Shown here: positions 1-64,000 of the stretch, piece after piece | How positions within the stretch are numbered: position 1 is the stretch's first letter | Layout: every line of letters starts with the position of its first letter | Origin: Candidatus Latescibacterota bacterium | GTDB taxonomy: Bacteria > Latescibacterota > UBA2968 | Assembly: GCA_965208125.1 (NCBI GenBank) | Contig: OZ242320.1 | Location: 5,664,001-5,728,000, forward strand | Reading direction: 5' to 3' | DNA length: 64,000 nucleotides | Translations under genes and position numbers: made by a program | Notes under the pieces: generated by a model | Told to the model about the DNA's origin: nothing | Seen by the model: the letters and a program-made list of their open reading frames with translations, nothing else | The model's database searches: none

Positions 1-10434: not shown

Positions 10435-12351
10435 ATGTCCATTTTCAAACCCCTATCACTCTGTTTCCTATTCGTATCACTGCTTTTGCCCTCCTCATTT
10501 GCGATCATCACTTTTACTGGCCCTGCAACTGGCCCTGGTGATTTTGATGGCAACGGGAATGTAAATATAGCGGACTTTCTACTATTTATGGACGTGTTCG
10601 GCAAGTCATCGTCGGATGTGGGATTTGATGCGCGGATGGATTTTGATGGCAATGGGAATGTAAATATAGCGGACTTTCTGCTCTTTGTAGATGTGTTTGG
10701 CACAACGTATTCCACAGGTGGCGGGCAAGGCGATGACGACAGTAGTGTTATACCGCCCTCACCTGCCAATGTACGGTATCAGTGGGCAGAGGGACAATAT
10801 CAAATCTCCTGGGATCCTTCCCCTAACGCAACTTCTTATCGGGTATATTACGACAATGCTACAGCCTTCGCTGATGTTAGTTGCCCAGGGAGTTGTAGCG
10901 AAATAGTCACTGTGAGTAACACAACCATTAGTCACTTTAAGCACCGTGAAGGTGAACGCAAAATAGGGTACTGGGTACGGGCCTGTAATGACGCAGGCTG
11001 TTCAAACTATGTTAGAGCATCCAGGAGCGGTGGTGACAGTAGTGCCCCGCCCCCACCCAGCAATGTAAAATATCAATGGGATGGATCTATTTCTCAATAC
11101 AGAATCTCCTGGGATCCTTCCCCTAACGCGACTTCTTATCGGGTATATTACGACAATGCTACAGCCTTTGATGTTAGTTGCCCAGGGAGTTGTAGCGAAA
11201 TAGTCACTGTGAGTAACACAACCATTAGTCACTTTAAGCACCGTGAAGGTGAACTCGCTGGCTTTCTAAACCTCTACACACGCAAAATAGGGTACTGGGC
11301 ACGGGCCTGTAATGACGCAGGCTGTTCAAACTATGTTAGAGCATCCAGGGGCGATGATATTGGTCCAGACCTGATTGTTGAATCGGCTTCTGTAAATAAT
11401 GGCAGCCCCAACGCGGGCCAGTCCTTCACGCTGAGTGTCACGGTTCGCAACCAGGGCAATCGTCAGTCTCCCGCTACAATGCTACGCTATTATCGCTCGT
11501 CAAATTCGACTATATCAAGGAATGATACGGCAGTGGGCACGGACGCTGTGAGCAGTCTTTCAACTTCTGGTGTGACTTCTAAATCAATCAGCCTGACAGC
11601 ATCATCAAGCTATTACTACGGTGCTTGTGTGGATGCCGTCAATTATGACATTGACGAAAGCAATGACTGTTCCAGCGGTGTTCCTGTCATTGTTGGTGGG
11701 CAACCTCTATCAACAATAACAGTCATTGAACTGGATGCCTCTAATAATTCTCCTGAAGGTATCACCTACGCTAATGACAGATTCTATGTCGTTGATAGTT
11801 TCCGAAATAAGGTATATGCGTACATGAGTTCTGGACAACGCGATGCTACTTCGGACTTTGAAATATCTGCCAGTATTCACTGGCCTGAAGGTATCACCTA
11901 CGCCAATGACAGATTCTATGTCGTTAATGATCGGGACGACAAGGTATATGCGTACATGAATTCTGGACAACGCGATGCTGCTTCAGACTTTGAACTATCT
12001 TCCGATAATAATTCTCCTACAGGTATCACCTATGCCAATGACAGATTCTATGTCGTTGAGACCGGAGGTAGAGTATATGCATATATGAGTTCTGGGCAGC
12101 GCGATGCTGCTTCAGACTTTGAACTATCTTCCGGCAATAATTCTCCTGAAGGTATCACCTACGCCAATGACAGATTCTATGTCGTTGAGACCGGAGGTAA
12201 AGTATATGCATACATGAGTTCTGGGCAACGCGATGCTGCTGCTTCAGACTTTGAACTATCTTCCGGCCATACTACCGGTATCACCTACGGCAATGGCAGA
12301 TTCTATGCCGTTGATAGGTCAAGGGGTAAAGTATATGTGTTCAATCCCTAA
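10435..12351 (+). CDS. Secreted protein: dockerin-like, 2 Cys-containing Fn3-like repeats, CARDB-like, 5-repeat GITYANDRFYVV beta-propeller
   Basis: Start moved from 10294 to ATG 10435, which gives signal peptide MSIFKPLSLCFLFVSLLLPSSFA and removes the overlap with the upstream gene. Repeats are visible in the translation. Confidence 0.85.
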   Translation: MSIFKPLSLCFLFVSLLLPSSFAIITFTGPATGPGDFDGNGNVNIADFLLFMDVFGKSSSDVGFDARMDFDGNGNVNIADFLLFVDVFGTTYSTGGGQGDDDSSVIPPSPANVRYQWAEGQYQISWDPSPNATSYRVYYDNATAFADVSCPGSCSEIVTVSNTTISHFKHREGERKIGYWVRACNDAGCSNYVRASRSGGDSSAPPPPSNVKYQWDGSISQYRISWDPSPNATSYRVYYDNATAFDVSCPGSCSEIVTVSNTTISHFKHREGELAGFLNLYTRKIGYWARACNDAGCSNYVRASRGDDIGPDLIVESASVNNGSPNAGQSFTLSVTVRNQGNRQSPATMLRYYRSSNSTISRNDTAVGTDAVSSLSTSGVTSKSISLTASSSYYYGACVDAVNYDIDESNDCSSGVPVIVGGQPLSTITVIELDASNNSPEGITYANDRFYVVDSFRNKVYAYMSSGQRDATSDFEISASIHWPEGITYANDRFYVVNDRDDKVYAYMNSGQRDAASDFELSSDNNSPTGITYANDRFYVVETGGRVYAYMSSGQRDAASDFELSSGNNSPEGITYANDRFYVVETGGKVYAYMSSGQRDAAASDFELSSGHTTGITYGNGRFYAVDRSRGKVYVFNP

Positions 12352-12473
12352 TGAGCAAGTCCGCCGATTTCGCGGGACTTTAGCGAAGAGACATGCTATT
12401 CTCGCGCATCTGATACTTCTTTTGAGCGAGAAGCCTCGCGACACTCAGCCTTCAGAGCAAGGAGGGTGCTCAC

Positions 12474-14474
12474 ATGAAAAAGGCCCTATTGTTCAACCTC
12501 ATCCTCTCTTTCCTATTCGCATCACTGCTTTTTATCCCCTCATTTGCCCAACACTTTTTAGGCGCATTGTCGGGGTTGGTACTCCAGGTGGATACGCAGA
12601 TCGAAAGCCCTGTTCAAAACAACAATGTGCAAATCCTTCCCGAACAAAAGGCGGGGGATACGATCCAGTTTCAGCTTTTCGTTCCGGCAGGTGCGGGTCA
12701 ATCTACCAATGGTTATACAGTGGAGCTCGATCTGCCGGGCAAGACATTTTCCAGCTATATTGGAAATGTATCGGGCACGGATTGGACAGGAGGAGCGCTG
12801 ATAAGCACTGGATCTACAAAGTTATCCGCGTTATTCCCCACGGGTGCTTCTTTGCCCTCAACGGGTTATTTGGGGCAGCTTGATTTGCAGGTGGTGAGGT
12901 CGCTTGAAGGCAGTGCAACACTAATCGTCAAAAGCCTTTCAATAACCAGTGAGAGCGATGTTGACGTATTAGATGTATCCAATGCGATTATCACCTTTAC
13001 AGCACCTGCAACTAACCCCGGTGATTTTGATGGTAATGGCAACGTAAATTTGGCGGACTTTCTGCTCTTTGTCTCAGTTTTTAACAAGTCATCGTCGGAT
13101 ATGGGATTTGATGCACGGATGGATTTTGATGGCAATGGGAACGTAAATCTGGCGGACTTTCTGCTCTTTGTAGATGTGTTTGGCACAACGTATCCCACAG
13201 GCGGCGGGCAAAGCGGCGGCGACAGTAATGTTATACCGCCTCCACCTGACAATGCACAGTATCAATGGGATCCTTCTACTTCTTTATATCAAATCTTCTG
13301 GGATCCTTCTCCTAACGCAACTTCTTATCGGGTATATTACGACAGTGCTGATTTATTGGATGTTAGTTGCCCAGGGGGCTGTAGACAAATAGCTAATGTG
13401 AGTAACACAACCTTTGCTCACTTTAGCAGTCATGGCATCATAGGATACTGGGTACGGGCCTGTAATGACGCAGGCTGTTCAAACTATGTTAGAGCATCCA
13501 GGAACGGCGATGACAGTAGTGCCCCACCCTCACCTGACAATGTACGGTATTGGTGGGATACTTCTATTTATGAATATAGAATCTCCTGGGATCCTTCTCC
13601 TGGCGCAACTTCTTATCGGGTATATTACGACAGTGCGACTTTCTTTAATGTTAGTTGCCCGGGGGGCTGTAGGCGAATAGCTACTGTGGGTGACACGACC
13701 ATTACTCATATTAGTAGTCATTTCAAAATAGGATACTGGGTAAGAGCCTGCGATGACGCGAACTGTTCAAACTATGTTAGAGCATCCTATGTTAGAGCAT
13801 CGGAGGTTGGGGGGTACCCCCCAACAACAACAATCTTCGAACTGGATACCTCTCATGATTCTCCTAAAGGGATCACCTACGCCAATGACAGATTCTATGT
13901 GGTTGATGATATTTCCTTCCGTAGCGGCAAGGTATATGCGTACCTGAGTTCTGGGCAACGCGATCCTGCTTCCGACTTCGACCTATCTCCTCAATGGACG
14001 CCTGAAGGGATCACCTACGCCAATGACAGATTCTATGTGGTTGATGATTACCGGGATAAAGTATTTGCGTACCTGAGTTCTGGGCAGCGCGATCCTGCTT
14101 CCGACTTCGACCTATCTTCCAACACCGAAAGGGCTAAAGGGATCACCTACGCCAATAACAGGTTCTATGTGGTTGATGATCGCCGGGATAAAGTATTTGC
14201 GTATATGAGTTCTGGGCAGCGCGACCCTGCTTCCGATTTCGACCTATCTCCCCAAAATTGGTCGTCTGAAGGGATCACCTACGCCAATGACAGGTTCTAT
14301 GTGGTTGATGGTCACCGGTACAAGGTATTTGCGTATATGGGTTCTGGGCAGCGCGACCCTGCTTCCGACTTCAATCTGTCTCCCGAAAGAGGATCGCCCA
14401 GAGGGATCACCTACGCCAATGGCAAATTCTACCTGGTTGTGTATAGTATAGTCTATGAGGTTGATCCCCAATGA
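12474..14474 (+). CDS. Secreted protein: cohesin-like domain, dockerin-like domain, 2 Fn3-like repeats, 5-repeat beta-propeller (paralog of 10435-12351)
   Basis: RBS AAGGAGG; signal peptide; ~150-aa beta-rich domain (GDTIQFQLFV...GYTVEL...GYLGQLDLQV); DFDGNGNVNLADFL x2; repeats shared with the upstream gene. The cohesin call is pattern-based. Confidence 0.85.
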   Translation: MKKALLFNLILSFLFASLLFIPSFAQHFLGALSGLVLQVDTQIESPVQNNNVQILPEQKAGDTIQFQLFVPAGAGQSTNGYTVELDLPGKTFSSYIGNVSGTDWTGGALISTGSTKLSALFPTGASLPSTGYLGQLDLQVVRSLEGSATLIVKSLSITSESDVDVLDVSNAIITFTAPATNPGDFDGNGNVNLADFLLFVSVFNKSSSDMGFDARMDFDGNGNVNLADFLLFVDVFGTTYPTGGGQSGGDSNVIPPPPDNAQYQWDPSTSLYQIFWDPSPNATSYRVYYDSADLLDVSCPGGCRQIANVSNTTFAHFSSHGIIGYWVRACNDAGCSNYVRASRNGDDSSAPPSPDNVRYWWDTSIYEYRISWDPSPGATSYRVYYDSATFFNVSCPGGCRRIATVGDTTITHISSHFKIGYWVRACDDANCSNYVRASYVRASEVGGYPPTTTIFELDTSHDSPKGITYANDRFYVVDDISFRSGKVYAYLSSGQRDPASDFDLSPQWTPEGITYANDRFYVVDDYRDKVFAYLSSGQRDPASDFDLSSNTERAKGITYANNRFYVVDDRRDKVFAYMSSGQRDPASDFDLSPQNWSSEGITYANDRFYVVDGHRYKVFAYMGSGQRDPASDFNLSPERGSPRGITYANGKFYLVVYSIVYEVDPQ

Positions 14475-14523
14475 GCAATCCGCAGATTTCGCAGGAACCG
14501 GGCAAGGGCAGAGGAACAAACTC

Positions 14524-15849
14524 ATGAAAACGCCAGCTATGAATTATAAATTTCTCCTACTGATTTTAGTCTTGTCGGCCTTCGCACAGGGTATCGGCTA
14601 CGGGCAAGAATCTGTCCCCTCGGTGAATGAATCAGGGGCGGATGCCACACTAAGCAGGCTGACGGCCAGCCCGGTGGACATTATCGGCTTCGACAGCGAT
14701 GTAACCGAATACCATGTCGGCGTTGCGAACTCGGTAACTCAGGTCACCATAACGGCAACCACTACAGATGCAGGTGCGACCATCGAGATGGGTAAGAGTG
14801 AGACAGACAAGAACACCGTCGCCAGTGGTTCAGCGCAGGTGTTCTTGCTGGATGAGGGTCGGAACACCGTGTATGTATGGGTTACGTCCCAAAGCGGAAC
14901 TATAAAGAAAATCTATACAATCATAGTGGGCAGGAGCGTCGATTCTGCGTTCAGCTGGAAGACCGTTGACGACTTCAACACGCTGCGTGCTGCTGGAAAT
15001 CGAAGCATTGACGGCATCTGGTCGGACGGGACGACTATGTGGGTGGCGGACGAAAGCGGCGACGAGAAATTGTATGCCTATGACATGACATCCAAGGAGC
15101 ATGTTCCGGAAAAAGACATCAATACGCTGGATGCCGCCGATAACGATGCCCCAGACGGTATCTGGTCGGACGGGGTGACGATGTATGTCGCGAACGACCC
15201 GTCCTTCTTCGAGAAGATTTATGCGTACGACCTGGCGACCGGGATCAGGGACCGAGACAAAGACATAAATGCACTGGAAATTGCGGGAAACGACAACCCG
15301 GAAGGCATCTGGTCGGACGGAACGACCATGTGGGTGGCAGACATCTCTGACGAGAAATTGTATGCCTATGACCTGACGACCAAGGAGCGTGTCCCGAACA
15401 AAGACTTCAACACGCTGGATGCCGCCGGAAACGACGATCCGACGGGCATCTGGTCGGATGGGACGACCATGTGGGTAGCGGACGACTGGGACGAGAAATT
15501 GTATGCCTATGACCTGATGTCTAAAGAGCGTGTCCCGGACAAAGATTTCAATACACTGAAATCTGCTGGAAACAGTAGCCCGGAAGGCATCTGGTCGGAT
15601 GGGACGACCATGTGGGTGGCGGACGACTGGGACGAAAAAATATATGCCTACAACATGCCGTCCAACGGAGGCGCAACAGCGGGCGTGACCGACTTCAATG
15701 GCGACGGTCGGACCGATTTGGCTGACTTCTTACTGTTCGTCAATGCGTTCGGCGGTACCGACGCCCGCTTTGATCTGGATGGGGATGGCACCGTCGGGCT
15801 TGGTGATTTTCTGATCTTTGTGGATGCCTTTGGCAAAGAAGGGGCATAG
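14524..15849 (+). CDS. Secreted protein: cadherin-like beta-sandwich, 5 GIWSDGTTMWVAD propeller repeats, C-terminal dockerin-like domain
   Basis: Likely start is ATG 14524 (RBS AGAGGA) or 14539; DATLS.L....FDSDVTEY.V.VAN.V..VT.TAT motif; repeats; DFNGDGRTDLADFLLF. Confidence 0.85.
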   Translation: MKTPAMNYKFLLLILVLSAFAQGIGYGQESVPSVNESGADATLSRLTASPVDIIGFDSDVTEYHVGVANSVTQVTITATTTDAGATIEMGKSETDKNTVASGSAQVFLLDEGRNTVYVWVTSQSGTIKKIYTIIVGRSVDSAFSWKTVDDFNTLRAAGNRSIDGIWSDGTTMWVADESGDEKLYAYDMTSKEHVPEKDINTLDAADNDAPDGIWSDGVTMYVANDPSFFEKIYAYDLATGIRDRDKDINALEIAGNDNPEGIWSDGTTMWVADISDEKLYAYDLTTKERVPNKDFNTLDAAGNDDPTGIWSDGTTMWVADDWDEKLYAYDLMSKERVPDKDFNTLKSAGNSSPEGIWSDGTTMWVADDWDEKIYAYNMPSNGGATAGVTDFNGDGRTDLADFLLFVNAFGGTDARFDLDGDGTVGLGDFLIFVDAFGKEGA

Positions 15850-15983
15850 AATTGGCCTATCTGTGTATCCACGCCTTTAGATAATATGTATGGGGATGAT
15901 AGGATAGTTTTGGTAGGCGTCTTAAGTGCTTTTTGAGTTCCAATAGTTTTAAAACGGCATCTTAACAGTAAAAGAGATCCTCC

Positions 15984-17648
15984 ATGAAATGCTTAAAAAA
16001 GAATACTCTTCTTCGCACCTTTACAACTGCGTTGAGCGCGTGCTTTTTTGTGTTGATATTCTTCACCTCTGTCAGCTATGCATCGCCCGAATATATAGTG
16101 CGGATAATCTACTTTGTTCCAAGCGACCGCACGCCCCAGAAAGACATAGACACACAACTGGATAAGCTGATAAAAGAAGCACAGCAGTTTTGTGCAGATC
16201 TGATGGAAAGCCACGGATTTGATAGAAAAACATTTAGACTTGAAACCGACGCGACCGGAAAGGTTGTGGTGCATCACGTGAACGGAAAATTCAACGATGC
16301 ATATTATCAGAGTCCATCCACTTCAGTAGCCTGGAGGGAAATCAATGAACAGTTTGATATGTCGAAAAATATCTATCTCACCGCGATAGATATCAGTAGC
16401 GAAGTCCTTAGTGGTAAAGCGTGTGGTCGAGGGAGTGGAGGAAGCCATAATGGACGGGTACTCATGCCCGCCTCAGGTCGTTGTTTTCACCTCGGTCTTA
16501 TGAACCATGAACTCGGACATGCCTTTGGCTTGAAACACGATTTTCGCCCCCGCACTACCCCACCCTCATTTACTTTCACCGACAACGAACCAATGCTCAC
16601 CTCTTTCTGTGCTGCTGAATGGTGGGATGCCCATCGCTACTTCAACCCAACCCAAATCGCCTTCGATGAACCCACAATGGTTGAGATGTTCTCCCCAAGT
16701 CCCGCCTCTTCACCGTATGCTATCCGCCTTCAATTTGAGATATCTGACCTTGATGGACTCCATCAGGCACAGTTGGTGAATGCCTCAGGATTATTAATCG
16801 ATTATAAGCGATTAAACGGCAAAAGCAACACCGTTGAATTTGTAGTAACCACCTACATAGCATCCCTCATTAAGAGTTTCGTAACCCTTAGAGTTATGGA
16901 TGTACATGGCAACATCAGAAACCAGAGGTTTCCAATTGATATTACCTCCCTGCTACCTCCGTCTGAAGTTGTGTCTATACCAGACCTAAATTTAGCAGCG
17001 GCGGTCCGGGAAACCCTCGGATTAACACCCGGGGGTACTATTACACAACTGGATATGCTGAGATTCGGAATAGTAAATGATAAAAGGAGTTTTAATGCTT
17101 CCGGTCGCCAGATAACTGACCTTACTGGACTTAAATATACAATGAATACACTGAGGACTTTAGTGATTAGGCACAATCAAATTAGCGATGTAAGTCCACT
17201 CGAGGAGCTAGTAAATCTTGAAAATTTAAATCTCGTTTCCAATCAGATTACCGATGTAAGTCCACTCGCAAAGTTGACGAATTTACGCATATTAGACCTT
17301 AAAAACAATCAGATTACCGATGTAAGTCCGCTCGCAGGGTTGGTAAATCTACAATTTTTATGGCTTAGGGGGAATCCAATTGCGGATATGTCCCCTCTTC
17401 ACAAACTCCTGCGTCAGAATTCTAATTTGAAAATAGATATTGATATCGGTGATGTGCCGCCTACGCCCGACTTTGATGGCGATGGTATTGTTGGTGTTCC
17501 CGACTTTTTGCTATTTGTGGAACAGTTCGGGTTAAGTCGTGGCGATGTGGGATATAACACGCGGTACGATCTGGATGGCGATGGGACAATTGGTGTTAGC
17601 GATTTTCTGATCTTTATGGATGCCTTTGGCAAAGAAGGGACTGGGTGA
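15984..17648 (+). CDS. Secreted metzincin-type zinc metallopeptidase with internalin-like LRRs and C-terminal dockerin-like domain
   Basis: Signal peptide; HELGHAFGLKH (HExxHxxGxxH); IPDLNLAAAVRE cap and L..L.L..NQITDVSPL repeats; DFDGDG dockerin-like tail. Confidence 0.9.
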   Translation: MKCLKKNTLLRTFTTALSACFFVLIFFTSVSYASPEYIVRIIYFVPSDRTPQKDIDTQLDKLIKEAQQFCADLMESHGFDRKTFRLETDATGKVVVHHVNGKFNDAYYQSPSTSVAWREINEQFDMSKNIYLTAIDISSEVLSGKACGRGSGGSHNGRVLMPASGRCFHLGLMNHELGHAFGLKHDFRPRTTPPSFTFTDNEPMLTSFCAAEWWDAHRYFNPTQIAFDEPTMVEMFSPSPASSPYAIRLQFEISDLDGLHQAQLVNASGLLIDYKRLNGKSNTVEFVVTTYIASLIKSFVTLRVMDVHGNIRNQRFPIDITSLLPPSEVVSIPDLNLAAAVRETLGLTPGGTITQLDMLRFGIVNDKRSFNASGRQITDLTGLKYTMNTLRTLVIRHNQISDVSPLEELVNLENLNLVSNQITDVSPLAKLTNLRILDLKNNQITDVSPLAGLVNLQFLWLRGNPIADMSPLHKLLRQNSNLKIDIDIGDVPPTPDFDGDGIVGVPDFLLFVEQFGLSRGDVGYNTRYDLDGDGTIGVSDFLIFMDAFGKEGTG

Positions 17649-17806
17649 GTGCGTTCGGTTCTAATCCAACGTATAAGGAGGATGCCTGAGCGGGTACATG
17701 CGGTCACCAACAAGGGGGTTGATCTCTGCATTTTTGTATGGTATTTCTACTTTGTATCACATAATTTGAGTTATATAACACAAGTTGATAATTTTTTGAG
17801 AATTGG

Positions 17807-19258
17807 TTGATGCGCTCATTTTTATTTTTTCTTCCTTTGTGTGTCTTTGTCTTCTGTCAGTTGGGCATCCCCAAGAACGCGCATACCTCAACTTCGGTGG
17901 CTAAGCCTGACAGTCTTTACAAGCACGATCCCTACGATATATCGCAAGCCAGAGTTACCGACAGTACGGATGTCTATGTTACAAAAACTTCAAAAGTGAA
18001 ATATCTCTTGCGATCCCCCCGGTATATCTTGCTGACGATGGTCTATCCTTTGGAGAAAATCGCCCTTCAAGTAGAGTACGCAAAACTGTGGATTCGTTAC
18101 TATAAATTTTTCACCAATAAAGCGGGTACATTTGGTCTTTTCCCGCACGGGCAATTGGGAGGGGAAACGGGCACAGGGGTTGGGGTGCGTCTTTTCCATA
18201 CCAATATCCAGGGGCGCAAAAACGCATTGACTGCACACTATATCTATTCGGGCGAGCAGGGGCAATTTTGCGAAGGTCTGTATATTGACCCCAATCTATT
18301 GGGTGCAGGGCTCATTTGGAAAATTCAGGGGGGATATTTGCAAACAAAAAATAGAAATGCCAATATAAACGGCGCAATAGATGACGACGAGTCGAGGCTT
18401 TTTGAATTCAAAAAAGTTGATGTTGAGACCTCTGTTGAATGGCGTTTGAAAACGGATGAGGTCGCGTCTATAGTGCCGCAGTTTAAAATGGTGGGCAGGA
18501 TTGGGTTTTCACAGCGCGATTTTATGCCTGTATTGGGTGAATTGCAACCGCTTTCCGACCCGGGATCATCACCACAGGCGCGTCTGGTTAAGGGGTTGGG
18601 CACAAAATTCAAATTTTATCGCATTGGACTTCAGGTGACGTATGATGACCGCGATTATAAAAAACCAGTTCGCCAGCTTTCTCATCCACCCAATTATCGT
18701 TTTCCAGGCAGGATGGTTACACAACTTGGAGATCAGTTTTATTTCGCGCGAGATATTGGCTTTCCCGAACGCGGTGGATTTATCACTTTAGAAGGCGACT
18801 GGGTGACAGGCCCTGATCGCATTGCGTTCTACAAGATACGCGCCGAAGCTGCCCGTTATATCACGCTGTTTTGGAAGAACCGCATTCTGGTTCTGCACGC
18901 ACGGGTGGATAAAGTGCGGTCAGTGGGGGATGGATTTGTTCCTTATACCGAGTTGATTCAATTGGGCGGCAATGAATCGGCACGCGGATACACGCGCGGT
19001 TATTTTCGCGGACAGGGTGCATTGCAATTTAATGTGGAGTATCGATATCCAATATGGGATTATTCGAATATGTTTTTGTTTTGGGATGAAGGACAAATTT
19101 TCGACCATTTTGGCGATTTGAGGTGGGGAGGGTTCCATTCTTCATGGGGTGGAGGCATTGCATTTCGCACGGAGGCCGATTTGCTCGGCAAAATTAAAAT
19201 TGGGCATAGTACTGCCAATCGTTTCCTCATCGGATTTACAATGAATCAGGCATTTTAG
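17807..19258 (+). CDS. Omp85 (BamA/TamA-family) outer-membrane beta-barrel protein
   Basis: Signal peptide; LGG...RGY..GYFRG loop-6 motif; NVEYRYPI; LFWDEGQ; C-terminal Phe. Confidence 0.85.
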   Translation: MMRSFLFFLPLCVFVFCQLGIPKNAHTSTSVAKPDSLYKHDPYDISQARVTDSTDVYVTKTSKVKYLLRSPRYILLTMVYPLEKIALQVEYAKLWIRYYKFFTNKAGTFGLFPHGQLGGETGTGVGVRLFHTNIQGRKNALTAHYIYSGEQGQFCEGLYIDPNLLGAGLIWKIQGGYLQTKNRNANINGAIDDDESRLFEFKKVDVETSVEWRLKTDEVASIVPQFKMVGRIGFSQRDFMPVLGELQPLSDPGSSPQARLVKGLGTKFKFYRIGLQVTYDDRDYKKPVRQLSHPPNYRFPGRMVTQLGDQFYFARDIGFPERGGFITLEGDWVTGPDRIAFYKIRAEAARYITLFWKNRILVLHARVDKVRSVGDGFVPYTELIQLGGNESARGYTRGYFRGQGALQFNVEYRYPIWDYSNMFLFWDEGQIFDHFGDLRWGGFHSSWGGGIAFRTEADLLGKIKIGHSTANRFLIGFTMNQAF

Positions 19259-19281
19259 AAGACGCGGGGAAGACAGTCTTT

Positions 19282-20961
19282 ATGAAAAAGGATTTAAGTA
19301 AATTGTGGGTATGGATGCTTATGGCCTGTGTTGCTGCCGAGGCTGAAGCGATCGACCGTCATTTGTCAACTGCGCCAATCAAGTGGTTTGATCCCGATAA
19401 TCGCAGTATTGCGCAACCCAAAGTAATTAAAAGGAATCTGATATGGGACATGGTCGATCACTCTTTTGTTTATCCAATGACTAAGAAACTGGATTTGGGA
19501 AGGAGTGCGCGGCGGGTCGGGAATATTCTGAATATTGCGCCATCTCGTCAGGCAGATAATGTCAATGTGTTGGATGAAGTACCCAATTCATCTTGGTACA
19601 CGAATCGGCATTTTCTTGTGCGGATGGATGCGGCAGCGTTGGCTGAAGGGCCTGGACACGCGTATCCTGATACGAGCGGTTCTTGGGAGATTATATCGGG
19701 AAAATTAGAGGGCCAGGCACCTGAGCTTACAATTCGGGACGCAAAAGAGGATGTTTATTTTTTGAAGTTTGACGCAAAAGGTTATGAGGAGTTGGCGACA
19801 ACTGCCGAGGTTGTATCGACAAAAATTCTGTATGCTGCGGGCTATCATGTGCCGCAAAATTCCGTTGTTTTTTTTCGCGCCGAATGGCTTACCATCGGTC
19901 CTGATGCAAAGGTATCTGATGATGAGGGAAGGCGCAGGGACCTGACGGATACATACTTGCAAAATGTACTGTCTTCTATTGAGAAGCAAGCCAACGGGTA
20001 TATCCGGTGCCTGGCAAGCAAGAGATTAACGGGTATTCCTCTCGGTGTTTTTGATTTTCACAGTCGGCGGAAAGACGATCCCAATGATCGCGTGAAACAC
20101 CAGCATCGAAGGGAGTTACGGGGGTTGCGAGCGATCTCTTCGTGGATCAATGATGTAGATCGACGTGCAGCCAACACCCTGAATATGTTTGTGACTGATG
20201 AACAGGGACGTCACTATATCAAACACTATTTGATCGATATGGACGCGACTTTGGGTAGTAATTCAGTGCGGCCTCACACGCCCAGGTCAGGAAATGAGTA
20301 TTTTGTCGATTTTCGCTATATTGTCCCATCAGTTTTGGGGCTGGGGCTGTATCGAAAGGCGTGGGAAGATGCAAAGCCCATACATTTTCCATCAATTGGT
20401 TATTTGGAGAGCGATGTATTTTCGCCCAGGCGGTGGGTTACCAATTATCCCAATCCGGCTTTTCAGCGGTGTACAAATCGCGATGGGTACTGGGGAGCAA
20501 AAATCGCAATGGCGTTTAGCGATGCGGATTTGGCAGCTATTGTGAAGACGGGGCATTTGAGCGACAAGAAGGCTGAAGAGAGACTCATTCAACTTTTGAT
20601 TGCACGCCGCGATAAGGTGGGCGATTACTGGTTTCGACGCATAAATCCGCTAGATCGCTTTTGGATTGACAGACGAGGATTGCATTTTGAGGATCTGGCG
20701 ATTGTGGGAAATCTGGCTACTGAAGCAAAGACCCGGTATTTTTATCAATTTTTGAGTCGCGATGGAAAGGCGCAGGGTGCTGTGCGTCAACTCGATACGT
20801 CAGGGCACATACCCATACCACGCGATTTGCCGGATGGACAATATTACGGGATAGAGATTCGGACCGTGAGGTCTGGATGGGCAGATAAATACGTTCGGGT
20901 TTATTTTTTTGTTTGGAATGTCGGGCTATATCAGATTGTACGGGTTGATCGGCAGGAGTAG
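19282..20961 (+). CDS. Secreted hypothetical protein with atypical (HipA/PI4K/FAM20-like) kinase motifs
   Basis: Signal peptide; YFLKFD (catalytic-Lys-like), TAEVVST (alphaC-Glu-like), WINDVDRRAAN (catalytic-loop-like), YLIDMD (metal-binding-like). The ORF is secure; the fold is inferred. Confidence 0.65.
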   Translation: MKKDLSKLWVWMLMACVAAEAEAIDRHLSTAPIKWFDPDNRSIAQPKVIKRNLIWDMVDHSFVYPMTKKLDLGRSARRVGNILNIAPSRQADNVNVLDEVPNSSWYTNRHFLVRMDAAALAEGPGHAYPDTSGSWEIISGKLEGQAPELTIRDAKEDVYFLKFDAKGYEELATTAEVVSTKILYAAGYHVPQNSVVFFRAEWLTIGPDAKVSDDEGRRRDLTDTYLQNVLSSIEKQANGYIRCLASKRLTGIPLGVFDFHSRRKDDPNDRVKHQHRRELRGLRAISSWINDVDRRAANTLNMFVTDEQGRHYIKHYLIDMDATLGSNSVRPHTPRSGNEYFVDFRYIVPSVLGLGLYRKAWEDAKPIHFPSIGYLESDVFSPRRWVTNYPNPAFQRCTNRDGYWGAKIAMAFSDADLAAIVKTGHLSDKKAEERLIQLLIARRDKVGDYWFRRINPLDRFWIDRRGLHFEDLAIVGNLATEAKTRYFYQFLSRDGKAQGAVRQLDTSGHIPIPRDLPDGQYYGIEIRTVRSGWADKYVRVYFFVWNVGLYQIVRVDRQE

Positions 20962-20989
20962 TTTCAATTCTTTCAAAGCCGAGAATCAG

Positions 20990-23230
20990 ATGAGAAACAA
21001 AAAGTTATACGCAACAAAATGCGGGATAGTTCAAAGTCTATTTGTTTTTTTTCTGTGTTTCGGTTTTGTCCTGTTCAGCACGCTTCCTTCTTTTGCAAAA
21101 CAGAAGCCCCGAGTCGCACTGGTGCTCAGTGGAGGAGGCGCGCGTGGAGGGGCACATATCGGCGTGCTGCGCGTACTCGAGCGCGAAGGTATTCCCATTG
21201 ATTTGATCGTGGGCGTGAGTTATGGGGCACTGGTGGGAGGACTGTACGCTGCCGGATACACTGTTGATAATGTCGAACGCATTATTGTAGGAACAGATTG
21301 GTGGGAAATAACCAACAATCACCCCAACCGCCGTCTGTCGAATTTGAATCGCAAACCAATAGCTGATCGCCAGATGCTTGCATTGCGCCTCGATAAATTC
21401 GATCTAAAATTGCCTTATGGAGTTTTTGCCGGGCAAAAAATTCAGCATTTTCTCAATCAATTGACCCTTGGCGCAATTTATCGGGCGCGAAACGATTTTG
21501 ATCGGCTGCCAACGCCTTTTCGTGCAATTGCAACAGATATTTTATCTGGCGAACAGGTCGTGATAAAAAATGGCTCACTCGGCACGGCAATCAGAGCGAG
21601 TATTTCTGTTCCCGGGGTGTTTGCCCCGATAAGTACAGAACAAACCCATCTCGTAGATGGCGGTATTGTCAATAACTTGCCTGTAGATGTCGCATTAGAC
21701 GCCGGGGCTGATTTGGTTATTGCCGTGGATTGTGCCACACCTTTGCGCACTCAAAAGCACGAAGTTGAAGATATTATCGACGTCATCGATCAGGCTGTTA
21801 GTTTTCGAATTGAAGAAAAAAAAATTGCAAATCGAAAACGCGCCCATGTGCTGATCATGCCCGATTTAAAAAAATTTGATGGAGGCAATTTTAATCTGTC
21901 GTACACCTTGATTCCAATTGGCGAAAAAGAAGCCGAAAAACATCTGGATGCGATCTGGAAGGCTCTGCAAAAGCTCGGCATTTCAAAACGCGTTGAAAAG
22001 TCGAGACCGTCGATATTGCCAGATAATTTTGATTTCAGAACCTGGGTGGATATACCATCGGATATTGTGATTGATCGGGTGCGGATTGAGGGTTTAGAGC
22101 GCTATTCACAAGAGAAATTTACATCGCGGTTAGAAAAGTTCATCAACAAGCCGATATCGTTTCGGAAACTGGAAAACGAATCTGGCCGGTTCTATGCGAC
22201 CGGATTATTTCAAACAGTAGATTACGAGGTTATCTACCATGAAGACTATACCGAATTGGTTTTTCAGGTGCTTGAAAACCCCCCCAGTGAGTTGAAAATA
22301 GGACTTCATTACGACAATGATTTTGGGGTTGCAGCACTGACCGAGTTTGCACATCAAAATGCTTATGGCCCCGTAGCAGAGTTTTATTTTCGCGGCCTGT
22401 TGGGCAATTTGAAGCTCGCTGAAATGGATTTAATTTTTCGCTCATCCAGGCGCCTGGGTTTCTTCGGGAAGATTCGAGGGTGGAATCAAGACCGGTTGTA
22501 TTTTCAAAATGGGCAACGCCAGGACACATATAACGAGAAGCGTTTTCGCGCGCGATTGGGCATGCAGGTTTTGTTCCACAGTTGGGGAGGTTTTAAAGTG
22601 GGGTATCAAGTTGAGCATGTCCGCATTCGCGATGCGGACAGTTCAATAGGCAATGCGTCTAAAGATCTGCCCGCCTTGTGGTTATCTACAGGTATTGACA
22701 CCCGAGACGATGCGTTTTTGACAAGACATGGCATCTATTTTCAAACGCAAGCAAAATGGGTTCATCGAACATTTTCACATAAGCAGGTGCAAACACAACT
22801 CGCGTACTTCACCAGCCCCCATCCGCAATTGAGTGTGGGCCTCTGGTCTCACGGAGGCTATATGACACAGCCTGCACCGATTTATGAACACTTCGCATTA
22901 GGTGGTGGAGGACACTTTAGTAACGCAGCATTGCGCGTTGTCGGTCTCAAACGCGACAAACTGAGAGCTTTTAGGTTCGTCTCGGCGGGCATTTCTATTT
23001 GGAGCCACATGAAATTTTGGGGATCCATACCGCTCAGTGCTGTTGGAATTTTCTATCAGGGCGGTCTGTACAATAAGTCTTCCAATCCGGATCAGCCCAA
23101 TACCCGTATCCACGGTTTTGGTATTGGTGGTTATATCAGCACGACGTTTTTAGGCCCCATTCGCATTGATATTGTGAGCACAGAAGAAAAGGATATCCGG
23201 ATTTATACCGCAGTCGGATTTGCGTTTTGA
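20990..23230 (+). CDS. Patatin-like phospholipase + POTRA + Omp85 barrel (PlpD/type Vd architecture)
   Basis: LVLSGGGARGGAHIGV, GVSYG nucleophile elbow, DGG motif; POTRA-like segment; barrel ending in GFAF. Start set at ATG 20990. Confidence 0.9.
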   Translation: MRNKKLYATKCGIVQSLFVFFLCFGFVLFSTLPSFAKQKPRVALVLSGGGARGGAHIGVLRVLEREGIPIDLIVGVSYGALVGGLYAAGYTVDNVERIIVGTDWWEITNNHPNRRLSNLNRKPIADRQMLALRLDKFDLKLPYGVFAGQKIQHFLNQLTLGAIYRARNDFDRLPTPFRAIATDILSGEQVVIKNGSLGTAIRASISVPGVFAPISTEQTHLVDGGIVNNLPVDVALDAGADLVIAVDCATPLRTQKHEVEDIIDVIDQAVSFRIEEKKIANRKRAHVLIMPDLKKFDGGNFNLSYTLIPIGEKEAEKHLDAIWKALQKLGISKRVEKSRPSILPDNFDFRTWVDIPSDIVIDRVRIEGLERYSQEKFTSRLEKFINKPISFRKLENESGRFYATGLFQTVDYEVIYHEDYTELVFQVLENPPSELKIGLHYDNDFGVAALTEFAHQNAYGPVAEFYFRGLLGNLKLAEMDLIFRSSRRLGFFGKIRGWNQDRLYFQNGQRQDTYNEKRFRARLGMQVLFHSWGGFKVGYQVEHVRIRDADSSIGNASKDLPALWLSTGIDTRDDAFLTRHGIYFQTQAKWVHRTFSHKQVQTQLAYFTSPHPQLSVGLWSHGGYMTQPAPIYEHFALGGGGHFSNAALRVVGLKRDKLRAFRFVSAGISIWSHMKFWGSIPLSAVGIFYQGGLYNKSSNPDQPNTRIHGFGIGGYISTTFLGPIRIDIVSTEEKDIRIYTAVGFAF

Positions 23231-23279
23231 TGCATATTCATCTGTCTTATCCAAATCACCTTGAAACGAAAGGAAAAGC

Positions 23280-25997
23280 ATGATATTTTCCAGATGGAAC
23301 GCTATTTTATTCTTCCTGGTGCTCGCTTTTTCCGTTCCGATAGAATCCACATCTGAAGAGGATTCCCCTGCTCCAGGATATAGGATTCACCGATCTATTC
23401 CTCCACCGGGTGCTAAGACCCACATGGTGGTTCCAGGAGAAAGATTCCGAGCCAGCGGGTTTAAACGCTGGTTCTACGGCAACAATAACCGGGACCTCTG
23501 GACCACTCCTATCGAGGTTGCAGTCCTCGACCTCAACAGCGTAGGAGGTGGTTTGACGCCGCTTCGCACTGGCGGATTCGGGCAGTCCATCTCGCTTCAC
23601 TTTACAGGGGAAGACGGCCGCCGCTATACAGTTCGTTCCCTGGATAAAGATCCCACCAAAAGAATATGGGACGAACTCAAGGATACCATTGTCGATGACG
23701 TCCTTCAGGACTTGATCAGCGCGCTTTTACCAACAGGGGCACTCGTAGCTGACCCGCTGATGGAAGCCACTGGTATTCTCCATTCCAAACACACGCTCGT
23801 AGTTATTCCGGATGATCCGAGACTGGGGGAATACCGCGAAGAGTTTGCCGGCCTTATCGGAACGCTACAAGAACACCCGTCTGAAGGACCGGACGATACG
23901 CCCGGCTTTGCGGGTTCCCGGAGGATCAGCGGAACAGAGAGACTGTGGGAACACCTTGAAGAAAGTCCTTGCAACCGCGTCGATGCCCGTGCCTATCTAA
24001 AGGCGAAACTAATGGATCTTTTCATCGGCGATAAGGACCGCCATTACGGCCAGTGGAGATGGGCGCAATTCCCCGATGGCGATTGTTATACATGGCTTCC
24101 AATACCCGAGGACCGCGACCAGGCTTTTATCGGCTTCGAGGGATTTGCTATGGCAATGGCGCGCAAAAGGCTCCCCAGGCAAATCACGTTTGGAGACAAG
24201 TATCCAAGCCTGGTGGGCCTATCGACTACTGGTTGGGAGATGGACCGCGAGTTTCTGGTCGAACTCAATAAGACCGCGTGGGATTCAGTAGTAACAGCGT
24301 TTCGCAGAGACTTACCGGATTCGGTCATTGAGGATGCCGTGCGGAGGCTCCCACCACCGTATTACAAAATGATTGGGGAAGCTCTTACACAAGCCCTCAA
24401 ATCAAGGCGGGACGCATTGCCCGATTTTGCCAGTAGATACTATGAATTGATTACCCGCCAGGTCGAAATCCAGGCGACCGATAAGGATGAGTACGCCCAT
24501 TGTGAACACCTGACGAATGGTGACCTCGCAGTTCGTATCGGTCTGATAGAAGGTCCCGGAGGAGAAAGAAAAACACCCTATTTCCAAAGGACATTCCACC
24601 CTCAGGAAACCCGAGAAGTCCGAATATACCTCCGGGGCGGAGATGACCGCGCGGAAATATCGGGGACAAAGGGACAGATTGTCGTTCGCATTGATGGCGG
24701 AGGTGGGGATGACACACTTACAAACGCATCCCAATCTGGCGCCTCAAAAACCCGGTTTTATGATTATCGCGGAAAAAATCAGTTCGCCAAAGGCGAGGGG
24801 GCGAAAATCGACGAGCGACCCTACAAGCGTCCTCCCGCACGGCTTCTCCGTGCAAGGTATGCACTGGACTGGGGTGGACAGGCTATTACCGCTCCGATTA
24901 TCAGGGTAAACCCGGATATGGATGTATTCTTGGGGGCGACCTACCATCGGCAGCATTTCGGGTATCGAAAAGATCCTTTCTCTTCGCAACATTTTTTCAA
25001 GATCGGGCTGGCGAAAGACAATGATCTCAAGGGAATCAAGCCCTTTGCCTCCTATACCGGCAATTTTCGCGAATTCATGCGCGACTTCGACGCGAGAATC
25101 TACTTAAAATACTCCGGATTCCAGACAATCCGGTTTAACGGATTTGGTAACAAAACGGAAATTCCTGAGCCGTCTTCCTTCTATAAGGTGGAACAAAGAC
25201 ATTTCGTTTTCGCACCTGCCCTCGAATTTCGAGCGGGAGATCATAAAGAAGATATGCCTCATGTTGGTATGGGATCGCTCCGCTCGAAATTAACCATTGA
25301 CTTTGGACCGATTATCAAGTATTCAAACACCCCCCTCAGTTCCAATCGGGAAAAATATATCGGTTCGCTCGATCAACCACTTTACGGTACGGATTCCTTC
25401 GGCCAGGTAGGCGCACTGGGTGAAGTCGTGTACGACACGCGCAACAGTTTAGGGTATCCCACTCAGGGGGTCAGGGTCAGGGTTGCCGGAGACATCTATC
25501 CGGGCGTCTGGGATGTAGAATCGACCTTTGGCAGCATAAATGGGGAAGCCAGTACTTACCTGACTGCCCCTATACCGACTACCCCGACCCTTGCCTTAAG
25601 AGCAGGTGGCAAGAAGGTATGGGGAACCTTTCCCTTTCACGAAAGTGCCTTTCTGGGCGGGTCCGGTTTTGTCGGTAGTGGCATATCCAGTGGCAATTTG
25701 CGTGGTTTCCGGAAAAACAGGTTCGCTGGAGAAACTGCGCTGTATGGAAATTCCGAACTGCGACTGGTTCTGACCAAAATCAAGCTTCTGGTATCGGGAG
25801 AATTCGGATTGTTCGGTACGGGTGATGCCGGACGGGTAATTTATGACGGAGATCCGGGCAATGCTGATAAATGGCACACCAGTATCGGAGGTGGATTCTG
25901 GCTGTCTTTTCTCAAGCGCCAGCAGACCTTTAGCGCGGCAGTCGTAAAAGGCGATGACCTGACGGGCGTATATCTGCGCGCTGGTTTTATGTTTTAG
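23280..25997 (+). CDS. Outer-membrane protein: N-terminal atypical kinase-like domain fused to an Omp85 barrel
   Basis: Signal peptide; GGFGQS..L, RSLDKDP, MDLFIGDKDRHYGQW, PEDRDQAF; barrel with LRGFRKNRFAG and C-terminal GFMF. Confidence 0.8.
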   Translation: MIFSRWNAILFFLVLAFSVPIESTSEEDSPAPGYRIHRSIPPPGAKTHMVVPGERFRASGFKRWFYGNNNRDLWTTPIEVAVLDLNSVGGGLTPLRTGGFGQSISLHFTGEDGRRYTVRSLDKDPTKRIWDELKDTIVDDVLQDLISALLPTGALVADPLMEATGILHSKHTLVVIPDDPRLGEYREEFAGLIGTLQEHPSEGPDDTPGFAGSRRISGTERLWEHLEESPCNRVDARAYLKAKLMDLFIGDKDRHYGQWRWAQFPDGDCYTWLPIPEDRDQAFIGFEGFAMAMARKRLPRQITFGDKYPSLVGLSTTGWEMDREFLVELNKTAWDSVVTAFRRDLPDSVIEDAVRRLPPPYYKMIGEALTQALKSRRDALPDFASRYYELITRQVEIQATDKDEYAHCEHLTNGDLAVRIGLIEGPGGERKTPYFQRTFHPQETREVRIYLRGGDDRAEISGTKGQIVVRIDGGGGDDTLTNASQSGASKTRFYDYRGKNQFAKGEGAKIDERPYKRPPARLLRARYALDWGGQAITAPIIRVNPDMDVFLGATYHRQHFGYRKDPFSSQHFFKIGLAKDNDLKGIKPFASYTGNFREFMRDFDARIYLKYSGFQTIRFNGFGNKTEIPEPSSFYKVEQRHFVFAPALEFRAGDHKEDMPHVGMGSLRSKLTIDFGPIIKYSNTPLSSNREKYIGSLDQPLYGTDSFGQVGALGEVVYDTRNSLGYPTQGVRVRVAGDIYPGVWDVESTFGSINGEASTYLTAPIPTTPTLALRAGGKKVWGTFPFHESAFLGGSGFVGSGISSGNLRGFRKNRFAGETALYGNSELRLVLTKIKLLVSGEFGLFGTGDAGRVIYDGDPGNADKWHTSIGGGFWLSFLKRQQTFSAAVVKGDDLTGVYLRAGFMF

Positions 25998-26000
25998 CTC

Positions 26001-26927
26001 ATGAAGGAGGATGCGATGCTCAACAACATCATCATACGTCTCGCCATTTACTATATCACCTGGCTTTTGATTCTCAACGCGATTTTTCACATATTCCCCG
26101 AAATTCTCTATTACGTCGCCCAGGAGCGCGAACGCATCTTTGTAGGATCATCCCTTGACTCCGGGGCCGATCCGCCCATTCCGCTTGGAAACATCCAAGA
26201 AGGGGTAAACCGGCTCGCCGATCCGGAACACACGATTCCAGTTGTAGTCGCTTTGGTACTGGCTTTCGGGGTTACCCTCCCAATTACCTGGGTATATGCC
26301 TGGACGCATCCACCCAAGAAATACAGTCAAGCCTTTGTACAAACTCTGCTCGTGATACCTGTCGCGATCTCACTGGTTGTTTTTTTGGTGAAGGGTAGTC
26401 TTGCCCTTGCGTTCAGTCTGGCGGGTATCGTGGCCGCCGTCACCTTTCGGCTCTCACTCAAATCGACCATAGAGGGCGTGTACATGTTTATGGTCATCGG
26501 GATAGGGCTGGCGGCTGGCACCCAGCTTACGACTGTGGCCTACCTCGCATCGCTGGCTTTCGTCACCATAACACTGGGCGTGTGGAAAATCAATTATGGC
26601 GCGCAGCCACCAGTACTATCCGGCTGGAGAATTGTTTCACCTGATCACTCGGCCCAGACCTCTGGGACAAAGGCTACTGGGAATTCTTATGATGCCCGGA
26701 TTGAAGTACACACAACGAAGGTCGAAACAGCTCAAAAAGCAACCGCTCAAATCCTGAAATCCGGGACCAAACAGTGGCAAGTAGCAGATGTGATCGAGAA
26801 AGAAGATGGAACGGCCATCGTTGTATATGATATTTTGTTAAAACAATCCGTCGCTCTGCCTATCCTCATCCGGGATATTGAAAAAAGCAAAAAAAGTATC
26901 AAAAACGCAACGCTGACAAGAGTTTAA
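26001..26927 (+). CDS. DUF4956-like (MgtC/SapB-related) inner-membrane protein
   Basis: Several TM helices; SLALAFSLAGIVAAVTFR and YMFMVIGIGLAAG motifs. Confidence 0.75.
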   Translation: MKEDAMLNNIIIRLAIYYITWLLILNAIFHIFPEILYYVAQERERIFVGSSLDSGADPPIPLGNIQEGVNRLADPEHTIPVVVALVLAFGVTLPITWVYAWTHPPKKYSQAFVQTLLVIPVAISLVVFLVKGSLALAFSLAGIVAAVTFRLSLKSTIEGVYMFMVIGIGLAAGTQLTTVAYLASLAFVTITLGVWKINYGAQPPVLSGWRIVSPDHSAQTSGTKATGNSYDARIEVHTTKVETAQKATAQILKSGTKQWQVADVIEKEDGTAIVVYDILLKQSVALPILIRDIEKSKKSIKNATLTRV

Positions 26928-26998
26928 AATTGGTATTCTCAAAGCCTCCCTGTCACCAGAGAGATCAGGTAGGCACACTCATAACGGTATAATTACAA

Positions 26999-28165
26999 AT
27001 GAAGAATCACACAGATAAATTTCTGCTGGGCTTTCTTGGTTTTGGCATTTTTCTCTACCTGTTGTCGATGGGCTATGATCCATCTTCAGATTTTAGTGAA
27101 AATTCGTCAAACGCAGATCCAGATACTTCTATTTTAGACACTTCTACCGTCCTTCCTTTGGCGGACACGACGGCGGTATTAATATCTCCTGAAAGCTATA
27201 CCCTGAACGAAGAGACCGCTTCAGACACTTCTATCGTCTCCCCTTTGGCGGATACAATGGCTGTATTAGACTATGAAGAGGATTCATCCTCAGATTTTAG
27301 TAGAAATCCGTCAGACACAGTTCCAGATACTCCGACCAACCGCCCTTTGGCGGATACAATGGCAGCAGTACAAAGGAAAATATCTCTCGAAAGCTATACA
27401 CTAAACGAAGAGACCGCGACACACTGGAAGCTGTCCGAGCATCTTGAGGAAATCTCTGGTTTGGCAATGACCAGAGACAACCGGCTCCTGGCGCACAATG
27501 ATGAAAGAGGGATCATTTTCGAGATCGATTATCAGAATGGATCAATAGCAAAAGCATTCCAACTGACGGACATGAAGAACCCGGTAGCCAGTGATTTTGA
27601 GGGCATTGCAACAATTGACAACCAGATCTATCTGGTCACGAGTTCAGGGCGACTATACGAGTGTCGTGAGGGAACTACTGGCGAGTCCGTTCTCTTCAAT
27701 GTCTATACAACTGGCATCGGCAGAGACTGCGAAATTGAGGGCCTGGCATACGACGAGAGCAAGCGGGCACTCTTACTGATGTGCAAGGACGCTCGCAGTG
27801 CAGACATGGAGGGAAAGTTAGCAGTATATCACTGGTCAATTGACGAGAAACAGCTAAGAAAAGATGCACATACTGTAATACCTGTCGTGGAATTCTCCCG
27901 ACACATCAAAGGGAAAAATTTCCAGCCATCGGGAATCGAGCGACACCCAATATCGGGGAATTACTTTATCGTAGCTGCTCGTCAGGGAGCTATCGCGGAG
28001 ATCACGCCGGGTGGCCAGGTTGTTGCGGTCAGAGAGTTTCCCGCCCAGTGGCATCGTCAGGCTGAAGGTATTACCTTCGCCGCGGACGGCACGCTAATCG
28101 TTTCCGATGAAGGCGCAGGGAAGAGAGCGAGACTAACCCTTTATCCGGTCTCGGATAGTCAATAA
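26999..28165 (+). CDS. SdiA-regulated/phytase-like beta-propeller protein with membrane anchor and repetitive acidic stalk
   Basis: LEEISGLA, AHNDE, DFEGIA, EIEGLAYD, FQPSGI, QAEGITF...SDEG motifs; PLADT repeats in the N-terminal region. Confidence 0.8.
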   Translation: MKNHTDKFLLGFLGFGIFLYLLSMGYDPSSDFSENSSNADPDTSILDTSTVLPLADTTAVLISPESYTLNEETASDTSIVSPLADTMAVLDYEEDSSSDFSRNPSDTVPDTPTNRPLADTMAAVQRKISLESYTLNEETATHWKLSEHLEEISGLAMTRDNRLLAHNDERGIIFEIDYQNGSIAKAFQLTDMKNPVASDFEGIATIDNQIYLVTSSGRLYECREGTTGESVLFNVYTTGIGRDCEIEGLAYDESKRALLLMCKDARSADMEGKLAVYHWSIDEKQLRKDAHTVIPVVEFSRHIKGKNFQPSGIERHPISGNYFIVAARQGAIAEITPGGQVVAVREFPAQWHRQAEGITFAADGTLIVSDEGAGKRARLTLYPVSDSQ

Positions 28166-28217
28166 CAACAGTATAAACCCAACCTATTTCAAAATCGCTA
28201 AAAATACAGGACACGCA

Positions 28218-29705
28218 ATGGCACATTCAAAACCCAACCTGCTCTACATTCACTCCGACCAGCACGACCCTTATGTGACGGGCTGTTATGGCGACAAAGT
28301 CGTACAAACCCCCCATCTCGACAGCCTCGCGGCAAATGGCGTTGTATTTGAAAACTGCTATTGCCCCTCGCCGATATGCGTACCTTCGCGCATGTCCATG
28401 CTATCGGGGCGCTATCCCTTTGAAAACGAAGTGTGGACAAACTCCCATATTCTCAACTCGAGCATTCCCACATTTGCCCATGCAATGGGCGCGGGAGGTT
28501 ATGACCCCGTGCTCGTCGGACGCATGCATTCCAATGGACCGGATCAGCTACACGGATATGCCCAGCGTCTCGTCGGCGATCACGGGCCCAATCATCCCGG
28601 TGGTGGCGGCGTCAACCACGGAATGCTTTCGGGCACAGCAGGTCCCGCCCGCGTCAGCCTGACGAAATCGGGCATTGGACAAAGCGCGTACCAGGTACAC
28701 GACGAAGACGTAACCGCAGCAACCGTTGCATACCTCGACCGTATAGGCGTAAAAAAACGCGCGGGACAACCTTCAGAGCCTTTCTCTCTAACCGTTGGGT
28801 ATATGCTCCCCCACCAGCCATTTGTCGCGCGCCGCGCCGACTACGAACGTTACGATGGTCGCGTACCACCCCCAACTGTCTCTATCCCCTTCTCCGACGA
28901 CCTGCATCCCCACATCAAACAATGGCGCGAACGCTGCGGTATTACAACCGTCACAGAAGCCGAAATCCACCGCGCGCGCACCGCATACTGGGCACTCGTT
29001 GACCGCATGGATTACATGATCGGGCAGATCCTCACAGCCCTCCGTCAAAACGATTTGATCAACGACACCCTCGTCATTTACATGTCAGACCACGGCGAAC
29101 AAGCCGGCGAACACGGCCTGTGGTGGAAACAAACCTTTTACGAACACTCCGCCAAAGTACCCGCCATACTCTCCTGGCCCGGTCACCTGCCCGAAGGCAA
29201 GTGCTTTGACAACGTCATCTCTTCTGTCGATCTCAACGCCACCATGATCAACGCCCTGCAATGTCCCGAACTCCCCCACTCTCGCGGACGATCACTCCTG
29301 CCGCTTATGCGCGGCGAAAACACATCCTGGGACAACCTCGCCTTCTCCGAATTTTGTCAGGACAGAGCAGGCGGTGGCGGACCCTTCTCCGCCGAAGGCG
29401 TGTACCAGCGCATGATTCGGCAGGACGAATGGAAATTCAATTACTACCACAACCAGCCCTGTCAACTCTTCAACCTGCAAGAAGACCCCAACGAATTGCA
29501 CGACCGCGCAAACGACCCGTCCTGTCAAAGCCTGATCAAAAATTTCACCGCCCGCATCCTCGACGGCTGGGATCCCGACGCCATCGCCTCTCAACTCGCC
29601 GCCCGAAACAGGGACACCCGCATCCTCTCGGCATGGGCGCGCCACACCAAACCCGCAGATACGATCCGCTGGGACTTGCGACCCGAAATGGATTATCTGG
29701 AATAG
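28218..29705 (+). CDS. Sulfatase (formylglycine-dependent, choline-sulfatase-like)
   Basis: PNLLYIHSDQH, CVPSR (CxPxR), GRMH, SDHGE, FYEHSAKVP. Confidence 0.93.
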   Translation: MAHSKPNLLYIHSDQHDPYVTGCYGDKVVQTPHLDSLAANGVVFENCYCPSPICVPSRMSMLSGRYPFENEVWTNSHILNSSIPTFAHAMGAGGYDPVLVGRMHSNGPDQLHGYAQRLVGDHGPNHPGGGGVNHGMLSGTAGPARVSLTKSGIGQSAYQVHDEDVTAATVAYLDRIGVKKRAGQPSEPFSLTVGYMLPHQPFVARRADYERYDGRVPPPTVSIPFSDDLHPHIKQWRERCGITTVTEAEIHRARTAYWALVDRMDYMIGQILTALRQNDLINDTLVIYMSDHGEQAGEHGLWWKQTFYEHSAKVPAILSWPGHLPEGKCFDNVISSVDLNATMINALQCPELPHSRGRSLLPLMRGENTSWDNLAFSEFCQDRAGGGGPFSAEGVYQRMIRQDEWKFNYYHNQPCQLFNLQEDPNELHDRANDPSCQSLIKNFTARILDGWDPDAIASQLAARNRDTRILSAWARHTKPADTIRWDLRPEMDYLE

Positions 29706-29718
29706 TTGGCGGACGCCT

Positions 29719-30861
29719 ATGAAAACCGAACTTACCAGACTCGATTTGGCCTGCTGGGGCGGGTTTATGATGTTTGCCACCAGCGGTGTCGTCACCCCAA
29801 TATGCCTACCCGAAATATCCAGCGCCCTGTCCATCTCCCTCTCTGAAAGCGGCGGCCTGGAAACCGCGCGAACATGTCTTTTGCTCGTCGTCTTAATCAT
29901 GTCCGGCATCCTCGCGCGCAAATGGGGCAAAAAACATTTTGTGACCTGGGGACAATATCTCCTCGCCATCGGCCTTCTCATGATCAGCTATGCCGATAGC
30001 TACCCTGTGCTCATCCTGTCCCTCATGGTCACTGGCATAGGCGGTGGATTCACCGAAGCACTCATCAATCCCCTCGTCATCGACATTCACCCCAGAGACT
30101 CGGGCAAATACCTCAACATCACCAACGCATTTTACCCCGTCGGCGTCCTGGTCTCCGCGCTCCTCTTTGGCGAACTCTTGACCCTCGGATATTCCTGGCG
30201 GCTCGTATTTCGCATTGCCGCAGCGGGCGCGCTTTCCATGGGCATCTTATTCCACCTATCGCGCTTTCCCATACCCGTAGCAGATCAGCAATCATCTAAA
30301 CACCTGATTGCACAAATCCTCAAAACGCCCAAATTTTGGCTCTTTGCCATCGCCATATTTTTGGGCGCAGGTATCGAAGCGGCATTCACATTCTGGAGCC
30401 GCAGCTATGTGGAAACCTACCTCCAGGACATGCCCCGCGCCGGTGCAATCGCAGTTGTCCTCTTTGCGATCACAATGGCTCTGGGCCGCTTGCTTTCCGC
30501 AAAATTGTCCCAGATAATCAGCCTGAAAACCCTGATGCTCGGTTCCGCTATCCTCGGTGTCGTCGTCAGCAGCGGCATTCCCTTCTCCGAAAATCTGATC
30601 GGATTTTACATCCTGCTCCTTTTCGCTGGATTTGCAACTGCCTGCTTCTGGCCCACCATACTCGCCGAAGCCGCGGAACACCTGTCCTTTGACGCCACCA
30701 TGCTCTTTGTCGTACTCGCCTGCTTTGGCATTGCCGGATTTGGCCTCATCCCCTGGATCATGGGCGTGATCGGAGATAGCGCTGGCCTGAAAGCGGGTTT
30801 CTCTATTATACCCGGTCTCTTTATTGGCTTGATCATCGTACTCGCCATCACAAAGCGTTAA
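29719..30861 (+). CDS. MFS transporter (FucP/TsgA-like)
   Basis: About 12 hydrophobic helices; GILARKWGKK and GRLLSAKLSQ loop motifs. Confidence 0.88.
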   Translation: MKTELTRLDLACWGGFMMFATSGVVTPICLPEISSALSISLSESGGLETARTCLLLVVLIMSGILARKWGKKHFVTWGQYLLAIGLLMISYADSYPVLILSLMVTGIGGGFTEALINPLVIDIHPRDSGKYLNITNAFYPVGVLVSALLFGELLTLGYSWRLVFRIAAAGALSMGILFHLSRFPIPVADQQSSKHLIAQILKTPKFWLFAIAIFLGAGIEAAFTFWSRSYVETYLQDMPRAGAIAVVLFAITMALGRLLSAKLSQIISLKTLMLGSAILGVVVSSGIPFSENLIGFYILLLFAGFATACFWPTILAEAAEHLSFDATMLFVVLACFGIAGFGLIPWIMGVIGDSAGLKAGFSIIPGLFIGLIIVLAITKR

Positions 30862-32384
30862 TCACCCGGCGGCCAAACCGTCTCTTTCGTATATGCCTCT
30901 TTTAAATCGCGCCAATACCGCCTGCCTTTGTGAACCAGATTTGTCGGCGCAAACCGCTTGTTCAAACCCCTCTCGTGACTCGACCGTCCCGTATCGGTTC
31001 GATATTGCAATGTGAACCGCATCAATTGTGCGAGCAAATCAAAGCGCACATCTGCATATTCTGGATCGGCCCAAACATTTGCGATCTCGCCCGGGTCATT
31101 GCGATGATCGTACAACTCTCCCTCATCCAGACTCCCGTAAAACACCAACCGAAAATCGCGCGTGCGAATCGCCGACACCTTGCCCCCGGGATTGCCCCAA
31201 TCCCACTCGCAAAATGCCGCGCCTTTCCCATCTGTCTTGCCATTCACAACGGGAACCAGATCGCGCCCATCGCGCCCACTGGGAATGGGAATATCGCAGA
31301 GACGGCACAGCGTGGGATACCAATCGACCGATTCGACAATCGCATCACATGTCGCGCCCGATGGACCACCCGGATAACGCAATACAAAAGGAATGCGGTG
31401 AATCGAATCGTAAATCCCAAAATTCTTGTGAAACAACCCGTGATCACCCGCAAAATCTCCGTGATCCGCGCAATACAAAACAATCGTATTCTCCAACTCC
31501 CCCACATCATCCAGATAATCCAGCACCCGCCCAATCTCGGAATCAATCGCCGTAATCAGCGCGTAATAACTCGCCAAACAGCGCTTCAGGCGATCGGGAT
31601 TTGGATCGGCCAGTGGATACCCACACCCATCGGCCAACCGCTCTTGCATAAACTCGGGCTTGCTGGCAAAACGACACTCAAAATAATCAACCGCACTATC
31701 GGGCAAAACCATCTCATCCGGATTGTACATATCAAAATGCTCTGCCGCAGGCGCAATCGGTGCATGGGGCCTTTGAAAACTCATGTGCAAAAAAAACGGC
31801 CGATCATCGTCCCGCTCCTTCAAAAACACCAGCGACTCATTGCCCGTATAATGCTCAATCGAATGCTGATATGGCAGTTTGGCTGGCGCACTGCCATCCA
31901 TCGTATATTCCTGTCCGGGTCTGGCCGAGCCTTCTTCGTAAAAATCCGACAACCCCAGATCTTCCAGATACTTAAAATAGTGCGTCTCGGTCGGATCCAA
32001 ATGCGTCGCATCGCACAAATCCGTATATCGGATACGCTCAAAACCATCCTCATCCCAGCGCCGAACCATGTGCGCCTTGCCGATCACAGCCGTTTGATAT
32101 CCGTACCTCCGAAACTGGCACGCCAGCGTATTGGGATTCGCCTCGGGAATCTCCGAATGATCATTGCCAAACATTCGATGCGTGTGGCAATACTGCCCGG
32201 TCATAAAACAAATCCGCGACGGCGAACAAATCGGATTATTGCAAAAAGCGCGTGTAAACACCACCCCCTCATCCGCAATGCGGTCCATATTGGGCGTCCT
32301 GACATTTGGATGCGCGGCAAATCCCGTGCAATTGGCATTGTGCTGATCCGACATCAGCCACAAAACATTGGGTCTTCGCGCCAT
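30858..32384 (-). CDS. Sulfatase
   Basis: PNVLWLMSDQH, CSPSR, GKAH, ADHGD, ELYD....P.E..N. Confidence 0.93.
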   Translation of the reverse strand: MARRPNVLWLMSDQHNANCTGFAAHPNVRTPNMDRIADEGVVFTRAFCNNPICSPSRICFMTGQYCHTHRMFGNDHSEIPEANPNTLACQFRRYGYQTAVIGKAHMVRRWDEDGFERIRYTDLCDATHLDPTETHYFKYLEDLGLSDFYEEGSARPGQEYTMDGSAPAKLPYQHSIEHYTGNESLVFLKERDDDRPFFLHMSFQRPHAPIAPAAEHFDMYNPDEMVLPDSAVDYFECRFASKPEFMQERLADGCGYPLADPNPDRLKRCLASYYALITAIDSEIGRVLDYLDDVGELENTIVLYCADHGDFAGDHGLFHKNFGIYDSIHRIPFVLRYPGGPSGATCDAIVESVDWYPTLCRLCDIPIPSGRDGRDLVPVVNGKTDGKGAAFCEWDWGNPGGKVSAIRTRDFRLVFYGSLDEGELYDHRNDPGEIANVWADPEYADVRFDLLAQLMRFTLQYRTDTGRSSHERGLNKRFAPTNLVHKGRRYWRDLKEAYTKETVWPPGD

Positions 32385-32488
32385 AAATCTCTCCTTTCAA
32401 AGTGTATGTGTTTGCAGACTATGGGATAAAGCATTAAATTGTTCCCGTTGGATCAGAATGAATCGATCTTTTGCAGAGGAAAAACACC

Positions 32489-33838
32489 ATGTTTTTTGAT
32501 AACATCGCGCTCGGCGTACCCAAAATATTGCTCCCAAATCCCGAAATCGATTGCAGCAAATGGGCAGTCATTGCCTGTGACCAGTATGTACACGACATAT
32601 CGTATTGGGAAGAAGTCAAAAGCATTGTGGGAGACACGCCATCAACCCTGGACCTCATCTATCCCGAAGTCTATCTCTACGACGACGAACACAAAGAACG
32701 CATTGCTCGCGTACACAACAACATGAAACGCTTTGTCACCGATGGCATTTTCCGCGACGAAATTGAGGGCTTTTTGCTCGTTGACCGCGTTTTGCCTTCT
32801 GGAAAATCGCGCAAGGGACTCGTCGTCACCCTTGACCTCGAGCATTACGACAGCCGCAGCCAGTCCAAAACCCTCATCCGCACAACCGAGGGCACCTATC
32901 CCAAAAACCTCGAAGCGCGTTTTGAAGTTCGGGGCAACGCCTCTCTCGAATCACCGCATATTTTAGTTCTCATAGACGACCCCAAAAAGGAAATTATCGA
33001 ACCCCTCTTTGACGAAAACTATCTCAAGATCGTCGATTTCGAACTCATGATGAATGGGGGACAACTCAAATATCACTTGATCAACGAACAAAAAGACATC
33101 GCGCGCATTGCCCAAAAACTCGCCAAACGCATTGAACCCGATTACATCCATCAGAAGTATGGCGTAGAAAACGAAACACTCCTCTACGCCATGGGCGATG
33201 GCAACCACTCATTTGCCGCCGCGCAAAAAGCATGGGAAAAAATTAAAACAACTCTCAATAACGGACAACGCGCAGCACGACATCCGGCCAGACACGCCAT
33301 GGTCGAATTGATCAACCTGCACGACGACGCGATAGATATAGAGCCAATCCACAGATTAATCACCCGCATTGATCCACACACCGCCTGCAACATCCTCGTC
33401 GCCCTGCTCAATGCATCGGGCACCCGGGCGCGTCTGGAAAAAGTCTCATCGCCCGACGCGCAACATCAGCGCACCGCAGCCCTATCATCTGCATCCACCC
33501 ATTGCCTCCCCTATCGCACCGCAGGAGATTTGGGCATACTCGTAATTGAAAACCCATCTCAAAGAACCATACCCGAAACAATGGAAGCCGCGCTCGACCT
33601 GTTCACGCGAGAAAATACCGAAGCCGAAGTCGGATTCATCCACGGCGAAGACGTAATCGACGACCTCGGCAACAAACCCGACGCGCTCGGCTTTTACATG
33701 CCACCCATTTCAAAGGACAGCGTCTTCGAATCCATTGTCCGCTACGGCGCCTATCCTCGAAAATCCATATCCATTGGACACGCCGACGAAAAGCGTTACT
33801 ATATGGAATGCCGAAGCCTTGTCCATACTAAACCATAA
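32489..33838 (+). CDS. DUF1015 family protein
   Basis: KWAVIACDQY, LDLEHYD....LIRTTEGT, LLYAMGDGNHSFAAA, RYYMECR. Start at ATG 32489 with RBS AGAGGA. Confidence 0.85.
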   Translation: MFFDNIALGVPKILLPNPEIDCSKWAVIACDQYVHDISYWEEVKSIVGDTPSTLDLIYPEVYLYDDEHKERIARVHNNMKRFVTDGIFRDEIEGFLLVDRVLPSGKSRKGLVVTLDLEHYDSRSQSKTLIRTTEGTYPKNLEARFEVRGNASLESPHILVLIDDPKKEIIEPLFDENYLKIVDFELMMNGGQLKYHLINEQKDIARIAQKLAKRIEPDYIHQKYGVENETLLYAMGDGNHSFAAAQKAWEKIKTTLNNGQRAARHPARHAMVELINLHDDAIDIEPIHRLITRIDPHTACNILVALLNASGTRARLEKVSSPDAQHQRTAALSSASTHCLPYRTAGDLGILVIENPSQRTIPETMEAALDLFTRENTEAEVGFIHGEDVIDDLGNKPDALGFYMPPISKDSVFESIVRYGAYPRKSISIGHADEKRYYMECRSLVHTKP

Positions 33839-33879
33839 TTGATGACGACCTCAATGGCAATTTAGATATGAGGGGATGT

Positions 33880-35121
33880 ATGACTGAGATATACGACATA
33901 ATCATTGTTGGCGCGGGGCCAGCAGGCGCGACAGCGGCGTTATATGCCCATCGCGCGGGACTCAATGTCTGTCTGGTAGATAAGGCGCGATTTCCTCGGG
34001 ATAAAATCTGTGGCGACGCGCTATCGGGCAAAGTCGTGTCGATTTTACACGAACTCGATTTGTTCGACCGGGTCGCACGATTGCCTGGCGCGACCATTCG
34101 AGAAGTCGTATTTGGCAGCCCGAATCACGTGGATGCGCGCGTGGATCTGCGACGGTATGATCATCAGGATCAGGCCACGGGCAAAATACTGCCAATGGAA
34201 GGATTTGTGATCCGGCGCGAAGTACTGGATAAATTTCTCTTTGAAGAAGCCAAGAAAGTTGCGAGTACCTGTTATGAGGGATTTGCCGTTAAAGACCTGA
34301 TACGAGAAAACGAGAAAATTGTGGGTGTGCGCGGCGTGGTAGATGGCAGAGAACGAGAAATACAGGGCCGCGTTGTACTCGGTTGCGATGGTTTTAATTC
34401 AATGGTCGCGCGCAAAGCGGGATTATACGCCCATGAATCCGTGCATTGGGTTGTGGCAATTCGCTGCTATTACGAAAATGTGGCGGAATTGGGGAATCAA
34501 ATCGAGTTGCATTTTGTGGATGAAGTCTTGCCGGGTTATTTCTGGATTTTTCCACTGGAAAATGGAACGGCAAATGTGGGCATTGGCATGCGTCACGATG
34601 TATTGAAAAAACGAAGGGTGGATTTGAAAGTAGCACTAAACGAAGTAATCAACCGTTCGCCCTATGCCCATCGGTTCAAAAATGCGCGTCCAACAGAAGA
34701 CCCGGTGGGATGGAATCTACCTGTTGGGAGTACCCGTCGAAAAAGTTATGGAAATGGCGTATTGCTCCTGGGCGATGCCGCGGGATTGATCGACCCCTTT
34801 ACGGGCGAGGGAATTGGCAATGCGTTGTATTCCGCGCGTTTTGCCGTGGATGCCGTGCAAGAAGCCATTGCCGCAGACAATTATTCAGCGGCTTTTTTGA
34901 AGCGATACGAAGACCGATTATGGGATGCAATAGGCGATGAATTGGCGACAAGCACGCGAATGCAAAAATTGGGACAATGGCGTCCCCTCCTCAATTTTAC
35001 CATCCACAAAGCCGCACACAACGACAAAGTACGCGATCTAATCTGCGGCATGATGGCCAATGCCGTCCCCAAAAAACAACTCACTAATCCCCTGTTTTAT
35101 TTGAAGCTATTGTTTAGTTGA
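33880..35121 (+). CDS. Geranylgeranyl reductase-family FAD oxidoreductase
   Basis: GAGPAG, FPRDKICGD, PGYFWIFP, GDAAGLIDPFTGEGI. Confidence 0.9.
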   Translation: MTEIYDIIIVGAGPAGATAALYAHRAGLNVCLVDKARFPRDKICGDALSGKVVSILHELDLFDRVARLPGATIREVVFGSPNHVDARVDLRRYDHQDQATGKILPMEGFVIRREVLDKFLFEEAKKVASTCYEGFAVKDLIRENEKIVGVRGVVDGREREIQGRVVLGCDGFNSMVARKAGLYAHESVHWVVAIRCYYENVAELGNQIELHFVDEVLPGYFWIFPLENGTANVGIGMRHDVLKKRRVDLKVALNEVINRSPYAHRFKNARPTEDPVGWNLPVGSTRRKSYGNGVLLLGDAAGLIDPFTGEGIGNALYSARFAVDAVQEAIAADNYSAAFLKRYEDRLWDAIGDELATSTRMQKLGQWRPLLNFTIHKAAHNDKVRDLICGMMANAVPKKQLTNPLFYLKLLFS

Positions 35122-35168
35122 AGAAGCAGTAATCAGTAGCCAGTGGTCAGTCCCCGCCCATTCGCCCC

Positions 35169-35197
35169 ATCTGTGTCCATCTGCGTCATCTGCGGAT
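35169..35197 (+). repeat. 29-bp direct repeat, left copy (ATCTGTGTCCATCTGCGTCATCTGCGGAT)
   Basis: 27/29 identical to 45739-45767; the two copies bracket the defence-like region. Confidence 0.8.
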
Positions 35198-35221
35198 ATG
35201 GGTTGGATTGGCTGATCGTTT

Positions 35222-36751
35222 ATGGATTCTAAGACCATGAAACGAATTTTAATATGCTGGATCGGCAACACAGACTTACAAGCCTGTGAAGGGGAAGATG
35301 TAGGTGTGGGGCCTATCGCCCAAGCACTGAACAAGCGCGAATTTGATAAGGTCTTTTTCATCACCGATTATGAAGATACCCGCGTAAAGCCTTACATCAA
35401 CTGGATACAAGAAAAAACTCCAACGCCACACCAACTATTTTATAGACATCTTTCAAGCCCCACCCACTTTGGGGAAATTTACGAGGCTGCTGCAAGCGTC
35501 TGCCAGGAAGCTCTGGATCAATATGGCAATCAAACAGAACTAACCTTTCATCTCAGCCCCGGCACGCCAGCAATGGCCGCGGTATGGATCATTTTGGCGA
35601 AAACGCGCTTTCCCGCTGAATTGATCGAATCCTCAAGAGCGCACGGCGTTCAAACCGCCTCCGTACCCTTTGATATTTCTGCAGAATTTTTACCCACCCT
35701 CCTGCAAAAACCCGATGCAGAACTCCGCTCATTAAACGAAGAAAAACCCACAGAACCAGCGAATTTTGAAAACATAATATACAGGAGCCAGGCCATAGCG
35801 CGCGTGGTCGAAAAAGCAAAGCGTGCTGCCGTGCGGAATATCCCCGTCTTATTCGAAGGAGAATCTGGTACAGGAAAAGAACTCTTTGCGCGCGCTATTC
35901 ACCAGAACAGCCCGCGAAAAGAAGGGCCATTTATCCCCGTAAACTGCGGCGCGATTCCTCCCAATCTCGTGGAATCTGAACTGTTTGGGCACAAGGGAGG
36001 TGTGTTCACAGGCGCCCCTTATGATCGCAAAGGCCACTTTGAAAAGGCAAATAAAGGCACCATCTTTTTGGATGAAATTGGCGAATTGCCCAAAGATATA
36101 CAGGTAACAATATTGCGCGTCTTACAAGAAGGAGAGGTCGTGCGACTCGGTGAATCCGAACCCCAAAAAGTAGATGTACGCATTGTTGCGGCGACAAATC
36201 GAAATCTCATTGAGGAAGTTAGTGAAGGACGGTTCCGCGAAGACCTGTTCTATCGGCTTGTAGTAGCCTATCTCAAATTGCCCCCACTGCGCGAACGCAC
36301 GGGAGATTTGGGGCTGTTAATTGACCATTCGCTCGAACTGATCAATCAGGAGAATGAAACGCAACCCGGCTACAAACACAAAAAAATTTCCGCTGGCGCA
36401 AGAAATCTTCTTCTCAATTACCATTGGCCCGGCAATATACGCGAGTTACAAAACACGCTCAGACGCGCAATGGTGTGGACAGACGAAGAAACTCTTACAA
36501 GACAAGACATTGAAGAAGCTCTCTTACCCGCGTTTGGAAAACAAGACGAAGATATCCTGAATCGCCCTCTGGATGCGAATTTCAGCTTGCCCGATCTGAT
36601 TGATGAAGTTGCAAAACACTATCTTAACCGCGCTTTGCAAGAATCTAAAACAAAAAAAGAAGCCGCAGAACTCGTGGGATTACCCAGTCCACAGACCTTT
36701 ACCAACTGGGCAAAAAAGCACGGCGTAGCAATTGATGAAAAAAGAAAATAG
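35222..36751 (+). CDS. Sigma54-dependent enhancer-binding protein with RtcR-like (CARF-like) N-terminal sensor and C-terminal HTH
   Basis: GESGTGKE, NCGA, ESELFGH..GVFTGA (GAFTGA variant), FLDEIGE, RFREDLFYRL, WPGNIREL. N-terminus WIGNTD...SPT.F..IY...FHLSPGTPAM resembles the RtcR sensor. Confidence 0.88.
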   Translation: MDSKTMKRILICWIGNTDLQACEGEDVGVGPIAQALNKREFDKVFFITDYEDTRVKPYINWIQEKTPTPHQLFYRHLSSPTHFGEIYEAAASVCQEALDQYGNQTELTFHLSPGTPAMAAVWIILAKTRFPAELIESSRAHGVQTASVPFDISAEFLPTLLQKPDAELRSLNEEKPTEPANFENIIYRSQAIARVVEKAKRAAVRNIPVLFEGESGTGKELFARAIHQNSPRKEGPFIPVNCGAIPPNLVESELFGHKGGVFTGAPYDRKGHFEKANKGTIFLDEIGELPKDIQVTILRVLQEGEVVRLGESEPQKVDVRIVAATNRNLIEEVSEGRFREDLFYRLVVAYLKLPPLRERTGDLGLLIDHSLELINQENETQPGYKHKKISAGARNLLLNYHWPGNIRELQNTLRRAMVWTDEETLTRQDIEEALLPAFGKQDEDILNRPLDANFSLPDLIDEVAKHYLNRALQESKTKKEAAELVGLPSPQTFTNWAKKHGVAIDEKRK

Positions 36752-36787
36752 AGAAATTTTTAAAAAAATATCAAATTTTAGAGTGCA

Positions 36788-36805
36788 TTGGCACGAAATA
36801 TGCTT
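36788..36805 (+). promoter_or_regulatory. Sigma54 -24/-12 promoter
   Basis: TTGGCACGAAATATGCTT with GG 36790-91, N10, GC 36802-03; immediately downstream of the sigma54 activator gene. Confidence 0.85.
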
Positions 36806-36841
36806 GAACAGTGAGCGTGACAGCGACGTGGACTCCCGGCA

Positions 36842-36996
36842 CCTGAAGAAATTTCTTGACAAAGCTGCTGTATTAGTGAAAAAATTAGCATGCTGACCCA
36901 TTCCAAAGTAGAGAAAGTTGGGTATTCCAAAATTTGTCAATCCCAAGCGTTTCAGACAAACCTGAACGTTTTTTTCACCTTGTGAGAAATCATGGC
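36842..36996 (+). repeat. Conserved ~150-bp leader, copy 1 (homologous to 40983-41140); candidate structured RNA or operator
   Basis: Shared blocks CCTGAA..AATTTCTTGACAA, ATTCCAAAGT, TATTCCAAAA(A)TTTGTCAA, CAAGCGTTTCAGA, CCTGAACG, GAGAAA.CATGGC. Confidence 0.8.
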
Positions 36997-39097
36997 CAAT
37001 TTAGATATTAAAAACCTAGTGAAGGAACTATTTCCTAGCAGCGTAAAGGACCCGGGGTATCAAAGGTATTTGGAAGGATTCATTGAAGAAGGATTAAAAA
37101 CTGAAAATTCTTATAAATTTCAACATCTTACATCTATTGTCATTGAAAATTTCAAGTGCATCGGCGATGCCGTAACTATTCCCATTCGTCCCATCACATT
37201 GTTATTTGGAAAAAATAGTTCGGGTAAATCAACAGTGTTACAGGCACTGCGTTATGGCTACGAAATGTGGCAAGGTAAATTAGCCAGCCATATATCAATG
37301 AGCGGTGGCTTTAATATTGACTTTAGTGATTTTCCCGCCCTGGTACATGGCCATGATCTGGACCGAAAAATTCGAATTCGCTTCGAATATACCTTTGATT
37401 TCGATACCCAATATCCTACTTATGAATTTAGCGAAGTGGTAACAGGTTGGAAAGATGGACAAGGCAATATCGTGTCATGGTTATGGGGAATGAGCAAGAA
37501 TAACGAGGAACTGATTCGTTGTTCCTTTGATAGCTTAGAAGCCCACACACATGATACGATATTTGGCTCAAATGGTGAGGAATTGATCCGTTTGAAAGAA
37601 AAAAAAGGGTTCCCAAAGTTTTCTCCAGAAATATATGTGAATACTAATAATATTCATAAGGATTCTATAGATTTCCAGTTAAATATAATTAGGTATAGAT
37701 TACTGCATCAGCAAGAACTTACAGAATCCTCTAGCGATATTCAACATTTGGGACCATTCCGTGAAGTGCCCCAAACGCTTGATAACTCATGGGAAAAAGG
37801 AATTGGAGCCTGGAATACTCTCGCTCGTGATCCGGAATTGCTAAAAGAAACAAATCGCTATATGAGAGATATTTTGAAACTTGGATACACCATCAGTGAT
37901 ATCACACTTGATAGTCAAGAAAAGTCAAATATCACGCTTGATATGAATAGTGAAATCATGGAAAAGTTAAAAAAAATTTGCAATTCTGAAGACATAAAAG
38001 TTGATGAATTAAAAAAACAGGTTTATGATCCTCTTGTGCTATTATCTCGCCAACCTGTGATTAAACTTCATGACGAAAATGAGAATATAGAAGTTGGTCT
38101 CTCAGATATTGGTGTTGGTATCGCCCAAATTATTCCCGTTGTGGTGGGGACATTAGACGATAGCCACGGAATTTTTTTAGTTGAACAGCCAGAGCTTCAC
38201 ATTCATCCTGCTGTTCAGGTGGCTTTGGGCGATGTATTCATTGACAGCATAAAAACTAAGCAACTGTTTTTAGATGATTCTCAATTCATACAAGAATGGG
38301 CTCATTCTTTTCTAGCCGGAGACGAGACCTATAAGAAATTTTACTCCAAGTTTATCTCCAAGCTACAAAACAGTCCGGACTTCCTTGAAAAGAAAAAAAA
38401 TATCAATAACCCTGCTTCTTTTTATAATATTTCCTCTAAGATTAGCGGCCTCATAATAGACAGCATAAAAATTGGGCAAGAGTGTTTTGATTTTTCTCTA
38501 TCTTTGCAAGAGGCTTCAGATAAATTTCTCTCCAAAATGGAAAATAGCTTTGATTTTTCTCTATCTTTGCAAGAGGATTCAGATAAACTTCTCTCCAAGA
38601 TAGAAAACAGCAAGGAAGACCTACTTGATATTAAAGGACGGACATTTAGAAAGGAAGATCTACTTGAAAGCGTCAAAAATATCAATGATCCTGCCAATGA
38701 TCCTGCTTTTTATTATGAGATTATTGACCTCATAAAAGATAGCCATCAGGATATTCTAATAGTTGCCGAGGGGTTAAACAAAAAACAGAGAGAATTAGGT
38801 AAAAAGCGTATAAAAGATCTCTTAAGTATGGGTAAAAATAGTAATCGCACTCTACTCATTGAAACGCATTCAGAGCACCTGTTACTGAGGATTATGAGGC
38901 GGATGCGTGAGACGTTTGAAGACAGAATTGAAGAAAATCGATTTCCTGTAACCCCCGATGATATTGCCGTGCTATTTGTCGAAAGGCATGATTCGCAAAC
39001 AATCATACGGGAAATGCCTGTTAATGAACGTGGAGAATTGGTAAAAGCCTGGCCTGGCGGTTTTTTCGAGGAAGATATAGAAGAGGTATTTGCTTAA
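36992..39097 (+). CDS. ABC/AAA_15-21-type ATPase with C-terminal DUF3696-like domain (defence-associated), copy 1
   Basis: IENFK, Walker A GKNSSGKS, signature DIGVGIAQ, Walker B FLVEQPELHIHP, H-loop IETHSEH, tail G.....WPGGFF. Confidence 0.88.
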   Translation: MANLDIKNLVKELFPSSVKDPGYQRYLEGFIEEGLKTENSYKFQHLTSIVIENFKCIGDAVTIPIRPITLLFGKNSSGKSTVLQALRYGYEMWQGKLASHISMSGGFNIDFSDFPALVHGHDLDRKIRIRFEYTFDFDTQYPTYEFSEVVTGWKDGQGNIVSWLWGMSKNNEELIRCSFDSLEAHTHDTIFGSNGEELIRLKEKKGFPKFSPEIYVNTNNIHKDSIDFQLNIIRYRLLHQQELTESSSDIQHLGPFREVPQTLDNSWEKGIGAWNTLARDPELLKETNRYMRDILKLGYTISDITLDSQEKSNITLDMNSEIMEKLKKICNSEDIKVDELKKQVYDPLVLLSRQPVIKLHDENENIEVGLSDIGVGIAQIIPVVVGTLDDSHGIFLVEQPELHIHPAVQVALGDVFIDSIKTKQLFLDDSQFIQEWAHSFLAGDETYKKFYSKFISKLQNSPDFLEKKKNINNPASFYNISSKISGLIIDSIKIGQECFDFSLSLQEASDKFLSKMENSFDFSLSLQEDSDKLLSKIENSKEDLLDIKGRTFRKEDLLESVKNINDPANDPAFYYEIIDLIKDSHQDILIVAEGLNKKQRELGKKRIKDLLSMGKNSNRTLLIETHSEHLLLRIMRRMRETFEDRIEENRFPVTPDDIAVLFVERHDSQTIIREMPVNERGELVKAWPGGFFEEDIEEVFA
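38486..38611 (+). repeat. 63-bp tandem duplication inside the ATPase insert
   Basis: FDFSLSLQEASDKFLSKMENS / FDFSLSLQEDSDKLLSKIENS; copies start at 38486 and 38549. Confidence 0.9.
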
Positions 39098-40050
39098 TGG
39101 CTTTATTTTCTGAGTATGCTGTAACACCTGATGTGTTTAATGAGAGTTGTTATGATTCGCCAGCATTGTGTGATGCATATTTTAGACAATTGCTGGAAGT
39201 TTTTTTGAGTGAAGGGCTCGTTCGAAATCTTCGCAATGGCGAATGGCAAGCGTTCTTTTCAATCCCTGCAAGACCCTGGCATTCCCGTATAAAGCATATT
39301 TTGAAAAATTTGACAGATGCTGGTCGCTTAGTGCCAGGCGATCCAGCATTAAGTCATATACCTCAGACTGATCGTGAATGGTGCAACGAGGCACTGGCTT
39401 CGCATGACACCACACCTTTGAATGGTATTATAGTGAGTGATGCTATTGAAAGGACCTATCGCAGAAATCAGTTGGTTGAAAGTGTGAGCAGACTATCGCA
39501 ATCTACCTGCGCGTGGTGGGAACCCACAAATAGCTCGCTTCGGTTAGAACGTACTATCAGTCAGTATATAGACGCTCTTAAGCTGATTCTCAAACATGCT
39601 AAATCCATTATGTTTATAGACCCCAATATTGATCCAGCAAAGAGCAACTATGCTAATTTTATACAATTGCTTGAAGCAGCAGGTAATAGACCATCACAAT
39701 CACCCCGGCCACTCGTTGAGATACACCGCAAAAGTCTTCGCGGCTCTGGGAAAAATGCTCCCCTATGGGATCAACAAGACATGGAAGATACATTTCGAAC
39801 CGAATTTGGCCCAGTTCTTTCGCAGTCAAACTTAAAAATAGAAGTCTTTATATGGGACGATTTTCATGACCGTTATTTGATCAGCAATTTAGGAGGAATA
39901 CTGGTCCCCTATGGATTTGACACGTCAAGCAAGCCTGATGACTTAACAACATGGTCACGACTTGGACGGTCTGATCGAGATGATGTACAACGCGAATTTG
40001 CTCGCGAGAGCAATAAACACAAATTACTGTTTAATTTTACGATACCGTAA
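39097..40050 (+). CDS. Hypothetical protein with PLD/MIT_C-like FHDRYL motif (putative nuclease effector), copy 1
   Basis: TAATG coupling to the ATPase; IMFIDPN...FHDRYLISNLGGILVPYGFD; homologous to 42956-43963. Confidence 0.7.
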   Translation: MALFSEYAVTPDVFNESCYDSPALCDAYFRQLLEVFLSEGLVRNLRNGEWQAFFSIPARPWHSRIKHILKNLTDAGRLVPGDPALSHIPQTDREWCNEALASHDTTPLNGIIVSDAIERTYRRNQLVESVSRLSQSTCAWWEPTNSSLRLERTISQYIDALKLILKHAKSIMFIDPNIDPAKSNYANFIQLLEAAGNRPSQSPRPLVEIHRKSLRGSGKNAPLWDQQDMEDTFRTEFGPVLSQSNLKIEVFIWDDFHDRYLISNLGGILVPYGFDTSSKPDDLTTWSRLGRSDRDDVQREFARESNKHKLLFNFTIP

Positions 40051-40053
40051 AAT

Positions 40054-40092
40054 ACGGTGAGTGTCGAGAGATACTCACCGTTTTATTTTTTA
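40054..40092 (+). terminator. Intrinsic terminator
   Basis: ACGGTGAGTGTC-GAGA-GATACTCACCGT stem with GNRA loop, followed by TTTATTTTTT. Confidence 0.88.
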
Positions 40093-40335
40093 TGGCGACC
40101 AAGATGTGGAGGGAGGGAAAGAAATAGCGATTTCCAAGGTTGTTGATCAACGAAAGAATACTCCTAAACAAACATAAAAAAATTTACACTCCCACAATAA
40201 ATTTTACTCCTACCATCATTTCGGCTTGATTAGCGAATGTGCAGACACCGCCTTTATCGCGTTTACGGAGTGGAAATTGGTAAAAAATCAAGGAAAAAGA
40301 ACAAAATTTATCAAAAAATCAAAATTTAGGTCGGA

Positions 40336-40353
40336 TTGGCACGGAATATGCTT
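40336..40353 (+). promoter_or_regulatory. Sigma54 -24/-12 promoter, second copy
   Basis: TTGGCACGGAATATGCTT with GG 40338-39, N10, GC 40350-51; 17/18 identical to 36788-36805, with a similar AT-rich ATCAAA.TTTAG block upstream. Confidence 0.85.
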
Positions 40354-40476
40354 AAACGATAGGCACGACAGCAATCGGGATGTTAGGAAGTAGGATTAAG
40401 GGCAGTAAACAGGTAGAAACGTCAGGTTATTAGCAAAAATTTGTGTGTCCTGATACACAACTCAGGAGGTATTGCA

Positions 40477-40788
40477 ATGAGTATTTTTCGGAGAGGACGG
40501 CCCAGCCGACAAAAACCGCCCAATAGACCTGGGATATACCGGTTTAGAAACAAGCTAACAGGAGAAGTTGATTATATCGGCGAAGCTGTAGATATAGCAC
40601 GCAGGATAGTTACCCATCTTCGATCACCCAAACCCGTATCGCGTGACACCCACTATGTCGAATGGCAGGCAGCAGACCGCAGAAGCACATCGAGAACTCG
40701 CCGAGAACATGAGCGAGCTAAAATTAACAAACACAAGCCGCGGCTGAACAAGCGAGGCGGCGGTGGCGGCCGAAGAGCCAACCGATAA
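40477..40788 (+). CDS. Small stand-alone GIY-YIG nuclease
   Basis: RBS CAGGAGGT; PGIYRF....GEVDYIGEA.DI.RRI..H, then E...I....P.LN; very basic. Confidence 0.85.
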   Translation: MSIFRRGRPSRQKPPNRPGIYRFRNKLTGEVDYIGEAVDIARRIVTHLRSPKPVSRDTHYVEWQAADRRSTSRTRREHERAKINKHKPRLNKRGGGGGRRANR

Positions 40789-40848
40789 TCGCATCACGAC
40801 TGATGCTCCGACACTTTTTGGAAACTTAGACTGAAAGGAGGTGATTCT

Positions 40849-40944
40849 GTGTTTACATTGCTAAAGATATGCGTGCCTGTCGTGGTTGCGCTGGCTTTCG
40901 AGGTGGTCGAAAATTGGTCGGACATCACGAAAGATAAGCGGTAG
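40849..40944 (+). CDS. 31-aa hydrophobic peptide MFTLLKICVPVVVALAFEVVENWSDITKDKR, Fst/Ldr-like type I toxin candidate
   Basis: Not in the ORF track. Perfect SD AAAGGAGGTGA at 40834-40844, GTG start, Pro + hydrophobic helix, Trp, charged tail, then a strong hairpin. Confidence 0.65.
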   Translation: MFTLLKICVPVVVALAFEVVENWSDITKDKR

Positions 40945-40952
40945 CGGCAGTA

Positions 40953-40987
40953 TCAGGGATGGGGAATCTATTTTCCCCGTCCCCTGA
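40953..40987. terminator. GC-rich stem-loop after the small peptide gene
   Basis: TCAGGGATGGGGAA-TCTATT-TTCCCCGTCCCCTGA inverted repeat. No U-tract on +; a short one (CTTT) precedes rather than follows it on -, so termination is uncertain. Confidence 0.55.
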
Positions 40988-41140
40988 AAGAATTTCTTGA
41001 CAACCTGATGTGTTGTTTGAAAATTTGAAAACAGGCCGACCTATTCCAAAGTGCAGAAGGTTGGATATTCCAAAAATTTGTCAACTTCAAGCGTTTCAGA
41101 TGAGCCTGAACGCTTTCACCAACTTATGAGAAAGCATGGC
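40983..41140 (+). repeat. Conserved ~150-bp leader, copy 2
   Basis: Homologous to 36842-36996; ends at the ATPase start codon. Confidence 0.8.
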
Positions 41141-42953
41141 TATTACATCTATCACCATCGAAAACTTCAAGGGCATTGGCGATGCCGTGACGGTTCCTAT
41201 CCGTCCCATCACCTTGTTATTTGGCAAAAACAACGCGGGTAAGTCAACGGTACTACAGGCGTTGCACTATATGCGCGAAGTATGTGAACATGCAGGAGCC
41301 GATCCAGATCGCACACACATGGGTGGAGACTATATTGACCTGGGTGGTTTTCGTTCTCTGGTGCATCTTCATGAGTTGAATCGGAAAATTCGGATCCGAA
41401 TTGAATTTGACCTGACATCCGAAGAATCGAAAATTTTGAATCGAATTTTGGAACATGTGACCAATCCGGATTCCGCGTGGATAGAAGTGGTAACAAGTTG
41501 GAATGCAGAAGAACATAATGTTTATACTGAGTCATACGGATATGGACTTAATGGAACCGAGTGGTTGTATCTCAGGCTACTAAAAGAAAGACCCGAAGAA
41601 AAACCCAGCGATATGATTGTCTTAAATGGTACAGAATGGCAGCGATTAAATAATACTGCGTTTCTAAATATTAATCACCCGGACATTAAGGAGACAATAG
41701 CAGATGATTATCAAAAAAAAATAAATCCTGACATACTGCGCCGGTTGCCGGAAATTGCACTCAAAGAATTGCGTAATATACGATATTTGGGACCCATGCG
41801 AAAAATTCCCCCACGCGATTATCGCCCGCAACAAACGCCCGAAGAATCGCTATGGGCAGAGGGATTAGAGGCCTGGAATACACTTGGAAGAGATCCTCAA
41901 TTGGTGAAAAAAATAAACCGCTATATGCAAGATGTTTTGAAAATGGGATGTAGTATTAGCCGGCAGGAAATCATCTCGCTTGATGAGGATGGCGAGATCA
42001 TGAAAAATCTAAAAAAAATTAGCAACTCTAAAGACTTCAATGTTGATGAGTTAAAAAAACAAGTTTATGATCCACTCGAACAATTACCCCGCCAAATTAG
42101 AATGAAACTCTATAATAAAGAAAATGCTATCGACTTGGATTCCGCAGATGTTGGTCTGGGTATTCCCCAAGTTATTCCAGTTTTGGTGGGTGCTTTGCAC
42201 AGCGGCCGACCAGATCCTAAGCGGTTTTATTTGACTAAACCACCGGGAGGTTTTTTTGCGGTTGAACAGCCAGAACTTCACTTGCACCCCGCCGCTCAAG
42301 TGGCTTTGGGTGATGTGTTTATAGACTGCATAAAATACAACCGTGATCATCCTATTCGAGTGGCTTTAGAAAGGATTATAGAATTTATAGAAAATAGCGA
42401 TACCGAGATTGTGGCCTTCAAAGAGTTCATTGAGAGTATGGGAGAAAACTGCGATCATCCGGATATTCAAGAGGAAGCGAATAAGATCATCGCTAATCTA
42501 AAAAGCAGCAATTATCCGGATATTCGAGAGGCTTTCGTCAGATTCATTGAAAGTATAAGAGAGAACCGCGATCATCCGGATATTCAAGCAGCTATCGAAG
42601 AATACATGAAAAAAATACAAAATCGTAATCCTGATATTCAAGTAGCTTTTGAGGAGTTCTCTGATAGTAGAAAAAACAGTAGCTATCGCACCATGCTCAT
42701 TGAAACACATTCTGAGCACTTGCTATTGCGATTGCTACGACGTGTGCGTGAAACAACCCGTCGTAGCAGACGCCAGACCACCGAGTTAGAACAGACAGTT
42801 CACGAATTGACACCTAATGATCTTTCTGTGGTCTATGTTCGACCCACGCCAGCAGGAGTTAAATTCACTCCACTCACTGTAACGAATGATGGTGATTTTG
42901 ATGCACCATGGCCAGAAGGCTTTTTCGAAGAACGTGATTCGGAGTGGTATTAA
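41136..42953 (+). CDS. ABC/AAA_15-21-type ATPase with DUF3696-like tail, copy 2
   Basis: GKNNAGKS, DVGLGIPQ, FAVEQPELHLHP, IETHSEH, DGDF...WPEGFF. Shares GDAVT.PIRPITLLFGKN and VDELKKQVYDPL with copy 1. Confidence 0.88.
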   Translation: MAITSITIENFKGIGDAVTVPIRPITLLFGKNNAGKSTVLQALHYMREVCEHAGADPDRTHMGGDYIDLGGFRSLVHLHELNRKIRIRIEFDLTSEESKILNRILEHVTNPDSAWIEVVTSWNAEEHNVYTESYGYGLNGTEWLYLRLLKERPEEKPSDMIVLNGTEWQRLNNTAFLNINHPDIKETIADDYQKKINPDILRRLPEIALKELRNIRYLGPMRKIPPRDYRPQQTPEESLWAEGLEAWNTLGRDPQLVKKINRYMQDVLKMGCSISRQEIISLDEDGEIMKNLKKISNSKDFNVDELKKQVYDPLEQLPRQIRMKLYNKENAIDLDSADVGLGIPQVIPVLVGALHSGRPDPKRFYLTKPPGGFFAVEQPELHLHPAAQVALGDVFIDCIKYNRDHPIRVALERIIEFIENSDTEIVAFKEFIESMGENCDHPDIQEEANKIIANLKSSNYPDIREAFVRFIESIRENRDHPDIQAAIEEYMKKIQNRNPDIQVAFEEFSDSRKNSSYRTMLIETHSEHLLLRLLRRVRETTRRSRRQTTELEQTVHELTPNDLSVVYVRPTPAGVKFTPLTVTNDGDFDAPWPEGFFEERDSEWY

Positions 42954-42955
42954 TT

Positions 42956-43963
42956 ATGCTGAGTATTTTTGCTATTGATCCCAAAATATGTGAAAATTTG
43001 GAGTGGTTTCGATATTGCACAGAGCACTGCCAGCCATCACAAGGACGTGTAATTGCAGATTTGCCATCCGGCCAGTGGTATGAAAGTGCAAATGCGATTC
43101 TTGATCAACACGTCCAAGAGCTTAATCTTCCCCCCATCAAAGTACGCAGTTTGAAAAGCTGCCTGAATATGGTGCGAGACCAACTGGTAGATCGACCAGG
43201 AACTGAGCAGACGAACTGGTATGATATTTCACAATTTTCTTGGATTACCGAAGTAGAGAAAGAGCATCAGCGAGAACGTTTTTCTGCTGTCATCAGCCCT
43301 GATTACGAGGGAACTGATGACACGGAGCTAAAGTATCATCCTGACGGTCTCAATAGAAGTGTAGAAGCATGGAATACGCCCAGTGGCATTGCAATCACGC
43401 GCAGTCCTGGAGAATTTGTAAATGCCATTTTGCCAATGCTTCGGGTTACATCGAATATTCATTTTGTAGATGGATATTTTAACGTGGACGCTAATAGCTT
43501 GTTTACCGAAAATTATCAACAGATTATTGAAGACTTAGCCAAACACCGTAACACACCAGATTATCCTTTTCCAGAACTGACAATTCATTGCTGCCCAGAT
43601 CCAGATGAAATGACTGAGAAAGGTAAAAGAAATATTAAAAAGGGCCTTGAAAAGCATTATGCGGATTTAATACCAAGGGGGAAGTCTGTAACGGTTTTTG
43701 CGTGGCAGATAGAGGAAGATGTAGAAATAAAAAAAGGTAACCACCCTTTCCACAATCGCTATGTGCTGACTAAACATTGCGGCGTAATCGTGGGATATGG
43801 TACGGATAGTGCAAAAGCACCAACTGATGCACCAGACATCCTTCAGATTGTTGACCATGAAATATTTCTGAACTTGTGGAATCAAATTCAGGATGAGGAA
43901 TTTCCTATGCTCTGCATTAAGAAGGAAAATAAGTTTGTGATTAATGGTACTAAAGGTCCATGA
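42956..43963 (+). CDS. Hypothetical protein with PLD/MIT_C-like FHNRYV motif, copy 2
   Basis: Starts 2 nt after the ATPase stop; FAIDP, IHFVDGY, FHNRYVLTKHCGVIVGYGTD parallel copy 1. Confidence 0.7.
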   Translation: MLSIFAIDPKICENLEWFRYCTEHCQPSQGRVIADLPSGQWYESANAILDQHVQELNLPPIKVRSLKSCLNMVRDQLVDRPGTEQTNWYDISQFSWITEVEKEHQRERFSAVISPDYEGTDDTELKYHPDGLNRSVEAWNTPSGIAITRSPGEFVNAILPMLRVTSNIHFVDGYFNVDANSLFTENYQQIIEDLAKHRNTPDYPFPELTIHCCPDPDEMTEKGKRNIKKGLEKHYADLIPRGKSVTVFAWQIEEDVEIKKGNHPFHNRYVLTKHCGVIVGYGTDSAKAPTDAPDILQIVDHEIFLNLWNQIQDEEFPMLCIKKENKFVINGTKGP

Positions 43964-44151
43964 TTAAAGGCGTATAATACGATACCACAAAAAAGAGACT
44001 CATCACGAACAATGGGCGGTAAATGTTCGAGGCAAGTCAAAGGTGTTGCATGCACTACGCTATTACCACGCAATTTGTAATAACGAATTGTGGCCTTGAT
44101 CCCGAGGAGGCTCATAGTTAGATTCAATGGTGATTCCCAAGAGGATGAGAC

Positions 44152-45363
44152 ATGAGCGATAACTACCACAACTATCAGTTGCTATTGGCAAAAGTAGCCC
44201 AACTTTACGAGAGGCATGGGATCGGACTTCCGGACCCATTCAATGTCTTCTCTTCGCTGAAAAATAAAAATGGGTACCTGAACGAGACTCTGCATTCACG
44301 GTTTCTTTGTGCACTGTTTGACTATAAGAAGCCGGGATATGAAACCAGAGAGAATCTGAAGGACTTCTTGCTACATATTGGCGTAAAGGATTTTGAACTA
44401 TGTGGTGTAAGGGTCGAGCCGGAGTGCGACGGCATCGACATCCGAATCACCAACGCTAACAAAAAGGCGCTGGCGATTGAAAACAAAAGCAATCCTAAGC
44501 GCGGGGATGAAGATAAGCAACTATGGAGGTGTTATCATACATTGAAAGGTCAGGGTTACAGAGACATAAAACTGCTGTACCTGACACCTGACGGCCATAA
44601 GCCTTCCGACAATAGCGTTGGTAATCTTGACCACAAGCGTATTAAATGCATTTCCTACGAGGGTCTTATTCCTTGGTTAGAAAGTTGCCAAGAACGCGAC
44701 GAAAACGAAACCGCGTTGCAGGATGCAGTCGCGCAATACCTACAGCTTGTCCGAGAGTTGGCAGGCACAGACGGCAGGGGGAAATATATGAGCGATTTAA
44801 AGGAACTTTGTCGGGAGGATAACAACTTTGTTCTTATCCGTGATTTGAGAGATGCTATACGTGAAGTAGAGAAAGAATTGCGAAAGGAAATATGGGACAA
44901 AATAGAATGTGAGCTAAAATCGAAAATTCAATACTTTCCTCCCGATAAAAAACGATATAAACAGGATAATAAGGGCCTATGCTACCAGTTGAGTGAATCC
45001 ACCTCGCTCGAGGTTGTAGGCGACCCCACCATCTGGTTCGGGGTCCGTTGTTCTAAAAAGAAGTATAAAGACAAATATGACACGCTCAAAAATGCACTGG
45101 AGGATGTGAATGGTGAAAAACCACACGATGATTATCCTTTTTGGCAAAAGGTCGATAGATTGGAGGACCTCTCGCTGCTATTGAAAGATGCTGAGCGGCA
45201 GAAATATGCAAAAGAAACCGCACAGAAAATCGTCGAAAAAGGTTTGAAAGAAGTCTGGGAAGTTCTTGAAGACTTAGCTCTGGTGAATGCAATCAAAGAA
45301 GGAGAAAAAACAGAGCTTGTCCCCGAAGAACAGATATTTGAGATATTAGAAAGGATATCTTGA
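44152..45363 (+). CDS. PD-(D/E)XK nuclease (PDDEXK_4-like) with C-terminal antitoxin-like tail
   Basis: FNVF, ETLHSRFL..L, IDIRI......LAIENK, QL.R.Y, LYLTPDG..PS; tail LEDLALVNAIKEGEKTELVPEEQIFEIL. Confidence 0.82.
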   Translation: MSDNYHNYQLLLAKVAQLYERHGIGLPDPFNVFSSLKNKNGYLNETLHSRFLCALFDYKKPGYETRENLKDFLLHIGVKDFELCGVRVEPECDGIDIRITNANKKALAIENKSNPKRGDEDKQLWRCYHTLKGQGYRDIKLLYLTPDGHKPSDNSVGNLDHKRIKCISYEGLIPWLESCQERDENETALQDAVAQYLQLVRELAGTDGRGKYMSDLKELCREDNNFVLIRDLRDAIREVEKELRKEIWDKIECELKSKIQYFPPDKKRYKQDNKGLCYQLSESTSLEVVGDPTIWFGVRCSKKKYKDKYDTLKNALEDVNGEKPHDDYPFWQKVDRLEDLSLLLKDAERQKYAKETAQKIVEKGLKEVWEVLEDLALVNAIKEGEKTELVPEEQIFEILERIS

Positions 45364-45366
45364 ATT

Positions 45367-45633
45367 TTGAAAGTCCTATTCAGAAACAGTTTTGGAAGAG
45401 ATCTCAGACGTATCCGAAATCGATCTATTGGAGAGCGCGTCAAGGAAGCGATAGAGCAAGTCAAGGAAGCAAGCGATCTTACAGAGATCAGTAATGTCCG
45501 AAAACTCCGTGGCGGCAGAAACCATTACCGCGTTCGGACCGGCGACTATAGGATTGGATTTCAATTCAACGAGGGCACCGTAATTTTCGTACGATGTTTG
45601 CCGCGCCGAGATTTTTACCAACACTTTCCCTGA
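45367..45633 (+). CDS. RelE/ParE-family type II toxin
   Basis: 88 aa, basic; F..SF.RDL, KLRG....YRVRTGDYRIG, RRDFY..FP. Confidence 0.9.
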   Translation: MKVLFRNSFGRDLRRIRNRSIGERVKEAIEQVKEASDLTEISNVRKLRGGRNHYRVRTGDYRIGFQFNEGTVIFVRCLPRRDFYQHFP

Positions 45634-45736
45634 CCACCTCGCCTACCAAATGCTCAAGTTCCTCCTGCATCTATTGCCCGCATCCGTCCCCTTCTATACC
45701 AATCCCCACTTCCACTTCTCAATCCATAATCGCCTT

Positions 45737-47269
45737 TTATCTGCGTCCATCTGCGTAATCTGCGGATCCAAACGCCTTTTGCAAATACGTCAGATCGAGT
45801 TCGGGATAAACCGGGAATCGCTCGAGAAGATTGGCGATCCTCTGTTGGGCGTCTTCGAGCACACCATCCTGAATCCTGTATTGGACCTTGCTAAACTGGC
45901 CCGCACTTCTGCCCTTCGTGAACTTCAATGGCCGTGCATGGGTAAGCACATTGCCCATGACTGCGCCGATCTCTCGCATCTCATCTGAACCCATGCCAAG
46001 CGTCGTAAGCGCCGGTGTCCCCACCCTGAGACCACTGGTGTACCATGGACCGTTGGGATCAAAGGGAATGGTATTTCTATTCAGCGTAATCCCGGCATCG
46101 CGAAGCAGGGTTTCGGCCTGGCGACCCGTGAGATTAAAGGGGGTAACGTCGATTCGAAGCAGGTGATTGTCAGTACCCCCTGTGAGTACCGCGAGACCCG
46201 CGTCTATACACGCCTGTGCGAGAACCTGGGCATTATCGACAATACTGGCGGCATAAGCCCGAAATTCAGGCTTACTCGCCTCCTCAAACGCGACAGCTTT
46301 GGCTGCCATCACATGGGGCAGTGGACCACCGAGCACCATTGGGCAGCCTTTATCGACCTGTTCGGCAAATTCTTCCGTACACAAAACCATACCTCCCCTG
46401 GGGCCGCGCAGGGTCTTGTGTGTGGTTGTCGAAACGACATGGGCATGGGCAACCGGATCAAAATCACCTGCAAAAACTTTACCGGCCACCAATCCGGCAA
46501 AATGCGCCATATCCACCATAAAAACAGCCCCCACTTCATCGGCGATTTCCCGGAAAATGCGGAAATTAATTTTGCGCGGATAAGCACTATAACCCGCTAA
46601 AAGAATCAAAGGTTTGACGGTTTTGGCCTGGTCGCGGATTTCATCGTAGTCGATCAGGCCAGATTCTTTATTTACGGAGTACTCATGCGCCTCAAACATG
46701 CGCCCGGACACATTGATGCGATAGCCGTGCGTGAGATGTCCCCCGGATGAAAGATCCAGTCCCAGAAGCTTTTGATTGCCCAATTGTTTGCGAAGCGCGT
46801 CCCATGCTTCAGCCGAGAGATCAAATGGCGATTTTTTCCCCATTTTTTCGAGTGCAACATCTTGAACGCGCTCCGAAAGAATCGCCCAAAAAGCGACCAT
46901 ATTGGCATCTGCGCCCGAATGGGGTTGAACATAAGCGTGATCTGCACCAAAGAGATCGCACGCCAGTTTTACAGCCTGACTTTCAATCGCATCTACATTG
47001 TCACAACCGGCGTAAAAGCGGTGATCGGGAATCCCCTCGGCGTATTTGTCAGTCAGCAAATTGCCCATAGCCAGTTGCGTGGGCAAAGAACAATAATTCT
47101 CGCTCGCAATCATCTTGAGATTCGAACGCTGGTCGGCCAACTCGCTCACGATATTTTTCGCCACATCGGGCGATACGGAGGCAACTTGCTCCAGCGCGGC
47201 CAAATAGGCGACAAAACCGGGATTTGGAGTGGGATTTTGAGACAGATAGTCGGCAAGAGGGCTGGACAT
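45737..47269 (-). CDS. glyA: Serine hydroxymethyltransferase
   Basis: [50 protein letters not shown]. Start at 47269 with RBS AGGAGA. Confidence 0.97.
45739..45767 (+). repeat. 29-bp direct repeat, right copy, overlapping the glyA 3' end
   Basis: ATCTGCGTCCATCTGCGTAATCTGCGGAT. Confidence 0.8.
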
Positions 47270-47297
47270 GGGAATTCTCCTCGTGTTTGCCCGATAC

Positions 47298-47339
47298 AAA
47301 AATAGCCCGGGCTGTGTGTGGATTTTCATAAGCCCAGGC
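47298..47339 (-). terminator. Riboswitch expression-platform terminator
   Basis: On - strand GCCTGGGCT...AGCCCGGGC-TATTTTT; the 5' arm overlaps the aptamer's 3' pseudoknot hairpin. Confidence 0.8.
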
Positions 47340-47413
47340 GATCGGCTATCGGATGAAGAGCACTGCGCTTCCCCGTGGTCGATTCCACGTTTACTCGCCA
47401 GTCACGCAGGTCC
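47332..47413 (-). ncRNA. ZMP/ZTP (pfl) riboswitch
   Basis: Minus strand GGACCTGCGTGACTGGCGAGTAAACGTGGAATCGACCACGGGGAAGCGCAG...GCCGATCGCCTGGGC. Has GACUGGCG, the GUGG/CCAC stem, GGGAAG and CGCCUGGGC hallmarks, and lies upstream of glyA. Confidence 0.93.
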
Positions 47414-47425
47414 TTGTCGATAATC

Positions 47426-47453
47426 AATATACAGAATTGCAGACCAAAGTCAA
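47426..47453 (-). promoter_or_regulatory. Putative sigma70 promoter for riboswitch-glyA
   Basis: TTGACT-16 bp-TATATT on - strand, 12 nt before the aptamer. Confidence 0.6.
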
Positions 47454-47460
47454 CGGTTTG

Positions 47461-48888
47461 TCAGGACGTGAAAAAACGCCAGCCCCACAGAATAAGGGGA
47501 TATCCCGCAACAAAAATGACACGCGCAATAATACCCTCTATTGACGTATCGTGGAGATGCGGAGACAACACCACAAAAACAACCGCCCCCGCAACACATA
47601 TTTTTCCCAAACGCCCGTACTCGTAGGGAACCGGATAAAACCGACGCACGATAAGATAAAGCAAAACCGCCATCAAAACATGCGCGATAAGCGTACTATA
47701 AGCAGCGGCAATAAATCCAATTTTGGGCAAAAGCAAAATATTGATAGCGATATTCACACACGCACCTGTCCCCACAATAAACGGCAAAGACCCCGCACGA
47801 CCTTCGGCATATACACCCGCAGTGAGAATGATATAAAGACCGTAAAAGAAAAATGCCAGCCCCACCAGCGGCACAACCCGTATGCCTTCGAGATAAGCCT
47901 GTGCATTGTCGCCAGCAATCAGAACGATAATTTCGCGTGCAAAAGTGGCTAAAATCAGACAGCCAAAAATGCCGAACAGCGTGAAATACGTGGTGACACG
48001 CGCACACATCTGCCGCGTGTCGTCCTCTGTATTTTCATCCTCGGTTTCGTCGAGCACGGCAGGTGCCCAGGCCGAGCGAAACGCTTTAACCACAAAAAAG
48101 ATAGGCAGACCGAGTTTATAGGTAATACCGTAAATACCCAGTTCGTCGAGATCTAAAAAAAATCGGATTAGAAAGCGGTCAGACAGACTAATGATGAGAA
48201 AGGAAAAGGCTGAGGGCACAAACGGCAGGCCAAAACGCAGAAGCTCGCGCAACGCGCGCACATCAAAAGTCGGATGAATCAAGCGCAGACCTACGGGAAA
48301 CATGACAATAAGTGCAAAGAGAGAACTGATGAGATTGGCTTCAAAAACCGCGATTGGCCCGCGTCCGAGAATTGCAATAAAATAAGCGGTAAGACCGAGT
48401 TGTAGCGAGTGTTGAATCACCCGCACAATCGCATAGTGAAAGGATCTCTGACGAGCGCGACAAAGCGTGAAAAGGGGTTCTGAAAGCGCGTCCAAAAGGA
48501 CAACGGCGGCAATAAGTTCGAAGATCGCACTGTAATCCGAACTGCCCAAAAGATGATGTGCGAGACTGCCGGCATTGGTCCAGACCAGACTCGACAGAAT
48601 AACACCTGTGGCAAACAGCGCCCAAAATGCGGAGCTAAATGCGGCGCGGTGTTTGCCGAGATCGGTCTTGCCAGATAAGAGGCGGATCAGCGCAGGATTG
48701 AGACCGAGAGAATAAAAAACCGCGCTAAATCCGATAAATGCAAATGCCAGGGACAAAATGCCATTATCAGCAGGCGTGAGATGTCTGGCATAGATGGGTA
48801 CGAGCAAAATGGACACTGCGCGACCGAGCAGATCGCCCATGCCATAGACTGCCGTGTGTTGCGCGAGGGATTTGATTCGAGAGAACAT
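47461..48888 (-). CDS. Oligosaccharide/polysaccharide flippase (Wzx/MOP superfamily)
   Basis: TAVYG...LL.R....LLVPIYAR.LTP.D.G; LLRFGLPF.P; SDRF.I; GIYG..YKL; about 14 TM helices. Confidence 0.88.
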   Translation of the reverse strand: MFSRIKSLAQHTAVYGMGDLLGRAVSILLVPIYARHLTPADNGILSLAFAFIGFSAVFYSLGLNPALIRLLSGKTDLGKHRAAFSSAFWALFATGVILSSLVWTNAGSLAHHLLGSSDYSAIFELIAAVVLLDALSEPLFTLCRARQRSFHYAIVRVIQHSLQLGLTAYFIAILGRGPIAVFEANLISSLFALIVMFPVGLRLIHPTFDVRALRELLRFGLPFVPSAFSFLIISLSDRFLIRFFLDLDELGIYGITYKLGLPIFFVVKAFRSAWAPAVLDETEDENTEDDTRQMCARVTTYFTLFGIFGCLILATFAREIIVLIAGDNAQAYLEGIRVVPLVGLAFFFYGLYIILTAGVYAEGRAGSLPFIVGTGACVNIAINILLLPKIGFIAAAYSTLIAHVLMAVLLYLIVRRFYPVPYEYGRLGKICVAGAVVFVVLSPHLHDTSIEGIIARVIFVAGYPLILWGWRFFTS

Positions 48889-48898
48889 AGTTGATCGC

Positions 48899-51343
48899 TC
48901 AAAGCATCGACATCGGATCGACATTGATCGCCAGAGTCACACCGCGAGATCGGCGTTTATTGGGAGCAAATTGTGTGGCGGCATTGCGGGCGGCGGCATT
49001 GAGATGGTTATGCGAATCGGACTTGAGCAAAACCTGCCAGCGATAAGTGCCCTGGATGCGTGCAAGAGGGGCCTGTACGGGACCCAGAATTTCGACATCG
49101 GGAGATGTTTGTTCGCGCAAAGCCTGAGCGATTATGCCAGCCGCGCGTGCGACTTCGTGTTCATCTTTGCCCTTAAAGAGCAAAAGCACCACGCGCCCAA
49201 AGGGCGGATAACCCAGACTTTGACGCGCACTGAGTTCGCGCTGTGCAAAAGTTTCAAAATCGTGACACTGCGCGCATTGTACGGCTTCGCCATCGGGCAT
49301 ATAAGTTTGAATAACGACTTCCCCCGGAATCTCACCCCGCCCAGCACGTCCACTAACCTGAGTCAGCAATTGGAATGTGCGTTCACTGGCGCGAAAATCG
49401 GGCAGGTGAATACTCGTATCCGCAGAAATGACGCCCACGAGTGTCACGCCGGGAAAATCGAGTCCCTTAGCGATCATCTGCGTACCGAGTAAAATATCGG
49501 CTTCGCCTCGGGAAAAACGACTGAGTATGCGGTCATGCGCGCCCTTTCGACTCGTGGTATCCACATCCATTCGCAAAACGCGCACACCGGGAAATTGCGC
49601 TTCAAGAGTCTCTTCAACGCGCTGCGTCCCCACACCGAGAAAATGAAAATTGCTGCTATGACACGATGGACACGCCGAGGGTGATGGCTCAATATAACCG
49701 CAATAATGACAAAGCATAAGGCGTCGGGTCGCGTGATAGGTCAAAGTAACCTGACAGTGATCGCACTGGATACTTTCCCCACAGTCAGCGCATTGAACCG
49801 CAGGTGCGTATCCGCGCCGGTTTTGAAGCAAAATGGTGCGTTGACCCTTTGCAATGCGTTCGCGCATCTTTTCCCGAAGCGGGCGAGAAAACAAGCTACC
49901 ACCTTCGTGCCGCATATCCACGAGTGTGACAGCGGGCAATGGGCGATTATCGATGCGCTCTGGCAATATTAGAGCGTTGAATTTTTGCGTCTGTGCATTG
50001 TGATGCGACTCAAGAGAAGGAGTTGCCGATCCCAGCACAATGGGTAGATTTTGCAGATGGGCGCGCATCACAGCGACATCCCGAGCGTTGTAGCGAGGTG
50101 CGGGATCGTCTTGTTTGTACGAACCATCGTGTTCTTCGTCGATGATGATAAGACCCAGATTTTCAACAGGTGCAAAAATAGCCGATCGCGCACCAATAAC
50201 AACGGCGCGTTTTCCCCTGCGAACCTCGCGCCAAGCATCGTAGCGTTCTCCAGGGGACAATGCACTGTGCAAAACCGCGACGCGATCGCCAAAATGGGCG
50301 CGAAAGCGGCGGACGGTCTGCGGCGTCAGAGTGATTTCCGGCACCAGAACAATTGAGCCTTTTCCAGATGAGAGTGCGTGTGCAACCGCCCGAATATAAA
50401 CCAATGTTTTCCCGCTACCCGTCACCCCGCGCAAAAGGTGCACCCGAAAGATGTTTTCATCAATGCTTTGTCCAATCGCCTGGATAGCCCGCGCTTGATG
50501 GGACGTAAGCGTTACATCCTCAGGCGGGGGAAGATCGACATCGGCATAAGGGTCGCGCACCACTTCGCGATCAATAAAACAGATCAAATTGCGCTTGGCC
50601 ATTTCTCTCAGTACGCCCGACGAAATCCCTTCTGCGGATAGTTGTGTAGTCAATAGGGGGCGATTTGCCGAACGCAGACGGCGGATACACTGCGCCTGGC
50701 GGGGAGCGCGTTTTTCAAGTGTGGGCAATTCCAGATCAAACCAGCGCGGATCACTGGGCACAAGAGCCACTGCACGCTCGGTTTTTGTTCTCACTTTTGG
50801 TGCTGACATCTTTTGAAACGCGACCAGAACGCCCCGCCTCAAAAGACTGTCTATCGCGGACTGTACGCCCTGTTTGCCCAATCGGTTTTGAAGTTGGCGC
50901 ATCGAGGCCGAACTGAGTTCGCCCAAAGCCGCGACGACCTCGCGCTGGCGAGGAGAAAGCAGGCGACTGATCGCGTCGTCAAAGTTTTTTTCAAGGGCAA
51001 AATGCTGCCCACTATCCAGATGAATGCCCGAGGGAAGGGCCGCAGAGAGGACTTCCGAGAGACTGCACAGATAATACGAGGCCATCCACCTGCACAATTC
51101 GAGCATCGGCGGTGTCAAAAGTGGATAAGAATCCAAGATTTGGGCAATAGTCTTGACGCGATGGAGAGGCAGATCGCACGTTTCGCAAAAACCGACGACA
51201 ATGCCCGTGACCCAGCGTTCTCCAAAAGGAATGAGAACGCGGTAGCCCGTTTGCAAATCGTCCTGGAGATCGTCGGGAATGCTGTAGGTGAATGTATCGA
51301 GGGATGTGCCCAGGGGAACGATTTGTGCGAAAGGATGTGCCAT
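48899..51343 (-). CDS. priA: Primosomal protein N' (replication restart helicase)
   Basis: GVTGSGKT, VPEITLTPQ, DEEH, NRRGYA, four CxxC pairs, GTQMIAKGLDF, QVSGRAGR. Confidence 0.97.
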   Translation of the reverse strand: MAHPFAQIVPLGTSLDTFTYSIPDDLQDDLQTGYRVLIPFGERWVTGIVVGFCETCDLPLHRVKTIAQILDSYPLLTPPMLELCRWMASYYLCSLSEVLSAALPSGIHLDSGQHFALEKNFDDAISRLLSPRQREVVAALGELSSASMRQLQNRLGKQGVQSAIDSLLRRGVLVAFQKMSAPKVRTKTERAVALVPSDPRWFDLELPTLEKRAPRQAQCIRRLRSANRPLLTTQLSAEGISSGVLREMAKRNLICFIDREVVRDPYADVDLPPPEDVTLTSHQARAIQAIGQSIDENIFRVHLLRGVTGSGKTLVYIRAVAHALSSGKGSIVLVPEITLTPQTVRRFRAHFGDRVAVLHSALSPGERYDAWREVRRGKRAVVIGARSAIFAPVENLGLIIIDEEHDGSYKQDDPAPRYNARDVAVMRAHLQNLPIVLGSATPSLESHHNAQTQKFNALILPERIDNRPLPAVTLVDMRHEGGSLFSRPLREKMRERIAKGQRTILLQNRRGYAPAVQCADCGESIQCDHCQVTLTYHATRRLMLCHYCGYIEPSPSACPSCHSSNFHFLGVGTQRVEETLEAQFPGVRVLRMDVDTTSRKGAHDRILSRFSRGEADILLGTQMIAKGLDFPGVTLVGVISADTSIHLPDFRASERTFQLLTQVSGRAGRGEIPGEVVIQTYMPDGEAVQCAQCHDFETFAQRELSARQSLGYPPFGRVVLLLFKGKDEHEVARAAGIIAQALREQTSPDVEILGPVQAPLARIQGTYRWQVLLKSDSHNHLNAAARNAATQFAPNKRRSRGVTLAINVDPMSML

Positions 51344-51348
51344 AAAAA

Positions 51349-52290
51349 CTATCGGTCTATCTGCGGATCAGAGGGCGTGTCGCCGAGTTCTTCAACTTTG
51401 ATGAGAGTGCGATAAATAGTCAGGCGAAGGCCGCGGTCGGGTGGGCTGGCAAATTCGAGAGGCTGGTCCTGCAGTGAAATCGAACTGCCACGCTGTATCT
51501 CCACTTGAAAGCGGTCATAAGCCAGCCAGCGTTGCTGCCGCCCCATGGGAAGCACACCAGCAAAAACCCCGCGGTCATCGGCAGTAATGGATAGATGGGT
51601 GTTTTCCCTTGCAACGCCGGAAAGGATCATGAATTCTCCTTCGGCAATGACGCCGGGAATGGACAAATTATATGTGGAGAGCACAGCGAGCGTTGGTTGG
51701 GCAGATGGCGTCTCCTGATTTTCCGATAGAGGTTGCGATGGTATAACGGACTCTGTATTGTCTCGCAGTTGCATCTCTTGTACGGATTTCGCGCTATCCT
51801 GTATTTCAGACGGCATCTCCTCTGCAGAAATGCTTATTTGTTCAGTTGAGATAACCGATTCCGTACTATCTGGTATTGGAATTGGTGATGTGGTTATATC
51901 GAGCGGCGCGGTGAGCGGTGTTTCTTCACGCGAGTTGAGGATGATAATCACCACTGCAATCACCGCGAATGCGAGTAATGAGATAAATATTGCGCTGCGG
52001 TTTATCCCGCGTTCTGGAGAGGACGGTACTGGGGGACGCTCACGCGGTAGCGCAACACTTCTTTCAAAGCGAAACAGGATATCCTGAACGTCGAGGTTGA
52101 GTTCTTGGGCATATGTCTTGAGAAACAAACGCGCGTAAGCTACGGGCAATAAATTGAATTGTCCCGCTTCGAGCACTTTGATAAACTCGGGATTGATCCG
52201 CGTGTGTTCATAAACATCACCGATACTCAAACCCAAATTTTCGCGCTGCGTTTTGAGTAATTCACCAATGTCTTGTTTTTCATCTGTCAT
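51349..52290 (-). CDS. rodZ: RodZ-like HTH membrane protein
   Basis: IGELLK..RE..GLS......TRI....I..LE.G.F..LP..YAR.FLK.YA..L; single TM; acidic linker. Confidence 0.8.
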   Translation of the reverse strand: MTDEKQDIGELLKTQRENLGLSIGDVYEHTRINPEFIKVLEAGQFNLLPVAYARLFLKTYAQELNLDVQDILFRFERSVALPRERPPVPSSPERGINRSAIFISLLAFAVIAVVIIILNSREETPLTAPLDITTSPIPIPDSTESVISTEQISISAEEMPSEIQDSAKSVQEMQLRDNTESVIPSQPLSENQETPSAQPTLAVLSTYNLSIPGVIAEGEFMILSGVARENTHLSITADDRGVFAGVLPMGRQQRWLAYDRFQVEIQRGSSISLQDQPLEFASPPDRGLRLTIYRTLIKVEELGDTPSDPQIDR

Positions 52291-52918
52291 AGATGGTTGT
52301 ATTCCCGTTATTTGTTAGATCTATTTCGGGTATAATCGCCCAAAGCGATTGCCCGACCAGACGGTGATAAAGGCTCCAAAAGCGCGCAAGCGGCAAGCCC
52401 ACCACATTGTAGAAACAACCGGATATAGATTGAATAAAGGCAGATGCACGCCCCTGAGCGCCATAAGCACCGGCTTTGTCCATAGAATCTCCAGTGGCGA
52501 CATAGCGCGAAATATCCTCCGATGAGAGCACGCGCATCGTGACGTGGGTAGTTGCAACATCTGTGAGAGTCTGTCCGGTTTCCGTATCTGTGAGAGCCAG
52601 CCCTGTATAGACCTGATGGGTTTTTCCCGAAAGTTGCGCCAGCATGTCTTTGGCGTGTTTGGCGTCATTCGGTTTCCCGAAAATCGCATTTTCCAATGCC
52701 ACAACTGTATCGGCTCCCAAAACGAGCGCGTGGTCAAAACGATGGATAACCGCCTGTGTTTTGCGCTGCGCGATTTCCCGCACATATTCAGCGGGTGGCA
52801 AAATGGTATCCAAAGACTCATTCGCATTGCTCGGCGCAATCTCAAACGGAATATCCAACAAACGCAACAAACGCGCACGCCTGGGCGAGGCTGACGCGAG
52901 AATCAGTCTCTTCTTCAT
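52280..52918 (-). CDS. maf: Maf-family nucleoside triphosphate pyrophosphatase
   Basis: [34 protein letters not shown]. Confidence 0.95.
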
Positions 52919-53358
52919 ATCTCTGAGTCAATCATCAATGTAACGGGGCCTGTATTGTGAATTTCGACCTGCATATACGCGCCAAAAACGCCAGTTTCAG
53001 TGTGAATGCCAAGCGTGCGGAGATGCTGGACAAATCGCTCGTACATGGATTTGGCAATATCTGGTGGCGCAGCCCGATTAAAACTCGGACGGCGGCCTTT
53101 GCGGGTGTCGGCGTGCAGGGTAAATTGCGAAACCACCAGCGCCTGCCCCCCCGTGTCGAGCAGGGACCTGTTCATTTTGCCCTGACTGTCCTCAAAAATT
53201 CTCAAATTTGCACATTTCTCAGCAACATATTCCATATCCGGCAGGCCATCGGTATCGCTAATACCCAGCAGAATCAAAAGACCGCGATCAATTTGTCCAA
53301 CAATTTGTTCTTCAACGCGAACCGTTGCCCTGCATACCCGCTGAATCAATGCCCGCAC
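52915..53358 (-). CDS. dtd: D-aminoacyl-tRNA deacylase
   Basis: [38 protein letters not shown] start at 53358 with RBS GGAGG. Confidence 0.95.
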
Positions 53359-53392
53359 GCTACCCTCCAATGCTAAAAATGCCTGTACCATT

Positions 53393-53429
53393 TATAACCT
53401 ATTTGTGGCATGTGTGCAAGGTGAAAGAT
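53393..53429 (-). promoter_or_regulatory. Putative sigma70 promoter for dtd; left copy of a 37-bp direct repeat
   Basis: Minus strand TTGCAC-17 bp-TATAAA; 30/37 identical to 62566-62602. Confidence 0.65.
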
Positions 53430-53667
53430 ATAAGAGACGCGGCAAAACAGGCTGGCACCATCCCGGCGCAATCGCAAATAACAGGAACATAACGAGCCAA
53501 ACGGCTTGTCTTTTATTAAAGATATTCATATTTTCGTACAGGTTATCAATCGCAATTCTCGACAAAGATTCGCAAAAATGGTAGTCCATGAGAACATCTG
53601 GGCCGCCCCGGTTCTACTCGCAGGGCGACTGATGATCCCCATCAGCCTGTACTGAAAGAGAAAAGAG

Positions 53668-54864
53668 ATGAGTCGAGGAAAAAGCTTACTCCTGGCCAGT
53701 GCCATCCTTCTCATATCCTTGAGTGTTGCCTACCTTATGGTCTGGCTGAAACCCGAGCCGGAAATCCGGCCTCTTACTTCTCGGGCACCTTTCGCAGCCA
53801 CGGCTCCCGCGGTGGTCGGCACTGGTGCAATTCCCGTGTACGGGGCTGGGACGGTTCGACCTGTTGCAGAGATAGATGTCGCTGCCGAAATCAATGGTAA
53901 GGTTGTTTGGGTAGATCCGGCCTTTCAGAGTGGCGGACGAGTCCGAAAAGGGCAGGTTCTCTTCCGCATTGATGACGCCGACTACCGCAACAGAGTTCAG
54001 CAAGCCCGCGCCAACGTGGCCGCGCAGCATGTCGCACTCCTCCGGGCGAATGAAGAAGCTCAGATCGCACGCGCTGAGTACGCGCAATACAGACGTGGCC
54101 AAACAGATATAGCTGGGGCCAATCCCCTTGCGCTGTGGGAACCACAACTCGAGGCAGCCCGCGCCGCGGTGGTCAGAGATAGTGCTGTGCTCGCCGCTGC
54201 CGAGTTGGCTTTGGCACGTACAAAAGTCCGCGCGCCTTTCAGAGGCGTCGTGCAGGCAGAATCGATAGATATGGGGCAGTTCGTAGTGGCTGGTCAGAGT
54301 GTGGGGCGAATTTACGCGACCGACGCAGTAGAGGTGGTAGTTCCCCTCTCCGACGCCAACGCAGTTCTCATTCCCGGCCTATGGGATCTGGAAGCTGGCG
54401 ACGGAAACAGGCGAGTCGGGGCCCGCATCATTGCTGAATACGGCGACAGAAGCTACACCTGGGAGGGCTATGTAGATCGAGCGGAAGCATCCCTGGACGA
54501 ACAGACGCGCACCATCAACGTCATCGTACGCGTCCCAAATCCTTTTACAAGCGGCACCCGATTCGAAGCGGCAAGCGCGGATCCTGGCCCGCCCCTTCTC
54601 GTGGGCAAATTCGCAGAAGTGCGAATTGAGGGAATCATCCCAGACCAGTACTTCATCCTGCGGCGATCAGCACTCAGACCGGGCAACGAGGTCTGGGCAG
54701 TGCGCGATGACTCATTATTGACCATCGTCCCGGTGCGCGTCCTTCAGCGTTCCGATGATAAGGTGTTCGTAACCGGCACGCTGAAAACCGGTCAAGCGGT
54801 CGTCATAGGCGGGATTCAGGTCGCAACCGAAGGCATGGTGGTGCGGATCGGAGATGATCCATGA
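53668..54864 (+). CDS. RND efflux periplasmic adaptor (MFP)
   Basis: N-terminal TM; GTVRP, AEINGKV, V.KGQVLF.ID, TKVRAPF.G.V, DEQTRT. Confidence 0.92.
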   Translation: MSRGKSLLLASAILLISLSVAYLMVWLKPEPEIRPLTSRAPFAATAPAVVGTGAIPVYGAGTVRPVAEIDVAAEINGKVVWVDPAFQSGGRVRKGQVLFRIDDADYRNRVQQARANVAAQHVALLRANEEAQIARAEYAQYRRGQTDIAGANPLALWEPQLEAARAAVVRDSAVLAAAELALARTKVRAPFRGVVQAESIDMGQFVVAGQSVGRIYATDAVEVVVPLSDANAVLIPGLWDLEAGDGNRRVGARIIAEYGDRSYTWEGYVDRAEASLDEQTRTINVIVRVPNPFTSGTRFEAASADPGPPLLVGKFAEVRIEGIIPDQYFILRRSALRPGNEVWAVRDDSLLTIVPVRVLQRSDDKVFVTGTLKTGQAVVIGGIQVATEGMVVRIGDDP

Positions 54865-57800
54865 ACCGGGAAGAAGGTTCCGCACGGGAACAGCGTGGTC
54901 CCATAGCTTATATGGCTGGTAACAGTGTAGCCGCCAATCTACTGATGTGGGCCATTATCGCCGCCGGGCTGGTGTCGCTGACCGGACTCGACCGGGAAGC
55001 GTGGCCCACCACTCCCTTCTACCATATTGAAGTGTCGATGGCCTATCCCGGCGCCACACCAGAAGAGGTGGAGGAGTCCATCGTCGTCAAGATCGAAGAC
55101 CAGGTCAGTGGATTGGATGACGTGAAGGCGGTCAAGTCCGTATCGGCCCCGGGTATGGCATCCGTGCGGGTTCAAATGGATTTCGATACGGACATGGCTC
55201 GGGCGTTGAACGATATCGAGTCTGCCGTCAATCGCATACAGTCTTTCCCGGCCAGTGCCGAACGTCCCAGTTTCAGGGAGATGACCAACCGCATGAGCAT
55301 GATGCGGCTCATTGTTTATGGCGATGTGCCCGAGCGTGCGCTGAAGGAATTGGCGTATCAGATCGAAGATGAACTCACAACACTCCCCTCCGTGTCCCAG
55401 GTCGAAGTCAGTGGTATTCGGAAATACGAGATCTCTATCGAGGTACCGCTTCATCGGCTAAGAGCACTTGGACTCACACTCACCGATATAGCCAACACCA
55501 TTCGTCGCAGTTCCCTGGACTTATCTGCCGGCAGTATCAATACCCGGGAATCCCAGGTGCGGGTCCGGACTCTCGGTCAGAACTACGACCAAAAGGATTT
55601 CGAAGAGATCGTCCTTCTCAGTGGTCGTGACGGCACGGTCCTGCGCCTTGGAGATATCGCCGAGGTTCGCGACGGTTTTCAGGAAGCCGACCTGATCATC
55701 CGGCACCAGAACCATCCCGGGGTATTCGTGGAGATCTACCGCGCCGATGGTGAGCAAGTGATGGATGTCGCCACGACCGTCCGACAGCACCTGGCAAACG
55801 AAGTGATCCCTTCCCTGCCGGACGGTGTGGGCGTCACCATGTGGAATGACGAATCCCAGGTCTATGAGGAACGCGCCGATCTTCTCCTCAAGAACGGGAT
55901 CCTGGGCCTGTTGCTGGTGCTGATCGCACTCAGCCTGTTTCTCGAAATCCGGCTCGCGCTTTGGGTTGCCGTGGGCCTCGCCGTTTCGGGAATCGGCGCC
56001 CTCGCCATCATGATGGCATTCGACGTGGCGATCAACACCATCAGCCTGTTTTCCTTTGTCCTCGCCATAGGAATCATCGTCGACGATGCCATCGTCGTGG
56101 CCGAGCACATTCAATACGAACGCAAGCGGGGAACACCCGGGGTCACGGCCGCGATCCGCGGCGTACGGCGGATCAAGGTGCCGTTGACGTTCGCAGTTCT
56201 GACGTCGGTGGTGGCCTTCGTCCCGTTGCTGTTCATTCCCGGCGGCGTCGGTGAGGTGTGGCGGGCCCTGCCGATCATCATGATCGCCATGCTGCTGGTT
56301 TCCCTGGTCGAATCGCTGCTGGTGCTGCCCAACCACCTGTCCCACCTGCACGGCCCGGAGTGGGTGCCGGCCAATGCCTTCGACCGGTTCTTCGCGCGGC
56401 TCCAGGGGCGCGTTGACGCGCTGCTGAACAGGTTCGTCCAAGGCCCGCTGGATCGGGCCCTGCAGTTCGCCACCGACCAGCCCGCGGTGACGATGTCGGG
56501 GGCAGTGGGAATGCTCGTGCTGAGCATCTCCCTGTTGCCCGCGGGGATCGTTCCTACCACGCTGGCCGCTGACGTGGAGGGGGATATCGCGACGGTCGTC
56601 CTGGAGATGCCCGATGGGGCGACCGCTCCGAGGACGTACGAAGTGGCGCAGGAACTGGAGGCCGCAGGCCACCGGGTCATCGAACGACTCTCGCGCGGCC
56701 GGCCCGGGGATGCGCCACCGCTACTGACCGGCGTAACGGTGACCGTCGGACAGGGCTCGAGACTCGCGGGCGGGCTCAATCCGGAGCCGACCCTCAATCC
56801 GCAAGCCAACATCGCCACCATTGAGTTCAAACTCCTGGGCGCCCAACAGAGAGAAATCTCCACCGGAGAGGTCGTGCAGGCATGGCGGGAGGAAGTGGGG
56901 GTACTGCCCTACGTACGCGGCATCACCTTCAGCGGCGAGGTCTTCGACTTGGGCAACCCGGTGGAGGCCGTGTTGTCGCATCCGGACCCGGAGCGCCTTG
57001 TCCGGATTGCAGACTCCGTGGTGGATGGACTCCGCGGGGTGGGAGGCGTCTATGACATACGTTCGGATCACTCCCCGGGCATCCCGGAGGTTCAACTGGA
57101 GCTGCGGCCGGAAGCGCGAACCCTCGGTCTCACACTCCACGACCTGGCCGGGCAGGCACGGGCGGCGTTCTTCGGCGCAGAGGCCGTTCGGGTGCAGCGC
57201 GACCGGGAAGAGGTCCGGGTCTATGTGCGCCTGCCCTCCGATGAACGAAAATCCATCACCGATGTCGAAGGATACCTGCTCCGTACGCCGGGCGGGGCCG
57301 AGGTCCCGGTCATGAGTGTGGCCTCCCTGAACCCGGGGGTGTCGCCGCCGGCCATTCGGCGGAAGGACGGCCAGCGCGTCGTCACGGTCACTGCGGACGT
57401 GGATGCTTCGGTGATTTCAGGCGACGAAGCCAACGACATCCTGGCCAATTCGATCCTCGCGGATCTGACCGCCCTGCACCCGGACCTGACATACAGCTTC
57501 GGAGGGGAACAACAACAGCAGCTCGAATCCCTGGATGCGCTGTATCGCGGATTTGCGATTGCCATGCTCCTGATCTTCGCGCTGCTCGCCATCCCCCTCC
57601 GATCCTATACAAAGCCGTTCATCATCATGGCCGTCATCCCCTTCGGGTTCATCGGAGTGATCCTGGGTCACTGGGTCCTGGGAGTAGCCCTGAGTGCCGT
57701 ATCTTTCATGGGTATCTTCGGCCTGAGTGGGGTGGTCGTGAACGATTCCCTGGTCATGATCGATTTCATCGATCAGAGAATCGGGGAAGGCACCTTGGCA

Positions 57801-58055
57801 AGGACGGCGATCGTGGAGGGCGCCAAGGGGCGCTTTCGTCCGATCATGCTCACTTCCGTGACTACGTTCCTCGGCTTCACTCCCCTTATTCTGGAACGTG
57901 CCATCCAAGCCCAGTTCCTGATCCCCTTTGCCGCCTCGCTCGGTTGCGGCATTCTCTTTACTACGGCTATACTCATGATGATCGTTCCCGCACTTTACAC
58001 CATCCATCTGCGTCTGATTGCTTCGCGGGGCCGTTCCGGCGCTGGTACCGGGTAA
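54861..58055 (+). CDS. RND efflux permease (AcrB/AcrD/AcrF family)
   Basis: YPGATPEEVE, GIIVDDAIVVAE, GVVVNDS, RFRPIMLTS.TT. Confidence 0.95.
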   Translation: MNREEGSAREQRGPIAYMAGNSVAANLLMWAIIAAGLVSLTGLDREAWPTTPFYHIEVSMAYPGATPEEVEESIVVKIEDQVSGLDDVKAVKSVSAPGMASVRVQMDFDTDMARALNDIESAVNRIQSFPASAERPSFREMTNRMSMMRLIVYGDVPERALKELAYQIEDELTTLPSVSQVEVSGIRKYEISIEVPLHRLRALGLTLTDIANTIRRSSLDLSAGSINTRESQVRVRTLGQNYDQKDFEEIVLLSGRDGTVLRLGDIAEVRDGFQEADLIIRHQNHPGVFVEIYRADGEQVMDVATTVRQHLANEVIPSLPDGVGVTMWNDESQVYEERADLLLKNGILGLLLVLIALSLFLEIRLALWVAVGLAVSGIGALAIMMAFDVAINTISLFSFVLAIGIIVDDAIVVAEHIQYERKRGTPGVTAAIRGVRRIKVPLTFAVLTSVVAFVPLLFIPGGVGEVWRALPIIMIAMLLVSLVESLLVLPNHLSHLHGPEWVPANAFDRFFARLQGRVDALLNRFVQGPLDRALQFATDQPAVTMSGAVGMLVLSISLLPAGIVPTTLAADVEGDIATVVLEMPDGATAPRTYEVAQELEAAGHRVIERLSRGRPGDAPPLLTGVTVTVGQGSRLAGGLNPEPTLNPQANIATIEFKLLGAQQREISTGEVVQAWREEVGVLPYVRGITFSGEVFDLGNPVEAVLSHPDPERLVRIADSVVDGLRGVGGVYDIRSDHSPGIPEVQLELRPEARTLGLTLHDLAGQARAAFFGAEAVRVQRDREEVRVYVRLPSDERKSITDVEGYLLRTPGGAEVPVMSVASLNPGVSPPAIRRKDGQRVVTVTADVDASVISGDEANDILANSILADLTALHPDLTYSFGGEQQQQLESLDALYRGFAIAMLLIFALLAIPLRSYTKPFIIMAVIPFGFIGVILGHWVLGVALSAVSFMGIFGLSGVVVNDSLVMIDFIDQRIGEGTLARTAIVEGAKGRFRPIMLTSVTTFLGFTPLILERAIQAQFLIPFAASLGCGILFTTAILMMIVPALYTIHLRLIASRGRSGAGTG

Positions 58056-58086
58056 TGCACTTCATGATGCAGGGAGGCAGAAACCG

Positions 58087-60120
58087 ATGGCTAATACTAC
58101 CGAGGGTTTGACGACCCAATCGCTAAGTCTCACCGAAGAGCTCATCCTGATGCTCCTCAACGAGGAGACTGGCTACTTTCACCAGGTACCCGGCTGGCAT
58201 TTGAACTGCGCCGTGGTCGGTGCCGTGCTCGCAGAGCTTTCACTCAGATCGCGCATCGACACGGACCTGGAATCCCTATTCCTCGTGGACGAGTCGGAAA
58301 CGGGAAGACCTACCCTGGACCCCATTCTGAAAGAAATCGCAGCCGAATCTGTTCAACGGAACGCCCAGTACTGGATCGAACGGCTTGCTCCCCGTGCGGA
58401 ATCGATCATTGATTCGGTTCTGGACCGCCTGGTTGACCTGAAGATCCTGGAATATCACGACGGTGAATTCTGGACACTGGCTCCTACCGTCTGGCGTGGG
58501 GAACTGTCCAGCAAGTCGGAAGAGGGCACTGCAGGCCAGTTCATAAAAACGCGGATCAGCAGGATCATCTTCACCGACGAGATTCCCGATCCGAGAGATG
58601 TCATCATTATCTGCCTCGTCAATACCTGCGACGTCTTTCGTTTCATATTCCAGCTCGACGACGAGGCGGAGGAGCGCATCGAGTTCATCTGCAAGATGGA
58701 TCTGATCGGCCGCTCCCTGGCCTCTGCGGTCTCTCAGAACCTCGCCGGCCCAGCCCTTCGACGTCCTGCCCTTGCCAGGAAAATTCCGACGGTTTCGCTG
58801 CCCAAGCTGCTGCTGAACCCGCATAGTCGAGACGGCAACCTGAACGCGCTCTTCGGGAACCTTGCGGAGGAGTACGGTCCGGTGTTCCAGATCCGCCCTC
58901 CCTTCTCGAAGCCCATGATCTTCCTGGCCGGACTCGAGACAAACCGCTGGGTGCACAAGCGCGGGCGCATGTACCTGAGAGCCAGAGACTACTTCAGCGA
59001 CTTCGAGAAGGTCTACGGCGCGTCCGGCGTCCTGCCCGCCCTGGACGGAGCCGATCACTTCCGGCTTCGCCAGTCCCTGTCGCCCGCCTATTCTGCCGTG
59101 AGGCTGGGAGGGCAGCTAGACCAGCTCTACAATCAGGGGCGCAAATACATGGCGAGCTTGACGGTTGGGGACTCATACCGCGCCACGTCCATGTGCCGGG
59201 AGATGGTGAACGCCCAGCTCTCCCCACTGTTCATCGGCGTCGATACCCAGGACCTCATGGACGACCTGATGGCGTACAAGGAACGGGCCCTCAGCGTGCA
59301 CGTCGCCAAGCTCCTGCCCAGATTCACGCTGAACACCCCGGGCATGAGACGTCGGGCGAAAGCCCTGGACACACTGATGCAGCGGGTCCAGGACATCCAT
59401 ACCCCCGCCCAACGGGCGGACAGCCCGCGGGACCTGGTGGACGATTACCTCAGCCTGCACGCGAGCGACCCGCAGTTTCTCCCGGAGTCCAACCTGCTGT
59501 TCTCCTTTTCCGCGGCCTTGATTGCCAGCGTGTACCTCGGCGATACGTTCAGCCTCGTAGTCTACGCCATGGCGTCGCAGCCCGACCTCTACGCCAGAAT
59601 CCAGGCCGAAGCAGATGCCCTGTTCGCCAAGGGAGACCCCGAGAGAGAGGATTTCACCCCCGCCAACATTGACGTTACCCACCGCTTCCTCATGGAGTGC
59701 ATGCGCATGTACCCGATCGTCTCCATGTCCATTCGGAACGTGATGAATACGTGCGTGGTCGAGGACTACGAGCTGCCCATGGGGGAACGGATCCACATCG
59801 CCATGACCGCCACGCATTACATGAGCGAGGTCTTTCCCGACCCCTACAAGTTCGACATCGACCGCTACCTGCCGTCGCGCCATGAACACCGAAGCCCCGG
59901 GTACGCCCCGTACGGGCTGGGCACGCACAAGTGTCTCGGCACCCGGTGGATGGAGCTGCACCTGGCGGCCAACTTGCTGATGCTGGCGCACTACTTCACG
60001 ATTGAGGTGTCGCCAGCGCAGTACAAGCATAAGCTCCGTTTCAGTCCGTTCCCGTCGCTGAAACCGAGCAAGAAGCTGAAGTTCCGCATCTCCCAGCAGA
60101 GACGGGAGCTGTTCACCTGA
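58087..60120 (+). CDS. GPP34 (Golgi phosphoprotein 3)-like domain fused to cytochrome P450
   Basis: N-terminus LSLTEELILMLLN....G...GAVLAELSL..RI (GPP34-like); P450 ECMRMYP (ExxR), FDIDRY, YGLGTHKCLG heme motif. Start at ATG 58087 with RBS GGGAGG. Confidence 0.85.
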   Translation: MANTTEGLTTQSLSLTEELILMLLNEETGYFHQVPGWHLNCAVVGAVLAELSLRSRIDTDLESLFLVDESETGRPTLDPILKEIAAESVQRNAQYWIERLAPRAESIIDSVLDRLVDLKILEYHDGEFWTLAPTVWRGELSSKSEEGTAGQFIKTRISRIIFTDEIPDPRDVIIICLVNTCDVFRFIFQLDDEAEERIEFICKMDLIGRSLASAVSQNLAGPALRRPALARKIPTVSLPKLLLNPHSRDGNLNALFGNLAEEYGPVFQIRPPFSKPMIFLAGLETNRWVHKRGRMYLRARDYFSDFEKVYGASGVLPALDGADHFRLRQSLSPAYSAVRLGGQLDQLYNQGRKYMASLTVGDSYRATSMCREMVNAQLSPLFIGVDTQDLMDDLMAYKERALSVHVAKLLPRFTLNTPGMRRRAKALDTLMQRVQDIHTPAQRADSPRDLVDDYLSLHASDPQFLPESNLLFSFSAALIASVYLGDTFSLVVYAMASQPDLYARIQAEADALFAKGDPEREDFTPANIDVTHRFLMECMRMYPIVSMSIRNVMNTCVVEDYELPMGERIHIAMTATHYMSEVFPDPYKFDIDRYLPSRHEHRSPGYAPYGLGTHKCLGTRWMELHLAANLLMLAHYFTIEVSPAQYKHKLRFSPFPSLKPSKKLKFRISQQRRELFT

Positions 60121-60159
60121 CGACTTGCTCCTTGTGGAGCCAGGGGAAAACACCACGAA

Positions 60160-61194
60160 ATGCGACTGTGCAAACTGTCAAGAGAGTTGAGAGATGCGTA
60201 CCGGGGATCGGGCGTCGCACGTCGAGTGCAGCACTTCGACGGCTGGCTCGACCGGGCGGTGCTGGAGCCCGGTGGCGCGGGCGGGTACGATCACACGGAA
60301 ACAGTGAAAGACTATTACGACCTTTGTAGCGGGTTCATGGTGTGGGGCTGGGGCCAGTCCCTGCACTTCGCACCCCTCACGCCTCATGAGAGTCTGGAGG
60401 AGTCCAAGGTCCGGCATCAGCGGCTGATGATTTCCAAGTTGGAGCTGCAACAGGGTATGACGGTGGTCGACGTTGGTTGTGGAGTCGGCGCCCCCATGCG
60501 CCGCGTCGTCCGTGAGGCTGGTGTCAGGGTTGTAGGAATCAACATCAATGAGATCCAGTTGGAAGAGGCGAAGAGGTTGAACGCCGAGGCGGGGCTTGAT
60601 CACATGGTCGATTTCGAGACGTGCAGCTTCATGGACATGAGCACCATTGAGGACGACACCTTCGACCGGGGTTATGCCATAGAGTCAACGTGCCATGCAC
60701 CGGACAAGCAACGCGCCTTCGAAGAGGTATTCCGCGTGCTGAAACCCGGTGCCCTGTTCTGGGGGCAGGAAATGTGTCTGACGGGCAAGTTCGATCCGAA
60801 GGACGACCGGCATCGGGCCATCAAGGAGGATCTCAGGCGCGGCATTGCGCTGAGGGACATCGCCACCTTCGGGGAAGTGAATCACGCGCTCGGAGCCACG
60901 GGATTCCAAGTCATGGAAGGGATGGACCGGGCGATCCAGGAAGGACCCTCCACACCTTGGTATCAACCCATGGAGAGTCGCCATGGGACGGTCGGAAATG
61001 CCTTGCGCAGGCTTCCGTGGGGCCGTAAAGCGGTCATCACAGGATCGAAGCTGGCTGAAGTACTGCGGCTCTTTCCGAAGGGTTCCGCGGAAGTCATCCG
61101 ACTCCTAGATCGGACCGCGGAGGCTTATATCGCGGGCGGCAAGGCGGGTATCTTTACGCCGCTGTACTGTTTCTTGGCTCGCAAGCCTCTTTAG
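60160..61194 (+). CDS. Sterol 24-C-methyltransferase (SMT/Erg6-like)
   Basis: YYDL...F..WGWGQSLHFA, VDVGCGVGAPMR, YAIESTCHAP, VLKPG, WYQP, GGK.GIFTP......RKP. Confidence 0.9.
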   Translation: MRLCKLSRELRDAYRGSGVARRVQHFDGWLDRAVLEPGGAGGYDHTETVKDYYDLCSGFMVWGWGQSLHFAPLTPHESLEESKVRHQRLMISKLELQQGMTVVDVGCGVGAPMRRVVREAGVRVVGININEIQLEEAKRLNAEAGLDHMVDFETCSFMDMSTIEDDTFDRGYAIESTCHAPDKQRAFEEVFRVLKPGALFWGQEMCLTGKFDPKDDRHRAIKEDLRRGIALRDIATFGEVNHALGATGFQVMEGMDRAIQEGPSTPWYQPMESRHGTVGNALRRLPWGRKAVITGSKLAEVLRLFPKGSAEVIRLLDRTAEAYIAGGKAGIFTPLYCFLARKPL

Positions 61195-61385
61195 GCCCGC
61201 TTGGCGCGCCTTCGCGCGGGACCCTCAAGTCAGGGCCTCTCCGGAACCGCCAGCCGTATATGATGCGCCCGTAATAGTTGAACGAACGCTTTGCTGCGGG
61301 ATCGTCAAAATGGCCATTCGCCGCGGCATTGTCCCTGTCTCCCTGTTGCTTTAGCCTCTTATCTTGCGCCCTCATCGGCTACCGC

Positions 61386-62480
61386 CTAATCAGAGATCGA
61401 ATCCCCACTTCCCTTCGCAATCGTCGGATCGGGATAGAACTGCCGGCAATAGCGGCGGTATTTCCCTATAGGTCCGTCTGCCCGACACAGCCGGGGGGGA
61501 GTTCGATACCGCTTCTGTTCCCAGATCACCATATCCTGCAGGACATCCCGTTTCTGTTGTGACATCAAAATGCGATTCATCAGCCTGTGGCGCAGCTTCA
61601 TCGGCAGAAATCCCAGACCTGAGATGAATCGCCGGGGCCTGCGGATTTCCCGCAGTTGGCTGACCAGTGCAAGATCGATGAGGGTGCCGTCAATGGGCGT
61701 TGCGAGTACCCACAACCTCGCATCCATACCGATCGTCTTCTCGTGGATTTCGACGAAGGAGTAGCCCAGTCCATAGACATGGGTGATAGCCGAAGGTTCG
61801 TACACGAGGTCCTTTACACCCAGGATCCTGCGAACGCGTTTGAAGTCGAAGCAACTCTTCAAATAAGCACCATCTACCGTTACCGAACCGATCGGAGTCA
61901 CATTGTCGTAACCATGCACATAGCGCAGGTGTCCCAGATCCACAGAGTTCTCAGTTGTTTCCTGGGGATGTCCACGGAATCGGAGTATGTTGAATCTCAG
62001 TTCACACCACTCTTGTCCAGTGGCAGGCTCAGTCGGCAACTCCCACTGCGGCGGTCTGCCTCCACTCCCGAACCAGGCGAAGACCATGCCGAGTATCTCT
62101 CGCGTCTCATATACTTTCAGTTTCGCGGCTCTGGGTGCCGGAGCATTCGGAGTCGCAACGCATTGGCCAGTCACATCGTACTCAAACCCGTGAAATGGAC
62201 AGACGAGGCGACCGTTGCACACCTGGCCGCCGACCTCCGGCCCCATGTGCGAGCCCAGGTGCGGACATACCGCGTCGGCCACGCAGACGCGACCCGTATC
62301 GTCGCACCAGACGACGATTTCCTCGCCCAACCACGTCTTCTCGATCAGTTTCTCTCGCAGAATGGATTCGCGGCTTGCGACGAAATACCACCCCTCGGGG
62401 AACGCTGGTAGCGCATCAGCGCCATTCATGACTGGTCGATCAGTACTTCTGAGTAAGTCTGCTGATTCCGTAAAAGACAT
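61386..62480 (-). CDS. Rieske non-heme iron oxygenase/desaturase (Neverland/DAF-36/KshA-like)
   Basis: CPHLGSH...CPFHG Rieske motif; ENSVDLGHLRYVH iron motif; D..IWE.K.Y...P.L...DGPI..YRR...QFY tail. Confidence 0.88.
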   Translation of the reverse strand: MSFTESADLLRSTDRPVMNGADALPAFPEGWYFVASRESILREKLIEKTWLGEEIVVWCDDTGRVCVADAVCPHLGSHMGPEVGGQVCNGRLVCPFHGFEYDVTGQCVATPNAPAPRAAKLKVYETREILGMVFAWFGSGGRPPQWELPTEPATGQEWCELRFNILRFRGHPQETTENSVDLGHLRYVHGYDNVTPIGSVTVDGAYLKSCFDFKRVRRILGVKDLVYEPSAITHVYGLGYSFVEIHEKTIGMDARLWVLATPIDGTLIDLALVSQLREIRRPRRFISGLGFLPMKLRHRLMNRILMSQQKRDVLQDMVIWEQKRYRTPPRLCRADGPIGKYRRYCRQFYPDPTIAKGSGDSISD

Positions 62481-62565
62481 AAAGATCTCATTCCTGGAAG
62501 TTTCCCAAAGACGCCCTGAACAGCGCCGATGTCACGAGATATTCCCGTGCAAAATTACCAAAATC

Positions 62566-62602
62566 TATAAGCTATTTACTGCAGGTGGACAAGGTGAAAG
62601 AT
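62566..62602 (-). promoter_or_regulatory. Putative sigma70 promoter upstream of the Rieske gene; right copy of the 37-bp direct repeat
   Basis: Minus strand TTGTCC-17 bp-TATAGA, beginning 1 nt after the lptD-like stop codon. Confidence 0.6.
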
Positions 62603-62603
62603 T

Positions 62604-64000
62604 TTATATCCCAAACCCTCCGCGTCGGTGCTCAAATTTTATTTGCGGGATGTCCTTAATATTGATCTTAAAAAAGAAACCCTTATTAAAACCTGCGGGA
62701 TACCACGAAAACCGAGCTTCCCAACAGTGGAGATCGCGGTAAAGCGATAGGCTTTGCGCCGAGATTTTGGCATCGGGCAGAACATCAATATTGATCGAAT
62801 AGTCAATTCTTATGAATTGGCGAGGATTGATGCCAATATCTGCTTTGATCCAGGATGTTTTGCTCGTTGTATTGCCGAATCGCCGCATCGCAATATAATG
62901 AGAGAGATTGAATCGCCACGGCTGGCTGGCACCGCCAAAATCGCTGTACAAATCGCGCTCAAAGCCAAAATCTGCGCCATATCCCCCCCTGTATCCACCG
63001 CCATATCCAGCATCATATCCAGTATCATACCCAGGATCATATCCATCGGGAAGAGCGGACTGGATAACCATATTGTCTCGTCCACCTTGACCACCGGAAA
63101 AACGAAAATTGGAGGTAATCGTCAGGTTCTGCAGACGCGGATGCAAAAGCGACCGCTGGCCTGTGCTGTCATAGAGCGTATGGGTCATCGCAATGCGGAC
63201 ATCCACGCGACGATCGGGTTTGAGAGACGCGCTGGCGCGAAGCGGACGCCATTTTTGTCTCGGCGCGTCAAAATCGTATCCCGTTGACAGATTGAGCGTC
63301 GCCAGAGTAAAACGACGCACATCGTCGTCGCGCTGGGTTTTGAGTTCAAAAGTATTGCCGATATTAAAATTTATGCTGCGTCTGGCATCATCCCATCTGC
63401 GATTGCCCCCAAAACCCATAGTCCCCTGAAATATGCTTCCCGATTGGTTGTAATTGAAATTCATCCGGGGCTGAAAGCGATGCCGAATGCCGCGTAACCG
63501 GCCGATTTGCGGTTGGAAAATGCCGTATAATGTCGTGCCCGAAGTCAGTGTCGCATTGTAAGACGTGCGTCGGGTTGTCGAATCGGTATCGCTATATATA
63601 AACTCTTCGCCAAAATTAAAGCTCGGTGTGAGATTGAGCCACCCCATAGGACGGTGTTGGCTGTTGACTGTGACGCGGTTTTGAAGAGAGACGCGCTCCG
63701 TATTGGGCGCTGGATCGGGGTTGCGCGCAAAATTATTGGACAGCGTGCTCGAAAAACCGTAGTAAAAGGCGCGATACCACGGTCCTGTAACAGATGTCAT
63801 TTCATTGTTGCCAAATATGCGGCGTCTATTTTGTCTAAAGCTGAGACGGGGAAAACCTTGAAAGCTATTGTTTTTTGTCCTCAGGTCGCGGTAATACGTC
63901 AAACTGCCATCAATGCTGCGTCCGGATTCTGTCCAACGTTTGTCAAAAGAAAAGCTGGACCTCAGTTGCCGATTGAGATAGCGATAAAGATTATTGCTAT
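62604..64000 (-). CDS. lptD: Putative LPS-assembly protein LptD-like barrel (5'-truncated by window edge)
   Basis: Frame stays open from 63902 to the window end; TTLYG.F, IRH...P, RDLHCWE..F.W.P.G....F.F.I.IK motif typical of FCB-group LptD-like proteins. Confidence 0.75.
   Translation of the reverse strand, partial: SNNLYRYLNRQLRSSFSFDKRWTESGRSIDGSLTYYRDLRTKNNSFQGFPRLSFRQNRRRIFGNNEMTSVTGPWYRAFYYGFSSTLSNNFARNPDPAPNTERVSLQNRVTVNSQHRPMGWLNLTPSFNFGEEFIYSDTDSTTRRTSYNATLTSGTTLYGIFQPQIGRLRGIRHRFQPRMNFNYNQSGSIFQGTMGFGGNRRWDDARRSINFNIGNTFELKTQRDDDVRRFTLATLNLSTGYDFDAPRQKWRPLRASASLKPDRRVDVRIAMTHTLYDSTGQRSLLHPRLQNLTITSNFRFSGGQGGRDNMVIQSALPDGYDPGYDTGYDAGYGGGYRGGYGADFGFERDLYSDFGGASQPWRFNLSHYIAMRRFGNTTSKTSWIKADIGINPRQFIRIDYSINIDVLPDAKISAQSLSLYRDLHCWEARFSWYPAGFNKGFFFKINIKDIPQIKFEHRRGGFGI

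Follow-up and report, generated by a model that had tools for sequence, protein, structure and literature searches.

Bacterial members of the sterol methyltransferase (SMT) family, which carry a Sterol_MT_C domain, have been described from uncultured sponge-associated bacteria of many phyla, and in some genomes the SMT clusters with an oxidosqualene cyclase (OSC), CYP51, ERG24 and sdmA-like genes (Brown et al. 2023, PMC10070321; Kelly et al. 2022, PMC9531527; Brown and Welander 2025 preprint). These SMTs were read as part of de novo synthesis, with 13 of the 24 tested accompanied by an OSC. A second family, GPP34_L, joins a GPP34 domain to a cytochrome P450. In Ferreira et al. (2025, PMC11706023), such proteins are reported solely from sponge symbionts (656 of 663 long forms), GPP34 genes are expressed in 45 of 107 metagenome-assembled genomes (MAGs), and GPP34 proteins are proposed to bind PI4P and to modulate or escape phagocytosis; the words ‘sterol’ and ‘methyltransferase’ do not occur in the main text of that paper. 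The parts of the locus described here have thus already been published separately, as bacterial SMTs and as a GPP34-P450 marker of sponge symbiosis. Our literature search found no paper that links the two or describes a mobile form without a cyclase. A further likeness is the Coxiella sterol reductase Stmp1 (PMC8787468), a eukaryote-like sterol-modifying enzyme of a bacterium that lacks an OSC and lives with a sterol-rich host. The enzymes, host and lifestyle differ from those considered here, where a multi-gene mobile cassette spans phyla.

An accessory island between dtd and an lptD-like gene

The window, a 64,000-nucleotide stretch of a Candidatus Latescibacterota genome, contains an accessory genomic island of five genes and about 9 kb (53392-62603), inserted between dtd and an lptD-like gene. 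These chromosomal flanks, both outside the island, are the D-aminoacyl-tRNA deacylase gene dtd on the left (52915-53391, minus strand; Tyr_Deacylase in Pfam, 191 bits, and TIGR00256) and an lptD-like outer-membrane gene on the right (62604-63902, minus strand; LptD_2, 86 bits). A sequence-only reading of the window had placed five neighboring genes in a GC-richer block, and Pfam and NCBIfam matches bear out both their positions and their families. That the block is an island is likewise borne out by its composition, by empty sites in relatives and by a flanking repeat. GC content is 0.585-0.634 per 2-kb bin from 54001 to 60000 and 0.578 from 60001 to 62000, while the flanking bins (52001-54000 and 62001-64000) have 0.504-0.509; the whole island has 0.598 against 0.512 for the genome. 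A repeat search found imperfect 40-nt direct repeats bracketing the island (53390-53429, marking its boundary, and 62563-62602; 80% identity, spacing 9173), and only these two copies occur genome-wide when up to 8 mismatches are allowed. Of five inspected genomes of the same genus, three, all without the SMT, have dtd immediately next to the lptD-like gene, and one of these empty sites (G063) holds a single copy of the repeat; of the other two, one (G054) has the two genes apart and the other (G062) has lptD beyond the stretch fetched. The SMT is found in 7 of 20 other genomes of the genus. No mobility gene or redox partner was found within the island.

Exchange among sponge-associated bacteria

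An SMT relative is encoded in 551 of 600 matched stretches (genome contigs). The best 80 relatives, 75-97% identical, come from MAGs of at least 10 named phyla, going by submitters’ labels that may be wrong for some bins. Co-occurrence elsewhere, on which the sequence-only reading had made its proposal depend, is widespread: SMT, P450 and Rieske genes stand together in 49 of the 64 loci that are flanked on either side by 8 kb or more. Between the window and copies from Acidobacteriota, Verrucomicrobiota and Rhodothermota, dS is 0.37-1.2. Across phyla it stays unsaturated (0.4-1.0), and omega is 0.05-0.32 for all island genes, together indicating recent transfer of functional genes. Against two loci of the same genus (L002 and L005), dS is 0.06-0.07 for the P450 and SMT and 0.28-0.35 for the chromosomal flanks. 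The cassette is horizontally exchanged, is spread over sponge-associated bacteria of many phyla, and is under purifying selection.

The guess that this is a sponge symbiont fits the provenance of related sequences. Related contigs bear prefixes assigned by Brown and Welander to Aplysina and Sarcotragus metagenomes, and sponge metagenome is also the label of the RNA runs in which the stretch occurs. In four metatranscriptomic runs, drawn from four studies, contigs covering the RND, P450 and SMT genes reach 92-100% identity, with carried-over DNA a possible source.

Domain architecture of the island genes

The leftmost genes encode an RND pump. A periplasmic adaptor, or membrane fusion protein (53668-54864, plus strand; HlyD_3, TIGR01730 at 148 bits), is overlapped by 4 nt by the start of an AcrB/MexB-type (HAE1-like) permease of 1064 aa (54861-58055, plus strand; ACR_tran, 530 bits over 1011 of 1021 profile positions). 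The best solved relatives of the permease are MdtB, MexB and AcrB (195-236 bits), and it recurs at 71-95% identity, with coverage of 80% or more, in 37 of 80 loci. The adaptor is 86-89% identical to those of L009 and L011 only and 55-62% identical to adaptors of other loci, and it is absent from L002 and L005.

The GPP34-P450 fusion (58087-60120, plus strand) is encoded in one frame, with matches of 100 bits to GPP34 and 119 bits to p450; its ORF opens at a TTG at 58018, and the ATG at 58087 is the likely start. The translation contains the heme-cysteine loop YGLGTHKCLG and the ExxR motif (ECMR), and the AF2 model has a mean pLDDT of 83. In two-domain architecture, habitat and spread over many phyla, the protein fits the GPP34_L family (PMC11706023). 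The role proposed for that family is PI4P binding, whereas here the fusion neighbors an SMT, a Rieske gene and, in some carriers, sterol-cluster genes, which points to lipid tailoring. Orthologues at 80% coverage or more occur in 74 of 80 loci. The closest characterized P450 by sequence is a weak match, CYP51 at 67 bits, and the top Foldseek matches mix fatty-acid and sterol P450s. The genome has four GPP34 genes and only two P450 genes, both of them GPP34 fusions.

The next gene encodes a divergent SMT-family enzyme of 344 aa (60160-61194, plus strand), with a class I methyltransferase domain and a Sterol_MT_C match of 56.5 bits (cut-off 21.7). It belongs to a monophyletic, long-stem clade inside the SMT tree. 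The sequence-only reading credited it with all eukaryote-type signature regions, and this stands in part. All 81 of 81 clade members keep the five residues that yeast SMT cannot do without, but Region I of the window protein, FMVWGWGQSLHF, departs from the canonical GWGXXFHF, and A replaces G132. Across the clade, Region I has M81, V82 and L89 where canonical SMTs have Y, E and F. The GWGXXFHF motif is conserved in all functional SMTs, F89 is among the residues conserved in them, and 7 of 11 SMTs inactive on desmosterol and 24-methylenecholesterol deviate at such conserved positions (Brown and Welander 2025 preprint). The clade differs from the published bacterial SMTs in its long stem and altered Region I, in its partners (GPP34-P450, KshA_C Rieske and pump) and in its occurrence mostly in genomes that lack a cyclase altogether. 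Of 90 metagenome loci found, 80 were kept, and their contigs include none of the tested SMTs that the published main texts name.

Convergent with the SMT gene is that of a KshA_C-type Rieske non-heme iron oxygenase of 364 aa (61386-62480, minus strand; Rieske 60 bits, KshA_C 81 bits). With KshA, a 3-ketosteroid 9-alpha-hydroxylase, and Neverland/DAF-36, which are cholesterol 7-desaturases, it shares the Rieske CxH...CxxH center and the KshA_C catalytic domain including the C-terminal block. This block had been taken for a Neverland/DAF-36-type motif. It is present, but because it aligns with KshA residues 303-341 it is a KshA_C feature and not specific to Neverland. KshA is the best solved relative (85 bits), in an alignment that spans just ~170 + 40 residues, and the nearest Atlas clusters carry the automatic name cholesterol 7-desaturase. 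Unlike KshA, the window protein has no adjoining KshB-type reductase, and no steroid catabolic genes were seen. An assignment to SdmA was rejected, as the score of the protein on that model, 30.6 bits, is far below the cut-off of 600; full sterol clusters contain a separate SdmA-like gene besides the Rieske gene. Of the 80 loci, 60 have the Rieske protein at 80% coverage or more, 9 match less than 80% of it, and 11 have no match.

Sterol and squalene genes in carrier genomes

The window had been noted to lack an oxidosqualene cyclase, and this holds genome-wide. Searches with the SQHop_cyclase_C, SE and ERG4_ERG24 profiles and inspection of all P450 genes revealed no triterpene cyclase, squalene epoxidase, CYP51 or ERG4/24 in the 5.75-Mb, one-contig, 96% complete genome. 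Of the 44 carriers, 33 lack a full-length cyclase; a squalene-hopene cyclase is encoded in 10 (6 of 6 tested exceed the equivalog cut-off), and an epoxidase-cyclase fusion in 4. Three Nitrospirales genomes have the module in one unbroken run with an epoxidase-OSC fusion, CYP51, ERG24 and an SdmA-like gene. The run in one genome (G023) comprises an epoxidase-OSC fusion (osq_cycl, 717 bits), CYP51 (346 bits to a solved CYP51), ERG4_ERG24, an SdmA-like gene (406 bits), Rieske, SMT and GPP34-P450. In another genome (G011), a GPP34-P450 48% identical to the window’s lies directly behind an epoxidase-OSC fusion. These orthologous modules inside de novo sterol clusters tie the module to sterols and strengthen the link drawn from the window alone.

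Squalene genes are also present. The window’s genome has hpnC, hpnD and hpnE above their equivalog cut-offs, and an SQS_PSY gene occurs in 44 of 44 carriers against 8 of 14 control genomes. The best model for this gene is squalene synthase in 8 of 8 single-copy cases tested, below that model’s cut-off. Judging from these matches, every carrier can probably make squalene, and an endogenous acyclic triterpene would be a possible substrate.

Possible roles of the cassette

Our preferred reading, to which we give a probability of roughly 0.55, is that the cassette modifies exogenous sterols, from the host or from neighbors, and exports the products. A genome without squalene or oxidosqualene cyclization would have to obtain sterols from outside, and since most carriers are unable to make sterols, the cassette probably edits those made by the host or by neighbors. 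Botryococcus SMT-like enzymes methylate squalene and botryococcene, and this favors a different substrate: squalene from HpnCDE, or another acyclic isoprenoid. The SMT-like enzyme would add a methyl group at a terminal isoprene double bond of this lipid and the oxygenases would oxidize its chain, and the pump would place the product in the envelope. The hpnCDE genes of a genome without any cyclase, the SQS_PSY genes shared by cyclase-less carriers, their squalene-synthase matches and a sterol-binding Region I altered throughout the clade are all consistent with such a pathway. We nonetheless consider it unlikely, given that SQS_PSY is common in bacteria, as the controls attest, that the nearest solved relative of the Rieske enzyme targets a steroid nucleus, and that orthologous modules lie in clusters with an OSC fusion, CYP51, ERG24 and an SdmA-like gene.

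More doubtful still is that the GPP34-P450 is chiefly a host-interaction factor that binds PI4P and interferes with phagosome maturation, its neighbors being unrelated passengers or modifying host membrane lipids for evasion. The confinement of GPP34-P450 proteins to sponge symbionts reported by Ferreira et al. (2025, PMC11706023) and the modulation of phagocytosis proposed there are in line with this, as is the presence of four GPP34 genes in one genome. A P450, however, requires heme and an electron-transfer partner, so we infer that a secreted effector role is unlikely; in 74 of 80 loci the fusion sits next to SMT-clade genes, and in G011 next to the epoxidase-OSC fusion; and the remaining GPP34 genes of the genome adjoin PhyH oxygenases and a sulfotransferase, pointing to metabolism. 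It is very improbable that the island is a remnant with no present function in this host, left over from a de novo sterol cluster whose cyclase genes were not transferred with it. Fuller clusters do exist in Nitrospirales, and several loci have a shortened Rieske gene or none at all, but all five frames of the island are intact, omega stays at 0.05-0.32 also among cyclase-less carriers, 33 of 44 carriers keep the module despite having no cyclase, and the sequence is found in RNA libraries.

Under the exogenous-sterol reading, we infer as follows what each enzyme does and on which substrate, what GPP34 contributes and which way the pump works. The divergent SMT, the GPP34-P450 and the KshA/Neverland-like Rieske enzyme would form a three-enzyme core, joined in this lineage to the AcrB-type pump and its adaptor. 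Sterols of the sponge or of sterol-producing neighbors would partition into the inner membrane, where, at the cytoplasmic face, their side chain would be methylated and they would be oxidized or desaturated. GPP34 would serve to dock the P450 on the membrane or to pass lipid to it, and the pump would carry the products as far as the outer membrane or into the surroundings. Two points count against this reading: pumps of the AcrB type expel compounds, and the analysis turned up no uptake system. An RND-superfamily transporter gene beside sterol genes recalls the sterol and hopanoid transporters BstA and HpnN (Zhai et al. 2024, PMC10942540), although the ACR_tran permease and adaptor of the window form a tripartite efflux design. 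In loci of lineages without the AcrB-type pump, its place is taken by MMPL transporters with sterol-sensing-domain matches, and those of the Nitrospirales and Chloroflexota versions belong to the same Pfam family as BstA/HpnN, the family of the BstA sterol transporter (Zhai et al. 2024, PMC10942540).

A five-gene genomic island between dtd and an lptD-like gene

The island (window 53392-62603) opens on the forward strand with an RND adaptor gene (53668-54864), whose end overlaps by 4 nt the gene for an AcrB-type RND permease recognized by domain search (54861-58055). Next on this strand, as delimited by its domains and translation, is a 677-aa GPP34-P450 fusion that starts at an ATG at 58087, 32 nt past the permease, in a frame open from a TTG at 58018. 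Forty nucleotides past the fusion is a 344-aa methyltransferase (SMT; 60160-61194, forward strand) in which domain search detects Sterol_MT_C, and convergent with it, on the reverse strand, is a 364-aa Rieske protein in which the same kind of search detects a KshA_C domain. These results confirm the five-gene sterol-type block that the sequence-only reading had described. They also bear out its GC richness: the island's GC content is 0.598 against 0.512 for the genome, and exceeds that of its immediate surroundings.

The window's genome is a single contig of 5.75 Mb. Searching 40 relatives, we found the SMT in 7 of 20 further genomes from its genus. Of five congeners without the SMT that were examined, three (G063, G060 and G045) have none of the five genes at this site, and only about 100-140 bp separate dtd from the lptD-like gene; in G054 these two are not next to each other, and in G062 lptD falls outside the stretch fetched. 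Flanking the island is a direct repeat of 40 nt (53390-53429 and 62563-62602, 32/40 identical) that has no further copies in the genome; the empty site of G063 has one copy of it. With an empty site in relatives, a deviant composition and flanking repeats, the five-gene block is a genomic island. Its five genes occupy the whole block, which holds no integrase, transposase or other mobility domain. Scanning the island for promoters and terminators gave nothing above expectation: no promoters, and 8 terminator-like sites where 7.1 were expected from shuffled sequence.

The enzyme genes recur together across bacterial phyla

In a collection of species-representative genomes, an SMT relative turns up in at least 551 of 600 matched stretches. 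The best 80 of these relatives are 75-97% identical to the window's copy and, by record title, come from MAGs of Latescibacterota, Gemmatimonadota, Nitrospirota, Chloroflexota, Acidobacteriota, Nitrospinota, Binatota, Actinomycetota, Verrucomicrobiota and Rhodothermota, with no phylum in the title for 12 loci. We counted neighbors from tblastn matches rather than ORF calls because a simple ORF caller got strands wrong in GC-rich loci. Within 10 kb of the SMT in these 80 loci, we found the GPP34-P450 (coverage of at least 80%) in 74, the Rieske gene in 60 and an AcrB-type permease in 37. Where at least 8 kb was available on both sides (n=64), the P450 was present in 61 loci, the Rieske gene in 50 and all three enzymes together in 49; failure to co-occur elsewhere was what the sequence-only reading had named as counting against it. 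Across loci, island GC ranges from 0.54 to 0.68 and that of the flanks from 0.505 to 0.697. Rieske matches were only partial (10-63% of length) in seven loci despite ample flank (L047, L060, L065, L025, L034, L036 and L056), so the gene may be decaying or rearranged in some lineages. In 29/80 loci the SMT or Rieske gene has next to it a gene of the FAD amine-oxidase family (459 aa; 6443-7822 in the related locus L006), which the window lacks. HpnE was rejected as its identity: no HpnE match reached an E value of 1e-10, and the only matches were weak N-terminal ones to protoporphyrinogen oxidase.

The transporter varies by lineage. AcrB-type pumps accompany the SMT in 13/13 Latescibacterota and 11/13 Gemmatimonadota loci but in 0/10 Nitrospirota and 0/10 Chloroflexota loci, where MMPL transporters with sterol-sensing-domain matches replace them. 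The window's permease is a distant relative of AcrB, MexB and MdtB. Its gene and the overlapping adaptor gene are both present, and the outer-membrane factor of a tripartite HAE1-type efflux system is represented by an OEP gene ahead of the adaptor in 13 of the 80 related loci; the window's island has no OEP gene. Nor does the island carry a gene for an uptake route, a redox partner or an outer-membrane channel, which counts against a sterol role.

Among 210 matched stretches from JGI and WGS metagenomes, 90 encode SMT relatives. The 80 loci kept from these all fall under ten contig-name prefixes, among them JGIcombinedJ30088 and LXNI, which label metagenomes of the sponges Aplysina aerophoba and Sarcotragus foetidus (Brown and Welander, 2025 preprint). 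Neither that preprint nor Brown et al. 2023 (PMC10070321) names, in its main text, an SMT on any of the contigs of these 80 loci, out of the 90 found. The permease, P450 and SMT genes are covered at 92-100% identity by contigs from four metatranscriptomic runs of four studies, of which two carry the label sponge metagenome, and one 361-nt piece is identical to the window. DNA carry-over is possible in these libraries, and their contigs cannot rank the genes; most of the Rieske gene is uncovered in 3/4 runs, and uncovered parts of the island are no evidence of silence. In one contig of run X2 the ends of the SMT and Rieske genes are joined, with 166 nt of the spacer skipped (window 61226-61393); it therefore derives from a relative with a shorter intergenic region.

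The island is a recently transferred mosaic

The tree of 81 SMT sequences is shallow, and its phylum labels need 17 changes against a minimum of 9, a count to which submitters' errors in MAG phylum labels may contribute. Synonymous divergence is stronger evidence for transfer. Copies in Acidobacteriota, Verrucomicrobiota and Rhodothermota differ from the window's by dS values of 0.37-1.2, well short of saturation. The closest relatives are two same-genus loci, L002 and L005, which share the window's insertion site and have SMTs 96-97% identical to its own; they lack the adaptor gene, so the permease stands alone there. Against these two loci, dS is 0.06-0.07 for the P450 and SMT, 0.14 for the permease, 0.32-0.37 for the Rieske gene and 0.28-0.35 for the chromosomal flanks. 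The low values for the P450 and SMT relative to the flanks therefore indicate that this core was exchanged after the species split. Omega is 0.05-0.32 throughout. Judged by these substitution patterns, the transfer is recent and the genes are functional, and the cassette is a clear case of recent gene sharing in one host-associated community. The adaptor is 86-89% identical in the related loci L009 and L011 and only 55-62% identical elsewhere, with saturated dS, where the permease is still 84-95% identical. This makes the island a mosaic.

Domain architecture and signatures of the enzymes

The SMT scores 56.5 bits to PF08498 (Sterol_MT_C; cut-off 21.7) and 64 bits to Methyltransf_11. Within the SMT family it falls in a well-supported clade with a long stem (SH-aLRT 100 for the wider clade) and is about 40% identical to rice SMT1-like proteins and to the canonical SMTs of sponge Acidimicrobiia alike. 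A search of solved structures returned generic methyltransferases only and no close SMT structure. Five residues are essential in the yeast enzyme (H90, D125, G129, P133 and E195), and Region I (GWGXXFHF) and Region II (DXGXGXXGP) are conserved in all functional SMTs (both from the Brown and Welander preprint). With numbering anchored on motifs rather than on an alignment with the yeast protein, the five essential residues are invariant in 81/81 clade sequences, the window's included. Region I is altered: M81 (81/81), V82 (78/81) and L89 (81/81) stand where canonical enzymes have Y, E and F. The window's SMT also has S78 and A132, the latter shared with 12 other clade sequences. The earlier claim that this protein has all eukaryote-type signature regions is thus upheld for Sterol_MT_C and the five yeast-essential residues but not for Region I, which L89 breaks, nor, in the window's copy, for position 132. 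According to the same preprint, 7 of 11 SMTs inactive on two test sterols deviate at conserved positions, and the inactive enzymes may need other substrates.

The Rieske protein scores 60 bits to PF00355 and 81 bits to PF19298 (KshA_C), and its translation shows CPHLGS...CPFHG and DLGHLRYVH, which match Rieske-oxygenase motifs. Its best solved match is KshA (85 bits), and its Atlas neighbors bear the automatic name cholesterol 7-desaturase. It is not SdmA, as it scores 30.6 bits against an NCBIfam equivalog cut-off of 600; a separate SdmA-like gene in Nitrospirales clusters scores 406-413 bits.

An N-terminal GPP34 domain and a P450 domain in one frame place the third enzyme in GPP34_L, the long GPP34 form with a fused P450. 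Forty aligned homologues have a mean column identity of 67%, and the predicted model has a pLDDT of 83. Foldseek with the whole fusion model returned P450 folds only, a mixture of fatty-acid and sterol P450s (CYP184A1, Methylococcus CYP51, P450 BM3 and CYP46A1); among the matches listed, none was to the GPP34 part. CYP51 was ruled out as its identity, with 67 bits over the C-terminal half only against 346 bits for the true CYP51 of the related locus L041.

Additional GPP34 genes are encoded in the window's genome. A second GPP34-P450 fusion of 655 aa, 35% identical to that of the island, lies at L168 5003-11733 (G000:C1 ~995,000-1,001,700) in a row with genes for a class I methyltransferase, a GFO/IDH/MocA oxidoreductase, a PhyH dioxygenase and a sulfotransferase, close to an inositol-monophosphatase-family gene. 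The row may form a second cluster for lipid tailoring, whose products could be sulfated. There are also two stand-alone GPP34 genes (L185 6472-7143 and L186 5904-6668; G000:C1 ~3.199 Mb and ~4.079 Mb), one between two PhyH-family dioxygenase genes and the other flanked by ThuA and nitroreductase genes. GPP34 domains occur repeatedly beside oxygenases in this genome.

Sterol genes and squalene supply in carriers of the module

The absence of an oxidosqualene cyclase (OSC), noted earlier for the window, extends in profile searches to the whole 5.75-Mb genome, from which squalene epoxidase is likewise absent. There was no match to PF13243 (cyclase), PF08491 (squalene epoxidase) or PF01222 (ERG4/ERG24), the last a model that matched 0/14 control genomes but a related locus at 250 bits. 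The only two P450 genes are both GPP34 fusions, and by OSC, squalene epoxidase, CYP51 and ERG24 the genome does not qualify as having a de novo sterol cluster. Among 44 genomes carrying the SMT-clade module, 29 have no cyclase-domain match, 4 have short weak matches only and 10 have strong matches. A reading of the PF13243 matches as possible OSCs in ten carriers was rejected. The six proteins tested, from five of the strongly matching genomes, are all squalene-hopene cyclases (NCBIfam equivalog), and the OSC-like candidates are weaker matches in frames of ~1200 aa. Such cyclase-matching frames (~1150-1270 aa) occur in four carriers, three of which also have a hopene cyclase. The two examined are squalene epoxidases fused to a cyclase whose best model is 2,3-oxidosqualene cyclase (717-727 bits, below the cut-off of 851) versus 265-272 bits for hopene cyclase.

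In one of these, the Nitrospirales genome G023, genes for a true CYP51 (346 bits against the solved enzyme of Methylococcus) and an ERG4/ERG24 reductase, together with the SdmA-like Rieske gene (406 bits), come directly after the fusion. A few kb past the latter lie an outer-membrane barrel, a KshA_C Rieske gene, the SMT and the GPP34-P450, with an MMPL transporter just upstream. In a second carrier, G011, a GPP34-P450 48% identical to the window's is directly behind the epoxidase-cyclase fusion. Where sterol clusters are present, then, the three-enzyme module forms their tailoring end; elsewhere it stands alone. As for squalene, the window's genome encodes hpnC, hpnD and hpnE above equivalog cut-offs and no squalene cyclase (L174 5920-9085, G000:C1 ~1.240-1.243 Mb). 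An SQS_PSY gene is present in 44/44 carriers, and where single copies were tested, 8/8 had squalene synthase as best match, below its cut-off.

Interpretation

We favor, at a probability of roughly 0.55, a reading in which the island is a mobile cassette that tailors externally obtained sterols and exports the products, with both substrate and transport predicted. The earlier interpretation of the block survives in part: its sterol link gains from the orthologous module in the G023 sterol cluster, while its full set of SMT signatures is lost. Squalene made through HpnC, HpnD and HpnE without a cyclase, together with an SMT whose sterol-binding region is changed, leaves room for an acyclic substrate, and with SQS_PSY genes in all carriers an endogenous squalene-derived substrate is possible, if unlikely; the contiguity of the module with sterol genes in G023 points to sterols. 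Proteins joining GPP34 to a P450 are described as exclusive to sponge symbionts, with modulation of phagocytosis proposed, in the main text of Ferreira et al. 2025 (PMC11706023), where the word "sterol" does not occur. We consider a host-interaction role for the fusion improbable beside its repeated position next to the SMT and Rieske genes. That the island is a functionless remnant is very improbable given the omega values, the partial Rieske genes of some lineages notwithstanding.

Externally obtained sterols also admit a broader reading, which we hold only tentatively: the cassette plus a lineage-specific lipid transporter could be a mobile kit for editing host sterols, by which sterols of the host or its neighbors are remodelled and re-released, its carriers perhaps being sponge symbionts of at least ten phyla, most unable to make sterols. 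GPP34_L would then be a lipid-docking sterol oxygenase and not a phagosome effector, and the altered Region I would reflect non-canonical methylation, for example away from C-24 on the side chain, or with an unusual sponge sterol or terpenoid as substrate. Side-chain alkylated steranes serve as evidence for early animals, an argument that hinges on who alkylates sterols. If the kit exists, cyclase-less bacteria would add to the unconventional sterols of sponges and hence to steranes read as animal biomarkers. If the SMT clade acts on sterols at all, counts of cyclase genes would underestimate the microbes that shape the sponge sterol pool.

In vitro methylation of sterols by bacterial SMTs of sponge metagenomes is reported, and the enzymes are read as parts of de novo pathways, in the main text of Brown et al. 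2023 (PMC10070321), and that of Kelly et al. 2022 (PMC9531527) reports SMT, ERG24, CYP51, LSS and FDFT1 genes as enriched in Ircinia MAGs. In the main texts covered by our literature search, no paper linked these SMTs and sterol genes to the GPP34-P450 proteins of sponge symbionts. The cyclase-less mobile form with a pump is new, as is the link of the GPP34-P450 family to sterol genes. The link suggests a concrete, testable biochemical function for a family that has until now been recognized only as a sponge-symbiosis marker, its part in phagocytosis being speculative.

Other features of the window

Two eukaryote-like repeat proteins, of a kind reported as enriched in sponge symbionts, are encoded one after the other: a 2180-aa protein with fibronectin-III, cadherin and CARDB repeats (1696-8238) and a 710-aa WD40-repeat protein (8271-10403). 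The GC content of window 36000-44000 is 0.40-0.44 against ~0.51, and two AAA_15/AAA_21 ATPase genes (36992-39097 and 41136-42953) lie within it; this may be a second acquired region, of defence type. At 20909-23230, a patatin-like phospholipase domain and an Omp85-type barrel are combined in one 773-aa protein.
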